Shown here piece after piece: positions 1 to 54,814 of a DNA stretch of 54,814 nucleotides. The stretch covers positions 1 through 54,814 of the forward strand of contig DASSHM010000081.1 of NCBI GenBank assembly GCA_035692885.1, given 5' to 3'. Source of the stretch: Terracidiphilus sp. (GTDB lineage Bacteria; Acidobacteriota; Terriglobia; Terriglobales; Acidobacteriaceae). Position numbers and translations under genes: made by a program. The notes below the pieces were generated by a model. The model had not been told where the DNA came from. It was given only the letters and a program-made list of their open reading frames with translations, and made no database searches. Position 1 is the first letter of the stretch; every line of letters starts with the position of its first letter.

Positions 1-14
1 CCAGCATTTTCAGT

Positions 15-43
15 TTGACCCAGCACCCGGGTGCCGATATACT
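15..43 (+). promoter_or_regulatory. sigma70-type promoter of the cys leader/operon
   Basis: TTGACC (15-20), 17-bp spacer, TATACT (38-43). The predicted start site (~50-51) coincides with the ATG at 51. Confidence 0.85.
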
Positions 44-50
44 CGCCTCT

Positions 51-119
51 ATGAGCTTGTGCCTCATTCCGGCCATGTGTTGTGCGTGTTGTTGCACGCC
101 GCGCCGGACTGTGGGGTAA
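51..119 (+). CDS. Cys-rich leader (attenuator) peptide MSLCLIPAMCCACCCTPRRTVG
   Basis: Hand-translated, ATG 51 to TAA 117-119. Six Cys codons, five of them clustered at 78-95. No SD (leaderless). Lies directly upstream of a terminator and cysD. Confidence 0.8.
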   Translation: MSLCLIPAMCCACCCTPRRTVG

Positions 120-158
120 GCCAGCCTTAAGCTAAATACGCATCCCATAGGCCCGCGC
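101..158 (+). promoter_or_regulatory. antiterminator hairpin of cys attenuator
   Basis: 101-116 (GCGCCGGACTGTGGGG) pairs with 143-158 (TCCCATAGGCCCGCGC) at 14/16 positions including G-U pairs. This sequesters the 5' arm of the terminator. Confidence 0.7.
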
Positions 159-193
159 TGCAGACTTTCTGCCGCTGCGGGTTTTTTATTTTT
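152..193 (+). terminator. intrinsic terminator (attenuator) upstream of cysD
   Basis: Stem CCCGCGCTGCAGA / TCTGCCGCTGCGGG (152-181, one mismatch, one bulge) followed by TTTTTTATTTTT (182-193). Confidence 0.85.
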
Positions 194-218
194 GCACTCA
201 AGCAATTGGAGAATCTGA

Positions 219-1187
219 ATGGCCCTGCTCGCCAATGCAGCCTCAACCATCACCCCGGAAGGCCCCGAAGCCGCCGCTCCGCTCTCGGCCAACCGGCTGA
301 ATCATATGCAGTTGCTCGAGGCGGAGAGCATTCATATCATGCGCGAGGTGGTGGCGGAGTTTCAAAAGCCGGTGATGCTCTACTCCATCGGCAAAGACTC
401 ATCGGTCATGCTGCGGCTGGCGCAGAAGGCATTCCATCCGGCCCCCATTCCGTTCCCGCTGCTTCATGTGGATACCGGGTACAAATTCCGCGAGATGCTT
501 GAGTTTCGCGATCGTTACACCGCGGAGCTGGGGCTCAAGCTGATCGTCTGGCGCAATGAAGAGGCGATTGCGCAGGGAGCCAATCCCATTCAATTGGGCA
601 CGCAACGCTGCTGCGGATTGCTGAAGACTCAGGCTCTGCTGGATGGCCTGCGCGCGCATGGCTTTGATGCCGCATTCGGCGGCGCGCGGCGCGACGAGGA
701 GAAGTCACGCGCCAAGGAGCGTATCTTTTCCTTCCGCGATGGCGCCGGGCAGTGGGACCCCAAGAACCAGCGGCCGGAGCTGTGGAACCTGTTCAACGGC
801 CGCATCGGTCCCGGCGAGAGCATCCGCGTCTTCCCGCTTTCCAATTGGACCGAGCTTGATATCTGGCACTACATCCACCTTGAGAAAATTCCCATCGTGC
901 CGCTCTATCTCGCCAAGGAGCGCCGCATGCTGGTTCGCGGAGACAGTCTTATCCCTCTTGAGCAGCCGTTTGTGAAGGGGCTTCCCGGCGAAGAGCAGTG
1001 GATCAGGTGCCGCCTGCGCTCGCTGGGTTGCAGTCCGTGCACCGGCGCCATCCGTTCCGACGCTGACACGGTGCCCAAAATCATCGCCGAGCTGGTTGAA
1101 ATGCGGAACTCCGAGCGCGCCAATCGCGTCATCGACCACGACCAGGACGGCTCGATGGAGCTGAAGAAGCGTGAGGGCTACTTTTGA
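219..1187 (+). CDS. cysD: sulfate adenylyltransferase subunit 2
   Basis: [23 protein letters not shown]-loop, [16 protein letters not shown]-terminal [17 protein letters not shown] at 208-211. Confidence 0.97.
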
Positions 1188-2851
1188 TGATCTCTGCAGA
1201 GGATGATGTTCTGACCACCCCCGGCGCGACCGGTGACTCAGCCGATGCGCAGATCGAGGCGCGGCTTGAGGCTGACCGCGCCAAGGACCTTCTGCGCTTC
1301 AGCACGGCGGGCAGCGTGGATGACGGCAAGTCAACCCTGATTGGCAGGCTTCTGTATGACTCGCGCAACGTGTACGACGATCATGTGCGCGCCGTCACCC
1401 ATAACGCGGCCATCGACTTCGCGCAGCTTACTGACGGGTTGCGTGCCGAGCGTGAGCAGGGAATCACCATCGATGTTGCCTATCGCTACTTCACCACCCC
1501 CCGGCGCAAGTTCATCATCGCGGACACGCCCGGGCACGAGCAGTACACGCGCAATATGGCCACGGGCGCCTCCACGGCCGATGTGGCCATCGTGCTGGTC
1601 GATGCCCGCAAGGGCATTCTTGACCAGACGCGCCGCCACGCCTGCATCGCGGCCCTGCTCGGCATTCCCATCGTGATTGCCGCCGTCAACAAGATGGACC
1701 TGCTGGACTTTTCGCAGGAGGTCTTTGACCGCCATCACCAGGCGCTGCGCGCGCTGGCCGCGCAGCTTGAGATTCCCGAGCTGATCGCGGTGCCGGTCAG
1801 CGCCCTTGATGGCGACAACGTGGTGCATCGCAGCAGTCGCACGCCGTGGTATGACGGCCCCAGCCTGCTTGAGCTGCTTGAGACCGTGCCGCTGGCGATT
1901 CAGCGTTCGCGGGTGGGCTTCCGCTTTCCCGTGCAGCGGGTGCTCCGCCCGCATCAGGACTTCCGCGGCTTTGCCGGGCAGATTACCGCGGGGGTGGTGC
2001 GCCCCGGCGACGAGGTGCTGGCGCTGCCATCCGGCCGTCGCACCCGTGTCCGCTCCATCGCCGCCTGGGAGGGCGAGCTGGATCGGGCCTTTGCGCCGCA
2101 ATCGGTGGTGCTCACGCTGGCCGACGAAACCGACGTGAGCCGGGGCGAGATGCTCGCTTCGATTGAGGAGCCGCCGCACAAGACGCGGCACTTTGACGCC
2201 ACCGTGGTGTGGATGCACGCAAAGCCGCTGCGGATGGGCTCAACCTACCTGCTCAAGCACACCAGCCAGACGGTGCGTGCCCGGGTCGTTGAGATCCGCT
2301 CCCGCATCAATGTCGAGCATCTTGAGCACAACCCCGCCGAACAGCTTGCGCTCAACGACATTGGCCAGGTCGTCATTGAAACCAGCCGCCCCATTCTGGC
2401 GGATCTCTACCGCGACAGCCGGGCCACCGGGAGCCTCATCCTCATTGACCCGGCCGACAACGCTACCGCCGGCGCGGGCATGATTCGCAGTATTGACGAT
2501 GCGGCCGAAGCGGAGTCGGAGATCAGCCGCACCACCCGCGGGGTGGTTGTGGTCGGCAATCGTGCCGGCCTCGCCGCCCAGCTTGAGCAGGCGCTACTGC
2601 AGGCTGGAGCGCTGGTGCTGCGCACCCGCGTTTCCTCGCCGGCCCCGCTGGCCGCAATTGCGCGGCTCGGCGCGGTGGTGCTGGTCGAGAGCGATGACCC
2701 GGACCCCATCACACTCACGTCGCCGCATCTTGCCGGTGCATCACCGCGCGAGCTCGCTTTTGATGACGCTGAGTCGATTCTCAACGAAATTCAGCGCCTC
2801 GGCGCGATCCCCCATGGAGAAGATGTCAATGACGATGGACTGGGTATCTGA
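1184..2851 (+). CDS. cysN: sulfate adenylyltransferase subunit 1 (GTPase) with degenerate C-terminal CysC-like remnant
   Basis: [38 protein letters not shown] and NKMD motifs. Overlaps the cysD stop. Confidence 0.95.
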
Positions 2852-3515
2852 AGTCGAGCAGCGCGCGGCGGATGCGCGCGGGTTCCTGCGCCAGCGGCTG
2901 CACAATGCATCCAATGCGTGCGTCACCAGCAGTTTTCAGGCGGAGGACGTTGTGGTGCTGCACATGGTGCGCGAGCTGCTCCCCCGCGTTCCGGTCTTGT
3001 TTCTGGAAACCGGTTATCACTTTCCTGAGACGCTCGAGTATCGCGACAGAATTGCAGCCGAGTGGAATCTGAATCTTGTGAATGTGCTGCCCGAGCGAAC
3101 CGTAGCCGAGCAGGAGTCGGAGTTCGGCATCCTCTATCAAAGCGCGCCCGACCGCTGCTGCGGTCTGCGCAAGGTGGAGCCTCTTTTCCGGGCGCTTGGC
3201 TCCTACGGAATCTGGGTTACTGGTCTGCGGCGTCAGCAGTCCAAGTCGCGAGCCAATCTGCAGGCCGAGGAGCCATTCGCGCTTCCCTCCGGGCATACGC
3301 TCACGAAGCTCAGCCCGCTGGCGGAGTGGAGCACGCGCGACGTGTGGCATTACGCGCAGACGCGGGGCATTCCGCTGTTGCCTCTCTATGACCGCGGCTA
3401 CACAAGCATAGGCTGCGCGCCATGCACCACTCTTCCGTTTGATCCCGGCGACCCGCGTTCCGGCCGCTGGTCGGGCCGCAAGCTCGAGTGCGGCATTCAC
3501 ATTCAGGCCTCGTAG
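2829..3515 (+). CDS. cysH: APS/PAPS reductase, [4Fe-4S] APS-reductase type
   Basis: ETGYHFPET, CCGLRKVEP, SIGCAPCT, RSGRW, ECGIH. Start placed at 2829 after GGAG (2823 and 2835 also possible). The longer ORF from 2493 overlaps cysN. Confidence 0.92.
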   Translation: MTMDWVSEVEQRAADARGFLRQRLHNASNACVTSSFQAEDVVVLHMVRELLPRVPVLFLETGYHFPETLEYRDRIAAEWNLNLVNVLPERTVAEQESEFGILYQSAPDRCCGLRKVEPLFRALGSYGIWVTGLRRQQSKSRANLQAEEPFALPSGHTLTKLSPLAEWSTRDVWHYAQTRGIPLLPLYDRGYTSIGCAPCTTLPFDPGDPRSGRWSGRKLECGIHIQAS

Positions 3516-3529
3516 GGCTGGAGCACGTT

Positions 3530-4294
3530 GTGGAACTCTTGTTGGGCTTTCTGATTGCCGCGCTGATTGCGATGACCGGCGTGGGCGCGGGCACCGTTAC
3601 CGCACCGCTGCTCATCCTGTTCATGAACATGCCGGTGTCGATTGCGGTGGGAACGGCGCTCGCGTATTCGGCGGCGGTCAAGCTCGTGGTTGTGCCGGTG
3701 CAGATTGCGCGCCGCAACGTGGTGTGGCGGACGGCCGGCGTCATGATGCTCACCGGCATTCCCGGTGTCGTGCTGGGAACCATCTTCTTCCGTCATGTTG
3801 CCCGTCGGCCCGGCAGCTCCATCTGGCTCTATCTGGCGCTCGGCGGCATGATCGCCCTCTCCTCCGCCTGGCATGTTTACCGCCACTTCCGCCCCGCCCG
3901 GGAAGGACGCCAGCGCTCGTACCGCCCCGGATGGCTGGCCGCCGCCATGTTCCCCGTGGGCGCCGAGGTTGGTTTCTCATCCTCCGGCGCAGGCGCGCTG
4001 GGCACGCTCGCGCTGCTCGGCCTCACGCGGCTTGATCCGCAGCAGATTGTCGGCACCGACCTCGCCTTCGGACTGTGCCTTTCACTTATCGGCGGCGGAA
4101 TGCACCTCAGTTTCGGCGGACTCGATCCCGCTGTGCTTACACGCCTCATCATCGGCGGGGTCTTCGGCGCCATTGCCGGAACCTCGCTTGCCCCACGGGT
4201 GCCGGCCAAGGTTATGCGTCTGGCACTTTCGCTCTGGCTGCTTGCCATCGGCGTGCAACTCTGCTGGCAGGCCCTGGCCCAGGCTCATCTCTAG
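3530..4294 (+). CDS. TauE/SafE (TSUP) family sulfur-anion permease
   Basis: Multi-TM protein with MTGVGAG..TAP and S.GAGALG repeat motifs and IVGTDL. GTG start after GGAG; follows cysH. Confidence 0.85.
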   Translation: MELLLGFLIAALIAMTGVGAGTVTAPLLILFMNMPVSIAVGTALAYSAAVKLVVVPVQIARRNVVWRTAGVMMLTGIPGVVLGTIFFRHVARRPGSSIWLYLALGGMIALSSAWHVYRHFRPAREGRQRSYRPGWLAAAMFPVGAEVGFSSSGAGALGTLALLGLTRLDPQQIVGTDLAFGLCLSLIGGGMHLSFGGLDPAVLTRLIIGGVFGAIAGTSLAPRVPAKVMRLALSLWLLAIGVQLCWQALAQAHL

Positions 4295-4414
4295 GCTGCT
4301 GACCGCACGCCTGCGCCATTGCAGCCGGCGTGCTCCTTGCCATGTGTGCGCCACGCTGGCGATACTGCCCTTGGGCTGTCTTCATCCATCCTTTGTCTCC
4401 AGTGAGAGTTTGCC

Positions 4415-5221
4415 TTGGAACGTGAGCTTTACACCGCGCGTCTTGTGCATAAGCGATGCCTCTCCCAGCCGGCGCAGACCTTCCACTTTGAGTTCGTCGT
4501 CGAGGGCGTGGAAAGCTTTCCGTTCATCGCGGGCCAGTTTCTTTCCACCGTGGCGCTGGATGCCGCAGGCAGGGAGCAGGTCCGCGCCTATTCCATTGCG
4601 TCAGCGCCGGACGGCAATCGTTTTGATCTTTGCCTGAATCGGGTCGAGGGCGGCTTCTTTTCCAACCTGCTCGTCGAACTTCCCGACCTGCCTGTCGGCG
4701 GGATGGTCAGGTTTTATGGCCCGAACGGATTTTTTACCCTGCGCCAGCCCATCACCGACTCCCTCCTCGTCGCCACAGGCACCGGTATCGCGCCCTTGCG
4801 GGGTTTTCTGCAATGGCTGTTTCCGAAGGGAGGGCCTGACCGCAGCGAAGGCAGGGACATCTGGCTTGTCTATGGCACCCGGCACGAGAGCGAGTTGTAC
4901 TATCTCGACGAGTTTGAGGCTCTCGCTGTGCACCATCCGAACTTTCACTACCTGGCGTCGCTCAGCCGCGGGCTGGAAAGCTGGCAGGGTCTGCGCGGAT
5001 ACGTGCAGGAGCATGTGGTGCGCATTGTGCATGAGCGCGCGCGCCGTCTGGGGCAATCTCTGCCTCTGCGCCCTCCCGGCCCCACCGTCCCCGCCGCGGA
5101 GCTCCGTTCTGACCTGAATGCCTACGTCTGCGGCCTCAATCACATGATCATCGCCGTGCGCGACGAATTAAAAGCGCTCGGCCTCCACCGCAAACAGATC
5201 ATCACGGAACGCTACGATTAA
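4415..5221 (+). CDS. FAD/NAD(P)-binding oxidoreductase, ferredoxin-NADP reductase family
   Basis: RAYSIAS (FAD), GGFFS, ATGTGIAP (NAD(P)), YVCG, and terminal ERYD. Confidence 0.88.
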   Translation: MERELYTARLVHKRCLSQPAQTFHFEFVVEGVESFPFIAGQFLSTVALDAAGREQVRAYSIASAPDGNRFDLCLNRVEGGFFSNLLVELPDLPVGGMVRFYGPNGFFTLRQPITDSLLVATGTGIAPLRGFLQWLFPKGGPDRSEGRDIWLVYGTRHESELYYLDEFEALAVHHPNFHYLASLSRGLESWQGLRGYVQEHVVRIVHERARRLGQSLPLRPPGPTVPAAELRSDLNAYVCGLNHMIIAVRDELKALGLHRKQIITERYD

Positions 5222-5289
5222 GCGGCGCGTGCAGGTTGTAGCGTTTGAGGCGGTGCAATGAGCCGGTGTAAGTGCGGCAGGATGCGAGG

Positions 5290-6114
5290 CTAGAGATTAA
5301 ACAGCTCGCGCAGGCGTCGCGTCTGCGCGCGGCTCACGGGAATCTCGGTCTGCCGCTTGTCGTTCATGCGCAGTTGGTAGCTTGACTTGAACCACGGCAC
5401 CACTTCGCGGATGTGGTTGATGTTGACCACGAAGCCGCGGTGCGCGCGCCAGAACAGCGCGGGGTCAAGCATGTCCAGCAGCTCCTCCAGCGTACGGCAC
5501 TTGGAATGTCCCTCAAAGTGCTGGGTCACCACGCGAATCACGCCCTCGTCGATGGCCGCGTAACAGATGTCGGTCTGATCCACCAGCAGCAGCCGGCTCT
5601 GCGCCTGCACAATCAGCCGGGTCGGCTGCGCGGCTCGCGAAGAGCTCCGGTTGCGGTTCAGCAGTTGCAGCAGCGCATCAATCTGCGTAGTTTGTTCCGA
5701 GCCCTGTCCGGCGGGGCTGCCCGCCATGCGCCCGCGCACCCGGTCCAGGGCCTGTTGCACGCGCGTGCTGTCAAAGGGCTTCAGCAGATAATCCACCGCG
5801 TTTACGTCAAAGGCGCGCACCGCATACTGGTCATATGCCGTGGCAAAGATAATCTGCGGCAGCCGCGCGCTCTCCTTGTGCGACGATCTGCCGTGGCGGT
5901 CCACCAGCCGCTGAATCACGGCAAAGCCGTCCAGCCCGGGCATCTGTACATCCAGGAACACCACATCCGGATGGTGCTCTTCAATCAGGTTCACGGCGTC
6001 GATGCCGTTTGCCCCCTGCGCAATAACGTCAACCCCGCCCATCTGGTCGAGCAGGTACGTCAGCTCGTCGCGGGCCAGTTTTTCGTCGTCGATAATCAGC
6101 GCGGAGATGGACAT
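5290..6114 (-). CDS. LytTR-family response regulator (REC + LytTR)
   Basis: IIDDE, FLDVQMPGLDG, FATAYDQYA, DYLLKPF; C-terminal FWRAHRGFVVN...IPVSR. No cognate kinase adjacent. Confidence 0.93.
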   Translation of the reverse strand: MSISALIIDDEKLARDELTYLLDQMGGVDVIAQGANGIDAVNLIEEHHPDVVFLDVQMPGLDGFAVIQRLVDRHGRSSHKESARLPQIIFATAYDQYAVRAFDVNAVDYLLKPFDSTRVQQALDRVRGRMAGSPAGQGSEQTTQIDALLQLLNRNRSSSRAAQPTRLIVQAQSRLLLVDQTDICYAAIDEGVIRVVTQHFEGHSKCRTLEELLDMLDPALFWRAHRGFVVNINHIREVVPWFKSSYQLRMNDKRQTEIPVSRAQTRRLRELFNL

Positions 6115-6207
6115 GCGGGCTCGAAGCTTGATTGTAGGAAGCCTGCCTCGCCGGGTCAATCATGCGCGCTCAATCACAAGCGCGCGCGGCCGGTCCGGCA
6201 CGCGCGC

Positions 6208-6738
6208 CTACCCGCCGATGACCCGCAGGCGCGCCGGCATGTCCTCCGCCAGTTCGTGGCCGCAGCGGGTACAGAACTGGTCAGTCGCGCGCACGGTACG
6301 ATAGCACTTGCCGCAGCTCGCCGTTAACTGGTAGTTGCATTGCGGGCAAAAATGAAAGTCGCCCTGCACGTGAGTGGAGCAGGCGGGGCACCGCGAGACC
6401 AGAGGCGCGCGCAGCAGAAAGTAGAGAACCGCCCCAATGCCGCCCGGCATCACAAAACAGATCAGGATCCAGAACCGCGAACTCATGTTCCGCCGGGGCG
6501 CGTCCCGGCTGATGTATCCGATCATCAGAAAATAGAGCGCGGCAAGCAGTCCCCACGAGAGGTTGAAGTAAATCCTCAGTCCCAGCGGCGGGCGATGGTG
6601 GGGGTCCGGCAAAACCAGCCAGAAATAGTACTCGACCAGGACAAAAGCAGCCGCCGCGGCCAGAATCGACCATGCAGGAATCAGCCGCGCGTCTTCGTTG
6701 ATGGAGATGGATTGAGGGTCCTTCATACCGGATGCCAA
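6208..6738 (-). CDS. membrane protein with C-terminal double zinc ribbon
   Basis: Three hydrophobic helices, then CPAC..CPQC..CGKC..CTRC. Start 6738 (TTG) or 6726 (ATG). Confidence 0.8.
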   Translation of the reverse strand: MASGMKDPQSISINEDARLIPAWSILAAAAAFVLVEYYFWLVLPDPHHRPPLGLRIYFNLSWGLLAALYFLMIGYISRDAPRRNMSSRFWILICFVMPGGIGAVLYFLLRAPLVSRCPACSTHVQGDFHFCPQCNYQLTASCGKCYRTVRATDQFCTRCGHELAEDMPARLRVIGG

Positions 6739-6789
6739 CTTAATATCAAACTTTCAGCGGTTAAGCCAGACTTAACCTCTCTTCAGGTG

Positions 6790-6815
6790 GACGCACCAGA
6801 CTTGCGCAGAGTTGC
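6790..6815 (-). promoter_or_regulatory. candidate ECF-sigma promoter of the zinc-ribbon gene
   Basis: Minus strand reads GCAAC-N17-CGTC, matching the generic ECF AAC/CGT pattern. Confidence 0.45.
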
Positions 6816-6881
6816 GTACCGCCCTGCTCCACAGCTCGAGGATTGGCACTTTGGGATCTTTATGTGCCGGCACTTTGGGGT

Positions 6882-7268
6882 CTAGGATCGCCGGTGCAGC
6901 CATCCGGCCAGCAGGGCCGAACCCAGCAGAGCCGCACCAATAAAAATAATTAAGGCACTGAATTCACAGTAGATATCGCTCAACCTGCCATTGGCGATAA
7001 ACCGGTCAACCGTCCACCATGCCAACGGGCCAAGCACAAAAATCAGCACCAGGATGGCGGCCAATGCGAGCGACCGGTTTCGCCTCTGTCCCGCCTTCTG
7101 GTCCTTCATAACGCCCAGGGAGGCCATCACCACCCGCCGGGTGCGCTGAGCCGACACGCGTTCCCGTTCACCTTCGATTCCGGCAAGCGTTTTCACCAGA
7201 TCGCGATCGTCGCCTCTGCCGCCGTTCGCATCCGGGACCGCATCGTTCGCTGGTCCCGCGTTTGTCAC
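6882..7268 (-). CDS. two-TM membrane protein, candidate anti-sigma factor
   Basis: 4-bp overlap with the upstream ECF sigma gene. Cytoplasmic N-terminus followed by two hydrophobic helices. Confidence 0.65.
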   Translation of the reverse strand: MTNAGPANDAVPDANGGRGDDRDLVKTLAGIEGERERVSAQRTRRVVMASLGVMKDQKAGQRRNRSLALAAILVLIFVLGPLAWWTVDRFIANGRLSDIYCEFSALIIFIGAALLGSALLAGWLHRRS

Positions 7269-7921
7269 ACTGCCTCCCGGCGGTGCCCCCGCGCCTTTTC
7301 AATGCGCGGCCGGATGGCGGCGAGACCACGATAAAGTCTTGATTTTACGGTTGAAAGAGGTGCCCTGGTCACCTTCGCGATCTCCTCCAGCGTCAGTTCC
7401 TCGTGAAAGCGAAGTACGAGGACCTCGCGGTACAGCGTGTCCAGTTGCAGCAGAGCCATGGCAACCAGACTCCGATCCTCCCCATGAGTCAGCAGATCCA
7501 GCGGTGACGGTTCCTTGTCTGCCACCTCATAGGTCAACGGGCGGTCGTCGTCCTGCCCGGTTTCGATCATCTCGTCCAGGCTCGACATGGTCTTCTTCCG
7601 GCGCTGGTCAATTACCAGATTCCGCGCAATCGCGAACAGCCAGGTTTCAAACCGGGCCCTGCCGTTGAACTGAGCCCCGCGCACCATCACCCGCATCCAC
7701 ACTTCCTGAAACAGGTCTTCGGCGAGTTCCTGATTCCCCGTCAGATAAAGAAGGTAGCGCATCAGGCGGTGCTGGTAGCGAAGAATCAGCAGATCCAGCA
7801 GCCCCGCCTCCTGTCGCTTCAGCCCCTCGCTGATGGCAAGGGACTCCTGACGCACCTGTTCATCGGCAACGACGGCGGAACTGGATGTAAAAATAGAGCG
7901 GATTACAGCGGTGGCACTCAT
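7265..7921 (-). CDS. ECF sigma-70 factor
   Basis: Region 2 AEDLFQEVW...FETWLFAIARNLVID; region 4 LTLEEIA...STVKSRLYRG. Confidence 0.93.
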   Translation of the reverse strand: MSATAVIRSIFTSSSAVVADEQVRQESLAISEGLKRQEAGLLDLLILRYQHRLMRYLLYLTGNQELAEDLFQEVWMRVMVRGAQFNGRARFETWLFAIARNLVIDQRRKKTMSSLDEMIETGQDDDRPLTYEVADKEPSPLDLLTHGEDRSLVAMALLQLDTLYREVLVLRFHEELTLEEIAKVTRAPLSTVKSRLYRGLAAIRPRIEKARGHRREAV

Positions 7922-8062
7922 CTCGTTCAATTAGACGACAAACCAGGGCTCCAAGCCGCTCAAAGTGCTCGAAAAGATTGAAATAATTTCACTATTGAAC
8001 AGAATGGTCTGTGCGGTTAACGCCGGGCTTACTTCACCGTCGCGGTTCGTCGCACATAGGTC

Positions 8063-8758
8063 CTATTCGCTTCGGGATTTATTCCGGATCTGCCGTTGCG
8101 CCACGCGGAGGGCTTCTTCCATGGCCAGTAAGGCTCGACGCTCCCGGGCGTCGGCAGTCTGGTAGTAAAAGATTCCCAGCAGGTGGTTGCGCCTCTGAGT
8201 TCGTGTCATGGCGAGCCATCCTGTGCGGGCCAGCGGCTGACGCTGAAAGGCTGCCCGCAGGATTGGCGGCGGCTCCAGCTCACCCTCCATCGCCAGCATC
8301 AGCCTCTCTGCCAGGCGCTCGGCGCGCGTGCGGCGGGTGGCTGCGCCCCTGGGCTCCGTTACCCAGTTGGCCAGACCCTTGCGCATGGATGGGCTCAGCG
8401 CGCCAAACCAGTTCCGCACCCTACGGTCTTCCTTCAGCACCGCCTCCAGCTCCTCCGGCATCTCAAAGGATCGCTCTTCCAGGTCGGGCTCCAGTTGAAT
8501 CTTCACGCGATCGCCCGGCCGGACCATTGCCCCAGCCTGCATTTTCTTGTTCACGAGCAGGGTGTGCCCAACGCCACCGGAACCCGGAAACAGGGAAGTG
8601 CGAAATTCAAACCCGTTCAGCCTGCCGCGGACGCGGCGGTTGCGCCAGCCTGGCCACGCTTTCTTCAGGTCGGCGGGGACGCGCGCGATTACCCAGTTCA
8701 ACGAGGTGCCCGTCCGCTCCAGCGGGGCCCAAAAGGATTTTGGCTTGAAATCATTCAT
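8063..8758 (-). CDS. YdeI/OmpD-associated family protein (DUF1905-like N-terminus plus two OmdA-like repeats)
   Basis: RVRGRLNGFEFRTSLFP, then two P..L..A....A...L(S/T)...R....I..A..R.RR-type repeats. Confidence 0.75.
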   Translation of the reverse strand: MNDFKPKSFWAPLERTGTSLNWVIARVPADLKKAWPGWRNRRVRGRLNGFEFRTSLFPGSGGVGHTLLVNKKMQAGAMVRPGDRVKIQLEPDLEERSFEMPEELEAVLKEDRRVRNWFGALSPSMRKGLANWVTEPRGAATRRTRAERLAERLMLAMEGELEPPPILRAAFQRQPLARTGWLAMTRTQRRNHLLGIFYYQTADARERRALLAMEEALRVAQRQIRNKSRSE

Positions 8759-8852
8759 TCGCGTCCACCCGGCCTCCGCATGAAGCCGGGACAGTCAGGA
8801 TTCTACTCCCCTGCAACCGGAGCAAGTCTCTTCATCTTCTACACTATCCCTC

Positions 8853-9680
8853 ATGGAAGTCCTCTATGGCCTGCATCCCGTGGAAGAGACGCTGCGGGCA
8901 GGAAAGCGCCGGGTGGATGAGGTGCTGGTGGCACGCGAGCGCCGGGATGATCGTCTCGCCCGTCTCGCGGCCGCCTGCCGTCAGGCCGGAGTGCGCGTTC
9001 GCCCGGAATCGCGCGAGCTACTCACGCAACTGGCCGGCACGCAGAATCACCAGGGAGTGGTGGCCATGGTGCGCGCGCAGGAGCCGCTTGCTTTGGAGAG
9101 TCTCTTCAAGCCACCCTCCCTGCCTCACGGGGCGCCCTCGGCGCCAAGGCTGGTGCTGGCACTGGATGGCGTGGAGGATCCGCAGAATCTCGGCGCGCTG
9201 CTGCGCGTGGCAGACGGGGCGGGAGTGGATGGAGTGGTGCTCACCCAGCGCCGCTCGGCTCCACTGAGCCCGGCGGCGGTAAAGGCCAGCGCCGGGGCCG
9301 TGGAGCACCTGCGCATCGCGCGCGTTGTGAATCTGGTTCGCGCGCTCGGGGAACTCAAGCAGCAAAATCTCTGGGTGATCGGCCTTGATGAGCGCGGCAG
9401 TCAGGAGTACGACCAGTTCAACTTCACCGGGGACTGCGTACTCGTGCTGGGACGCGAAGGGGCGGGGCTGCACGACCTTGTACGACGCACCTGCGACCAC
9501 CTGCTGCGCATCCCCATGGCCGGCGGCGTCAGCTCGCTCAACGTCTCCGCCGCGGCGGCGGTTGTGCTCTACGAGGCCGCTCGCCAGCGCCGCGCCGCCG
9601 CCCGGCAGGCTGGGGTATCCGCTCGCCCGGCTGCTGCCGCGGCGTCCAATGCAAAGCAACAGAAAGGCCTCGGTTCATGA
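8853..9680 (+). CDS. rlmB: 23S rRNA (Gm2251) 2'-O-methyltransferase, TrmH/SpoU family
   Basis: LYGLHPV, HQGVVA, DPQNLGALLR, LGREGAGL, IPMAGGVSSLNVS. Confidence 0.92.
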   Translation: MEVLYGLHPVEETLRAGKRRVDEVLVARERRDDRLARLAAACRQAGVRVRPESRELLTQLAGTQNHQGVVAMVRAQEPLALESLFKPPSLPHGAPSAPRLVLALDGVEDPQNLGALLRVADGAGVDGVVLTQRRSAPLSPAAVKASAGAVEHLRIARVVNLVRALGELKQQNLWVIGLDERGSQEYDQFNFTGDCVLVLGREGAGLHDLVRRTCDHLLRIPMAGGVSSLNVSAAAAVVLYEAARQRRAAARQAGVSARPAAAAASNAKQQKGLGS

Positions 9681-11629
9681 TGTTCTTCTCTGCCGGAAGG
9701 CTGGCAACCATCGCGGTTGCGGTCAGTCTGGCAACCATTCCATGCGCGGCACAATCAACGGCCGGCGGGTCCCCGGGCTCCAACTCCACCGCCAAGCCGG
9801 CGAGTCCCAAGCCAGGCGGCACGGTCATCTTCTCCCGCTCGATTGACGCGAACGGAAATACGGTGACCGAGTCCGCTCCCGCCCCGGTCCCTGCGACGGC
9901 TGAAGCCAATCCGAACGCCGTGGCCACGGACCCGGAGCGCAAAGCGGTCACCATGACCGGCTTCGATATGGACGTGCATCTGCACACCGCCGCACACGAG
10001 ATTGAAGTTCGCGCCCTGGTGACGGTGCGCAACGACGGAGCAGTGCCGCTGGCGCACATCCCCCTTCAGCTTTCCTCTTCGCTGCACTGGGACCAGGTGC
10101 GCCTCAACGGCAGGAACATCAGCTTTCCGGTTGCCCGCATCAACTCTGACGTGGACCACACGGGACAACTGAACGAGGCGGCCATCCCGCTGTCGCAGCC
10201 GCTGGCTCCCGGAGCCTCGCTGAATCTTGACGTGAATTACTCCGGCGTCATCGCCGAGTCGGCGCGCCGGCTCGTCGCCCTTGGGGCTCCAGACGACCAG
10301 GCCGCGCACACTGACTGGGACCGGATTGACACCGCGTTCACCGGCCTGCGCGGATTCGGCAATGTTGTGTGGTATCCGGTCTGCAGCGTGCCTGTGCTGC
10401 TGGGCGACGGCGCGCGGCTCTTCCGGGAGATTGGTGAACACAAGCAGCGGCTTGCCGGCGCGCATTTCAAAATGCATCTCACCGTGGAGTTCCCGCCCGG
10501 AGATGCGCCTGACGTGGCGCTCGTGAATGGCCACCCCGCCGCGCTCTCAGTGCCGGCCCCGCGCGGCCTCGACACATCCGTCGCTGGCGTTGCCAGCGCG
10601 GCCACGGGTGATACGACCCTCGCCTTCCAGTCCCCAAGCCTCTTCGTCGCCATTCGCAAGGCCCACGCGGGAACCAACATGACGGCCTGGGCGACGCCGG
10701 AAAATGAAGCCAGCGTGGAAAGCTGGGTCACCGAATCGGCGGTGGTTTCCCGGTTCGTCGCGCGATGGCTCGGCCCGCAACCGCGCGCGCAGCTCACCCT
10801 GCTGGACCTTCCCGACCCTGACGATGCGCCCTTTGCCACCGGCGCCATGCTGGCGGTCAGCCTGCAGGCCGCGCAGCCCGCGCAGATCGACCCGGCCCTG
10901 GTGCATGCCCTCGGATACGCGTGGATGCAATCACCCCATGCATGGCTCAACGAGGGAGTGGCATTCTTTATGAACACCCTGTGGACGGAAAAGGAGCATG
11001 GCCGCGATCGCGCCCTGGAGATGCTTGAAGCCGAGCGCCCGGCTCTGGCTCTGGCGGAGCCGTCCAGCCCCGGCGAGGGCCCCGGGCAGCCACTGCCTGT
11101 GGCCACCCTGCCCATCTACTACCGCACCAAGGCCGCCTATGTCTTCTGGATGCTGCGTGACCTGGCGGGAGATGCGGCGCTCTCTGCGGCACTCAAAGCC
11201 TATAACCCCGCGCAGGATCCTCCCGGGCTGGCGGATGGCGCCTACTTTGAGCATCTGCTCACGCAGAGCGAGCCCAAAAATGATCTGGCGTGGTTCTTTG
11301 CCGACTGGGTGAGGGCTGACAAAGGCCTGCCCGATCTCAGCGTCAGGGATGTCTATCCCAGCCCGGCCCAGGCCGGCACGTGGCTGGTTGCCGTGACGGT
11401 GGAGAATTCAGGCTACGCCGCCGCCGATGTGCCCGTTACCTTGCGTACCGGCAAGATCAGCCTGTCCGATCGCATGCTTGTTCCGGCGCGCGGCCGTGTG
11501 GTCAAGCACCTGGTCGTGCTGGCGAGGCCGGCCGAGGCGCAGGTGAACGACGGCACCGTGCCTGAAACCGAGGCCAGCGTTCACATCACTCATCTTGAGA
11601 GCCCGGCTGCTGGCGCGCCTTCACCTTGA
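9677..11629 (+). CDS. secreted M1-aminopeptidase-fold protein lacking HExxH (probable pseudopeptidase)
   Basis: Signal peptide. WLNEG and YYRTKAAYVFWMLRDLAGD resemble M1/gluzincin motifs, but the zinc motif reads HALGY. Confidence 0.65.
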   Translation: MMFFSAGRLATIAVAVSLATIPCAAQSTAGGSPGSNSTAKPASPKPGGTVIFSRSIDANGNTVTESAPAPVPATAEANPNAVATDPERKAVTMTGFDMDVHLHTAAHEIEVRALVTVRNDGAVPLAHIPLQLSSSLHWDQVRLNGRNISFPVARINSDVDHTGQLNEAAIPLSQPLAPGASLNLDVNYSGVIAESARRLVALGAPDDQAAHTDWDRIDTAFTGLRGFGNVVWYPVCSVPVLLGDGARLFREIGEHKQRLAGAHFKMHLTVEFPPGDAPDVALVNGHPAALSVPAPRGLDTSVAGVASAATGDTTLAFQSPSLFVAIRKAHAGTNMTAWATPENEASVESWVTESAVVSRFVARWLGPQPRAQLTLLDLPDPDDAPFATGAMLAVSLQAAQPAQIDPALVHALGYAWMQSPHAWLNEGVAFFMNTLWTEKEHGRDRALEMLEAERPALALAEPSSPGEGPGQPLPVATLPIYYRTKAAYVFWMLRDLAGDAALSAALKAYNPAQDPPGLADGAYFEHLLTQSEPKNDLAWFFADWVRADKGLPDLSVRDVYPSPAQAGTWLVAVTVENSGYAAADVPVTLRTGKISLSDRMLVPARGRVVKHLVVLARPAEAQVNDGTVPETEASVHITHLESPAAGAPSP

Positions 11630-13055
11630 ACCAGATGGGCGTGCCCTTGAAGCCGAAGGCCTCGCGAATCTGGTTTTCAAGAAAGCGCTCAAACGCAAAG
11701 TGCAACCGTACATCGCGGTCAGTGAACAGCACAAACGTGGGCGGCGCGACGGCGGCCTGCGTCATATAGAAGATGCGGACGCGCTTTGACATCGGTACCG
11801 GCGCGCGCTGGAAATCGATGTGTTCGAGAAAGCGGTTCATCTGGCCGGTGGTCACGCGCTTGCGCCGTTCCGCGGCCGCGGCCTTGACCTCGCGCATAAC
11901 GCGGCTCATGCCCTTCTGCTCGAGCGCCGAGAGAAAGATGACCGGAGCATAGTGCAGGTACTTGAGAACCCGGCGCAGTTGCTGCTCAAAGATTGCGCGG
12001 TCGGCGGGCGGCTTGCTGCCGGTGCGGCCAGTCGTCACGGCGTCCCACTTGTTTACAACGATGATGACGCTGCGCCCGCTCTCATGGGCATAGCCGCCGA
12101 TGGTGGCGTCGCTGGCCGTTACGCCCTCCGTCGCGTCGATCACCAGCAGGGCCACGTCCGCGGCCTCCAGATGCCGCCGCGCCATCACCACGCTCAACTT
12201 CTCAGCCATCAGGTGCGTCTTGCCCTTGCGCCTGATGCCGGCCGTATCCACAAAGCGCAGCCTGCCGCCTTCAAACTCCACCACTTCGTCCACCGCATCG
12301 CGCGTGGTTCCGGCTATGGGCGACACAATGGCCCGCGAGGTGCCGGTGAGCGCGTTCAGCAGCGTTGACTTGCCCACGTTGGGCCGGCCGATGATGGCCA
12401 CGGAGATCTCATGCTGCTCAAACCGGCCGTCCGTGCGATGCACCGCCGGTCCGTCTCGCGCTGTCTCTGGCTGCGCGGGCGTCTCAACCGGCGGCCCGGC
12501 ATCCTCAGCCGGCACAGGGAGAGCCGCCGCAAGCGCGTCCAGCAGGTCGCCGATGCCCAGCCCATGCTCTGAGCTGATGGGATAGACCTGCCGGATGCCA
12601 AGGCTGCGAAAGTTCTCCGCGGCGAGCGCCATGGCCTCGCCTTCCACCTTGTTGACCGCCAGAAAGACAGGCTTTCCGCCGCGGGGCAGCATCCGAATCA
12701 GGTCATGGTCGGGCCGTGCCAGCTCGGTGCGCGCATCCACCACCAGCACCAGGGCGTCTGCCTCCCGCAGCGCCATCTTGGCCTGGTTGTAGATTTCCGT
12801 GGGAATCAGCTCGGGGTCGTCGGGGATGATGCCGCCGGTATCCACCAGCCGGAACCGCCGCCCCGCCCACTCAACCTCGCCGTAGATGCGGTCACGGGTA
12901 ATGCCGGGCTCGTCGCCCACAATGGAGCGGCGGCTGCCCGTAAGCCGGTTGAACAGCGTGGATTTGCCCACGTTGGGGCGTCCCACGATGGCCACCAGCG
13001 GCAGCGAATTCGCGCCAGCGCGGCTGGGCGCCACCGACCTGCGATACGTGGGCAA
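11586..13055 (-). CDS. der: ribosome biogenesis GTPase Der (EngA)
   Basis: Two GRPNVGKS P-loops, DTGG/DTAG, NKVE/NKWD, C-terminal KH-like domain (FGFKGTPI). Exact start uncertain. Confidence 0.96.
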   Translation of the reverse strand: MPTYRRSVAPSRAGANSLPLVAIVGRPNVGKSTLFNRLTGSRRSIVGDEPGITRDRIYGEVEWAGRRFRLVDTGGIIPDDPELIPTEIYNQAKMALREADALVLVVDARTELARPDHDLIRMLPRGGKPVFLAVNKVEGEAMALAAENFRSLGIRQVYPISSEHGLGIGDLLDALAAALPVPAEDAGPPVETPAQPETARDGPAVHRTDGRFEQHEISVAIIGRPNVGKSTLLNALTGTSRAIVSPIAGTTRDAVDEVVEFEGGRLRFVDTAGIRRKGKTHLMAEKLSVVMARRHLEAADVALLVIDATEGVTASDATIGGYAHESGRSVIIVVNKWDAVTTGRTGSKPPADRAIFEQQLRRVLKYLHYAPVIFLSALEQKGMSRVMREVKAAAAERRKRVTTGQMNRFLEHIDFQRAPVPMSKRVRIFYMTQAAVAPPTFVLFTDRDVRLHFAFERFLENQIREAFGFKGTPIWFKVKARQQPGSQDE

Positions 13056-13338
13056 AGGCTACTCCATTCTCACGGCGAGCCGCCAGCGGCGGGACCTCGT
13101 CCACGGCGATGAAAAGTGGCGGGGCTCTGGAATCAGTCATGCGCGGGATCAGGCTTATTTCGGCATTCAAGCCGCGTCCCGCTTACTGCGAGTCCTCTGA
13201 ACAGTCTATCGTTTGCGCGGCGTACCGGTCATCGCGGGCTGCCTGCGGCGTCAGCGGCGCTAAGGGCCGGTTTGTGTGTACAAGTGCTTTCACCCCGTGT
13301 ACACTGCGTCAGTTCACTGACTGAAGGAGGTTGTTCCC

Positions 13339-13614
13339 GTGCCAAAGTATGTGATTGAACGAGAGATTCCCGGTGCTGGAGCGCTATCAGCTGAGCAGCT
13401 TCACGCAATCTCACAGAAGTCCTGCGACATTCTCAAGGATATGGGCCCGCAGATTCAGTGGGTGCAGAGCTATGTGACCGACAACAAGCTCTACTGTGTC
13501 TACATCGCGCCCGACGAGGCGATGGTGCGCGAACACGCGCGCCAGGGCGCATTTCCTGTCACCAGTGTCTCCGCGGTGCGTTCGGTCATCGATCCAACGA
13601 CGGCAGAGGATTAG
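13339..13614 (+). CDS. DUF4242 / SCO4226-like small protein
   Basis: MPKYVIERE...W..SYV...K.YCVY.AP....REHA pattern. Strong AAGGAGG SD. Confidence 0.8.
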   Translation: MPKYVIEREIPGAGALSAEQLHAISQKSCDILKDMGPQIQWVQSYVTDNKLYCVYIAPDEAMVREHARQGAFPVTSVSAVRSVIDPTTAED

Positions 13615-13728
13615 CCCCTCGGCCATTCGTCCGCCACACGCCACAGTCCGCGGCTTGCGAGCGGTGGAGATGCCGCGCGGCAGGCATCTGACTTCCTCAC
13701 TATGATGAAGGAAGCAGACGGTTTCCTG

Positions 13729-15735
13729 ATGGCCCCCACCGACGCACAAACCCGCACCCTGCCCAGCCTCCAGGAGTTCTTCGCGCCGGGCGGCATCCTT
13801 GCCCGCTCCAGCCTGCCCTATGAGTACCGTCCCGGCCAGCTTGACATGGCCCGGGCGGTCGAACGCGCGCTCGAAGAACGCCGCCACCTGGTTGTCGAGG
13901 CGGGCACGGGAACCGGCAAAACGCTTGCCTACCTGCTGCCCGCGCTGCGCACCGGGCGGCGGGTCATCGTCTCCACCGGCACCAAGGCGCTGCAGGATCA
14001 GCTCTATTTTCGCGACGTCCCCTTTCTCGAGTCTCTGCTGGGTGAGCTGCGCGTCTGCTATATGAAGGGCCGGGCCAACTACCTCTGCCGCCACAAACTG
14101 GTGGCGCTGCGCAACCAGCCCATCCTTTCCGGCCTCGAGGAGATTGACCAGTATCACCAGATTGCCGAGTGGGAAAAGACCACCGCGACCGGGGATCGCT
14201 CGGAGATCGCGGGCCTGCCCGAGTCCAGCGCCCTGTGGCACAAGCTCGACGCGCGTGCCGAGGCTTGCCTGGGCTCCACATGCCCTGACTACCAGCGCTG
14301 CTTCATCACGGAGATGCGGCGGAGGGCGCTTGAGTCAGACATCATCATCGTCAATCACCATCTGTTTTTTGCCGATCTTGCCCTCAGGCAGCAGGCGGCC
14401 GGGGCGCCCGATGCCGGAATCCTGCCCGACGCGGCCGCGGTCATCTTTGACGAGGCGCACGAGCTGGAAGAGGTGGCCTCCAGTTACTTCGGCCTGTCTG
14501 TTTCCAATATCCGCTTTGAAGAGCTGGCGCGCGATATCGACGTGGTGCTGCGCGGCAGGGAGGGCACCGTCAACCTGCCCGTCCTCACCCAGCAGTTGCG
14601 CGAGCGGGCACGCCTGCTCTTCGCCGCGCTTCCCATCTCTGCCGACGGACGCCAGCCCTTCGCCGCGCGCGAGGAGTTTCTCGAATCCTCCGGAGACCTC
14701 TATCTGGCCGTTCGCGCCTCGCTCAGGACACTGGAGGCCGAGATGGACAGGCTCTCGGGCATCGACGAATCCTCCGGATTCAAAAAGAGAGTGGCGCGCC
14801 TGCGCGGCGAGCTGGAGTTTCTGCTCGAATCGAACGCCGGCAACATGGTCTATTGGATTGAGCGGCGTCTCCCCGGCTCCGCGGCGGAAAAGTCCCCGCA
14901 GGAGATGCGTTCGCCGGGTCGCGGCGCGGTTCGCTCCACCTTTCTTCAGGCCACTCCCATTGACGTTTCTGAGCTGCTGCACGAGCAGGTCTTTGAGGCC
15001 GTCCCCACCGCGATTCTCACCTCTGCCACGCTGACCGTCCAAGGCGGATTTGAGCACATCCGGCGGCGTCTGGGCCTCACGGAGGCGCGCGAACTGGTGG
15101 TTCCCTCGCACTTCCGCTATGGCGAGCAGGCGCTGCTCTACCTGCCGCCGCAGATGCCCGACCCGCGCGATCCGGAGTTTCCTGCCGCCGCCGCCGAGTG
15201 CATCCGGCGGGTACTCCACCTCAGCCGCGGCCGCGCCTTTTGCCTGTTCACCAGCTACAGCCAGATGCGCGGCCTGTATGAACGGCTCCTGCCGGTTCTC
15301 GATTTCCCCGTTCTTCTGCACGGTACGGCGCCGCGCAAAGCGCTGCTGGAGCAGTTCCGCACCACGCCCAATGCGGTTCTGTTCGGCACCTCCAGCTTCT
15401 GGCAGGGTGTGGACGTGCAGGGCGAGGCGCTGAGCTGCGTCATCATTGACCGCCTGCCCTTCGCCGTGCCCGGCGACCCCGTGGTGCAGGCCCGCATGAA
15501 GGCCATTGAGGAAGCGGGCGGGCGTCCATTCTTCGACTACCAGGTACCCGAGGCTGTGCTCACCCTCAAGCAGGGCTTCGGCCGCCTCATCCGCTCGCTT
15601 GAAGACCGCGGCTTGCTCGTGCTCCTCGACCCCCGCATCCGCACGCAGCGCTACGGCCAGGCATTTCTCCAGAGTCTGCCGCCCTATCGCATGACCACCA
15701 GCATCGCAGATGTTGAGAAGTTCTTTCAGGCGTGA
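13729..15735 (+). CDS. DinG/YoaA-family Fe-S ATP-dependent DNA helicase
   Basis: YRPGQ Q-motif, EAGTGTGKT, four Fe-S cysteines, DEAH, SATL, QGFGRLIRS. Start 13729 or 13702. Confidence 0.92.
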   Translation: MAPTDAQTRTLPSLQEFFAPGGILARSSLPYEYRPGQLDMARAVERALEERRHLVVEAGTGTGKTLAYLLPALRTGRRVIVSTGTKALQDQLYFRDVPFLESLLGELRVCYMKGRANYLCRHKLVALRNQPILSGLEEIDQYHQIAEWEKTTATGDRSEIAGLPESSALWHKLDARAEACLGSTCPDYQRCFITEMRRRALESDIIIVNHHLFFADLALRQQAAGAPDAGILPDAAAVIFDEAHELEEVASSYFGLSVSNIRFEELARDIDVVLRGREGTVNLPVLTQQLRERARLLFAALPISADGRQPFAAREEFLESSGDLYLAVRASLRTLEAEMDRLSGIDESSGFKKRVARLRGELEFLLESNAGNMVYWIERRLPGSAAEKSPQEMRSPGRGAVRSTFLQATPIDVSELLHEQVFEAVPTAILTSATLTVQGGFEHIRRRLGLTEARELVVPSHFRYGEQALLYLPPQMPDPRDPEFPAAAAECIRRVLHLSRGRAFCLFTSYSQMRGLYERLLPVLDFPVLLHGTAPRKALLEQFRTTPNAVLFGTSSFWQGVDVQGEALSCVIIDRLPFAVPGDPVVQARMKAIEEAGGRPFFDYQVPEAVLTLKQGFGRLIRSLEDRGLLVLLDPRIRTQRYGQAFLQSLPPYRMTTSIADVEKFFQA

Positions 15736-15842
15736 AAATCGAGCCGCGACCACTCGGGATTAGCAACCAATATAGCGAGTTTATATAAGTTATCAATAAT
15801 AGAAAATAACACTAATTTAGATAAATATGCTATACTTCTCAT

Positions 15843-17042
15843 GTGGATCCAGTTAAGAATCCGTTTGCTCCGGGAGCGGGCAGCCCACCCCCGGAACTCG
15901 CCGGGCGAGGCGACATCGAACGGGATGTAAATATCCGCCTTGAACGCCGGCGCGTCGGTCGTCCTGCGAAGAGCGTGATTCTTGTCGGCCTGCGCGGTGT
16001 GGGCAAGACTGTTTTGCTCGACCAGATGCGTAAAAATGCCGAAGCTTCCGGCATGCAGACTCTCCGCATCGAGGCGCCGGAGAATCGGTCCCTGCCTGCC
16101 CTGCTTGCTCCGCCACTTCGCGTTGTACTTCTTGAGCTCAGCAAGAAGAGTGCGGCACGCGACATCGCTATCCGCGCGTTAAGAGCTCTGGCAGGTTTCG
16201 CCCGGACGTTGAAGCTTAGATACAAGGATATCGAAGTAGGATTTGACTACGAACCTGAACCGGGACTGGCCGACAACGGCGACCTTGAGGGCGATCTAAC
16301 GACATTGCTGCGGCAGGTCGGCGACGCTGCCAAGGCGGGTGCCACCGCCCTTGTCATGTTTATTGATGAGCTACAGTATGTTAATGAAGCGCAGCTGGCT
16401 GCGCTTATTTCCGCATTGCATCGTTGTGCGCAGGATAGCTTGCCGGTAACGGTGGTGGGCGCCGGATTGCCTCTGTTGCGAGCGAGCCTGGGTGAAGCCA
16501 AGTCGTATGCTGAGCGGCTCTTTGATTTTGCTGAAATCGGCCCACTTTCTCCCGCCGATGCGCGGGAGGCGATTGTCCGTCCAATCGAAGCCGAGGGATC
16601 CGCAATCAACGAGGATGCCGTCGGCCTCATCTTGCAGAAGACCCAATGCTATCCCTACTTTTTGCAGGAGTGGGGAAAGCACGCCTGGGATGTAGCCCCT
16701 GGAAGCCCCATCGAGTGGCAGGACGTGGCAAACGCTTCAGATGTGGCTGTTGCTGCCCTTGATGACAGCTTCTTCCGTGTGCGCTTTGATCGGCTTACCC
16801 CGAATGAAAAGAAGTATCTGCGTGCAATGGCTGAGCTTGGACCTGGACCGCATCGTTCTGGAGATGTAGCGGACCAGTTCGGCAGACGCGTTCAGTCGCT
16901 TGGACCAACACGCGCCACATTGATTTCCAAGGGAATGATCTGGAGTCCCACGCACGGTGACACGGCCTTTACGGTACCGCTCTTTGACGAGTTCATGAAG
17001 CGGATCATGCCCGGCGATGACTGGCGGCGGGAAGGCACTTGA
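15843..17042 (+). CDS. P-loop ATPase (AAA_16/STAND-like) with C-terminal winged helix
   Basis: NPFAPGAG..P..LAGR, Walker A GLRGVGKT, Walker B FIDELQ, YPYFLQ, terminal FTVPLF. AT-rich upstream region. Confidence 0.8.
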   Translation: MDPVKNPFAPGAGSPPPELAGRGDIERDVNIRLERRRVGRPAKSVILVGLRGVGKTVLLDQMRKNAEASGMQTLRIEAPENRSLPALLAPPLRVVLLELSKKSAARDIAIRALRALAGFARTLKLRYKDIEVGFDYEPEPGLADNGDLEGDLTTLLRQVGDAAKAGATALVMFIDELQYVNEAQLAALISALHRCAQDSLPVTVVGAGLPLLRASLGEAKSYAERLFDFAEIGPLSPADAREAIVRPIEAEGSAINEDAVGLILQKTQCYPYFLQEWGKHAWDVAPGSPIEWQDVANASDVAVAALDDSFFRVRFDRLTPNEKKYLRAMAELGPGPHRSGDVADQFGRRVQSLGPTRATLISKGMIWSPTHGDTAFTVPLFDEFMKRIMPGDDWRREGT

Positions 17043-17140
17043 ATATGGTCAATACTGTGCTGTTTCCTTGGCGCGATTGTGAAAGAATTGCTGGTTCGCA
17101 CCCTGTCTCGCATCAACTAAAGTGAGCTGGAGGCTGATGC

Positions 17141-17791
17141 ATGGCGTTACAGCGTACTCCCCAAGACGTTCTCATCGTCACCGACGTGCAGAAGGACTTT
17201 TGCCCCGGCGGCGCGCTGGCGGTGCCTGAAGGCGCACAGGTCATCGAAGTCATCCATCGCATTGCCCCGCTCTTTGAGCACATCGTCCTCACCCAGGACT
17301 GGCACCCGGCCGACCACTCCTCGTTTGCGTCAAATCATCCCGGAAAGCAGCCCTATGATCAGGTTGAGATGAGCTACGGGCGCCAGACACTCTGGCCCGA
17401 CCATTGCGTGCAGGGCAGCCACGGGGCCGAGTTTCACTCCGCTCTCCACCTGCCGCAGGCCGAACTGGTGCTGCGCAAGGGCTTTCATAAGCAGGTGGAT
17501 TCCTACTCGGCGTTCTTTGAGAACGATCATGTTACGTCCACCGGTCTCACCGGCTACCTGCGCGAGCGCGGCCTCGCGCGCGTCTTTTTTGTGGGTCTGG
17601 CCTATGACTTCTGCGTGGCCTACTCCGCGCTCGACGCGCGAAAGCAGGGATTCGAAGCGATCGTCATCTACGACGGGTGCCGCGCCATTGACCTCGACGG
17701 CTCCGCGCTTCGTACGCATAATGAGTTTGCTCAGGCCGGCGTGGCCGAGATTGAGAGCACGGAGCTTTCGTCCGGCGGTCCCACGCCGTAA
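17141..17791 (+). CDS. pncA: nicotinamidase/pyrazinamidase
   Basis: DVQKDFCPGGAL, QDWH, WPDHCVQG, RKG, DSYSAFF, GLAYDFCV (Asp-Lys-Cys triad). Confidence 0.93.
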   Translation: MALQRTPQDVLIVTDVQKDFCPGGALAVPEGAQVIEVIHRIAPLFEHIVLTQDWHPADHSSFASNHPGKQPYDQVEMSYGRQTLWPDHCVQGSHGAEFHSALHLPQAELVLRKGFHKQVDSYSAFFENDHVTSTGLTGYLRERGLARVFFVGLAYDFCVAYSALDARKQGFEAIVIYDGCRAIDLDGSALRTHNEFAQAGVAEIESTELSSGGPTP

Positions 17792-17827
17792 AATCTCTTC
17801 AGGGACGGGCGGCTCGCCCGCGCAGCA

Positions 17828-18112
17828 ATGTCACGCAATCTCTACATTCTGGCTGCCACGTTTGGCTTTCTCGCGCTGGTGTCCGCGGGTATGGCGCTGG
17901 TGCCCTCCAGCTTTCAGCCGGGGCTGCCGGCCAACGCCTCTCTGTGGCGCACGGTGGCCCTCGTCATGCTGCTGGCAGGCCTGGCGGCAGCGCTGATCGG
18001 AGTGCTCAGCAACCTGTTTGAACAGGTTGACCGCCGCAGCGAGGAGGCCCGGCAGGCCGCAAGAAGCAAAAGGCACGATGGCCACACCACCGGCGGCCCC
18101 GGCGGGCACTAG
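17828..18112 (+). CDS. small two-TM hypothetical membrane protein
   Basis: Two hydrophobic segments; fits the gap between pncA and queD. Confidence 0.6.
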   Translation: MSRNLYILAATFGFLALVSAGMALVPSSFQPGLPANASLWRTVALVMLLAGLAAALIGVLSNLFEQVDRRSEEARQAARSKRHDGHTTGGPGGH

Positions 18113-18157
18113 AATAGAGGCTGGGATGCTTCCCAGCACAGGACCGGTCAGACGCCG

Positions 18158-18535
18158 ATGTATGAAGTCACCGTGGAGGCCGGTTTCTCCTCCGGACATT
18201 ACCTTCGCAACTACCGCGGCAAGTGCGAAAACCCGCACGGGCACAACTACAAGGTGCGCGTGACTCTCATCGGCGAGGAGCTCGACTCCACCGGCCTCCT
18301 GCTCGACTTCAAGCTCCTCAAGCAGGTCATGCGGCCGGTGATTGACCGCATCGACCACCAGATGCTCAACGACATTGAGCCATTCACTCAGCTCAACCCC
18401 TCGGCTGAGAACATCGCCCGGTATTTCCATGACCAGACCAGCGAGCAGCTCAAGGGAATGACCCAGGGCCGCGTGCGTGTGAAGGACTGCACCATCTGGG
18501 AGACCGATACGACCACCGCCACCTACTACGAATAG
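18158..18535 (+). CDS. queD: 6-carboxy-5,6,7,8-tetrahydropterin synthase
   Basis: FSSGH, CENPHGHNY, DH..LN, PSAENIA, WET. Confidence 0.93.
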   Translation: MYEVTVEAGFSSGHYLRNYRGKCENPHGHNYKVRVTLIGEELDSTGLLLDFKLLKQVMRPVIDRIDHQMLNDIEPFTQLNPSAENIARYFHDQTSEQLKGMTQGRVRVKDCTIWETDTTTATYYE

Positions 18536-18540
18536 CCGGC

Positions 18541-19191
18541 CTAGCGCATCTGGTCAGACTTCGACTTGAGATACTTGTCGAACGCAATCTCAAAGTAGAA
18601 GAGTTCATGCCCGTCCGCATCGCGCAGTTCCTGCAGGTGCAGCTTTGAGCCTTTCAGCGGGTCGTCGAGCTGCGAGACGTCATAAAACAAAAAGCCCGCC
18701 CGGGTTGTGTGCGGTTCCACCACCAGCGCCTGATACTCAAACTGGTTAAAGTCCGCTTCAATCTCCCTGTTGCTGCCCTTGGGCTTGAGGTGAATGTCGG
18801 GCAGGGGACCCGGCAGCGGAACCTTGCCGCCCTGCCGCTCCTTGCGGGTCATCATGCGCTCCACATCCTCCGGCTCGGCCGCCTGAATCTGATCTCCCGC
18901 GGGAGTTTGAAACAGGATGCGCGCATCCCGCAGCGAGATGGGACGGTCCCCGAGGTTGGTTACGATCAGGCGAATGGGCATGACGCCGTGGCGCAGATAA
19001 TCAACGCGGAAGATCGACGCCTTCTCCTCGATGTCAAACGGCTCGGCGGCGATTGCGACCTTCTCCTGCGGGTGGACCTCCACGTCCGCGTAGGAGGTTG
19101 CGGGCTGTACCGGCGGCGCCCGGTGGTCGCGCGCGGCCGCCCCAATCGGAACAAAGATGGCCGCCGCCGCAAGTACCCTGAGAACCTTCAT
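18541..19191 (-). CDS. exported hypothetical protein
   Basis: Signal peptide MKVLRVLAAAAIFVPIGAAA followed by a beta-rich globular domain. Confidence 0.7.
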   Translation of the reverse strand: MKVLRVLAAAAIFVPIGAAARDHRAPPVQPATSYADVEVHPQEKVAIAAEPFDIEEKASIFRVDYLRHGVMPIRLIVTNLGDRPISLRDARILFQTPAGDQIQAAEPEDVERMMTRKERQGGKVPLPGPLPDIHLKPKGSNREIEADFNQFEYQALVVEPHTTRAGFLFYDVSQLDDPLKGSKLHLQELRDADGHELFYFEIAFDKYLKSKSDQMR

Positions 19192-19247
19192 CGAGCACGA
19201 GGGTATCATTTGAACGTTAGACCCGAATCACACTCAATCCGTTACGC

Positions 19248-20552
19248 ATGATTCTTTTTTTCTACAACCTGGCTCTTTTTGCGGCGCTGGTGCCCGGCGC
19301 CCCGTGGTGGCTTTGGCGCATGGCCACCACGCAGAAATACCGCGAGGGTCTCTGGTCGCGGCTGGGGCGGGTTCCTGCCTGGCTGCGCGGCGTTGGTGCC
19401 GGCCGTCCGGTCATCTGGCTGCACGCGGTCTCCGTTGGGGAGGTGCTGGCAGTTACCCGGCTGGTGGACGGGCTGGACCATACGCTGCCGGGATTCCGGG
19501 TTCTGATATCCACCACCACCCGCACCGGCCAGGCGCTGGCGCGGGAGCGCTTCGGCGCGGACCGCGTCTTCTATTGTCCGCTTGATCTTCCCTGGGCCGT
19601 CAGGGCCTACCTCACGGCGCTTCAACCACGCATGTTGATTCTGGCTGAAACGGAGTTCTGGCCCAACCTGCTCAATGGCTGCTTTCGGTGCGGCATTCCG
19701 GTGGTGGTTGCCAATGCCCGCATCTCTGACCGCTCCTGGCCGCGCTACCGCATGATGCGCGCCTTGTGGCGGCCGCTCCTTTCCAGGCTCAGCCGCGTTC
19801 TGGCGCAAAGTGATGCCGACGCCGCCCGCCTGAAGGCTCTGGGCTGTGCGGATGAAAGCATCTCAGTGGCCGGAAATCTCAAATTTGACGTCCGTGCAGC
19901 GCAGGAGGCCGAAGCAACGCGGCGGCTCAGGAGCATGGGGCAGGGGCTGCGCTTTGTGGTGGCCGGCAGCACGCTTGAGGGCGAAGAATCCGCCATGCTG
20001 GAGGCGTGGCCTGCACTGCTCCGGGCAGATGCCAAACTCGTGCTGGTGCTGGCGCCGCGCCATCCTGAGCGATTCGATTCTGTTGCGGCGCTTCTCCGGC
20101 AGTCGGGCGTGTTGTGGTCACGCCGCTCGGCATGGAACGCGCACTCTCCCGGTGAACCGCAGCCGTTGCAGCCGGGCCAAATTGTGCTCCTCGACACCAT
20201 CGGTGAGCTGGCCTCGGTCTATTCCGTGGCTTCAGTGGCATTCGTTGGTGGTAGTCTTGTGGCCTCGGGCGGCCACAACCCGCTCGAACCTGCCCAGTTC
20301 GGAGTGCCGATTGTCATGGGCCCTCACTGCGCCAACTTCCGGGCAATTACCGGCGATCTGGCCGCCCGCGAGGCCATCCGGATGGTGTCCCGGGAGGAGC
20401 TTCCAGCCGCTCTGTCCAGCCTGCTCACGGACCAGCCGGCCGCGCAGTCCATGGGGGAGCGCGCGCGCAGCGTCTTTCATCAGCAGGCCGGGGCCACAGC
20501 CAGAACCGTTCATGCGATTGAAGATCTCATGGCCACGGAGGAAGCGCGGTGA
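19248..20552 (+). CDS. waaA: Kdo transferase
   Basis: IWLHAVSVGE, ETEFWPN, NARISDRS, GNLKFD, PRHPERF, GGHNPLEPA. Confidence 0.95.
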   Translation: MILFFYNLALFAALVPGAPWWLWRMATTQKYREGLWSRLGRVPAWLRGVGAGRPVIWLHAVSVGEVLAVTRLVDGLDHTLPGFRVLISTTTRTGQALARERFGADRVFYCPLDLPWAVRAYLTALQPRMLILAETEFWPNLLNGCFRCGIPVVVANARISDRSWPRYRMMRALWRPLLSRLSRVLAQSDADAARLKALGCADESISVAGNLKFDVRAAQEAEATRRLRSMGQGLRFVVAGSTLEGEESAMLEAWPALLRADAKLVLVLAPRHPERFDSVAALLRQSGVLWSRRSAWNAHSPGEPQPLQPGQIVLLDTIGELASVYSVASVAFVGGSLVASGGHNPLEPAQFGVPIVMGPHCANFRAITGDLAAREAIRMVSREELPAALSSLLTDQPAAQSMGERARSVFHQQAGATARTVHAIEDLMATEEAR

Positions 20553-21601
20553 TGAAGCGCCCGTGGCTGCTTCCGCTCACGCCCCTCTACGCTGGCGCGG
20601 TGGCCCTGCGCAACCTGCGCCTCGCCTGTGGATGGGAGCAACCTCAGCGTCTGGGCTGGCCGGTGATGAGCGTCGGCAATCTCTCCACCGGCGGCCTGGG
20701 CAAGACGCCGCTCGTGATCGCCCTGGCCCGGCTGCTTGCCCAGCGGGGCGTCCGTGTCGACGTGCTTTCCCGGGGGTACGGCCGCCGCAGCAATCTGCCG
20801 CAGCGCGTCCAATCTGATGGCAGTGTCGCGGAGTTCGGCGATGAGCCCTTGCTCATCGCCCGCTCGCTTGGTTTGCCGGTGTTTGTTGCCGCGGAGCGCT
20901 ACGATGCCGGCCTACTGGCTGAAGCGGCGCGTGATACTGCGACCCAGCCCGGAGTTCAGCACGGCGGGACGCTCGCCGCTCATCTTCTTGACGACGGCTT
21001 CCAGCACCGCCAACTCGCCCGTGATATCGACATTCTGGTACTGAACCGTGCGGACTGGCACGGCAGCCTGTTGCCTGCGGGCAACCTGCGTGAGAGCAGG
21101 CAGGCCGCCCGTCGCGCCGCTGTCCTTATCATTCCTGCTGCAGAACCGGAGCTTGAGGCGGAGTTGCGCTCGTGGGGTTTTACGGGGCCCATATGGCGGC
21201 ATCGGCGCAGGATGCAGGTTCCTGACGTCTCCGGACCCGTGTCCGCATTCTGCGGAATTGCCCGGCCGGACCAGTTTTTTGCCGGGCTGCAGGAATCGGG
21301 GCTGAATGTGGCCACCCGCACCGCATTTCGCGACCATCATCGCTTTACGGCGCAGGACATGCAAAGCCTGATCGCCTCAGCGCGTTCCGCCGGAGCGGTG
21401 GCGCTGGTGACCACGGAGAAGGATCTGGTGCGGATTGGGGACATAAGATCACTTGTTCCGCAATCGGTTCTGGACTCGATGCCGCTCCTGCCCGTGCGGC
21501 TCACGGTCGAAATCGAGCACGCATCCGCGGCGATGGATTGGCTGATTGCGCGCCTCAGAGCGGTCAAAACCGCTCCCGTCAAAGCTGGCGCGGCCCTGTG
21601 A
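20549..21601 (+). CDS. lpxK: tetraacyldisaccharide 4'-kinase
   Basis: SVGNLSTGGLGKTP, SRGYG, GDEP, LDDGFQH, LLPAGNLRE, TTEKD. Confidence 0.95.
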   Translation: MMKRPWLLPLTPLYAGAVALRNLRLACGWEQPQRLGWPVMSVGNLSTGGLGKTPLVIALARLLAQRGVRVDVLSRGYGRRSNLPQRVQSDGSVAEFGDEPLLIARSLGLPVFVAAERYDAGLLAEAARDTATQPGVQHGGTLAAHLLDDGFQHRQLARDIDILVLNRADWHGSLLPAGNLRESRQAARRAAVLIIPAAEPELEAELRSWGFTGPIWRHRRRMQVPDVSGPVSAFCGIARPDQFFAGLQESGLNVATRTAFRDHHRFTAQDMQSLIASARSAGAVALVTTEKDLVRIGDIRSLVPQSVLDSMPLLPVRLTVEIEHASAAMDWLIARLRAVKTAPVKAGAAL

Positions 21602-21613
21602 GAAAATCAGAAC

Positions 21614-22708
21614 TTGCAGACCCAGCCTGAGTTTCGCCTGCTCGTGGTGCGTCTTGGCGCCATGGGAGACATCCTGCATGCTTTGCCAGCCCTTACTGCG
21701 TTACGGGTGGCCCATCCCGGCTGGGTGATTGACTGGGTGGTGGAGCCCCGGTGGCGCGCGCTGCTCGCCGCCTCAGACAGCCGGGGGCGCGATACCGCTG
21801 GTCCCTCGGCCCGCCAGCCGCTGGTGGACACACTGCATCCGGCCGCAACCCGGGACTGGCGCCGCCGTCCTGCAAGCAGGGCGACATTGCTTGCCATCCG
21901 TGGCTTGCGGACTTCACTGCGCGGTGGGGCCTATGATGCGGTCCTCGACCTGCAGGGAGCGTTGCGATCGGCCGTCATCAGCCGCATGGCTGCCTCTGGC
22001 CGTATCATCGGGGAGGCCGCGCCGCGCGAGCGGGCCGCGCGCTGGTTGTTTACTGAGCGCGTTGCCACTCAAGGCGTCCACGTCATCGAGCAGGATATTG
22101 AGCTGGCCTCGGCCGTTGTCGGTGATGTGCTGGCCCCCGTCCTGCCCGCCCTGCCCGTCGACGCCGAAGCTGAGACCTGGGCCGATGGCTTCCTCCAGGG
22201 CTCGGCTTCCGGCTCCGTTGTGCTCCTGAATCCGGGCGCGGGCTGGGGCGCAAAGCGCTGGCCAATTGACCGCTATATCTTTGTCGCTGCAGAGCTCATC
22301 AAAGACGGCCACCGGATTTTCGTGAATGTTGGACCGGGTGAGCGGGAGCTGGCCGAGGCGCTTGTGAAGCGGACAGGCAGCAGTTCCACCTCCTTCTCCG
22401 GCTCGCTGGATCAGCTCATCGCGCTCACGCGCCGGGTTGCGCTGGTCATCGCCGGTGACACCGGGCCGTTGCATCTGGCCTGCGCCCTGGGCCGTCCCGT
22501 GGTGGGCATCTACGGGCCCACTGATCCGGCCCGTAACGGTCCTTTTGGTACACAATTTCGCGTCCTCCGCAGCCCGCAAAGCCGCCGCGACCACACCCGG
22601 CGCGCTGCGCCGGAGGCTGGGCTGCTCACCATCCAGTTCGGCCAGGTACTCGAGGCCGCCCGCGAGTTGCTATATCCTGACACCGCCCGGAACATGCCCG
22701 ATGACTGA
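21614..22708 (+). CDS. waaC: GT9 LPS heptosyltransferase (WaaC-like)
   Basis: RLGAMGDILH, DLQG, PGAGWGAKRWP, GDTGPLHLA, YGPTDP. Confidence 0.82.
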   Translation: MQTQPEFRLLVVRLGAMGDILHALPALTALRVAHPGWVIDWVVEPRWRALLAASDSRGRDTAGPSARQPLVDTLHPAATRDWRRRPASRATLLAIRGLRTSLRGGAYDAVLDLQGALRSAVISRMAASGRIIGEAAPRERAARWLFTERVATQGVHVIEQDIELASAVVGDVLAPVLPALPVDAEAETWADGFLQGSASGSVVLLNPGAGWGAKRWPIDRYIFVAAELIKDGHRIFVNVGPGERELAEALVKRTGSSSTSFSGSLDQLIALTRRVALVIAGDTGPLHLACALGRPVVGIYGPTDPARNGPFGTQFRVLRSPQSRRDHTRRAAPEAGLLTIQFGQVLEAARELLYPDTARNMPDD

Positions 22709-23354
22709 GCCCAGCAACCCATCAAATCAGGAATTCAACAGCCCAGCCAACGCTGCTCAACAGCCGCCTGACTGGATTGCCCACTGGCAGCGTCTGGCGC
22801 GCCGGATTCGCGTGCCGCTCGGGTTTCTTGTTGCGGCTCTCTACCTCTTTGAACTGTGGCGTCGCTCGCCGCAGCCGGCCGCAATCGCGTGGAGCCTGGC
22901 GCTCGTTGTTCCCGGCCTGTGGCTGCGCGGATACGCCGCCGGGTATGTGAAAAAGAATCGCGAGCTCACCCAGACCGGGCCGTACGCTCATACCCGCAAT
23001 CCTCTCTATCTGGGCTCCATGCTCATTGCGGCGGGCTTTGCCCTGGCTCTGCTCAGTTGGGCGGTCGCTCTGGTGCTGGCGGCGGGTTTTCTTCTTATTT
23101 ACGTCCCCGTCATCGCGGCTGAAGAGCGCTTTCTCCACGCGGCCTTCAAGGAATTCAACGCCTATTGCCGTCGTGTTCCCCGCCTCATTCCGCGTCTCAC
23201 TCCGGCTCCCTGTCCAGCGGCCCGGGGCCGCTTCTCATTCGCGCTCTATCTGCGGCACCGCGAGTACAATGCAGCTATAGGGGCCGCACTGCTCTACATC
23301 AGTCTGCTCCTCCTACGGCCGGCTCTGGGCGCACTCGTTCATGGGTGGCGATGA
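22701..23354 (+). CDS. isoprenylcysteine carboxyl methyltransferase (ICMT/PEMT) family membrane methyltransferase; LmtA-like candidate
   Basis: LTQTGPYAHTRNPLYLG and EERFL....F..Y...VPR motifs; multiple TM helices. Start overlaps the waaC stop. Confidence 0.8.
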   Translation: MTEPSNPSNQEFNSPANAAQQPPDWIAHWQRLARRIRVPLGFLVAALYLFELWRRSPQPAAIAWSLALVVPGLWLRGYAAGYVKKNRELTQTGPYAHTRNPLYLGSMLIAAGFALALLSWAVALVLAAGFLLIYVPVIAAEERFLHAAFKEFNAYCRRVPRLIPRLTPAPCPAARGRFSFALYLRHREYNAAIGAALLYISLLLLRPALGALVHGWR

Positions 23355-23402
23355 GCGATGTCTGCGTTCTGCTAGTCAACAGAGAAGGAGCCAATCCCGA
23401 AG

Positions 23403-24173
23403 GTGAAGAAGCGCGCGACCCTGGCGACCATCCTTGGCGCCCTTATCATGGCTGTCGCTCTGCCCGGCCAGCAGATGCCATCGCTTGCGCCGCCGCGGGC
23501 CGGCTTCAGTTTTCCCCAGAAGCAGACGCTCACCTATTCGGTTGACTGGCGCGTCTTCCCGGCAGGAACCGCGGTGGTGCACTTTGAGCAGGAGGGCGAC
23601 CGCGAACACATCACTGCCACCGCCTACACCATCGGCGCCATCAATCTTCTCTTCCGCGTCAATGACCACTTTCAATCAGTGATTGACCGCGCCCGCGGCT
23701 GCACTTACCAGTTTGACAAGCAGACCGTGGAAGGACGCCGCCAGGTCAACTCTACCCTTCGGCTTGACTACGGCCAGTCCAGGGCAATCCTCGATGAAAA
23801 GAACCTTGTCACCGGGCAGGGCCGGCACGTTGAGTCGAAGATTCCGGGCTGCGTGACTGACCTGCTCACCGGCGTCTTTTACACTGCATCGCAACCGCTT
23901 GAGGTGGGCAGAAACTTCATCATCCCGCTGGTTGATGCCACGCATAACGTGCCCGTAACCATCAAGGTGGAGGGCCGTGAAGAGGTGCGGACGCCCCTGG
24001 GATCCTTCAAGACCATTCGCGTGCAGCCCACGGCCGCCGCCGGGGTGGTCAAGAATCGCGGCAACATCTGGATCTGGTACACCGACGATGAGCGCCACCT
24101 GCCAGTGCAGATGCGCGCGCGTCTGTTCTGGGGCACCATCACCTTCAGGCTCATCGGCAACGAGAACAAATAG
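23403..24173 (+). CDS. DUF3108-like exported beta-rich protein
   Basis: Signal peptide; GREEVRTPLGSF...IWYTDD..HLPV pattern. Confidence 0.7.
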   Translation: MKKRATLATILGALIMAVALPGQQMPSLAPPRAGFSFPQKQTLTYSVDWRVFPAGTAVVHFEQEGDREHITATAYTIGAINLLFRVNDHFQSVIDRARGCTYQFDKQTVEGRRQVNSTLRLDYGQSRAILDEKNLVTGQGRHVESKIPGCVTDLLTGVFYTASQPLEVGRNFIIPLVDATHNVPVTIKVEGREEVRTPLGSFKTIRVQPTAAAGVVKNRGNIWIWYTDDERHLPVQMRARLFWGTITFRLIGNENK

Positions 24174-24219
24174 CGCGGCCACGGCATCGCCACTGCCTCA
24201 GGCTCGCGGCACTCCACGC

Positions 24220-24549
24220 CTACTGCATTCGATACCGCTCGCGCATCAGACGCTGCAGCCGCGGCCAGTAAATCAGGTTGAAGGCCAGTTCCTTGTCGGG
24301 AAACATGGCCAGCGCGGCACGGCGCGTGTCCGCCGCCATCTCTGAGGCCTCGTCCACCGTCAGCGTCGCATCCTGTGCAATCACCTGCATCACCATATTC
24401 ACCATCATCTGCAGGCGGCGGATTTTACGGCTCTCCTCCCTCAACTCTTCAGGCGACTGCGCCTGCCCGCGAGCCTCGCCAGCGGGGCCGGCCGTGCCGG
24501 TTGGGGAAGCCTCCTGCAGCCGCTCCCAGGGGCGCTTCGATAGGCTCAT
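24220..24549 (-). CDS. hypothetical helical protein
   Basis: Plausible composition, GGAGG upstream, divergent from mnmG. Confidence 0.65.
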
Positions 24550-24678
24550 GGTGCCGTTCCTCCGTCGGGTGGGTGGAGTGCTTGCGTTGGGGGCATGGTA
24601 GCACTGTTCGCACCCCCGGCTGGGTCACCATGGTCACGGGCTTCGCCTTGCCTGAGCAATCCGTACAATGGAAGCAGG

Positions 24679-26679
24679 ATGAGTTTTGCCGAGCAATACG
24701 ATGTCGCCGTTGTTGGAGCCGGGCACGCCGGATGCGAGGCGGCCATGGCGGCGGCCCGCATGGGCCTTAAGACCGCGTTGATCACCATGAACCTTGACCT
24801 GATCGCCCAGATGAGCTGCAACCCGGCCATCGGCGGTGTGGCCAAGGGGCACCTCGTGCGTGAGGTTGACGCGCTCGGCGGCGTCATGGGCGAGGTGGCC
24901 GATGCCGTCGGCATCCAGTTTCGCCTGCTCAACACCTCGCGCGGGCCCGCGGTGTGGAGCCCCCGCGCACAGTGCGACAAGCAACTTTATCGGGTAAGGA
25001 TGCGCGAAGTGCTTGAGGCGCAGCAGGACCTCCACATCCGCCAGGCCGAGGTTGTTGACCTGGTGATGGAGGAGGCGGCGGGTGGCGGCGAGCTGGAATT
25101 CTTTAACACAGATGAAATCCCCCGCCCGGTCCGTCTGCGGCGTCGCGTGCTCGGCCTCAGGCTTCGCGACGGCCGGCGCCTGCTCGCCGGCGCCACCATT
25201 ATCACCACCGGCACATTTCTCAACGGGCTTATCCATTGCGGTGAAGAGCGCTATCCGGCCGGCCGCAGCGGCGAGCCCGCCAGCGTGCTGCTGGGTGAGG
25301 CGCTGCGCGCCTTGGGCCTGCGCACCTGCCGCCTCAAGACCGGCACACCTCCGCGCCTCGACGGCCGCACCATCCGCTGGGATGCGTTTGATGAGCAGCC
25401 GGGCGACGCCGATCCCACGCCCTTCAGCTTCCGCACCACCAGGATTGCGCAGCCGCAGGTCAGTTGCCATATCGCGTTCACCACGCCGGAGACACTCCGC
25501 CTCATCCGCGAGAATGTGCACCGCTCGGCGATGTATTCCGGGCAGATTTCAGGAGTCGGACCACGCTACTGCCCGTCCATTGAGGACAAGATTGTCAAGT
25601 TCCCCGACAAGACCCAGCACCAGTTCTTCCTCGAGCCCGAGGGGCTCAACACTCACGAGGTGTACGTCAACGGCATGTCCACCTCGCTGCCCATGGAGGT
25701 GCAATGGCAGATTGTGCACTCCATCCCCGGGCTCGACCACGCCGAGATGCTGCGCCCCGGCTACGCCATCGAGTACGACAGCGTCGATGCCACTGAGCTG
25801 GACCGCTCCCTGCGCGTCAAGTGTATGGAGGGGCTCTACCTTGCCGGGCAGATTAACGGCACCAGCGGCTACGAGGAGGCGGCCTGCCAGGGCATTATGG
25901 CGGGCATCAACGCTGCGTTGTGGCTCAAGGGGCAGCCGCCCTTCACCATGGACCGCGCCGAGGGCTATACCGGCATCCTGATTGATGACTTGATCTCCAA
26001 GGGCACCAATGAGCCGTATCGCATGTTTACCTCGCGCGCGGAGTTCAGGCTGCATCTGCGCATTGACAACGCCGACCGCCGCCTTACTCCGCACGGCAGG
26101 CGGCTTGGCCTCATCGGTGACGGCGCATGGGCGCAACATGAGCAGAAGCAGGCTCGCATGGCCGCGCTGGAGCGCCTGTTGACTGCGGGCAAAGTCGATG
26201 CCGCGGCGCTCGGTGGCTCCGGGCTCGGCCAGTTGACCGGCATCAGCGGTCTCACCTGGGCGCAACTGCTCAAGCGGCCCGAGGTGGGCATTGAGCCGGT
26301 GCTCCACGCCATCCGTGAAGACTTGAGGCAGGAGCCTTTGCTGGCCGCATGGGCCGCGCGCCTGGATGAACACGGCAGCGTGGATGCCGCGGTGCTGCGC
26401 AACGAAGCCCGCGCCGTCGAAACCGAAATCAAGTTCGCCGGCTATCTCGATCAGCAGAAGAAATCGATTCAGAAGCTCAAGGCCGCCGAAGCCGTCGTCA
26501 TCCCGGAGTGGCTGCGGTACGAAGGCATCAGCGGTCTCTCGCGTGAGATGCGCGAAAAACTGGAGCGCATCCGTCCGCAGACCATCGGCCAGGCCAGCCG
26601 CATCCCGGGCGTCACACCCGCAGCGCTCAGCCTCGTGCATGTGTCAATCCGCGCGCAGGCCGGCCGCCGCGCCAGTTGA
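24679..26679 (+). CDS. mnmG: tRNA uridine-5-carboxymethylaminomethyl(34) synthesis enzyme
   Basis: [56 protein letters not shown]. Confidence 0.97.
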
Positions 26680-26846
26680 TGCGCAGCGTTCCACCGCGCA
26701 TCGTGATTGCGTGCAATAGCGTCTCCGCGGCATGACTCGATTCACTTGGGTCACCCTTGAGTGACGCCGCAGGCAATGCAATACGGATGGGGATTCAGCC
26801 TCGGATTGAGACGTGTGCGCCTGACATGCGTGTGAGAAGCATGCCG

Positions 26847-27410
26847 CTAGTTCTTCTTGTCGCTCGAGAAAAATGGAATATGAAACGGAGAATTCGAGCT
26901 GGATCTCTTCCTGCCCTTATCCTTTCCGTCCGCGTCTTCGCGCAGCAGCGTACGTTGCGAGCTGATGCACTTCCATCTGCCGTGGTCACGCTGGAAAACA
27001 TGTGTGAATACGCCCTTCTCATCCACCTCGGACGAATCCACGCGATGATGGAGCAGATAGGTGCCGTTCACCAGGGCAACATCGCCCAGCATGCGCACCG
27101 CCACCACGCGCTGCCTCACGTGCAGCGTCTTGTCATCGCTTGAGAGCATGTTGGCCACCTGCTGGTCGCGGGTGGTCACGTCGCCTGATGCTGAAATGTT
27201 CACCAGTTGGGGAGACAGCGCGAGTTCAAGACCGAATTGGTCGCGCTGGTTGATTGCATTTGACCAGGAGTCTTCGAGGCCCTGGAATTCGGTAATCTCC
27301 GCCGAAGTGGCGCCAGCGGCTGACGCGGCATTCGCTGTCTGACCTACGACCGGGCCAACCGCAACAAAACAAAGCGCAACAGCGCAACAGTAGGTACGCA
27401 ATCGAAACAT
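26847..27410 (-). CDS. exported NTF2-like (DUF4440) protein
   Basis: Signal peptide; VRMLGDVALV...FTHVF....GRWKCISSQ pattern. Confidence 0.75.
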   Translation of the reverse strand: MFRLRTYCCAVALCFVAVGPVVGQTANAASAAGATSAEITEFQGLEDSWSNAINQRDQFGLELALSPQLVNISASGDVTTRDQQVANMLSSDDKTLHVRQRVVAVRMLGDVALVNGTYLLHHRVDSSEVDEKGVFTHVFQRDHGRWKCISSQRTLLREDADGKDKGRKRSSSNSPFHIPFFSSDKKN

Positions 27411-27600
27411 CGATGAGTTTAACTCCTCCGGGTCATTCTTCTGCTTAGACTCCGCGCCCCGGCCGGACGAAAGCGTCTGCGCGAAAACCGCCCCTGCATG
27501 GGTGCTTCAGGGCCCGCTGCGTTATGCATCATTCCAGCGGCTTAAATCGCACTTGCCGGGCAAGCGGGACGATCTTGCTGCCGCACAGCCCTGCGGCGTG

Positions 27601-27616
27601 TGTGATGGCCGTCACC
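27601..27616. promoter_or_regulatory. CRP/FNR-family-like inverted repeat
   Basis: TGTGA-N6-TCACC, one mismatch from TGTGA-N6-TCACA, upstream of the cytochrome cluster. Confidence 0.45.
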
Positions 27617-27702
27617 GTTTCCAGTGCCGGAACTGGGTAGGATTCAGCCCATCATGTGATGTCTTGTCCCGCGGGCTCCCGGAGATCGGAGGGCGGTCAA
27701 TT

Positions 27703-27719
27703 CCGGCAAGCCGGTTGCG
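27703..27719 (+). promoter_or_regulatory. candidate sigma54 (-24/-12) promoter
   Basis: CCGGCAAGCCGGTTGCG: GG (27705-6), 10 nt, GC (27717-8), with TTGC. Confidence 0.4.
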
Positions 27720-27740
27720 GCACAAGCTCAGCATGACCGC

Positions 27741-28793
27741 ATGGACGATGAGTTGGAAGTTGAGGCTGGACCGCATGCCGGCGAAGTAGAGCTCCCGAGG
27801 TGGATATTCATGCGTCGCGTTGGGTCAGTTTCGTCATTACGAACGGATGCGGTGTTGTTTGGCGTGTCGGTACTGCGCGCCGGTCTTCTGTCGTTCCTCG
27901 GCGTCATGTTTCTCTGCGCTCCAGCGGTGGCTGCTCCGGCAGGCCGCGCAGGGCCGAGCGGTGACCAGAAGGCTTCCGCCGCTCCCAGTGAAGATGCGAG
28001 TACTGAAACATGTGCCACCTGTCACGAAGACGTGGTCAGGAACTTCTCCACCAATCCTCATGCGCGCATCAGCATGATGCGCAGCGGCCCTGCCGTCACC
28101 TGTGAGGCATGCCATGGGCCCGGCAAGGCACATGTGGAGAGCGGAGGAGACAAGTCCAAGATCATTGACCTGGCCACGGCCCCTGTGCAGGCGGTGGATC
28201 AGAAATGTCTGACCTGCCACCAGGGCAATCATGAGAACTTCGAGCGCTCGGCCCACGGCGAAGCCAACGTGGGCTGTATCAGTTGCCATAGCGTTCACGC
28301 TGCCGGGGATGCCGGTCATCTGCTCAAGGCCGAGGAACCGAAGCTCTGCTTCCAATGCCACACGGACGTCAAGCCGCAGTTCGCCATGCCTTTCCATCAC
28401 AAGGTGGAAGAGGGCCTGCTGAGGTGTTCCGACTGCCACGATCCGCATGGCACCTTTGACACGAAGCTGCTCCGCTCCTCGGCGCAGCAGGACGCAGTTT
28501 GCACCAAGTGCCACACCGAGACTGCGGGTCCATTTGTCTATGAGCATCCCGTGGTCCGGGCCGAGGGATGTACGGCCTGTCACACGCCACATGGCGGCCC
28601 GAATCCCCGCCTGCTCAAGCAGGCCAACGTGAATACGCTGTGCCTGCAGTGCCACACGCCTTCGCCAAACTTCGGCACAGCCGGCATACCAACCTTCCAC
28701 ACCCAGAGCACGCAGTATCAGGCATGCACGGTCTGTCACACGAGCATTCATGGCTCCAACACCAGCCCCATTTTCTTCAACTCCACCGAGTAA
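27741..28793 (+). CDS. decaheme c-type cytochrome, DmsE/MtrA/MtoA/PioA family
   Basis: Ten CxxCH motifs (CATCH, CEACH, CLTCH, CISCH, CFQCH, CSDCH, CTKCH, CTACH, CLQCH, CTVCH), GPFVYEHP and terminal IHGSN. True start may be 27810 or later. Confidence 0.93.
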   Translation: MDDELEVEAGPHAGEVELPRWIFMRRVGSVSSLRTDAVLFGVSVLRAGLLSFLGVMFLCAPAVAAPAGRAGPSGDQKASAAPSEDASTETCATCHEDVVRNFSTNPHARISMMRSGPAVTCEACHGPGKAHVESGGDKSKIIDLATAPVQAVDQKCLTCHQGNHENFERSAHGEANVGCISCHSVHAAGDAGHLLKAEEPKLCFQCHTDVKPQFAMPFHHKVEEGLLRCSDCHDPHGTFDTKLLRSSAQQDAVCTKCHTETAGPFVYEHPVVRAEGCTACHTPHGGPNPRLLKQANVNTLCLQCHTPSPNFGTAGIPTFHTQSTQYQACTVCHTSIHGSNTSPIFFNSTE

Positions 28794-28804
28794 GGGCACA
28801 AGCG

Positions 28805-31144
28805 ATGGCAAAACAGGCAAATCTCATCCGATGTCTGGATTGGTCGCCGGCTGGGCGCATCAGATTTCAGTTAAGCGCCCTCGCGGTGGTTGCCATGTTG
28901 ACGGCAGTGGGCGTGGTTCCGGGGGCTGGCCAGGCTCAGACGGGTGCGGAGAGCAACTTGAAAGCGAAGAAGCCCGCCGAATCTTCTCCCCGGACGATCG
29001 GCGGCTACCAGGTTCACCAGACGATCGAGCTGGGTGGCCGCGTAACGGCGAACAAGGATGGCAGCAGCGCCATGTGGGCCACCATGATCAATCAGGGAAC
29101 CGGGATGCGCATTCTCGGCCATTCTCTCGAGATGCGCTCCGTCGATCCACGCAGGACGCCATTCTTCGATACATTAAGCTCCGGCAGCATCGGCTACGGC
29201 GGCGACCCGTACGATGCTTCCTACCTGAACATCTCCAAATGGCGCGTGTACAGCTTTGCGGGCAGCTTTCGCCGTGACCGCAACTACTTTGACTACAACC
29301 TGCTTGGCAACAATTTGTTTGGAGCCAGCGCCTTTTATCCTGAAACAAGCTCACCCCACCTGTTCAATACGGTCCGGCGTAATACTGATGCCCTCTTCAC
29401 GCTGCTTCCTCTGTCGCGCGTCAGCATCCGCGCCGGCATGAATCACGGTACGCACGAGGGGCCTTCCTTCTCCACCGTGCACGAGGGCGGCGACGCGCTT
29501 CTTCTGGATTGGTTTCGTAACGCCGCTGATACCTATCGCGGTGGCGTGGATGTAAAGCTGGCCAGGCGCACGCTACTCAGCTATGACCAGTTCTATGTGC
29601 TCTACAAGGGCGATAGCTGGCAGCAGCTCACCGGCGCTGACTACATGCTGGCAAATGGACAGAATGTTTCGTTCGGCATCAACACCACCACAACGACAAA
29701 ATGCAATGGCGCCTTGCAGGTGGTCAACGGCGTGGCCAACCCATATTGCAACGCATTTACATGGTTCAGCACCACGTCGCCCACCCGGACCTCGTTTGCC
29801 ACGGAGCAGTTGCGGTTTACGTCGCATTACTGGGCGCCGGTCGCGATGACCGGACGCGCTGCCTATAGCGGCGGCATCAGCAACGTGAACAGCTTCAACG
29901 AGACCTATACGGGCCTGACCAGCAGGACCGGCGTACGACAGGAGGTGGACACTGGCGCGTTGGGCAACGGACGCCTTGCACACAACAGGCGGATCAGCGT
30001 CAATGCCGATTACACCATTGAGGCCGGGTTGAGCCGGTACGTGTCCGTTTCCGATGCCATCCATTTCTGGTACTTCAGAATTCCGGGTATGAACAGCGTA
30101 AACTCCACGATCTGGACAATTCCCAGGGACACGACTCAGCCTAACAATGGCTACACGCTGCTGACGTCGGTTGATAGCCTCACTCCGGTTACGAGCATCG
30201 CGACAAACTACAACTCCCTCAACCAGAAAAATATCGGCAATACGGTCCTGGGCATCTTCACCGTCACTCCACGCGTCAAGCTGTCCGCGGGCTGGCGCTT
30301 CAACTCCCGGAACATCGTCGAGGGCGATGAAGACAACCTCACGTGGCATCAGAACTGGTTGTTGCTTGGTGTCGTGGTGCAGCCGTCTCCTATTTTTAGA
30401 TTGAACATCAACTATGACGGGATGCGCTCCAGATGGGAGAGAGGATCGACACCGGAGAACCTCGCGCCCAGCGATACCTACACCCGCGTGATGCCGAATC
30501 ACGCAAATCACCTGAGGATGCGGGCCAGGGTTGTTCCAGCCAAGTGGGTCAACTTCGCTTTCACTGGCAATACCTACGTGGCCAGAAACGACGATCCCCT
30601 GGTCAACCACAACGAGCATAATCAGGGCCTCAGTTTCGCCGCACAACTCATTCCCAGGGAATCCGTCAGTCTCGACCTGAGCTTTGGCCACAACGATATC
30701 TTCTCAACGACGGATATTTGTTACGTCTACACAGGAACGGCCGGACTGCCTGCGGGTGCAACCAACGCTGGAACCTGCACTCCCGCGAATAGTCCTGAAG
30801 GAAACACGTCTTACTACCTGGGCAACGCTTTCTACAATGCTCCTCAGACTTTTTTCAACGGCTCTGTCAACCTGGCTCCATCCCGGCGTTTTCGACTGAA
30901 TGGCGGGGCCCAGGTCAGCACCGTGGGCGGCAGCGCCGAGCGGCTGAATCCAAATATGGTTCCCGGTGCCTTACAGTCAACAATCGTCTCGCCATATGCT
31001 GATCTGCTGGTACCCATCGCCCCCCAGTGGACGTGGCACGGCAACTGGATGCACCACGGATACTCCGAAGCCGGCCCGGCGGGTCCGGCCCCACGAAGTT
31101 TCCATGGCGACGTAATCACTCTCAGCGTGAAGCACGAATTTTGA
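28805..31144 (+). CDS. outer-membrane beta-barrel, MtrB/PioB-like porin
   Basis: 11 bp after the decaheme stop. Signal peptide, ~780 aa of amphipathic aromatic/Asn/Thr-rich strands, C-terminal Phe (SVKHEF). Confidence 0.8.
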   Translation: MAKQANLIRCLDWSPAGRIRFQLSALAVVAMLTAVGVVPGAGQAQTGAESNLKAKKPAESSPRTIGGYQVHQTIELGGRVTANKDGSSAMWATMINQGTGMRILGHSLEMRSVDPRRTPFFDTLSSGSIGYGGDPYDASYLNISKWRVYSFAGSFRRDRNYFDYNLLGNNLFGASAFYPETSSPHLFNTVRRNTDALFTLLPLSRVSIRAGMNHGTHEGPSFSTVHEGGDALLLDWFRNAADTYRGGVDVKLARRTLLSYDQFYVLYKGDSWQQLTGADYMLANGQNVSFGINTTTTTKCNGALQVVNGVANPYCNAFTWFSTTSPTRTSFATEQLRFTSHYWAPVAMTGRAAYSGGISNVNSFNETYTGLTSRTGVRQEVDTGALGNGRLAHNRRISVNADYTIEAGLSRYVSVSDAIHFWYFRIPGMNSVNSTIWTIPRDTTQPNNGYTLLTSVDSLTPVTSIATNYNSLNQKNIGNTVLGIFTVTPRVKLSAGWRFNSRNIVEGDEDNLTWHQNWLLLGVVVQPSPIFRLNINYDGMRSRWERGSTPENLAPSDTYTRVMPNHANHLRMRARVVPAKWVNFAFTGNTYVARNDDPLVNHNEHNQGLSFAAQLIPRESVSLDLSFGHNDIFSTTDICYVYTGTAGLPAGATNAGTCTPANSPEGNTSYYLGNAFYNAPQTFFNGSVNLAPSRRFRLNGGAQVSTVGGSAERLNPNMVPGALQSTIVSPYADLLVPIAPQWTWHGNWMHHGYSEAGPAGPAPRSFHGDVITLSVKHEF

Positions 31145-31392
31145 TCATCAGTGCGAGCAGAATGAATGACATCTCCGGTTCACGGGTTCGAGCAGGAATC
31201 ACGATGCGCCGGCGTCGCTGAGGCGCTTTACCCGCTGAAGCACGTTGCGCTCCCCCTTCGGCGGCTTGCGAGGTATGCAGATGAAGAAATTGCGGTGAAC
31301 TCCGCCGCAGGCAGATTGCAGGGGTGCAGGATCTCATCGCGAAGGTACGTAATCTGAGGTTTTGGGTTGGACATGCTTTAAAGGAGCCAGGA

Positions 31393-31713
31393 ATGAAAAG
31401 GATAACTCGCAATGGAATGGTGTTCGCTGCGGCAATCTGTCTGGCCGGCAGTGTTGGCTACGCACAATCGGCCGGTGAAGCCTTGTATAACGCCAAGTGC
31501 AAAATGTGCCATGGCGCCCGGGGTGCAGCCGATACGCCCACAGCCCGCATGATGAAGGTGCTTCCCATCGACTCAGCGGAGATGAGGAAGCTCTCAGAGG
31601 CCGACATGATTAAGGCCACCACGGATGGAAAAGGAAAGATGCCGGCATATAAGGGCAAACTGACCGACGCACAAATCAAGGATGTGGTCGTCTATTTCCG
31701 CTCCCTGAAGTAG
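31393..31713 (+). CDS. periplasmic class I monoheme cytochrome c
   Basis: AAGGAG SD, signal peptide, CKMCH, distal GKMP (Met ligand). Confidence 0.9.
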   Translation: MKRITRNGMVFAAAICLAGSVGYAQSAGEALYNAKCKMCHGARGAADTPTARMMKVLPIDSAEMRKLSEADMIKATTDGKGKMPAYKGKLTDAQIKDVVVYFRSLK

Positions 31714-31773
31714 ACGTCGCAGTAGGCCAGCCACCCCCCATGTCGGGCCCATTCATCGCTGCTCGAGGAGAAC

Positions 31774-33219
31774 ATGCCAGATCCCCTGTTTCAGAGACTG
31801 CGTGAAAATTGGGTGCGGCCAGCGCTGTTTTTTGGCAACAACCCAGTCAGCCTCGCTGGCGGGGCGATTACCAGCGCGTCCGGCGCGGCCATGGTCGGAT
31901 ACTGGGTCATCGACATCTTCCGCGGGGGCAACATCAATCCTTATCTGGGCATCATCTTCTTCCTCATCCTGCCCGCCCTCTTCATCGGCGGACTGGTGCT
32001 CATCCCGCTGGGCATCGCAATCCGCCGGAGGAAGCTGATCCGACAGAAGATGATTCCGGCCATCTACCCCAAAGTTGATCTCAATGACCGCACCTTCCGG
32101 CATGGCATCGACATCGTGCTGGTGGCAACCATCATCAACCTCCTTATTGTGTCCATCGCCAGCTATCGTGGAACCGCATATATGGACTCGCCGCAGTTCT
32201 GCGGGCAGTCATGTCACGTCATGCACCCTGAGTACACGGCCTACAAGATCTCCCCTCACTCCCATGTCGCTTGTGTCGATTGCCACATCGGCACGGGTGC
32301 GGAGTCATTCCTTGCCGCCAAGGTCAATGGCACCAAGCAATTGATTGAAGTTGCCTTTAACAGCTATCCCCGGCCTATTCCATCACCGGTGCACAACCTT
32401 CGCTCTGCGCGCGTCATCTGCGAGGACTGCCACTCTCCATCAAAACTTGAGGGCGACAAGCTGCTCGTCAGGCCCAGCTTCGCTGACGACGAGAAAAATA
32501 CCGAGACACAGACGGTGGTCGTGCTGCACGTAGGTGGGCGCGACTCTCAATCCAGGTGGGTCGGGATTCACGGTGCACACCAGAGGCACATTGAATACAT
32601 CGCCACTGATTCGGCACGAGCCAAGGTTCCCTGGGTGCAGGCGCGGAACAACGACGGAACCGTGACAGTCTACGCCGTCGCATCGCTCAAGCCCGGCGAG
32701 GTGCCCCGCGGCGAGCGGCGCGTGATGGATTGCATCGATTGCCATAATCGCCCGGCGCATACTTTCACCACGGCTGCGGATGCGATGAACGGCGCCATGG
32801 CGGCTGGCGCCATCAGCCCTTCGCTGCCCTGGGTCCACAAGCAGGGGCTGGCTCTGCTTACGGCGGCCTACGCATCGCAGGAGCAGGCGCGTGAGCAGAT
32901 TCCCGCGGCTCTTGCGGAGTTCTATCGCGCCAACTATCCCGGGGTGCTTGCCAATCAGGCTGGTCTGATCAATCGTGCAGGCCTGGAACTTGTGAAGCTC
33001 TACAGCGAGAATGTGTTTCCCAACATGAAGGTGACATGGGGAACCTATCCCAACCAGATAGGCCACACGAGCTATCCCGGCTGCTTCCGCTGCCACGATG
33101 GCGATCACACCTCCAGGGGTGGCCAGACCATTACACAGGATTGCTCCGTCTGTCATAACCTTTTGGCCGTGGATGAGCCCAGGCCGAAAGTGCTGGCTGA
33201 TCTGGGAATCCAGCCGTAA
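31774..33219 (+). CDS. inner-membrane multiheme cytochrome c with NapC/NirT-like domain (ImcH-like architecture)
   Basis: Three N-terminal TM helices. Heme motifs CGQSCH (CX3CH), CVDCH, CEDCH, CIDCH, CFRCH, CSVCH. GAGGAG SD. Confidence 0.85.
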   Translation: MPDPLFQRLRENWVRPALFFGNNPVSLAGGAITSASGAAMVGYWVIDIFRGGNINPYLGIIFFLILPALFIGGLVLIPLGIAIRRRKLIRQKMIPAIYPKVDLNDRTFRHGIDIVLVATIINLLIVSIASYRGTAYMDSPQFCGQSCHVMHPEYTAYKISPHSHVACVDCHIGTGAESFLAAKVNGTKQLIEVAFNSYPRPIPSPVHNLRSARVICEDCHSPSKLEGDKLLVRPSFADDEKNTETQTVVVLHVGGRDSQSRWVGIHGAHQRHIEYIATDSARAKVPWVQARNNDGTVTVYAVASLKPGEVPRGERRVMDCIDCHNRPAHTFTTAADAMNGAMAAGAISPSLPWVHKQGLALLTAAYASQEQAREQIPAALAEFYRANYPGVLANQAGLINRAGLELVKLYSENVFPNMKVTWGTYPNQIGHTSYPGCFRCHDGDHTSRGGQTITQDCSVCHNLLAVDEPRPKVLADLGIQP

Positions 33220-33335
33220 GCCGCTTCAAAAACGCAATCGACGCGGGCGTCTGCTTCCGTTCTTGTCATTGTTTTCAGTTCAAATCCGACGCGCCATGTT
33301 AGGCTGACTCTTTGCTCGTGAGGAGTGCCACAGCC

Positions 33336-34802
33336 ATGCATGCCGGTCATCCATTTCATTTCAATCTGGTTGCCGCGGCACGCGCCACTATGATTGAGTA
33401 CGGCTTTCAGCCTGATTTTCCTGAAGGCACAGAGGCGCAACTGGACGCAATCGAGGCGCAGCCCGATGCCTCCGCAGTTCCCGGCGCGCGCGATCTCCGC
33501 CACCTGCTCTGGTCTTCGATTGACAATGACACCTCAAAGGATCTTGACCAGATCGAGTGGGCCGAGCAATTGCCCGACGGGCGCATTCGCGTGCTCATCG
33601 GCGTGGCCGACGTGGATGCGCGGGTTTCCAAGGGCACCGTAATTGATGGTCATGCCAGCAGCCAGACCACCTCTGTCTACACCGGGGTCAAGGTTTTCCC
33701 CATGCTGCCTGTTCAGCTCTCTGAGGGTATAACCTCGCTCAATGAAGATGTGGATCGCGCCGCGGTGGTGATTGAATTCTGCCTTGACGGGTGTGGCGGC
33801 GCGTCAGAGGGCACGGCCTATCGCGCCCTGGTGCGCAACCGGGCCCAGCTTGCCTATGACAGCGTGGGCGCCTGGCTGGCGGGCACAGCCCCCGCGCCAG
33901 AAAAAGTTGCCGCCAGCGCCGATCTCGAAGCCCAGCTCAGGCTCCAGGATGCCGCCGCCCAGCGCATGCTCGATTGCCGATTTCAGCACGGCGCGCTCGA
34001 CCTTGAAACCATTGAGACGCACCCCGTCATGCTCGCGGATGAAGCGGTGGAGATTGCGCAGCGTCAAAAGAGCCGCGCCACCACGCTGATTGAGGAGTTC
34101 ATGGTGGCGGCGAACGGCATCATGGCCAGAACCTTTGAAGGCGCGGGCCTGGCCTCCATCCGGCGCGTGGTGCACACGCCCAAACGGTGGGAGCGCATCG
34201 TGGAGATGGCCAGGAATCTGGGCGCCACCCTGCCCGCCAACCCTGATTCCAAGGCACTCAATGACTTTCTGCTCGAGCAGAAGAAGAAGGATCCCGATCA
34301 CTTTCCCGACCTGTCGCTTGCCGTGATCAAGCTGATGGGCCCCGGTGAATATGTCCTGGTCAAGTCCGATGAGATTGCGCCCGGCCACTTCGGTCTCGCG
34401 GTGCAGGACTATACCCACTCCACCGCGCCCAACCGCCGCTTCCCTGATGTGGTGACCCAGCGCGTGCTCAAGGCCTGGCTGACGGGCGGACCCCAGCCCT
34501 ACTCCGAAAGTGATTTGAACGCAATTGCCCTGCGGTGCACGCAGATGGAGGACGCCTCCCGCAAGGTGGAGCGCAAAATGCAAAAGCGCATCGCCGCCGT
34601 GGTGCTGCACCCGCGCATCGGGCAGAGCTTCAGAGCCATCGTCACAGGCGTCAATCACTACGGGACTTTTGTTCGCACGCTCGACCCGCACGTTGAGGGC
34701 ATGCTGGTGCAGGGCGCGCGTGGCCTGGATGTCGGCGACCGCGTCACCGTCCGGCTGTTGAACACGGATCCCGAACGCGGCTTCATCGATTTTGCAGTCT
34801 GA
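33336..34802 (+). CDS. RNB-domain exoribonuclease (RNase II/R family) with C-terminal S1
   Basis: SIDNDTSKDLDQ, IEEFMVAAN, HFGLA...YTHSTAPNRRFPD. No N-terminal cold-shock domains. Confidence 0.88.
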   Translation: MHAGHPFHFNLVAAARATMIEYGFQPDFPEGTEAQLDAIEAQPDASAVPGARDLRHLLWSSIDNDTSKDLDQIEWAEQLPDGRIRVLIGVADVDARVSKGTVIDGHASSQTTSVYTGVKVFPMLPVQLSEGITSLNEDVDRAAVVIEFCLDGCGGASEGTAYRALVRNRAQLAYDSVGAWLAGTAPAPEKVAASADLEAQLRLQDAAAQRMLDCRFQHGALDLETIETHPVMLADEAVEIAQRQKSRATTLIEEFMVAANGIMARTFEGAGLASIRRVVHTPKRWERIVEMARNLGATLPANPDSKALNDFLLEQKKKDPDHFPDLSLAVIKLMGPGEYVLVKSDEIAPGHFGLAVQDYTHSTAPNRRFPDVVTQRVLKAWLTGGPQPYSESDLNAIALRCTQMEDASRKVERKMQKRIAAVVLHPRIGQSFRAIVTGVNHYGTFVRTLDPHVEGMLVQGARGLDVGDRVTVRLLNTDPERGFIDFAV

Positions 34803-34873
34803 TCCTGGTCCATGCCGTCAAAGCAGATGTAATCTGGTCATCGCCGCGGCCGTTCTCTTCAATGCGTGCCGCT

Positions 34874-35710
34874 CTACCCGCCGGCCTCTTTCCGCGGATC
34901 TCCGGGCGCCAAGGTGCTTGAGCCGCCGGTTGGAAGGGCCGCCAAGTCTCCGGGCCGTGCGGCGCCCGGCTCGTCGATCCACAGGCACACAATCCACCAC
35001 ACCAGCACCGCGATATACACCGCGCTGTTGCCGTTCAGCAGCCGCTCGCGGATTCCAATCACGCGCGCGTACTCGGCCATCGACTGCGGTACGGCGCTTC
35101 TGGCAATCAACTGCCAGATTGCCTGCACGCCCAGTTGGCTGATGGAGGCGGTCGATAGCCCAATCGTGATGCGCTGCGTATGGCTGTGCCATCCGGCTCC
35201 ATACCGGCGCCCGTAGAGCACCATCACCACGCCCAGCCCCACGGTCAGCACGTCCACCATCACGCTCAGCCGCTGCGCCAGCAGCTGCACCAGCCCCAGC
35301 GTGGCCAGGGGCGAATTCGGACTGATGGACTTCCACGATGCCGGCCACGAACCCCATGCGCCGGCCACTCCTCCGCCGATCACCACAAACGCCAGAATCC
35401 AGATGGCCATGGTCCGCCGGCGCACTCCGCCAAAGGCTCGTCGCGCCAGCTCTGCCACCACCAGCAGCGCCACCACAGCTGATACCGCCGCAAGCACGAT
35501 AAAGATGCCGCCCAGTGTGATCTGGGGCAGGCGTCCGAAGAGCATCCTGCTGCACAGCAACCGCAGCGCGGCCAGGGCGGCCATTGCCGTGAACCACGGA
35601 TACCGTCGCGCTCGCTCGCGTCCCAGCAGGACCACCAGCAGAACCAGGCTGGCCGCAAACGTCAGCGTCCACAGAATCTGGACGGCCGTGAAGTGAAAGT
35701 TGAAGTGCAT
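34874..35710 (-). CDS. polytopic hypothetical membrane protein (~7 TM)
   Basis: AAGGAG SD before the ATG at 35710; alternating hydrophobic helices. Confidence 0.7.
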   Translation of the reverse strand: MHFNFHFTAVQILWTLTFAASLVLLVVLLGRERARRYPWFTAMAALAALRLLCSRMLFGRLPQITLGGIFIVLAAVSAVVALLVVAELARRAFGGVRRRTMAIWILAFVVIGGGVAGAWGSWPASWKSISPNSPLATLGLVQLLAQRLSVMVDVLTVGLGVVMVLYGRRYGAGWHSHTQRITIGLSTASISQLGVQAIWQLIARSAVPQSMAEYARVIGIRERLLNGNSAVYIAVLVWWIVCLWIDEPGAARPGDLAALPTGGSSTLAPGDPRKEAGG

Positions 35711-35864
35711 GAACTCCTTGTGTCTCCCGCTCTTCAGGGTTCCGGCGGAGCGGACCTCCGGGTCATTGGTCTGCCATGCCTGAGTGTGGACATGAACCCT
35801 GTGCCCGCCGCGGCTCCAACGCCGCTCGTTGCCAATCAATTTGCCGGGACGATTTGAGACCGGA

Positions 35865-35941
35865 TGGTGCGCCCGGAGAGATTCGAACTCCCGACCTAAC
35901 GCTCCGGAGGCGTTCGCTCTATCCAGCTGAGCTACGGGCGC
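35865..35941 (-). tRNA. tRNA-Arg(CCG)
   Basis: Reverse complement GCGCCCGTAGCTCAGCTGGATAGAGCG-AACGC-CT-CCG-GA-GCGTT-AGGTC-GGGAG-TTCGAAT-CTCTC-CGGGCGC-A-CCA. 77 nt with encoded CCA. Confidence 0.97.
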
Positions 35942-35982
35942 GCTCTTCCAGCATATCGCACTTTCCTGTGGCTTTGGCCCGC

Positions 35983-36270
35983 TCAGCCCGCGGCGGCATC
36001 CCCTCGGCGGCCGGCCTCGCGCTGCCTGCGCAGCTCTTCCATCACGGACTGGATAAGGGTCTTCGCGCCCTCCATCCCGCTCAAAACGGCCTGCAGGTCC
36101 AGCGCCGGCTTTTGCTGGTTGCGGTTTGACGTGCAGTACACGCCATGCTGGCCCACCAGAATCAGCGAGTCGGTCAGCATGTCCAGCGCCACCGCCAGCC
36201 TGCCGCGTTCCACGCCCATCATGAACTCCTGTTGCTCCAGTTCCGCGCGCTTCTCATCGAATACGTTCAT
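35983..36270 (-). CDS. small helical hypothetical protein
   Basis: Coding-like composition; TAGGCT -10 box 6 nt before the ATG (leaderless). Confidence 0.7.
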   Translation of the reverse strand: MNVFDEKRAELEQQEFMMGVERGRLAVALDMLTDSLILVGQHGVYCTSNRNQQKPALDLQAVLSGMEGAKTLIQSVMEELRRQREAGRRGDAAAG

Positions 36271-36388
36271 TCATCCAGCCTACCGGAATTGCCGCCGCCC
36301 GGCTCATGCCGGCTTGTTCCCCTGCCCGTCAGCCGGTACCATACCAGCCGGGCAGGGTTTTCCATCTTGCCTCACCGGAAGGCGGGCC

Positions 36389-38161
36389 ATGACGATGAGC
36401 GTCAGCATCAAATCGCATCGCACACACCACACAGCACGCATCCTTTTGGCAATCCTTGCTGCCGCGGTGCTTTTGCTTGCCCCGTCCCGGACCCGCGCCT
36501 CCCGGCCCGCGCCGCCTCTCCCGGATCTCGGCCCCAATGTGCTCATCTTCAGCCCGTCCACGCCTCCCGGTGAGATGCAGAAAAAGATTGACGCGGTTTA
36601 CGCCATCCAGCGCGACAGCCAGTTCGGCTCGGCGCGCTACGCCCTGCTTTTTCTTCCCGGCCAGTATCACGCCGATGTGCCGGTGGGCTATTACACGCAG
36701 GTGGCGGGCCTGGGCGTCACGCCAGACGCCGTGCGCATCACGGGCAACGTCCACGCTGACGCCAGCCTGCCCCGCAACAATGCCACGTGCACCTTCTGGC
36801 GCGATGTGGAGGGCTTTTCCGTCACCCCCACCGGCGGCACCATGCAGTGGGCGGTCTCCCAGGCCGCGCCCTTTCGACGCATGCACATCCTCGGCAATCT
36901 TGTGCTCAATCAGCATAATGGGTGGGCCAGTGGAGGCTGGATCTCCGACAGTCTGATTGACGGCAACGTCGCCTCCGGATCACAGCAGCAATGGATCTCG
37001 CGCAACAGCCAGTGGCGAAGCTGGACAGGATCCAACTGGAACATGGTCTTTGTGGGCATCCCCAACCCGCCGGCGGGCGAGTGGCCCCAGCCGCCCTACA
37101 CCAAGGTCGCCCGCACGCCCGTCGTCCGCGAAAAGCCGTTCCTGCAGGTCGATGTGAAAGGGAACTGGAGCGTGCGCATGCCCGCACTAGAGCAGGATAG
37201 CGTAGGCATCACCTGGCGCGGTGGCTCCACGCCCGGCCGCTCCATTCCGCTGAGCAGCTTTTATATCGCCCGGCCCGGCTCTGACTCCGCCGCCAGCATC
37301 AATGCGCAACTTGCCCGGGGAAAGAACCTGCTGCTCACTCCGGGCATCTATGACCTTGCGGAGCCCATCCGCGTAACCCGGACCAGCACCATCGTCCTCG
37401 GCCTTGGCTTTGCCACATTGCGCCCCACGCGCGGCACGGCAGCCATGACCACGGCTGACGCCGGCGGAATCGAGATTGCGGGCGTGCTGTTTGACGCCGG
37501 TCCGCAGGAGTCGCCCGTGCTGCTTGAGGTGGGTCCACCGCAAAGCAAGGCAAACCACGTGGTGAATCCCATCGTGCTGCATGATGTCTTCTTCCGCGTG
37601 GGCGGTGCCGGAGTTGGCAGGACCCGAACCAACCTGATCATCAACAGCAATAACACCATCGTCGACCACACCTGGATATGGCGGGCCGACCACGGCTCGG
37701 GCGTCGGCTGGAACCAGAACATCAGCGACAACGGCCTTGTCGTGAACGGAGACAACGTCACCATCTATGGCCTCTTCGTCGAGCACCACCAGCAGTTCCA
37801 GGTGCTGTGGAACGGAAACGGCGGACGCACTTACTTCTACCAGTCTGAGATTCCATACGATCCGCCCGATCAGGCCAGCTACGCGAGCGCGCCCGGAACA
37901 GACGGCTGGGCATCGTACAAGGTCGCTGATTCGGTCACTACCCACGAGGCCTGGGGGCTTGGCATTTACAGCGTGTTCCTGCATCCCAATGTCAATCTCA
38001 CCCGCGCCATTCAGGTTCCGCGCAGGCCCGGCGTCCGCTTTCATCACATCATCACCGTCGCGCTGGGCGATATGGGCGCGATCTCCAACGTGATTGACAA
38101 CACTGGCGGGCCTACGTCCATCCATCCCCGCGTCACGCCCAAAGTCGCCGAATTCCCATAG
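36389..38161 (+). CDS. secreted bacterial GH55-type exo-beta-1,3-glucanase (beta-helix)
   Basis: YALLFLPG, VGYYTQVAGLG, FWR, WAVSQAAPFRRMH, SQQQW, WIWRADHG, GLFVEH, YQSEIPYD, HEAWGLGIY. Signal peptide present. Confidence 0.75.
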   Translation: MTMSVSIKSHRTHHTARILLAILAAAVLLLAPSRTRASRPAPPLPDLGPNVLIFSPSTPPGEMQKKIDAVYAIQRDSQFGSARYALLFLPGQYHADVPVGYYTQVAGLGVTPDAVRITGNVHADASLPRNNATCTFWRDVEGFSVTPTGGTMQWAVSQAAPFRRMHILGNLVLNQHNGWASGGWISDSLIDGNVASGSQQQWISRNSQWRSWTGSNWNMVFVGIPNPPAGEWPQPPYTKVARTPVVREKPFLQVDVKGNWSVRMPALEQDSVGITWRGGSTPGRSIPLSSFYIARPGSDSAASINAQLARGKNLLLTPGIYDLAEPIRVTRTSTIVLGLGFATLRPTRGTAAMTTADAGGIEIAGVLFDAGPQESPVLLEVGPPQSKANHVVNPIVLHDVFFRVGGAGVGRTRTNLIINSNNTIVDHTWIWRADHGSGVGWNQNISDNGLVVNGDNVTIYGLFVEHHQQFQVLWNGNGGRTYFYQSEIPYDPPDQASYASAPGTDGWASYKVADSVTTHEAWGLGIYSVFLHPNVNLTRAIQVPRRPGVRFHHIITVALGDMGAISNVIDNTGGPTSIHPRVTPKVAEFP

Positions 38162-38222
38162 GCGGGAGCCGGCCGCCCGGCGCGAGCCGCGCGCGAGCAT
38201 GGGACAATAAGGCAATAACGTC

Positions 38223-39935
38223 ATGGCCAGCGAAGACACGCCCGCATCCCTGCCCGCCCCAGCCGAGGCTGATCAACCCGCCGCCGAATCCGCCGAAGAT
38301 TTCGGAGCGTTGCTCTCTGAGTTCGAGCGTGGCCACACCCACAACGCAGGCGCGGGTTCGCGTCAGCTCGAGGGTACGGTCGTGTCCCTCTCGGCCGAAG
38401 ATGTATTTCTCGACATCGGCTACAAAACCGAAGGGGTCCTGCCGCGCGCGTCGTTCGCCGACAACGCTGAGTCGGTGAACCCCGGCGATGTTATTTTCGT
38501 CTCCGTCAAGGGCCGCAACGAGGAGGGCTACTACGAGCTGTCGCGCTTCAGGGTGGCACAACCCCGCGACTGGTCGGCGCTTCAGGCGGCGCTCGATGAA
38601 AAGCTCGCCGTGGCCGGCACGGTCACCGGCGCCGTCAAGGGCGGCCTCACGGTCGATATCGGGGTGCGCGCCTTCCTCCCCGCCAGCCGCAGCGGTGCCC
38701 GCGACGCCGCGGAGCTGGAGAAGCTGGTCGGAACCGAGATAACCTGCCGCGTCACCCGGCTCGACGTCACCGATGAAAATGTGGTCGTCGACCGCCGAGT
38801 TGTTCTTGAGGAGCAGGCGCGCGCGTCGGCGGAAGCGCGGCTCGCGGCGATGCAGCCAGGCGACGTGCTCGCCGGCACGGTGCGCAGTCTCGCCGCCTAC
38901 GGTGCATTTGTCGATATCGGCGGCGTCGATGGCCTCCTGCACGTCAGCGACATCGCGTGGAGCCGCGTGAGCAAGCCGGAGGACGTGCTCAGCGTGGGAC
39001 AGGAGATCAGGGTCAGAATTCTAAAAATTGACCCCGGCACTAAGAAGATTTCCCTCGGCCTCAAGCAGTTGCAGCCCGAGCCATGGCTGGCAGCGGCTGA
39101 GAAGTATCAGCCCGGCCAGCGCGTCGCCGGAGCGGTTACGCGCCTCGCCGATTTCGGAGCCTTCGTCGAAATCGAGCCCGGCGTCGAGGGCCTGATTCAC
39201 GTCTCTGAAATGGCATGGGGCAAAAAGGTTCGCCACCCCGGCGACATGCTCAAGCCCGGCGATCAGGTCGATGCCGTCATCCTTGCCATCCAGCCCGGGG
39301 ACCGCCGTATCTCGCTCGGCCTGAAGCAGGCCCTCGCCGACCCGTGGGTCGATGCGCAGCAGCGCTTCCCCGTCGGGTCACAGATTGAGGGGCCCATTAC
39401 CCGGCTGATGAATTTTGGCGCCTTTGTCGAGCTCGCCGATGGCATTGAGGGGCTGGTGCACGTCAGTGAGATCAGCGCGGAAAAGCGCATCCATCATCCC
39501 GCCGGCGTGCTGCGCGTGGGGCAGCGCATCAAGGCCCGGGTGCTTGCCATCGACGCGCAGAAGCGGCAGATGAAGCTGAGCATCAAACAGCTCGTGCCAA
39601 CCGGCATCGATGAATACATTGCCGGGCACAAGTCCGGCGACACCGTCTCCGGCCGTGTCGTGCAGGTGTCCGGGTATGAAGCGCGCGTCGAGCTGGGTGA
39701 GGGAATCAACGGCGTTTGCCGCATGACTTCGGCCGGTCCAGCTGTATCGGTCTCCGCTCCCGCCGCCGGGGCTGACCTCTCCGCGCTCACGTCGATGCTG
39801 CAGGCGCGCTGGAAGGGCAAACTCCCCGCATCGCAGGCGTCCGAACCTCTCAGCGAAGGCCAGATTCGCAGCTTTACAATCACCGGCATGAACGCTGAAA
39901 CCAAACTGATCGAACTGGCGTTGGCGGAGTCCTAA
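38223..39935 (+). CDS. ribosomal protein S1-like multi-S1-domain protein (possible rpsA paralogue)
   Basis: Repeated S1 motifs (YGAFVDIGGVDGLLHVSDI, FGAFVEIEPGVEGLIHVSEM, FGAFVELADGIEGLVHVSEI). Sixth domain is divergent. Confidence 0.8.
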   Translation: MASEDTPASLPAPAEADQPAAESAEDFGALLSEFERGHTHNAGAGSRQLEGTVVSLSAEDVFLDIGYKTEGVLPRASFADNAESVNPGDVIFVSVKGRNEEGYYELSRFRVAQPRDWSALQAALDEKLAVAGTVTGAVKGGLTVDIGVRAFLPASRSGARDAAELEKLVGTEITCRVTRLDVTDENVVVDRRVVLEEQARASAEARLAAMQPGDVLAGTVRSLAAYGAFVDIGGVDGLLHVSDIAWSRVSKPEDVLSVGQEIRVRILKIDPGTKKISLGLKQLQPEPWLAAAEKYQPGQRVAGAVTRLADFGAFVEIEPGVEGLIHVSEMAWGKKVRHPGDMLKPGDQVDAVILAIQPGDRRISLGLKQALADPWVDAQQRFPVGSQIEGPITRLMNFGAFVELADGIEGLVHVSEISAEKRIHHPAGVLRVGQRIKARVLAIDAQKRQMKLSIKQLVPTGIDEYIAGHKSGDTVSGRVVQVSGYEARVELGEGINGVCRMTSAGPAVSVSAPAAGADLSALTSMLQARWKGKLPASQASEPLSEGQIRSFTITGMNAETKLIELALAES

Positions 39936-40192
39936 AGGTAGACTTCGTCGATGTAGCACCACCGCCAGTCCTCGCCGCGCTCGGCTGACTGGATTAGCGG
40001 GTGCTGAGTCTCGTGAAAGTGCGCCCGCGCATGGCGATTCTTTGACATGTCACAGCAGCCCACGTGGCCGCACTCCAGGCATATTCTCAGGTGCACCCAC
40101 CTGTCGCCACTCTTCAGGCACTCCTCGCAGCCTTTTGTCCGCGGTTTCACCTGCTTCAAATGTTCAGCGGTATGTGTGCATTCCTTGGTCAT
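39932..40192 (-). CDS. stand-alone UBP-type zinc finger protein
   Basis: CTH...GCEEC.....WVHLRICLECGHVGCCD....HA..HF....HP.......W.WCY.D. Confidence 0.85.
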   Translation of the reverse strand: MTKECTHTAEHLKQVKPRTKGCEECLKSGDRWVHLRICLECGHVGCCDMSKNRHARAHFHETQHPLIQSAERGEDWRWCYIDEVYL

Positions 40193-40222
40193 GATGTGTC
40201 TCCGCTCCGGTTCCGCCTGCCC

Positions 40223-41788
40223 TCAAACTACGCGATACTGCTCCGCCAGCGTGCAAAAGTCCTTCGTCTGCGCGCCAACCCACTTCTCATCGTGGCCCAG
40301 TTCGGTGGCCATCAGTCGCGCCACCGGCTCAGCCATCTCCATCGCCGCCCGGGCATTGAGAAATAATGCCCGCATCCGCCTCGCCAGAACATCTTCCACC
40401 GTGCGCGCCATCTCCGCCCGGACCGCCCACACCGCCTCCGCTGCCAGATAGGGCAGATCTGGATGCAGTTGCCTCGCCAGCGCGGGGTTCTGCGCCAGCT
40501 TCAGTATCGCCTCTGCATCCGCGCCGTATACCTCCAGGCTTCCCAGCTTCTGAGCATCGCGCATATATCCGTGAATGCGCAGATTGCGCGTGGGGCACGG
40601 CTCATCGCGCAGCCTCCCCAGCGTAATGGCGTGGTCCACGCAGTCCTCGGCCATGTGGCGATAGGTGGTCCACTTTCCCCCCGTAATGGTCAGCAGCCCC
40701 GACGCGTCCACATGAATCACATGATCCCGCGACAGCGCCGACGTCCTGCCCTCGCCCTTCACCAGCGGGCGCAGGCCCACATACACGGCCAGCACATCGG
40801 CTCTCGCCGGCGGCCGCGTCAAATACCGCCCCGCCGTTTCAAGGATGAACTCGATCTCCTCCTCGAACGGCCTTGGTTCCAGGCTCGGCGCGTCAACCGG
40901 CGTATCCGTGGTGCCCGCCACCGCGTGCCCGTGCCACGGAATAACGAACAGCACGCGCCCGTCGCTGGTATGCGGAACCATCAGCGCCGTGTCCCCCTTC
41001 AGAAATGAGCGGTCGAAGACCAGGTGAATTCCCTGGCTGGTCACCATCAGAGCCTCGGCATCGGGCTCGGCCATGCGGCGGATTGAGTCCGTGAAGATGC
41101 CGGTCGCGTTCACGACGATGTGAGCGGCAACCGGGATATGCTCTCCCGTCTCCTCGTCGCGGGCGGCCAGGCCGTTGACGTAACCCTCTTCGTCGCGTGT
41201 CAGCTCCGTTGCCGGGCAGTAGTTGACCACCGTCGCGCCGTGATCGGCGGCCGTCATGGCCAGGTGGACGAGCAGCCGCGCATCGTCAAACTGGCCGTCA
41301 TAGTAGACCACCCCACCGCGCAGTTCCTCCGGCTCCAGCCCCGGCAGCCGCTTCAGGGTCTCCTCCCTGGTCAGCAGTTCCGATGCTCCAAAGCCGTACT
41401 TGCCCGCCAGCATGTCGTACAGCTTCAGGCCGATTCCGTAAAATGGCGCCTCCCACCAGGAGTAATTCGGCACCACGAACGCCAGATCGTGCACCAGGTG
41501 CGGCGCGTTCTGGCGCAGCAGGCCGCGCTCCTTCAGTGCCGACATCACCAGGGAGATGTTGCCCTGCTCCAGATAACGCACCCCGCCATGCACCAGTTTA
41601 GTGCTGCGGCTGCTGGTGCCCTTGCCAAAGTCGTGCGCCTCCACCAGCGCCACGTCCAGCCCGCGCGCCGCCGCGTCCACCGCCACGCCCATGCCCGTGG
41701 CGCCGCCGCCCACAATCGCCAGGTCCCACGGCTTCTTTTGCTCAGCCCGCTCGCGCAGCCTGCGGACCATCTCTTCCCTGCGCATCAA
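40223..41788 (-). CDS. glpD: FAD-dependent glycerol-3-phosphate dehydrogenase
   Basis: GGGATG, GTSSRSTKLVHGGVRYL, GQFDDAR, GLRPL, GGKWTTYR. Confidence 0.93.
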   Translation of the reverse strand: MMRREEMVRRLRERAEQKKPWDLAIVGGGATGMGVAVDAAARGLDVALVEAHDFGKGTSSRSTKLVHGGVRYLEQGNISLVMSALKERGLLRQNAPHLVHDLAFVVPNYSWWEAPFYGIGLKLYDMLAGKYGFGASELLTREETLKRLPGLEPEELRGGVVYYDGQFDDARLLVHLAMTAADHGATVVNYCPATELTRDEEGYVNGLAARDEETGEHIPVAAHIVVNATGIFTDSIRRMAEPDAEALMVTSQGIHLVFDRSFLKGDTALMVPHTSDGRVLFVIPWHGHAVAGTTDTPVDAPSLEPRPFEEEIEFILETAGRYLTRPPARADVLAVYVGLRPLVKGEGRTSALSRDHVIHVDASGLLTITGGKWTTYRHMAEDCVDHAITLGRLRDEPCPTRNLRIHGYMRDAQKLGSLEVYGADAEAILKLAQNPALARQLHPDLPYLAAEAVWAVRAEMARTVEDVLARRMRALFLNARAAMEMAEPVARLMATELGHDEKWVGAQTKDFCTLAEQYRVV

Positions 41789-41800
41789 CGACTCCAGTGA

Positions 41801-43288
41801 TTATTCGCTCCAGTTGCGGCAGCGTTCCACCGCGCGCCGCCACTGCGCGCGACGCTCCGTTCGCTCCTCCCGGCTCATCTTCGGCTCAAAGCGCACGTCG
41901 TCCTTCCGTTGCGCGCGCACGGCCTCCTGACCCGCCCAGAATCCCGTGGCCAGCCCCGCCAGATAGGCTGCTCCCAGGGCGGTCGTCTCCGTCACCCGCG
42001 GTCTCTGCACCGGCACGCCCAGCACGTCGGCCTGGAACTGCATCAGCAGATTGTTCACCGCCGCGCCGCCATCCACGCGCAGCGCGTCCAGCGCCGCGCC
42101 GGTCTCGCCGTGCACGGCGTCAAGCACATCGGCCACCTGGAAAGCAATGCTCTCCAGCGCCGCCCGCGCAATGTGACCGGGCGTGGTGTCACGCCGAAGG
42201 CCAATCAGAAGTCCCGCTGCATGAGGATCCCAGTGGGGCGCGCCAAGTCCCACGAACGCGGGCACCAGCACCACGCCGCCTGCATCCGCCTCGCTGGCCG
42301 CCAACGCTTCCACATCTCCTGAGGACTTGATCAGCTTCAGATTGTCCCGCAGCCACTGCACCACCGCGCCACCGATAAAAATGCTGCCTTCGAGCGCGTA
42401 CTCCAGCCGGCCGTGCGCGCTGGCGGCCACGGTGGTGATGAGCCGGTGTTTTGAGCGCACAAATTGGGCGCCGATATTCTGCAGCAGAAAACAGCCGGTG
42501 CCGTACGTGTTCTTGGCCTCGCCCTTGTTCCAGCACAGTTGACCGAACAGCGCCGCCTGCTGGTCGCCTGCGATGCCTGCGATGCTGATGCCGCCCAGTC
42601 CCAGCGAGGTTGTCACGTCGCCCACCACCTGGCTCGACCACGCCACCTCCGGCAGCAGGCTGGCTGGAATCCCAAACAGCCGCAGCAGTTCCTCGTCCCA
42701 CTCGCCTTTCACAATGTTGTAGAGCAGCGTCCGCGAGGCGTTCGTCACATCCGTCACATGCCGGTTGCCGCTGGTCAAGTGCCAGATCAGCCAGCTATCC
42801 ACGGTGCCAAACGCCAGTTCGCCGCGCTCGGCGCGTTGCCGCGCACCCGGCACGTTATCCAGGATCCACCGCACCTTGGTCGCGGAAAAATAGGGATCGA
42901 TGACCAGCCCTGTCCGGTCGCTGATCATATCGCCCTTGCCGCCGGCTTCAAGCCGCGCGCAAAGGTCCGCGGTGCGCCGGTCCTGCCACACAATGGCCGG
43001 ATGGATTGGCTTGCCCGTCGCGCGCTCCCACACGATGACCGTCTCGCGCTGGTTGGTGATGCCGATTCCCGCCACATCGCGCGGCCGCGCGCCCAGCCTG
43101 CCCAGTGCCTCCACCGCACAGCTCAACTGGCTGGTCAGGATCTCCATCGGATCGTGCTCAACCCAGCCCGGCTGAGGAAAGTACTGATGAAACTCGTGCT
43201 GCGCAACCTCGGCTATCGCACCAGTCTCATCAAACAGGATGGCGCGGGAGCTGGTCGTACCCTGGTCAAGAGCAAGAATGTATGCCAT
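41801..43288 (-). CDS. glpK: glycerol kinase
   Basis: [48 protein letters not shown]. Confidence 0.96.
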
Positions 43289-43363
43289 GGGTCTGGTCTT
43301 CCTCGGCAACCAGTCAAACACGCTGAGCGGCGCCCGGGCAAACCGCCGCTGGCCTTCACCCGC

Positions 43364-44812
43364 CTACGTCACGTACAGATCCACGTACTCGTTCACGGCC
43401 ATCTCATCCAGCCGCGCCGGGTTCAATGAGGCGTCCAGGATCCGCTGCTGCCGGCCGGCATCAAATCGCCGCGCCAGATTTCGCTTGAACTTCTCCACCA
43501 GCAGCGGCATGCCCTCCTCGCGCCGCCGCTTGTGCCCGATGGGATACTCCACGGCCTCCTCCAGCACCGCGCCGTCGCTCAGTTCCACGCGCAATGCGTT
43601 TGCGATGGAGCGCTTCTCCGGGTCGTGATAGTCCCGCGTATACTGCGGCTCCTCCACGCAGTCGATCTTCGCCCTGAGCACATTGATGCGTGCATCCGCT
43701 GCCACGTTGTCCTCATAGTCCGCGGCCGTCAGCCGGCCAAAGATCAGCGGAATGGCAACCATGTACTGCACGCAGTGGTCGCGGTCGGCCGGGTTTGCCA
43801 GCGGCCCCTTCTTGTCGATAATCCGCAGGCAGGCCTCGTGAGTTCTGATGGTGATCGCGCGAATCTCCTCCACCCTCCGCCCCAGCGCCTGCATCCGCCC
43901 ATGCAGCGTCATCGCCGCCTCCACCGCCGTCTGCGCGTGAAACTCCGCCGGATAGCTGATTTTGAACAGCACGTTCTCCATCACGTAGGACCCATACTGC
44001 CGCTGAAACGTGAACTCATTCCCGCGGAACGAAACGTCATAAAATCCCCATGTCCTCGCCGTCAGAGCCGACGGATATCCCATCTCGCCCGCCTTGGCCA
44101 TCAGCGCCAGACGCACCGCCCGGCTCGTCGCATCGCCCGCCGCCCAGCTCTTCCGCGATCCCGTGTTGGGCGCGTGCCGGTAGGTGCGCAGGCTCTGCCC
44201 ATCCACCCATGCCAGGCTGATGGCATTGATGGTCTGCTCACGACTCAACCCCAGCAGCCCGCACACCACCGCCGTCGACGCCACCTTCACCAGTACCACG
44301 TGGTCCAATCCCACTTTGTTAAACGAGTTCTCGAGCGCAATGCATCCCTGAATCTCATGCGCCTTGATCATCGCGGTCAGGACCTGCCTCATCCGCATGG
44401 GAGCTCTGCCCTGCGCGGCAGCCATGCGGCTCAGCCAGTCCGCCGTTGCCAGAATCCCGCCCAGATTGTCCGAGGGATGCCCCCACTCCGCCGCCAGCCA
44501 CGTATCGTTAAAGTCCAGCCAGCGAATCATCGCGCCAATGTTGAACGCCGCCTGCACCGGATCCATCTGATAACTGGTTCCCGGCACGCGCGCCCCGTTC
44601 GGCGTCACCGTGCCCGGCGCCACCGGGCCCAGCAACTTGGTGCAGGCTGTGTACTCCAAGGCCTCCAGACCGCAGCCCAGCGTGTCCATCAGGCAATACC
44701 GCGCCGTTGTGTAGGCCGGTTCGCTCTTGATTCCATAGTTCAGAGCGTAGTCTGCGATCTCCGTCATCACCTTGTCTGGCGCCGGACGCTCATTGCTCGC
44801 ATGGGACGGCAC
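43364..44812 (-). CDS. prpD: 2-methylcitrate dehydratase
   Basis: WLDFNDTWLAAEWGHPSDN, YRHAPNTGSRKSWA, KISYPAEFHAQ, ADRDHC. Confidence 0.95.
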   Translation of the reverse strand: MPSHASNERPAPDKVMTEIADYALNYGIKSEPAYTTARYCLMDTLGCGLEALEYTACTKLLGPVAPGTVTPNGARVPGTSYQMDPVQAAFNIGAMIRWLDFNDTWLAAEWGHPSDNLGGILATADWLSRMAAAQGRAPMRMRQVLTAMIKAHEIQGCIALENSFNKVGLDHVVLVKVASTAVVCGLLGLSREQTINAISLAWVDGQSLRTYRHAPNTGSRKSWAAGDATSRAVRLALMAKAGEMGYPSALTARTWGFYDVSFRGNEFTFQRQYGSYVMENVLFKISYPAEFHAQTAVEAAMTLHGRMQALGRRVEEIRAITIRTHEACLRIIDKKGPLANPADRDHCVQYMVAIPLIFGRLTAADYEDNVAADARINVLRAKIDCVEEPQYTRDYHDPEKRSIANALRVELSDGAVLEEAVEYPIGHKRRREEGMPLLVEKFKRNLARRFDAGRQQRILDASLNPARLDEMAVNEYVDLYVT

Positions 44813-44933
44813 ACATCCTCCTTCCGGTGCTCAAGCATTTTTCTGGTTGCCCGGTCTCAAAACCGGTGTCCTGCAGTCAGTGCGACCGCCAGCGAGCATT
44901 GACCTTCCACTCCGCAGGCAAGGCCGCGCATGC

Positions 44934-46109
44934 TCAGGAAATACCGTGGCCCCGTGCGGCTAGCGGCACAAACTCCCGGTTTCCGGGTCCCGTGTAATTT
45001 GCCGATGGACGAATAATCTTGCCATCCGCGCGCTGCTCCATCACGTGCGCGGCCCAGCCCGCCGTCCGCGCCAACACAAACAGCGGCGTAAACAGGTCCG
45101 TCGGTATGCCCATCAGGTGATAGGCCACGGCGCTGAACCAGTCCAGGTTCGGAAACATGCGCTTCGAGTCCATCATCACGCTCTCAATCCGCTCCGCCAC
45201 GGCAAACAGCCGTCTGCCGTCCTCGTCCACGGCCAGCCCCCGCGCCAGTCTCTTCACAATCTCATTACGCGGGTCGCTGACGGTATACACAGGGTGCCCG
45301 AAGCCGATAATCACCTCACGCGCCGCCACCCTCCGCCGGATATCCGCCTCCGCCTCATCGGCATTGGCGTAGCGCTGCTGAATCACCAGCGCCGCTTCAT
45401 TGGCGCCACCATGCTTCGGGCCTTTCAGCGCGCCAATCGCCCCCGTGATGCACGAATGAATATCCGAACCCGTGCCCGCAATCACGCGCGCCGTAAATGT
45501 CGACGCGTTGAACTCATGCTCCGCATACAGGATCAGCGACGCCTGCATCGCCCTGGTCCACTCCGCGCCCGGTGCCTGCCCGCGCAGCAGGCGCAAAAAA
45601 TGCGAGGCAATGGAATCGTCGTCCGTTCCCACGTCAATCCGCTTTCCATTCCGCGCAAAGTGGTGCCAGTAGAGCAGCATTCCTCCCAGCTTTGCCAGCA
45701 GTGCGTCGGCGGCGGCCTTGGCCCCGGCCGCATCGTGCGCCGCATCCTCCGGCTCCAGGCAGCCCAGCACGCTCACGCCCGTGCGCAGCACGTCCATGGG
45801 ATGCGCCGTTCCCGGCAGCAGCTCCAGCGCCTGTTTCACCGCGATGGGCAGCCCGCGCAGCGTCTTCAGCCGCGCCCGGTAGCCCACCAGCTCCGCCGGC
45901 GTGGGCAACTCGCCATGCACCAGCAGGTGAGCGACCTCTTCAAAGGTGCAGTATGCCGCCAGATCATGAATGTCGTATCCGCGATAGTGCAGGTCGTTCC
46001 CGCTGTGCCCCACGGTGCACAGGGCCGTGTTTCCTGCCGGCGTCCCGCTCAGCGCCACCGACTTCTTTGGCTTAAAGCCCGCCGGAGCCTTTTCCTCGGA
46101 TGTGCTCAT
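44934..46109 (-). CDS. prpC: 2-methylcitrate synthase
   Basis: [42 protein letters not shown]. Confidence 0.93.
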
Positions 46110-46156
46110 GTGAAGTCTCCACCAGCCCTTGTGCCGCCGGGTTATCGCCGCCGGGG

Positions 46157-47041
46157 CTACTTCTCGCTGTCGCCCTCGGCCAGCTTTTCATAGGCATAAT
46201 AGTCGAGATATTCATACAATTCCTCGCGGGTCTGCATCAGCGGGACAATACCCCGCTGCGTGCCTTCCTCGCGAATCGTCTTGTACACCTTCAGCGCCGC
46301 CGCATTCATGGCGCGATATGCCGCGCAGCAATAGAGAATGATGTCCACGCCCGCCGCGGCCAGCTCATCGCGGGTCCACAGCGGCGTCCTGCCAAACTCC
46401 GTGATGTTGGCCAGCACCGGCACTCCGGCGGCCTTGCGCAGCGCCGCATACATCGGCAGCTCCGTCACCGCCTCGGCAAAAATCATATTGGCCCCGGCGG
46501 CCACATAAGCCTGCACGCGCTCCGCCGCCCCCGCCAGCCCCTCGCTGGCCAGCGCGTCCGTGCGGGCCATCACCACAAACTGTTCGTCGCCGCGCGCATC
46601 CACTGCCGCCTTAATCCGGTCCGCCATCTCCTCACTGGGTACAAGCTCCTTGCCTGGCCGGTGGCCGCATCGCTTCGCGCTCACCTGGTCCTCCAGATGA
46701 ACCGCCGCCGCGCCCGCCTTTTCCATCGAGCGAATCGCCCGTGCAATGTTCAGCGCGCCGCCCCAGCCCGTGTCGATATCCACCAGCAGGGGCAGTTCGC
46801 TCGCATCGGTGATGCGCCGCACATCCGTCAGCACGTCGTCCATGGTGCTGATGCCCAGGTCCGGCACGCCCAGTGAGTTGGCCGCCACGCCGCCGCCCGA
46901 GAGATACAGCGCCTTAAAGCCCGTGGCCCCGGCCATCCGCGCGGTGTAGGCGTTGATCGCCCCCACCACCTGCAACGGCCGCTCCGCCGCCACGGCGGCA
47001 CGGAATCTGGCTCCCGGCGATTGTCCTTGTCCCTCTGCCAT
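46157..47041 (-). CDS. prpB: 2-methylisocitrate lyase
   Basis: [18 protein letters not shown]...[21 protein letters not shown]. Confidence 0.95.
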
Positions 47042-47168
47042 GGCGCATCTTCCTTCCGCCGCATCATATCAGGCCCGCGCGATTTCCCTTTTCACCCTCA
47101 CGGTGCGACAATCATCGCGTCGGCGCCGTCCCGTTTTTTGCAGGGGCCAAGCCCGAAGGAGAATATGC

Positions 47169-47717
47169 ATGAAATATCTTTTGCTCTGCGCAGGCGTCGT
47201 CGTTGCCGCCACCATGACTCTGTCGGCTCAGCCCAAAAAGCCGCCCGCCAGCCCGGCCGCCACCGCGACCGCCACCATTGATCAGAAGACCGTCACCATC
47301 AACTATTCTTCGCCCAGAGTGCGCGGCCGCGAGGGCCACATCTTCTCCAAGGGCGGCCTCATCAGCCACGATCCGCATTATCCCGTATGGCGTGCCGGCG
47401 CCAACGCAGCCACCACTCTGATAACCAGCACCAATCTCAAGATCGGAGACCTTGAGGTGCCAAAAGGTACCTATACCCTCTTCGCCGACATCTCCAACCC
47501 GGACCAATGGGTGCTGGTCGTCAGCAAGAAAACCGGCGAGTGGGGCCTTGCCTATGACTCCACACAGGATCTGGGCCGGGTGAAGATGACCATGGCCAAA
47601 CCGCCGCAGATGGTGGAGGACCTGAAGTACACCATCACCAGCCTGGGCGGAACCAGGGGCAGGATTACCCTCGCGTGGGAGAATCACACCGCTTCAGTGC
47701 CTTTTACCGTGCAGTGA
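47169..47717 (+). CDS. DUF2911-like exported protein
   Basis: AAGGAG SD, signal peptide, ASP...YSSP..RGR..WRAGANAAT pattern. Confidence 0.8.
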   Translation: MKYLLLCAGVVVAATMTLSAQPKKPPASPAATATATIDQKTVTINYSSPRVRGREGHIFSKGGLISHDPHYPVWRAGANAATTLITSTNLKIGDLEVPKGTYTLFADISNPDQWVLVVSKKTGEWGLAYDSTQDLGRVKMTMAKPPQMVEDLKYTITSLGGTRGRITLAWENHTASVPFTVQ

Positions 47718-47826
47718 GCATCACCTCGGCGTCACAACTCCGGGCAGGGCGGCTTTGCAGTCAAATAGCCGCCCACCCGCTAGAATAGAGACAGCGTCTT
47801 ATCCTGCTCCAGAGGGGTAAAGAATC

Positions 47827-48174
47827 TTGCCTTTGTATGCGTACCGCTGCACCCGGTGCGGCCACAACTTCGAGCGCATTCAAAGTTTCAACTCCGAGCC
47901 GGTAACCGAGTGCCCTCAGTGTCACGGCGTCGTGGAGCGCCAGCTTACCGCCCCTGCACTCCAGTTCAAGGGCGCCGGCTGGTATGTCACCGATTACGCC
48001 TCCAGAGGCGGTCCTGCGTCATCCGATTCAGCTTCGACTGAGGCCAAGGCCGCTCCTGACGCCAAGCCATCTCCGCCGGCTGCCGGTTCCAGCCCCTCCC
48101 CCGCCGCTGAATCCAGCAAGGCCGCCGCTGACACATCTTCCGCCTCGCCCAAGCCCCCTGCTTCCGCCGCCTAG
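47827..48174 (+). CDS. FmdB-family zinc-ribbon protein
   Basis: MPLY.YRC..C...CPQC...FKGAGWYVTDY, followed by an Ala/Ser/Pro-rich tail. Confidence 0.88.
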   Translation: MPLYAYRCTRCGHNFERIQSFNSEPVTECPQCHGVVERQLTAPALQFKGAGWYVTDYASRGGPASSDSASTEAKAAPDAKPSPPAAGSSPSPAAESSKAAADTSSASPKPPASAA

Positions 48175-48262
48175 GCGCGGTTTACCGCCAGCCGCGTCTC
48201 ATCCGGTCCCCATTTCATCTGGTCCCCGCCTTATCCGGTCAAAGATAAGATAGTTCCTGCGT

Positions 48263-50758
48263 ATGCCGCTGCTCGAACCCATCCCGGCTCCGGTGGAGCA
48301 CGCAGACCTTATTCCCCTGGAGTGGGGCTCGCTGCTCGCCCTCGTGGCTGGCTTCGCCTCCTCCGCGGTCGGTCGCGAGGCTGTTCTCGCCCTGCATCCC
48401 TCCACCGGCGAAGAGTGGATGACCCGCCAGCATCAACTTATTGATGAGCTGCGTCTGCTGCTGGCCGGGCAGGTGTCCATCGCCCTTGGAGGACTCTTTG
48501 ACCCCACCCAGCTCGTTGCCAGGGCACAGATTCCCGGTGCCGCGCTGGAGGCCCCTGAGTTTCAGTCCCTCGCCCACCTTGCCCGGGATGTTGCCACGTG
48601 GCTGTCGCTTCTTGAGTCGCCTCCCGCCAGCCTCGCCGGCCGGCTCACCGCCCTCTCTGCGCTCCAGGTTGACCTCGCATCCAGCCTCGCCGCCGTCCGG
48701 CCTGCGTCCCTCTCCCGGCTGGCTGAATCCATCGACCGCACCGTCCAGCCCGACGGCTCGCTCGCCGACGACGCCTCGCCGGAGCTGCGCCGCATTCGCC
48801 GCGAACAGGAGCGCCAGCAGCGCGTCATCCACGACAGCCTTCGCGACGCCCTTCGCAGGCTCTCCACTGAAGGCGCAGCCCAGGACGCCCTCATCACAAT
48901 TCGCGGCGACCGCTTTGTCATCCCCGTCCGTAGCGAGCTCAAGCGCCGTGTCTCAGGTGTCGTTCACGGTGTCAGCTCCTCCGGCCAGACTGTCTACGTC
49001 GAGCCGCTAGAAACCATCGAGCAGAACAACGAGCTCGTCCGCCTCATCGAGGAAGAGCAGGCCGAGATCCACCGCATCCTCGTCGAGCTTACCCGCCAGG
49101 TGGACATCTGCGCCCAGCCGCTCGTGCTCGGCGCGCGTGCGCTCGCGCTGGTTGACAGCCTTCTCGCCCGCGCCCGCTTTGCCCGCGAATACGAGTGTGT
49201 TGCCCCGGTCATCTCGCCCGATCGGATCTACCTTGAAGCTGCTCGCCATCCACTGCTTGAGAAGCATCTGCGCTTCGCCGGGGCCAGCACGAATAGCGCC
49301 GTCGTTCCGCTCACCATCGAGCTCACTTCCGGCTCGCGCCAGCTCGTCATCAGCGGCCCCAACACCGGCGGCAAAACCGTCACCCTTAAAACCACCGCCC
49401 TGCTTGCGCTCATGGCCCAGGCCGGCTTGCCCGTGCCGGCGGCGGCCGCTGCCTTCCCTGTCTTCACCTCCTTCCTTGCCGACATCGGCGATGCGCAGTC
49501 CATTGAGGCGGATCTCTCCACCTTCTCCGCCCACATCGTGAATCTCGACCGCATCGCGCGCCTTGCCGGACCCCGTTCGCTGGTTCTGCTCGACGAGCTG
49601 GGCTCCGCCACCGATCCCGAGGAGGGCTCCGCGCTCGCCGTCGCCGTCGCCGCGCACTTCCTCGCGGCCGGAGCGTGGACGCTCATCTCCACCCACCACA
49701 CCTCGCTCAAGGTCTATGCCGCCAACACCCCCGGCGTGCGCAACGCCGCCGCCGGTGTCGACGAGAGGACACTCGTCCCCACCTATCAGCTTCGCCTCGG
49801 CGTTCCCGGAGCCTCCGCCGGCATTCTCACTGCCCAGCGCCTCGGGCTCAACCCGGGCATCATCGCCGATGCCCGCCGCCGGCTCGGCTCCGAGCAGGCT
49901 GATATTGCCCGTTTTCTCGACCGCCTGCATGGCGAGCTTGCCCAGCTTGAGCAGGACCGCAAGGCGGCACGCAACGAGCAATACTCTCTCAACCAGGAGC
50001 GCGCCCGCCTCGCCCGCGAGGGCGATGCCGAGCTGCGCAACCGCACCCGTGAGCTGGAAGCCAGGCTCAACTCGCTGCTCAGGGATTTTGAATATCAGAT
50101 GCGCGAAAATGTCCACGCCATCGAGGACCGCGCCGCTCAACAGAAGTTATCGAAGGAGGCGGAGCGCCGCATCGCGCGCCTTCGCCGCGAGTTTCAGGAG
50201 AGCTTCAACCAGACCGTCGTTGCCCACCGCACCGGCGCTGACCGGCAGGACCCCAACGCCCAGCCGCACATCCTGCGCCACATCGCGCCCGGCGATCGCG
50301 TTCTGCTCAAATCCATGAACAAGGTTGCCGTCGTGCAGCGCGAGCTGGAGAAGGATCTGTTCGAGGTTGCGCTCGGACCCATCAAGATGCGTGTCCGCCG
50401 CGTCGAGTGCGCTCCGCCTCCGGCCCCGGCTGAGCCCGGCGAAACCCCGCTCGCCGCCGTCCGCCGCCAGCCCGGCGTTCGCGTCTCCGTCACGGCTGCC
50501 CGCCCTGATGACATGCGGATGGAAATCAATCTCATCGGCCGCAGTGTCGATGAAGCCACCGGGGAGCTTGAGAAGTACCTCGACCGCGCCTTCCTCGCCG
50601 GGCTGCCCCGTGTCCGCGTCATCCACGGCCACGGCGCGGGCATCCTGCGCCGCGGCGTCCGCGACTTCCTCCGCAACCACCCTCACGTGGCCGCCATCAG
50701 CGAGGCGCCGCAAAACGAAGGCGGCCAGGGCGCCACTCTTGTTGACCTCCGCCAATAG
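48263..50758 (+). CDS. mutS2: MutS2 ATPase with C-terminal Smr domain
   Basis: SGPNTGGKT, DIGD.QSI...LSTFS.H, LDELGSATDP.EG, coiled coil, IHGHGAGILR..GG.GAT. Confidence 0.93.
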   Translation: MPLLEPIPAPVEHADLIPLEWGSLLALVAGFASSAVGREAVLALHPSTGEEWMTRQHQLIDELRLLLAGQVSIALGGLFDPTQLVARAQIPGAALEAPEFQSLAHLARDVATWLSLLESPPASLAGRLTALSALQVDLASSLAAVRPASLSRLAESIDRTVQPDGSLADDASPELRRIRREQERQQRVIHDSLRDALRRLSTEGAAQDALITIRGDRFVIPVRSELKRRVSGVVHGVSSSGQTVYVEPLETIEQNNELVRLIEEEQAEIHRILVELTRQVDICAQPLVLGARALALVDSLLARARFAREYECVAPVISPDRIYLEAARHPLLEKHLRFAGASTNSAVVPLTIELTSGSRQLVISGPNTGGKTVTLKTTALLALMAQAGLPVPAAAAAFPVFTSFLADIGDAQSIEADLSTFSAHIVNLDRIARLAGPRSLVLLDELGSATDPEEGSALAVAVAAHFLAAGAWTLISTHHTSLKVYAANTPGVRNAAAGVDERTLVPTYQLRLGVPGASAGILTAQRLGLNPGIIADARRRLGSEQADIARFLDRLHGELAQLEQDRKAARNEQYSLNQERARLAREGDAELRNRTRELEARLNSLLRDFEYQMRENVHAIEDRAAQQKLSKEAERRIARLRREFQESFNQTVVAHRTGADRQDPNAQPHILRHIAPGDRVLLKSMNKVAVVQRELEKDLFEVALGPIKMRVRRVECAPPPAPAEPGETPLAAVRRQPGVRVSVTAARPDDMRMEINLIGRSVDEATGELEKYLDRAFLAGLPRVRVIHGHGAGILRRGVRDFLRNHPHVAAISEAPQNEGGQGATLVDLRQ

Positions 50759-50984
50759 CGCGGGCCCACGGTCCGGATTCTCGTTTGCGGAGAATTTCCC
50801 CTCGCTGGCGCACACTGGAGATTGATTTCAGGAGAACTGCGGCCTCCCTGCGGCGCTATCCCGCGGCTTGATGCCCGGGGGGGGACCCCCCCTAAAATAT
50901 TTGCAGTTTTCCACAACACTTTTGCGATGAATTACCCCGATCTGTGAAACAGGAGATCGCCCCACGGGAATCGGCGCACAGCAA

Positions 50985-51093
50985 AAAGGTCTCGGCAGAA
51001 AGGCCTCGACAACAAAGCCTCGAAGGTTACCCTCCGAGGCCCTGTTGCGTTGGTTCTATTGTGTCGGTCCTGACGCGTTGGTCCAGACGCGTT
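50985..51093. repeat. short degenerate tandem repeats flanking the clpB terminator
   Basis: AAAGG(T/C)CTCG-like x3 (50985, 50999, 51014) and GGTCC(T/A)GACGCGTT x2 (51066, 51080). Confidence 0.6.
51011..51040 (-). terminator. probable intrinsic terminator of clpB
   Basis: Minus strand GCCTCGGAGG-GTAA-CCTTCGAGGC followed by TTTGTT. Confidence 0.6.
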
Positions 51094-51156
51094 GGCCAGT
51101 TGTGTTCCGGCGGTGCCGTCCCTTTGCGCCCTGGGCCGGAGTCCGCATGGCGGTCA

Positions 51157-53781
51157 CTACGCCATCGCTTCGCGCCCCATCGGCTCAAACCGCAGCTCGT
51201 TGCTCTTGCGATTCACGTCGATGCGCATGTGTGAGCCGTGCAGCACCTCGCCGTCCAGAATCTTCATGGCCAGCGGGTCCTGCACCATCCGCTGCAGCGC
51301 GCGCTTCAGCGGTCGCGCGCCATAGGCCGCGTCCGAGCCTGCCGCCAGAATCAGTTGACGTGCCGGCTCCGTCAGCTCCAGCGAAATCTGCCGGTCCTCC
51401 AGCAGCCTGCGCACCTCGTTCAGCCGCAAATCGAGGATCTGGCCCAGTTGCGCCGCACCCAGCGGACGGAAGATCACAATATCGTCTACGCGGTTCAGAA
51501 ACTCCGGTCTGAAGCTTTCCCTCATCACGTGCATCACGCTCTCGCGCGCCATGTCAAAGTCATGCTCGGTCTTCATCGACTCCGCATTCAAAAATGCCGC
51601 GCCCAGATTCGACGTCATAATCAGCACCGTGTTCTTAAAGTCCACCGTGCGGCCCTTCGAGTCAGTCAGCCGCCCGTCGTCCATCACCTGCAGCAGAATG
51701 TTGAACACATCCGGATGCGCCTTTTCGATTTCGTCAAACAGAATCACCGCATACGGCCTGCGCCGCACAGCCTCGGTCAGTTGTCCGCCCTCGTCATGGC
51801 CCACGTAGCCCGGGGGCGCGCCAATCAGCCGCGCCACCGCGTGCTTCTCCATGTACTCGCTCATGTCGATGCGCACCATGGAGTGCTCGTCGTCAAACAT
51901 GAACTCGGCCAGCGCCCGCGCCGTCTCAGTCTTTCCCACGCCGGTTGGACCCAGAAAGATGAAGGAGCCGATCGGCCGCTTCGGATCGCTCAGTCCCGCG
52001 CGCGAGCGGCGAATGGCATTCGCCACCACGCCGAGGGCGGCATCCTGGCCCACCACGCGCTCGCGCAGCCGCGCCTCCATCTGCACCAGCTTCTTCACCT
52101 CGCCCTCAAGCATGCGCGACACGGGAATGCCGGTCCACTTGCTCACGATCTTGGCAATGTCCTCCTCGTCCACCTCTTCCTTCAGCATGCGCTCCGTGCC
52201 CGCCGCGCCTTCCTGCGCCGCGTTCAGTTGTTTCAGCTCGGCCTCCAGCCGTGGCAAGTCGCCATACTGGATCTGTGCAGCGCGATCGAGCTGGCCCCTG
52301 CGCGTCTGCTCTTCGGCCTCAAAGCGCAGCGCTTCAATCTGCTTCTTCAGGTCGCTGATGCGGGTAATCGCCTCGCGCTCCTTCGTCCAGCGCGCGCGCA
52401 GCGCGGTGATCTGCTCTTTCAGCTCCGCAAGCTCGCGCTCCACCGCCTCCATCCGCTCGCGGCTGTTGGCGTCGGTCTCGCGCTTCAGCGCCGCGCGCTC
52501 AATCTCCAGTGACGTTGCCTCCCGCTCCAGTTGGTCCACTTCAGTGGGAACCGAGCCAATCTGGATGGCCAGCGATGCCGCGGCCTCGTCCACCAGATCA
52601 ATCGCCTTGTCCGGCAGAAAACGGTCGCTGATGTAACGGTGCGACAGCGTCGCCGCGGCCACGATCGCCGAGTCCTTGATGCGCACATTGTGGTGTGCCT
52701 CGTAGCGCTCCTTCAGTCCGCGCAGGATCGCGATGGTGTCCTCCACGTTCGGCTCGCCCACATAGACGATCTGGAAGCGCCGCTCCAGCGCGGCGTCCTT
52801 CTCAATGTGCTTGCGGTATTCGTTCAGGGTGGTTGCGCCAATCGCGCGCAGCTCTCCCCGCGCCAGCGCCGGCTTGAGCATGTTGCTCGCGTCAATCGCG
52901 CCCTCCGCCGCGCCTGCGCCCACCAGCGTGTGCAGCTCGTCAATGAACATGACGATCTGCCCGTTCGACTCCTCAATCTCCTTCAGCACGGCCTTCAGGC
53001 GGTCTTCAAACTCGCCGCGGTATTTCGCTCCGGCCAGCATCGAGCCCAGGTCGAGTGAGATAACGCGCTTCTCGCGCAGCGCCTCCGGCACGTCGCCGGA
53101 GACAATGCGCCGCGCCAGCCCTTCCACAATGGCCGTTTTGCCCACGCCCGGCTCGCCAATCAGCACCGGATTGTTCTTCGTTCTGCGGCTCAGCACTTGA
53201 ATCACGCGGCGAATCTCCTCGTCGCGGCCGATGACGGGATCCAGTTTGCCCCGCCGCGCCAGCTCCGTCAGGTCCTTGGCATACTTCTCCAGCGCCTGAA
53301 ACTTTCCCTCTGGATTCTGGTCGGTCACCCGCTGCGCTCCGCGCACACTGGTCAGTGCCTGCAGAATCGCTTCGTGGGTCGCGCCATGGCTCACCAGCGC
53401 CTCGCGCGCCGCATCGCCCTTCTGGTGAGCAACGCCAAGCAGCAGGTGTTCCGTTGAGACGTACTCGTCCTTGAAGTTCTCCGCCTCGCGAAAGGCCTGG
53501 TCCATCACTTTGCTCAGCGCCTGGCTCATGCCCGGCTGCGCCGCGGCGCCCGCCACCCGCGGCAGCTTCTCTTCAATCCCGTGCAGTTCGCTTTTCAGCC
53601 GCTCCGTGGGGACACCAATCTTCTCAAGCACCGCGGGGATGACTCCTTCGCGGTCCTCCAGCAGGGCCTGCAGCACGTGCACCGGCTGCATCTCGGGATT
53701 GCCGAGATCCACGGCCCTCTGCTGCGCCTCCTGCACCGCCTGCTGCGACTTCACGGTCAGCTTTTCCCAACGGATTGCCAT
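51157..53781 (-). CDS. clpB: ATP-dependent disaggregase ClpB
   Basis: Two AAA modules ([16 protein letters not shown]), a middle coiled coil, RIDMSEY. No ClpP-docking IGF loop. Confidence 0.97.
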
Positions 53782-53836
53782 CCTTCACTCCCCCTTGACG
53801 CAAATGTCATACGACTCAAGTATCATCCCGCATCGG

Positions 53837-53922
53837 CCGGACCAGCCGCCGGACCAGCCATTGACCGGTTCCGGACCAATCCTGGACTGATCCGGGACCG
53901 GTCCGGGACCTGCTATCGACCT
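53837..53922. repeat. 11-bp-period degenerate repeat array (core GGACC)
   Basis: GAC cores at 53840, 53852, 53863, 53874, 53885, 53896, 53907, 53918. Confidence 0.75.
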
Positions 53923-53929
53923 GTACGGC

Positions 53930-53969
53930 AAAAAGCGCGCCGGGCAGACTTGCGGTCTCCACCCGGCGC
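53930..53969 (-). terminator. intrinsic terminator of hsp20
   Basis: Minus strand GCGCCGGG..AGACC-GCAA-GTCT.CCCGGCGC, then GC TTTTT. Confidence 0.75.
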
Positions 53970-54013
53970 CTTCATTCCATTCGACCAGTCAGTGGGCCGG
54001 TCAGTTCTCCGGC

Positions 54014-54463
54014 TTACGCCGCCAGCGAATGGCTAACATTCACCTTGATCTGCTTGGGTTGAGCTTCAGGCTTCTTCTTCAGCTCCAGCTTCAGCACCCC
54101 GGCATTGTACACAGCGTTCACGTGCTCGGAGTCCACCGTGGTGGGCAGCGTGAAGGCGCGATAGAAGCTTCCATAGCGGCGTTCGATGCGATGGAAGTTC
54201 TCCTCTTTCTCCTCCTTCTCGAACTTGCGCTCCCCCTTGACGGTAAGGATGTTGTTCTCCACCCGCACGTCCAGGTCCTTCTCTTCGATGCCCGGAACTT
54301 CAAGCTTGAGCATCACCTTCTTGTCGTCCTCATAGATGTCCACCGCCGGCATGAAGCTGGCAGCCGTCAGCGGATTCCCTTCCTCCGTGTTACGGAACAT
54401 GGAGTTGAAGCGGTCCTGCAAAGCAAGCACTTCCCGGAACGGATCCCAACGAGTAATTGTCAT
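54014..54463 (-). CDS. Hsp20/alpha-crystallin small heat-shock protein
   Basis: PAVDIYE, EVPG, LTVKGER, ERRYGSF.R.F.LP, YNAGVL. GGGGAGG SD. Confidence 0.95.
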   Translation of the reverse strand: MTITRWDPFREVLALQDRFNSMFRNTEEGNPLTAASFMPAVDIYEDDKKVMLKLEVPGIEEKDLDVRVENNILTVKGERKFEKEEKEENFHRIERRYGSFYRAFTLPTTVDSEHVNAVYNAGVLKLELKKKPEAQPKQIKVNVSHSLAA

Positions 54464-54667
54464 GATTCGATACCTCCCCCTTCAGGGCATTCAAGATGGC
54501 CGGTCGAGATCAAATCCCGCCTGCTCAACTAATCTAATGAGACTATAGCATAAATGAAGCATAAAATATTAGCAAATAACGCTCATATTATGGAAATAGG
54601 TTAACTTAATTAGATTCAAATGATTATGGAGGATCAGATTGAGTTCTTCGGGCTGACCAGCCTGAAA

Positions 54668-54814
54668 TCACGCAAATCCAGGGACTGAAATCGCCGTTGA
54701 GGGCTGCTGACCGCTGCCCAGGCGCGTGAAGGTGAGCACGGTGATGTCGTCATCCTGGCCGAATTCCACGGCGGCTTCAGTAGCTCTGGCCGCGTCAGGG
54801 CGCGCCGACAGCAG
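54668..54814 (-). CDS. 3' end of a PP2C/SpoIIE-type phosphatase (partial, runs off the window)
   Basis: Hand translation ...EAAVEFGQDDDITVLTFTRL...GFA* contains the SpoIIE C-terminal DD(D)IT motif. Confidence 0.7.
   Translation of the reverse strand: MLSARPDAARATEAAVEFGQDDDITVLTFTRLGSGQQPSTAISVPGFA

Follow-up and report, generated by a model that had tools for sequence, protein, structure and literature searches.

The attenuators of the trp and his operons (trpL and hisL of E. coli/Salmonella) combine, in the accessible text of PMC1183508, an ORF with codons for the end product, 1:2, 2:3 and 3:4 helices and an intrinsic terminator, all of which recur in the leader described here. As far as the available part of Canestrari et al. 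goes, no classical attenuator has been described for cysteine and the tested case is translational (10.1101/834739); the same text treats the mycobacterial leaderless polycysteine sORF Ms5788A, which resembles our leader in its consecutive Cys codons, its cysteine-related genes and its occurrence several times per genome (a ribulon). In the accessible portions of two further sources, cysD of M. tuberculosis is predicted to be without a poly-Cys element and is not upregulated (PMC13402693), and poly-Cys elements of this species are also treated (PMC13236596). Three other systems come close, each cited from the part of the source available to us. The uORFC-8-2 family (Brewer et al. 2021, PMC8632094) is a predicted tandem-Cys uORF with two stems, a U-run and a model of stalling and read-through; the Deinococcus deserti cysS leader peptide Deide_16409 (PMC4007540, Fig. 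6, Table S9) is leaderless, with its start mapped on the ATG, and has two adjacent Cys and a proposed transcription attenuation; and actinobacterial cys leader peptides (Seliverstov et al. 2005, PMC1262725) have stretches of Cys codons in front of cys operons.

The window, by which we mean the whole stretch of DNA analyzed (54,814 nt), is the beginning of contig C81 of genome G000, whose nearest CysD relatives are titled Acidobacteriaceae. It opens with a Cys-rich leader and its terminator, followed by the genes cysD-cysN-cysH-tauE in that order (Table 1). We consider it very probable that this leader is a ribosome-mediated transcription attenuator of cysD-cysN-cysH-tauE that senses charged tRNA-Cys, a reading for which conservation, the geometry of promoter and start codon, codon bias and the folding controls all speak. 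The end of contig C25 (G000:C25:13147-13287) is an exact 141-base overlap with window positions 1-141, so that the assembly break falls within the leader. On the same strand, 120 nt past tauE, lies an FAD/NAD-binding ferredoxin-reductase-like gene (window 4415-5221), whose product might deliver electrons to sulfate reduction or serve a separate purpose.

Table 1. Features of the leader and its operon in the window (positions in nt), and further leaders named by element
Feature	Position or element	Strand	Basis or type
-35 hexamer TTGACC, sigma-70-type promoter	15..20	+	promoter scan; kept in close relatives
-10 hexamer TATACT; predicted transcription start ~50-51, at or next to leader ATG	38..43	+	spacing-based
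Leader ORF, 22 codons, 6 Cys; without Shine-Dalgarno, likely leaderless translation	51..119	+	sequence, relatives
Segment 1; with 103-118 makes predicted 1:2 protector (pause) hairpin	60..73	+	consensus fold, covariation
Regulatory Cys codon cluster (codons 10, 11, 13, 14, 15)	78..95	+	stalls at 10, 11, 13 effective in folding model
Segment 2; pairs with segment 1 or segment 3; covered by ribosome at stop codon	101..117	+	folding
Segment 3; 2:3 antiterminator with 101-117, about -20 to -24 kcal/mol	142..158	+	folding
3:4 intrinsic terminator hairpin, -19 to -20 kcal/mol	152..181	+	folding
U-tract T6-A-T5; predicted attenuated 3' end ~187-190	182..193	+	sequence
cysD Shine-Dalgarno-like GGAGA; 3' of terminator, outside all four segments	208..212	+	sequence
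cysD, sulfate adenylyltransferase subunit 2	219..1187	+	TIGR02039 and NF009214 above cut-off
cysN, sulfate adenylyltransferase subunit 1	1187..2851	+	TIGR02034 and NF003478 above cut-off
cysH, APS/PAPS reductase	2835..3515	+	NF002537 and TIGR00434 above cut-off
tauE, TauE/SafE family membrane protein, overlaps cysH	3488..4294	+	PF01925, E 3e-38
Leader before YeiH putative sulfate exporter	L220		terminator-type
Leader before 1-Cys peroxiredoxin	L218		terminator-type
Leader before cysH-like gene	L227		terminator-type
Second, highly conserved Cys-leader class without U-tract, before cysD	L014, L016, L019, L020, L051, L053, L056, L061, L064, L065; metagenome L145-L165		

We looked into how the promoter and the leader ORF are placed with respect to each other. 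The promoter claimed in the sequence-only reading, TTGACC-N17-TATACT, is there to the letter (15-20 and 38-43), and a promoter scan of positions 1-1500 agrees: it returned 2 sites (0.3 ± 0.5 in shuffles), of which the cys promoter, with 10/12 matches, was the only one on the + strand. With its 17-nt spacer and 7 nt from TATACT to the ATG at 51, it would start transcription at 51, judging by the promoter-ATG spacing, with a leader of 1-3 nt possible. The 22-codon ORF (51-119), translated as MSLCLIPAMCCACCCTPRRTVG, likewise agrees exactly with that reading, its six Cys codons beginning at 60, 78, 81, 87, 90 and 93 and four of them being TGT. When the promoter was chosen blind to the ORF, as the best sigma-70 match upstream of the terminator, an ATG or GTG followed 4-10 nt past the -10 box in 33 of the first 40 leaders, and this start codon was in frame with the Cys run in 30 of those 33 (chance, one in three). 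An SD-like motif preceded the start in only 2 of 68 leaders. Over the same 68 leaders, Cys made up 22.5% of residues, against 1.1% in long ORFs, and Met 3.8%, against 2.0% genome-wide. Cys and Met codons alternate in four leaders (L025, L027, L032 and L035), which could sense methionine in addition.

The same layout was found before the cys operon at 67 other loci, giving 68 leaders with that of the window and bearing out the conservation of Cys runs for which the sequence-only reading had proposed an alignment; leaders were chosen by Cys and terminator filters, and their sequences are related rather than independent, so that all counts overstate. CysD was present in 44 of 151 family genomes, and among the 44 cysD loci examined from other genomes, 18 had a Cys ORF and a terminator, a 19th (L031) being seen afterwards; operon heads may be missed here, as 29 of the 44 loci had only about 1.5 kb of upstream DNA or less. 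In the genome collection the element was present at 21 of 80 loci, all titled Acidobacteriota (Acidobacteriaceae, Terriglobia, Acidiferrales and Vicinamibacterales); within DNA of up to 7 kb, it was absent from the 23 loci whose titles name other phyla and from every Bryobacterales-type locus. A set of 80 metagenome loci comprised 7 with too little upstream DNA, 26 without a leader, 15 with a terminator-less leader and 32 with a terminator-type leader; 28 of the last were kept (three were dropped as terminator-less type and one as doubtful), five of them re-anchored on the U-tract. A degenerate DNA pattern search was rejected as uninformative, its matches being about as frequent as for a reversed control.

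Conservation within the leader bears on whether the peptide itself could act, either as a nascent Cys-rich sensor (a TnaC-like arrest peptide for metal, redox state or free cysteine) or in trans. The leader peptides of close relatives share a CCxCCC core and, at the C terminus, RRT-x-G, and one leader copy stands before a 1-Cys peroxiredoxin (L218), both of which would suit such a role. Across the first 40 leaders, however, length ranged from 13 to 39 codons and Cys number from 3 to 9, with flanking residues widely variable, and the conserved 3' part is accounted for by RNA pairing read in different frames. In 44 of 68 scored leaders, the base that invades the terminator in the minimum-energy fold fell within the ORF, on the first, second and third base of a codon in 7, 12 and 25 cases and within codons for seven amino acids, which points to selection on the RNA. 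We thus regard a peptide sensor as very unlikely, and in the attenuator that we favor the peptide is probably a by-product.

Codon usage was assessed next to amino acid content. The TGT excess that the sequence-only reading called unexpected is modest in the window leader taken alone (genome TGT fraction 0.21, P = 0.02) and strong over the 68 leaders, where UGU accounts for 300 of 410 Cys codons (73%, against about 20% genome-wide). In cysD itself, taken from the first 40 loci, 11 of 187 Cys codons were UGU, and U-ending codons for F, H, N, D and Y in the same leaders numbered 45 of 154. The only tRNA-Cys anticodon found in G000 is GCA (two genes), which makes UGU the wobble codon. In silico recoding of TGT to TGC stabilized the ribosome-free fold by a median of 1.6 kcal/mol (42/68), so that structure may account for part of the bias.

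Short triplet repeats are the targets of TRAP- and HutP-type proteins, and an enrichment in UGU as strong and specific as this one could be read as the binding site of an RNA-binding protein, or a metabolite could flip the hairpins, with the ORF incidental in either case. We give this even less credence than a peptide sensor. The Cys run is in frame with a promoter-proximal start in 30 of 33 leaders, and UGC makes up about 27% of the Cys codons in the leaders, meaning that the amino acid is kept though the triplet changes. An Rfam search of positions 1-400 up to E = 10, which also counts against such a ligand, gave no riboswitch, T-box or SAM match and returned only Trp_leader (E = 2.9), well under its gathering score.

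We then evaluated the helices on which an attenuator would depend. The claimed pairing of 101-116 with 143-158 was reproduced at 14 of 16 positions, two of them G-U, and the fold adds 117:142; the claimed terminator and U-tract (182-193) also held, the hairpin folding at the energy given in Table 1. Positions 152-158 belong both to segment 3 and to the terminator's 5' arm, so that antiterminator and terminator are mutually exclusive. The 1:2 hairpin encloses a smaller one over the Cys codons (77-102), and 51-120 as a whole folds at -30.8 kcal/mol. The U-tract began 48-90 nt past the leader stop in 68 of 68 leaders, mostly 55-72 nt, a spacing partly fixed by the search window. Positions 51-200 folded with a z of -2.68, and 1 of 200 shuffles was equally stable.

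For a consensus fold, we aligned 11 close relatives. The 1:2 helix, absent from the sequence-only reading, had 95% of its cells paired (29-50% in slid controls) and 10 cells changed on both sides, and on three of five measures of covariation none of 500 shuffles reached as high. The 2:3 helix, for which that reading had also hoped for covariation, gave none by a fixed-column count (477-499 of 500 shuffles as high); its inner pairs are almost invariant and its outer half shifts register. The 2:3 antiterminator can nevertheless form in 11 of 11 close relatives, at -15 to -25 kcal/mol, and their cognate duplexes were better than non-cognate ones for both helices (3 of 20,000 permutations for 1:2 and 94 of 20,000 for 2:3). 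A cruder duplex cross-matrix of 40 leaders placed the cognate pair top in only 1 of 40, with a mean z of -0.5 (2 of 20,000 permutations) and 8 of 40 leaders beating their own shuffles at P ≤ 0.05, a signal that is only modest because the windows clipped parts of the helix.

To gauge chance occurrence, the genome was scanned for similar arrangements. Among 197 Cys-rich short ORFs, 15 had a terminator-like site and only the window leader also had a promoter scoring at least 8; among 129 promoter-proximal short ORFs, a strong terminator followed 2, namely the window leader and a His-rich leader before hisI-hisG-hisD. The strict scan overlooked a leader on contig C62, which has only three Cys and was recovered by a covariance model. 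A relaxed scan of 1,661 CC-containing short ORFs returned 6 matches, comprising the window leader, the C62 leader and 4 others. Three of these 4 were inspected and set aside, one being a terminator at the end of a gene, one lying within a gene and one having no fitting gene; the fourth (C228) duplicates one of them.

Folding under ribosome constraints, the check proposed in the sequence-only reading, gave a switch in a co-transcriptional model and none at full-length equilibrium. With ribosome masks on the full-length leader, the terminator had a probability of at least 0.83 in every ribosome state. The half-antiterminator plus terminator (-28.0 kcal/mol) outweighed the full antiterminator plus upper hairpin (-25.1 kcal/mol), so that the terminator state was favored by about 3 kcal/mol at full length even with a stalled ribosome. 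The upper 5-bp hairpin of the terminator (160-172) is compatible with the antiterminator and could, in this model, act as a seed for displacing it. In the co-transcriptional window model, where RNA had emerged to 180 and RNA 5' of the ribosome was held unpaired, the terminator arm was paired upstream at 0.83, 0.80 and 0.69 for stalls at Cys10, Cys11 and Cys13, and stalls at Cys14-15 did not antiterminate; when RNA 5' of the ribosome was left free, the Cys13 value dropped to 0.33. The terminator stood at 0.85 without a ribosome and at 0.85 with one at the stop codon, in line with the claim that a ribosome there masks 101-116 and leads to termination.

We extended this model to the other leaders. 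A best-of-Cys switch score suffered from selection bias, and we used a fixed stall rule instead. Under that rule, the mean terminator probability of 40 leaders was 0.15 for the native stall, 0.55 at the stop, 0.42 with a shuffled 3' part of the ORF and 0.37 for chimeras with another leader's ORF, and the native value was below these three controls in 39/40, 37/40 and 37/40 leaders, respectively. The held-out set of 28 metagenome leaders behaved likewise and more weakly, with means of 0.29 (native), 0.59 (stop), 0.46 (shuffled) and 0.42 (chimeric) and native values lower in 26/28, 20/28 and 17/28; under other settings the counts were 15-22/28 (shuffled) and 16-20/28 (chimeric). The six closest relatives in this set all fell under their stop and shuffle values. 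Since the switch appears only in co-transcriptional folding and not at equilibrium, we infer that the mechanism, as modeled, relies on kinetic pre-emption.

The dominance of the terminator at equilibrium would also suit a fixed, leaky terminator, for example for the transcript of a pterin-4a-carbinolamine dehydratase gene known from C25, with cysDNH controlled at initiation only. This gene lies upstream of the cys promoter on the same strand; its stop and the -35 box are separated by about 25 nt, in which we found no terminator. A fixed hairpin leaves unexplained the conserved promoter, the in-frame Cys run and the covarying 1:2 helix; the same cassette also heads other sulfur genes whose upstream DNA is different, and the promoter scan found no second promoter between the terminator and cysD. 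We therefore rank this account below a protein or metabolite switch, as very improbable indeed.

In the attenuation mechanism that we propose, transcription would begin at the ATG at 51 or 1-2 nt upstream of it, and a 70S ribosome would load leaderlessly; the 1:2 hairpin would hold polymerase in a pause that ends when the ribosome melts the hairpin. With plentiful cysteine, the ribosome would reach the stop (117-119) and mask segment 2, the terminator (152-181) would form, and an RNA of about 140 nt would be released. With scarce Cys-tRNA, it would stall at Cys10, 11 or 13, the stall perhaps lengthened by wobble reading of UGU by tRNA-Cys GCA, and mask segment 1; the freed 101-117 would capture 142-158 before the terminator's 3' arm exits polymerase, with read-through into cysD. 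With no ribosome, 1:2 would form and termination would be the default. By sequence and the co-transcriptional model, the element thus has every testable hallmark of a trp/his-type attenuator that we considered, namely the Cys ORF, terminator, antiterminator, 1:2 hairpin and spacing. The sequence-only reading of a cysteine-sensing attenuator of cysDNH therefore stands on conservation, geometry, codon bias and folding, with the amendments that the predicted switch is kinetic only, that in the model only stalls at Cys10, Cys11 and Cys13 work and that the 1:2 helix had been overlooked.

We performed a search for further members with the covariance model, which was built from 11 close leaders and gave matches in 21 of the 151 family genomes. 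We inspected 23 matches that were not in the training set: 17 preceded a nitrite/sulfite reductase (one by Pfam, the others by evident translation similarity), and the remainder were one YeiH putative sulfate exporter, one 1-Cys peroxiredoxin, one cysH-like gene, the C25 overlap and two without a Cys ORF. The second Cys leader in G000 (C62:10509-10562; element L230, C62:10509-10644, with terminator) has 17 codons, 3 Cys and a promoter-like site, and its minimum-energy folds switch between stall and stop. It precedes a nitrite/sulfite reductase and a cysG-like gene, which makes the pair of leaders look like a small regulon; the reductase is under all NCBIfam cut-offs and closest to NirA, so its sulfite specificity follows from context. 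Within 330 nt upstream, cysS of G000 had no short ORF with at least two Cys, and four cysK/M-like genes had no convincing Cys leader. The His-rich ORF (G000:C272:7835-7912, minus strand, element L237), with 25 codons and a terminator before hisI-hisG-hisD, has 5 of 7 His codons ending in U; by its sequence it is likely a leaderless histidine attenuator of the textbook type, of the same build as the Cys leader, and serves as an internal control.

At about 20 genome loci, a Cys ORF preceded cysD without a U-tract. In nine aligned leaders of this class, a GGGTG:CACCC pairing across the stop codon was kept, with C-rich spacers and further hairpins toward the cysD ribosome-binding site. Rho is present in G000, and the output of the terminator-less leaders may be Rho-dependent or translational. 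A same-genus genome (G062, L016) has the terminator-less class, and its CysD is 75% identical to that of the window, against 82-91% in other genera, which hints, from sequence comparison, at exchange of the operon along with its leader. Further terminator-less Cys leaders are L015, L018, L028, L029, L039, L052, L055, L060, L062 and L078, several of which have Cys codons directly at the stop codon, as in the actinobacterial type. Extra Cys-rich short ORFs lie upstream of cysD in L061 (about 2.2 kb) and in L056 and L060 (about 3.7 kb) and are possibly leaders of neighboring sulfur genes. That the window leader itself acts translationally as in mycobacteria, a stalled ribosome exposing the cysD ribosome-binding site, has in its favor these roughly 20 related Acidobacteriota leaders, which may do so, and the translational action of the only tested polycysteine leader found (10.1101/834739, available part), but the cysD Shine-Dalgarno (208-212) lies beyond a strong terminator, where none of the conserved helices reaches, and we consider this the least credible account of all.

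Taking the leaders together, we lean slightly toward a broader proposal, in which sulfate assimilation in Acidobacteriota is under a lineage-wide, ribosome-run regulon, with leaderless, UGU-selected Cys leaders before cysDNH, sulfite reductase and sulfur transport. One sensor module would have two outputs by lineage, an intrinsic terminator or a terminator-less switch acting through Rho or the ribosome-binding site; a 70S ribosome loading without a leader would arrive quickly enough for the timing of a full four-segment attenuator, and selection would favor UGU, read by wobble, for tuning the stall. The element would offer a testable intrinsic-termination attenuator for cysteine and a first view of sulfur-assimilation control in a major soil phylum. 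Two general questions become testable: whether a leaderless start of translation couples to polymerase closely enough for terminator choice, and why an amino acid with one tRNA shows strong synonymous selection (73% UGU against 20%). For annotation, TauE, YeiH and the peroxiredoxin are flagged as cysteine-responsive because their genes sit behind such leaders. The textbook principle and the predicted cysS versions limit the surprise. A large attenuator survey by the Lyubetsky group, reportedly from 2010, could include related predictions.

Compared with trpL and hisL, the window leader senses Cys, is likely leaderless and controls sulfate assimilation, and it has no sequence homology to the Rfam Trp_leader (RF00513; 14.8 bits, the gathering score being 41). 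The sequence-only reading was aware of no classical intrinsic-terminator Cys attenuator, and a claim of novelty on that ground is too strong: in the accessible text of PMC8632094, uORFC-8-2 is already predicted before cysS with an intrinsic terminator, and Cys leaders have been proposed for transcription attenuation of cysS there and in the available part of PMC4007540. That it knew of none in Acidobacteriota either agrees with our full-text literature searches, which found none and whose coverage mostly excludes subscription journals; the accessible portions of PMC2965389, PMC4833913, PMC8079986, PMC10783764 and PMC1183508 contain no Acidobacteriota Cys leader. The remaining differences are again taken from the parts of these sources available to us. 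Mycobacterial polycysteine leaderless ORFs act on translation (10.1101/834739), whereas the window leader has an intrinsic terminator and a cysD SD outside the helices. The uORFC-8-2 family occurs only before cysS in Rhodobacterales, with two Cys and UGC dominant (PMC8632094), whereas our leader stands before cysD with UGU dominant. Deide_16409 has 10 codons and precedes cysS (PMC4007540), and the actinobacterial cys leaders have no terminator hairpins, Rho-dependent termination being suggested (PMC1262725). The window leader is thus outside the mycobacterial translational class, having a terminator and a free SD, and outside uORFC-8-2, being before cysD and not cysS. What is new is likely the combination: a likely leaderless, UGU-selected poly-Cys sensor joined to a four-segment intrinsic switch, with sulfate-assimilation targets, in Acidobacteriota and at several loci per genome.

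Follow-up and report, generated by a model that had tools for sequence, protein, structure and literature searches.

Electron conduits of the Mtr type can work in both directions, and pairs that lack MtrC include those of iron oxidizers (PMC8805035). In Sideroxydans lithotrophicus ES-1, MtoA, MtoB, MtoD and ImoA (CymA), which are a decaheme cytochrome, a porin, a monoheme cytochrome and a NapC/NirT-related cytochrome, are clustered without MtrC (bioRxiv 10.1101/2024.09.20.614158), and the heme of MtoD is described as bis-His (PMC4412085). At the inner membrane, ImcH has been characterized as a menaquinol oxidase; the account in bioRxiv 10.1101/2023.05.03.539133 describes no interaction between G. 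sulfurreducens ImcH and the monoheme cytochrome PccH and proposes heme 7 as the partner site. A survey found ImcH only in Fe(III) reducers and no mtrAB next to imcH (PMC6295460).

Subdivision 1 acidobacteria abound in acidic soils and in peat, and some reduce Fe(III), with the responsible genes not established. One source counts A. capsulatum among the known Fe(III) reducers (PMC7980381). Acidobacterial mtrAB, imcH and similar clusters are already in print. The mtrA and mtrB genes of T. gabretensis and others were judged insufficient for Shewanella-type Fe(III) reduction, with no complete pathway (PMC5900883). Isolates of this clade have been described as aerobic or microaerophilic (PMC5900883, PMC12935467), and one new isolate did not grow without oxygen on its standard medium (PMC12935467). 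Here we analyze a window, the whole stretch of 54,814 nucleotides from Terracidiphilus sp., which carries a four-gene cassette that probably encodes an outward electron conduit.

Results

The window holds four co-oriented genes encoding a decaheme cytochrome, a beta-barrel, a monoheme cytochrome and a six-heme membrane cytochrome (Table 1), with intergenic gaps of 11, 248 and 60 bp in gene order. A previous sequence-only reading had proposed this gene set in an acidobacterial host, and it was right about both, the genes being recovered as open reading frames with the expected heme motif counts. That reading began the decaheme gene at 27741. The start is most likely ATG 27810 instead, since this ATG and its AGG-GG motif stand out at 92-100% conservation when the upstream regions of 63 relatives and the window are aligned (64 in all; median column identity 0.25). 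The cassette is flanked by DUF4440/mnmG and rnb. Its GC content is slightly below that of the flanks (GC3 of 0.66-0.72 versus 0.75-0.81); despite this, we rejected a recent horizontal arrival because identical flanks (mnmG, DUF4440 and rnb) recur across the genus. A scan for sigma-70 promoters and terminators was uninformative, yielding 2 promoter-like and 6 terminator-like sites where 2.0 and 5.3 were expected. No RNA run was among those listed as containing the cassette, a result that speaks neither for nor against its expression.

Table 1. Positions of the cassette genes and of their upstream elements in the window.
Feature	Position	Strand	Basis
CRP/FNR-type palindromic box, GTGA-N6-TCAC core, predicted activator site	27601..27616	+	conserved upstream alignment
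Predicted -10 hexamer, TAxxxT	27638..27643	+	T, A and final T 98-100% conserved
Second, degenerate box, 54 bp downstream of the first	27655..27670	+	left half GTGATG 95-100% conserved
Ribosome-binding site of decaheme gene	27798..27803	+	AGG-GG, 92-100% conserved, then conserved ATG 27810
MtrA/DmsE-family decaheme cytochrome c, 327 aa	27810..28793	+	10 CXXCH; TIGR03508; N-terminal hydrophobic segment
MtrB-fold outer-membrane beta-barrel, 779 aa, C-terminal Phe	28805..31144	+	predicted structure; 0 Pfam/NCBIfam families
Class I monoheme cytochrome c, 106 aa, c6-like, basic	31393..31713	+	PF13442/PF00034
Six-heme ImcH-family inner-membrane cytochrome, 481 aa, predicted menaquinol oxidase	31774..33219	+	PF03264

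The decaheme protein belongs to the MtrA family, as proposed previously. It scored 255.8 bits against TIGR03508 (DmsE/MtrA; cut-off 192.2), the DmsE model that had been suggested as a check, and it aligns with the MtrA chain 6r2q_A over all ten hemes (E 1.1e-35). Against the GSU2203 family it reached 210, below the cut-off of 325. Among 66 relatives 21 of its 23 histidines are invariant, giving 21 invariant histidines for 10 hemes, and hydropathy places the hydrophobic segment at residues 24-42.

The barrel is adjacent to the decaheme gene but escapes the sequence models, including PF11854 and TIGR03509, so that the MtrB_PioB check named by the sequence-only reading came back empty and we rejected membership of the MtrB/PioB sequence family. 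PF11854 had no match in the whole genome, and among 46 barrel homologues it matched one, under cut-off (E 0.029). Searches of PDB sequences with phmmer and two profiles found no significant path from the barrel to MtrB. Because sequence libraries give no family, the naming of this protein rests on its predicted fold. The single-chain model (pLDDT 82) is a large barrel with no plug and, by hand count, ~26 long strands; MtrB has about 26. The top Foldseek match of the model (rank 1) was MtrB itself, 6r2q_B, with E 2.9e-14. A structure alignment (VIA) with MtrB gave Z 24.6 and rmsd 3.8 over 583 aligned residues (residues 63-779) at 10% identity, while the second-best structure reached only Z 15.5. 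By its model, then, the barrel is the MtrB-type porin that had been proposed, lying outside the standard sequence models.

The monoheme cytochrome has one CXXCH and no further histidine, with His40 and Met83 as ligands. Met83 is present in 120/120 homologues, the median pI of the mature proteins is 9.4, and the best PDB matches are cytochrome c6 (E 8e-8). The protein is predicted to be a periplasmic electron shuttle. Its earlier likening to MtoD did not hold, since a c6-like His/Met protein with a single histidine differs from the bis-His MtoD. Hemes of the c6-like His/Met kind are usually of high potential, and a step from this monoheme onto a low-potential decaheme would thus be uphill.

The fourth protein scored above the PF03264 cut-off and carries five CXXCH motifs and one CXXXCH. 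The published definition of ImcH comprises three N-terminal helices, an adjoining CX3CH and 5-9 CX2CH motifs (PMC6295460), all of which we find here. The model contains three long N-terminal helices (residues 24-50, 56-90 and 106-137), consistent with the three membrane passes claimed previously, but only two of the three exceed the hydropathy threshold, the first being weaker (mean 1.3). The heme spacing, 24/49/104/117/20, parallels the 24/49/106/117/20/38 of G. sulfurreducens ImcH (Table S3), with heme 7 missing, and ACP_0476 of A. capsulatum, also an ImcH with six hemes, has almost the same register. Four putative quinol-site residues, D138, K183, Q189 and Y198, are conserved in 73-74/74 close homologues and, with D or E at position 138, in 18-19/19 homologues at class level; they were mapped onto Geobacter E127, K173, Q179 and Y188 by spacing rather than by alignment to the Geobacter sequence, with an uncertainty of one residue. 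Helices, heme register and quinol-site residues together bear out the ImcH-type inner module of the sequence-only reading, as judged from sequence and model. A fold search with the model returned nothing with an E of 0.001 or below. The top three rows were NrfH (E 0.008-0.056), making NrfH the nearest solved fold, by a weak match. We rejected an NrfH identity, which would entail one helix, four hemes and an nrfA partner: the protein scored 55 against TIGR03153 (cut-off 134), and a search of the genome for NrfA (PF02335) found none.

Among 65 related loci chosen by ImcH alone, each with at least 7 kb upstream, 62 share the four-gene order and with it the adjacency of porin and decaheme genes. 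Because these loci were picked on the last gene, the order is not due to chance, and the synteny whose failure had been named beforehand as a possible refutation holds. In Terracidiphilus-like Acidobacteriaceae the cassette is thus a core locus, genus-wide and not rare; by hand count, decaheme, barrel and ImcH lie on one contig in 29/36 genus genomes. Pairwise distances of decaheme and barrel correlate (Spearman 0.88), as compared with 0.38-0.64 for either against ImcH or rnb, in 50 loci plus the window whose kin are not independent. An 8-heme plus barrel frame (L130) is probably a frameshift and was left out. One barrel homologue is attributed by a source to the cultured Occallatibacter savannae.

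MtrC was found neither in the locus, as stated before, nor in the rest of the genome, and none of 121 genus genomes contains a protein that scores above the cut-off of TIGR03507. Elsewhere in Terriglobia the combination of ImcH, MtrA and barrel recurs with a true MtrC beside it, and 7/20 class-level loci have ImcH and MtrA next to an OmcA/MtrC protein that passes this threshold. We rejected assignment of the cassette to MtrCAB, there being no outer OmcA/MtrC decaheme in the cluster, and to DmsEFAB, there being no DmsA or DmsB in the flanks and all scanned molybdoenzymes falling under the dmsA cut-off.

Upstream of the decaheme gene, the GTGA-N6-TCAC core is present in 64/64 cassette upstream regions, window included. 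The 16-bp box consensus occurs at no more than one mismatch in 61/64 regions versus 0-3 in five shuffles, while by itself the box is not significant in the window (1 match, 1.09 expected). In 61/64 regions the TAxxxT element is found at a distance of 36 or 37 bases from the box, which would put the box center near -41.5 of the start site inferred from it. A center near -41.5 corresponds to class II activator geometry. This conserved palindrome, at activator distance from a predicted -10, suggests a CRP/FNR regulon. The second box is a two-mismatch site in most relatives and possibly acts in repression. FNR-type (TTGAT) and Rex-type boxes, searched as consensus patterns, were found in 0/64 regions at one mismatch, and the CRP-type core was preferred. 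The same box lies upstream of ccmF in 28/30 loci and of phosphoketolase in 22/30, versus 0/30 for each coding control; before a global regulator gene it occurs in 5/30. A CRP/FNR gene with a CxxC-x8-C motif stands divergently beside the cassette in 64/65 relatives and is missing from the window. Its product conserves both this motif and an RETV helix and, by analogy with what is known of FNR and CRP, would bind an Fe-S cluster and the box.

The genome is 88% complete, so that absences from it are provisional. It contains genes of the futalosine menaquinone pathway and Ccm genes, and a search for RuBisCO found none. A census gave 11 open frames with at least two CXXCH motifs; among the 9 that lie outside the cassette, no outer multiheme family, MtrC and NrfA included, was recognized by score.

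Discussion

Sequence and structure models show which types of protein the four genes encode, that their order is fixed within the genus, that a promoter box precedes them and that MtrC is lacking. With moderate confidence, we propose that the cassette is a conduit, induced by low oxygen, that would take electrons outward from menaquinol to surface acceptors. As oxygen falls, an Fe-S CRP/FNR protein would bind the box and induce the cassette together with ccmF and phosphoketolase/acetate kinase. ImcH would then oxidize menaquinol at heme 1, releasing protons to the periplasm, and electrons would cross the periplasm by way of the monoheme or pass directly from ImcH to the decaheme. Inside the barrel, the decaheme would hand them to soluble or chelated Fe(III) or oxidized humic quinones at the barrel mouth; we propose acceptors that can reach this site because there is no outer MtrC. 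Regeneration of the quinone pool could give a sugar-degrading microaerophile survival or extra ATP during anoxic spells, a benefit that need not include growth on Fe(III). The sequence-only reading held that direction cannot be read from sequence. Direction does stay a matter of inference, but several features lean outward: the ImcH type, the box in common with fermentation and heme-maturation genes, the MtrC-bearing relatives and the failure to find RuBisCO. The self-contained path and the Fe or humic activity suggested by that reading are likewise predictions. Several points weigh against the proposal: G. sulfurreducens ImcH did not interact with PccH and the proposed partner site, heme 7, is missing here, the step from a high-potential monoheme would be uphill, one clade isolate failed to grow without oxygen, and acidobacterial mtrA and mtrB were judged insufficient in PMC5900883.

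Low-oxygen induction would also fit electron uptake under microaerobic conditions. In such an inward flow, like that of MtoAB or PioAB, electrons from Fe(II) or reduced humics would pass through decaheme and monoheme to an aa3 oxidase, with ImcH running in reverse and reducing menaquinone on behalf of NarGHI or of reverse electron flow. The four-part layout matches mtoA-mtoB-mtoD-imoA of ES-1 (bioRxiv 10.1101/2024.09.20.614158), MtrC was not found in any of the 121 genus genomes, the monoheme is basic and c6-like, and besides an ACIII-like cluster the genome carries NarGHI and two aa3-type oxidases, which could accept the incoming electrons. However, the hemes of ImcH have low potentials and its only known role is quinol oxidation, the monoheme lacks the ligands of MtoD, and RuBisCO was not found in the genome. 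The box does occur upstream of one oxidase (coxB), but it is conserved there in 3/10 loci, which we did not count as conserved, compared with the 22/30 of the fermentative phosphoketolase. We regard inward flow as unlikely. A reversible wire, by which Terracidiphilus would use humics or iron as a battery, discharging sugar electrons without oxygen and recovering them to oxygen or nitrate, is likewise a tentative suggestion that we would not expect to hold. If it did, ImcH would be shown for the first time to be a quinone reductase as well, with its own Fe-S CRP/FNR regulator and a porin family missed by Pfam and NCBIfam.

Alternatively, the genes may be co-regulated without forming a single wire, with ImcH and the monoheme feeding periplasmic or membrane enzymes and the decaheme and barrel serving an unlinked surface partner (compare DmsEF-DmsAB) or another multiheme. 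Two loci (L088 and L127) keep decaheme, monoheme and ImcH without a barrel gene and a third (L068) has neither decaheme nor barrel, so some lineages can do without the outer module. G043 and G045, two genomes from a neighboring family, have ImcH on another contig than the decaheme-barrel pair, and across the class at least 34 of 96 ImcH-bearing genomes have a listed decaheme within 12 kb of ImcH. An internal promoter could fit the 248-bp gap, and the genome contains one unassigned molybdoenzyme fragment (C103). Yet the box is not enriched in that gap (9/61 versus 3-9 in shuffles), neither NrfA nor an outer multiheme partner was recognized among the genome's remaining frames, and the linkage of ImcH to decaheme recurs in 7 families despite altered gene order. 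Such a division of labor seems quite improbable. Least probable is a role in Fe(III) reduction for iron uptake, or in redox poising or sensing, rather than in energy metabolism: the box lies upstream of feoB in this genome and the isolates of the clade have been reported as aerobic or microaerophilic, but no iron transporter adjoins the cassette in the examined loci, the promoter element is CRP/FNR-like and common to ccmF and phosphoketolase, and 17-18 hemes would be costly to an iron-starved cell.

To the view taken in PMC5900883, the cassette adds two missing pieces, a predicted quinol oxidase together with a predicted carrier in the periplasm, both within a single conserved locus. It was overlooked because its porin is so distant from MtrB and outside the MtrB models. 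If the conduit is indeed outward, it is a candidate route of humic and iron reduction that would compete with methane formation in peat. A cultured species such as O. savannae makes the cassette directly testable, and the promoter is testable too.

The cassette resembles ES-1 Mto in layout, but its inner module is a three-helix, six-heme ImcH instead of the tetraheme ImoA, its monoheme is His/Met and c6-like instead of bis-His, its barrel is outside PF11854 and its host has no detected RuBisCO. With MtrCAB-CymA of Shewanella oneidensis and S. baltica (PDB 6R2Q), it has in common an MtrA aligning over ten hemes, MtrB as the top fold, and menaquinone and Ccm genes in the genome. It differs in the lack of MtrC from locus, genome and genus sample, in a barrel only 10% identical to MtrB, and in a predicted quinol oxidase that is ImcH and is encoded within the cluster.

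G. sulfurreducens ImcH (GSU3259) likewise has three N-terminal helices, a CX3CH first motif, the same register and the E127/K173/Q179/Y188 set, to which our candidate residues would be equivalent. Here there are six hemes, with heme 7 absent as in the listed A. capsulatum and Anaeromyxobacter homologues, and the partner would be a monoheme where that of Geobacter is the triheme PpcA. Geobacter imcH is monocistronic (PMC4251993), whereas here it is clustered with mtrAB-type genes.

Also related are the Group 5 acidobacterial mtrCAB (PMC8805035) and the peat EET1/EET2 clusters (bioRxiv 10.64898/2026.05.27.727921), which also combine a divergent porin with multihemes in Terriglobia. Seven of our loci (L144-L150) match what is described for Group 5: all have MtrC, MtrA and barrel, and L144-L146, L148 and L150 also encode a protein with 4-5 hemes. 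As these sources describe them, both are anchored on MtrC or extracellular multihemes, which are absent from the cassette, and the main text of the peat study never names Terracidiphilus, ImcH, NapC or MtrB. According to PMC8805035, Group 5 mtrCAB has no inner-membrane quinone oxidoreductase in its vicinity, whereas the loci here have ImcH as a direct neighbor; for the genomes seen here, this linkage contradicts the survey statements of both PMC6295460 and PMC8805035. New in this work are the conserved CRP/FNR-type box common to ccmF and phosphoketolase and the neighboring gene for an Fe-S-type CRP/FNR protein.

Gene content of the cassette

The window, an entire contig of 54.8 kb, comes from a source genome that is 88% complete. 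The sequence-only reading had noted four co-oriented genes for a trans-envelope conduit, and all four are found on the + strand at that place. This observation is real and conserved, and its parts are well identified. For the decaheme gene the ten hemes and the end at 28793 stand, but the most likely start is not 27741 but the ATG at 27810: across 64 aligned upstream regions, whose median column identity is 0.25, conservation reaches 92-100% at this ATG and its ribosome site.

Features of the cassette and of the remainder of the window
Feature	Position	Strand	Basis or remark
Assimilatory sulfate genes: two PAPS-reductase-domain proteins, CysN-like GTPase, TauE exporter, FAD/NAD oxidoreductase	219-5221
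Lipid A/LPS genes (Kdo transferase, LpxK, probable heptosyltransferase); PEMT-domain protein; DUF3108	19248-24173
DUF4440 gene	upstream flank of cassette, after mnmG	minus	family match
GTGA-N6-TCAC palindrome	27601-27616, upstream of decaheme		conserved predicted CRP/FNR-type box
Second half-site	54 bp downstream of box, in upstream regions of cassette
Decaheme cytochrome, 10 CXXCH	27810 (most likely start) to 28793	+	motif count and conserved start
Barrel, 779 aa	28805-31144	+	predicted MtrB fold
Monoheme cytochrome, 106 aa	31393-31713	+	one heme motif, c6-like
Inner-membrane cytochrome, 481 aa, 5 CXXCH and one CXXXCH	31774-33219	+	ImcH-type
RNB-domain gene	downstream flank of cassette		family match
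tRNA-Arg(CCG)	35865-35941	minus
Secreted-looking protein, 680 aa	36119-38161		no Pfam match at 1e-6; syntenic in many relatives
Stand-alone zf-UBP protein	39932-40192
Methylcitrate-cycle-like genes (PEP mutase/ICL family, citrate synthase, PrpD), then FGGY kinase and glycerol-type FAD dehydrogenase	40223-47041	minus

The decaheme and the barrel

The decaheme protein scored 255.8 bits against a TIGR03508 cut-off of 192.2 and its alignment to the MtrA chain in the Mtr complex structure spans all ten hemes (E 1.1e-35), as its earlier assignment to the MtrA family had implied; 21 of its 23 histidines are invariant among 66 relatives. The profile searches gave a split result, since the decaheme passes the DmsE/MtrA model while the barrel is unmatched by the MtrB/PioB family. 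Pfam and NCBIfam scans of the barrel gave no family, neither a single-sequence search nor two profiles matched any PDB sequence, and PF11854 was touched by only 1 of 46 barrel homologues, with a score below cut-off.

We built a structural model of the barrel from 88 sequences (pLDDT 82). The model is almost wholly beta, and in it we count 26 long strands. MtrB ranked first in Foldseek (E 2.9e-14) and was the best match by VIA (Z 24.6, rmsd 3.8, 583 residues, 10% identity), the runner-up entry reaching Z 15.5. In its predicted fold the barrel is most similar to MtrB, in agreement with the beta-barrel of ~780 aa first proposed (779 aa). It is also the most variable of the cassette genes. In relatives' loci picked on ImcH similarity (L051-L130), two barrel subtypes, with a mutual identity near 30%, are found at the one locus, with lengths of about 750-800 aa (26/62 loci) and 850-950 aa (36/62). 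Co-variation of decaheme and barrel (Spearman of pairwise distances 0.88, against 0.38-0.64 for either with ImcH or rnb) is only suggestive because the kin in the comparison are not independent.

The monoheme and the ImcH-type protein

All 120 homologues of the monoheme protein share its Met83, as expected for the proposed His/Met ligation. Its nearest solved proteins are cytochromes c6, and the mature homologues are basic. An identity with MtoD was rejected, because MtoD is bis-His-ligated according to the available text of PMC4412085 and Met83 is invariant here.

ImcH is defined, in the accessible part of PMC6295460, by three helices, one CX3CH and 5-9 CX2CH. The model of the cassette protein has three long N-terminal helices, the first only moderately hydrophobic, and its heme spacing is 24/49/104/117/20 compared with 24/49/106/117/20/38 in G. 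sulfurreducens ImcH; ACP_0476 of A. capsulatum, a six-heme ImcH homologue, has nearly identical heme positions (PMC6295460). The quinol-site residues proposed for ImcH, E127, K173, Q179 and Y188 (bioRxiv 10.1101/2023.05.03.539133, available text), map by spacing to D138, K183, Q189 and Y198; these four are conserved in 73-74 of the 74 close homologues and in 18-19 of the 19 distant ones. Predicted helices, heme register and quinol-site residues thus uphold a 3-TM, six-heme inner module of the Geobacter ImcH type.

A conserved promoter box and its putative regulator

The regulatory region was absent from the sequence-only reading and is added here. In the window by itself the box motif is at chance level (1 found, 1.09 expected). 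In the upstream regions of 63 relatives and the window, however, its core occupies the same position in all 64, of which 61 differ by one mismatch at most from the 16-bp CRP-type consensus; five shuffles gave 0-3 such regions. In 61/64 regions the box is followed, 36-37 bases on, by a TAxxxT hexamer; this spacing would place the box near -41.5, the position of class II CRP/FNR activation. The core also precedes ccmF in 28 and phosphoketolase in 22 of 30 loci each (coding controls 0/30; both sets include the source genome), the latter comprising 22 of 24 orthologues above 80% identity and 0 of 6 paralogues. Only 3 of 10 coxB loci have the box.

A CRP/FNR-family gene lies divergent and immediately upstream of the cassette in 64 of 65 relatives, and its product carries an N-terminal CxxC-x8-C motif and an RETVTR helix. 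We did not find this gene in the window or the rest of the assembly, and the source lineage seems to have lost it: between the DUF4440 gene and the box (27411-27600) no remnant was detected, with the presumed target box intact. The source genome does encode, at C33:3750-4460, a paralogue of 40% identity that shares the motif and the helix, and this type occurs in 28 of 30 genus genomes. By analogy with general FNR and CRP biology, we infer that these proteins may bind Fe-S, sense oxygen and read the box. The surrounding region (G000:C33:2490-17391, L173), with the CxxC-x8-C CRP/FNR gene, a universal stress protein, a phosphoketolase-acetate kinase pair and three boxes, is likely a low-oxygen regulon hub. 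Genome G003 of the genus (96% complete, 2.9 Mb) gave no match for the cassette, ccmF, the regulator or phosphoketolase, and this low-oxygen gene set was possibly lost as a whole.

Distribution in the genus and class

Named homologues and loci belong to Terracidiphilus, Occallatibacter and uncultured Acidobacteriaceae, so the host very likely falls within this clade. Names that refer to bogs, fens or soil surveys are common among them. Among 36 genus genomes the barrel was present in 33, ImcH in 32 and the decaheme in 33, all three sharing a single contig in 29 (hand count). The remaining seven comprise two split at contig ends, one that stops after the barrel, one without barrel and one with no more than pieces of it; in the last two, of 96% and 100% completeness, none of the three was found. 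The order decaheme-barrel-monoheme(s)-ImcH was kept in 20 of 20 fetched regions, which came from genomes selected for adjoining barrel and ImcH. A second set was taken on ImcH similarity alone (the best 80 of 296 loci), and 65 of these had at least 7 kb upstream. Here the monoheme was found in 65 (two in 38), the decaheme in 64, the barrel in 62 and all three in 62, so the synteny on which the four-gene claim had been made to depend is present. L068 has neither decaheme nor barrel, and L088 and L127 have no barrel. L088, L127 and genome G029 retain decaheme, monoheme and ImcH without a barrel gene, natural variants bearing on a possible periplasmic role of the decaheme. In line with the MtrC-less cassette first described, no MtrC scored over cut-off in the source genome or in 121 genus genomes.

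Of 251 Terriglobia genomes, 105 gave an ImcH match and 162 a decaheme match. Among the 96 genomes with long ImcH matches entered into the proximity count, at least 34, from 7 families, have a decaheme within 12 kb of ImcH, a lower bound because 55 decaheme matches fall outside those listed and contigs are short. We examined 20 of these 34 loci, spread over families: gene order varies, 18 have a frame matching the barrel profile and one has a true PF11854 porin. The long ten-heme proteins scanned were over the OmcA/MtrC cut-off in 7 of 7 cases. Because ImcH, decaheme and barrel recur in variable clusters, the four-gene MtrC-less form is, by predicted gene content, the minimal member of a class-wide cluster family.

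ImcH adjoins 9-13-heme proteins in L133-L138, L140, L142 and L147; both of those scanned have a CbcL-like cytochrome b domain, and each cluster may hold two quinol-linked modules. Two frames are either fusions or assembly errors: one joins a barrel-like part to a four-heme region (L139:5374-8595, 1073 aa), and the other contains ImcH and has 17 CXXCH motifs (L149:5309-7942, 877 aa).

Proposed function and direction of electron flow

The cassette is probably a low-oxygen outward conduit from menaquinol to soluble Fe(III) or humic quinones. Low oxygen would induce it along with genes for heme-c maturation and for sugar fermentation. ImcH would oxidise menaquinol, electrons would cross the periplasm via the monoheme or directly, and the decaheme within the barrel would deliver them to these acceptors. 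Futalosine-pathway menaquinone genes and Ccm genes are present in the source genome. A search for sequencing runs that contain the cassette listed none from RNA. Outward flow is favoured by ImcH biochemistry (bioRxiv 10.1101/2023.05.03.539133) and by the occurrence of ImcH only in Fe(III) reducers (PMC6295460), as far as the available portions of both report. The predicted MtrC-bearing versions in relatives also count for it, as does the failure to find RuBisCO, NrfA or MtrC in the source genome (88% complete), where 11 multi-motif heme frames included no other outer multiheme. Electron uptake through the cassette is unlikely. In its favour, and against the outward reading, the genome has NarGHI, an ACIII-like cluster and two aa3-type oxidases as possible sinks for inward flow. 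The nar genes (G000:C46:5804-14930, L289; narG, narH and narI over cut-offs) have as flanking frames a monoheme and one that resembles cytochrome b6 and carries a single CXXCH.

Other observations count against an outward conduit. A c6-like heme may be too positive in potential for the outward step, and some loci lack the barrel. Additionally, Geobacter ImcH gave no interaction with the monoheme PccH and uses heme 7, which is missing in the cassette protein (bioRxiv 10.1101/2023.05.03.539133 for Geobacter), and an isolate of the clade showed no anoxic growth on its standard medium (PMC12935467), in the accessible text of each. That the genes form two separate modules and not one wire is quite improbable, and a role in iron acquisition or redox poising more improbable still. 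The cassette belongs with porin-cytochrome electron conduits rather than with another kind of machine.

Relation to known systems

Several elements have precedents in the available text of earlier work. Decahemes of Acidobacteria had been pointed out in Arctic peat (PMC3669403), and imcH homologues were noted in the phylum (PMC4251993; PMC6295460). T. gabretensis and others were recorded as having mtrA/mtrB candidates, which were considered incomplete (PMC5900883). In tropical soil, most Mtr-domain hits come from Acidobacteriia (PMC7980381). According to PMC6018796, peat acidobacterial MAGs have none of the known metal-reduction genes. Porin-multiheme clusters of peat Terriglobia, both conserved and transcribed, are the subject of a 2026 preprint (bioRxiv 10.64898/2026.05.27.727921); it is anchored on extracellular multihemes, and its main text is without Terracidiphilus, ImcH, NapC or MtrB, though the cassette may be among the clusters in its figures or supplements. 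The literature searched, with most subscription papers outside it, gave no description of a linked mtrA-barrel-monoheme-imcH cassette or its regulator, and nothing further came from the available text of bioRxiv 10.1101/2022.03.26.485925 and PMC4885859. New here are the linkage of ImcH with MtrAB, a porin family that the MtrB models miss, an MtrC-less form found throughout the genus, and a box with its regulator, which is likely oxygen-sensing.

In their available parts, PMC6295460 reports no mtrAB/mtoAB adjacent to imcH, and PMC8805035 a Group 5 acidobacterial mtrCAB without a nearby inner-membrane quinone oxidoreductase. In contrast, both linkages are present in the loci described here, which are not matched to the genomes of those papers. 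The same four-part layout as in the cassette is seen, in the accessible text of bioRxiv 10.1101/2024.09.20.614158, in mtoA-mtoB-mtoD-imoA of Sideroxydans.
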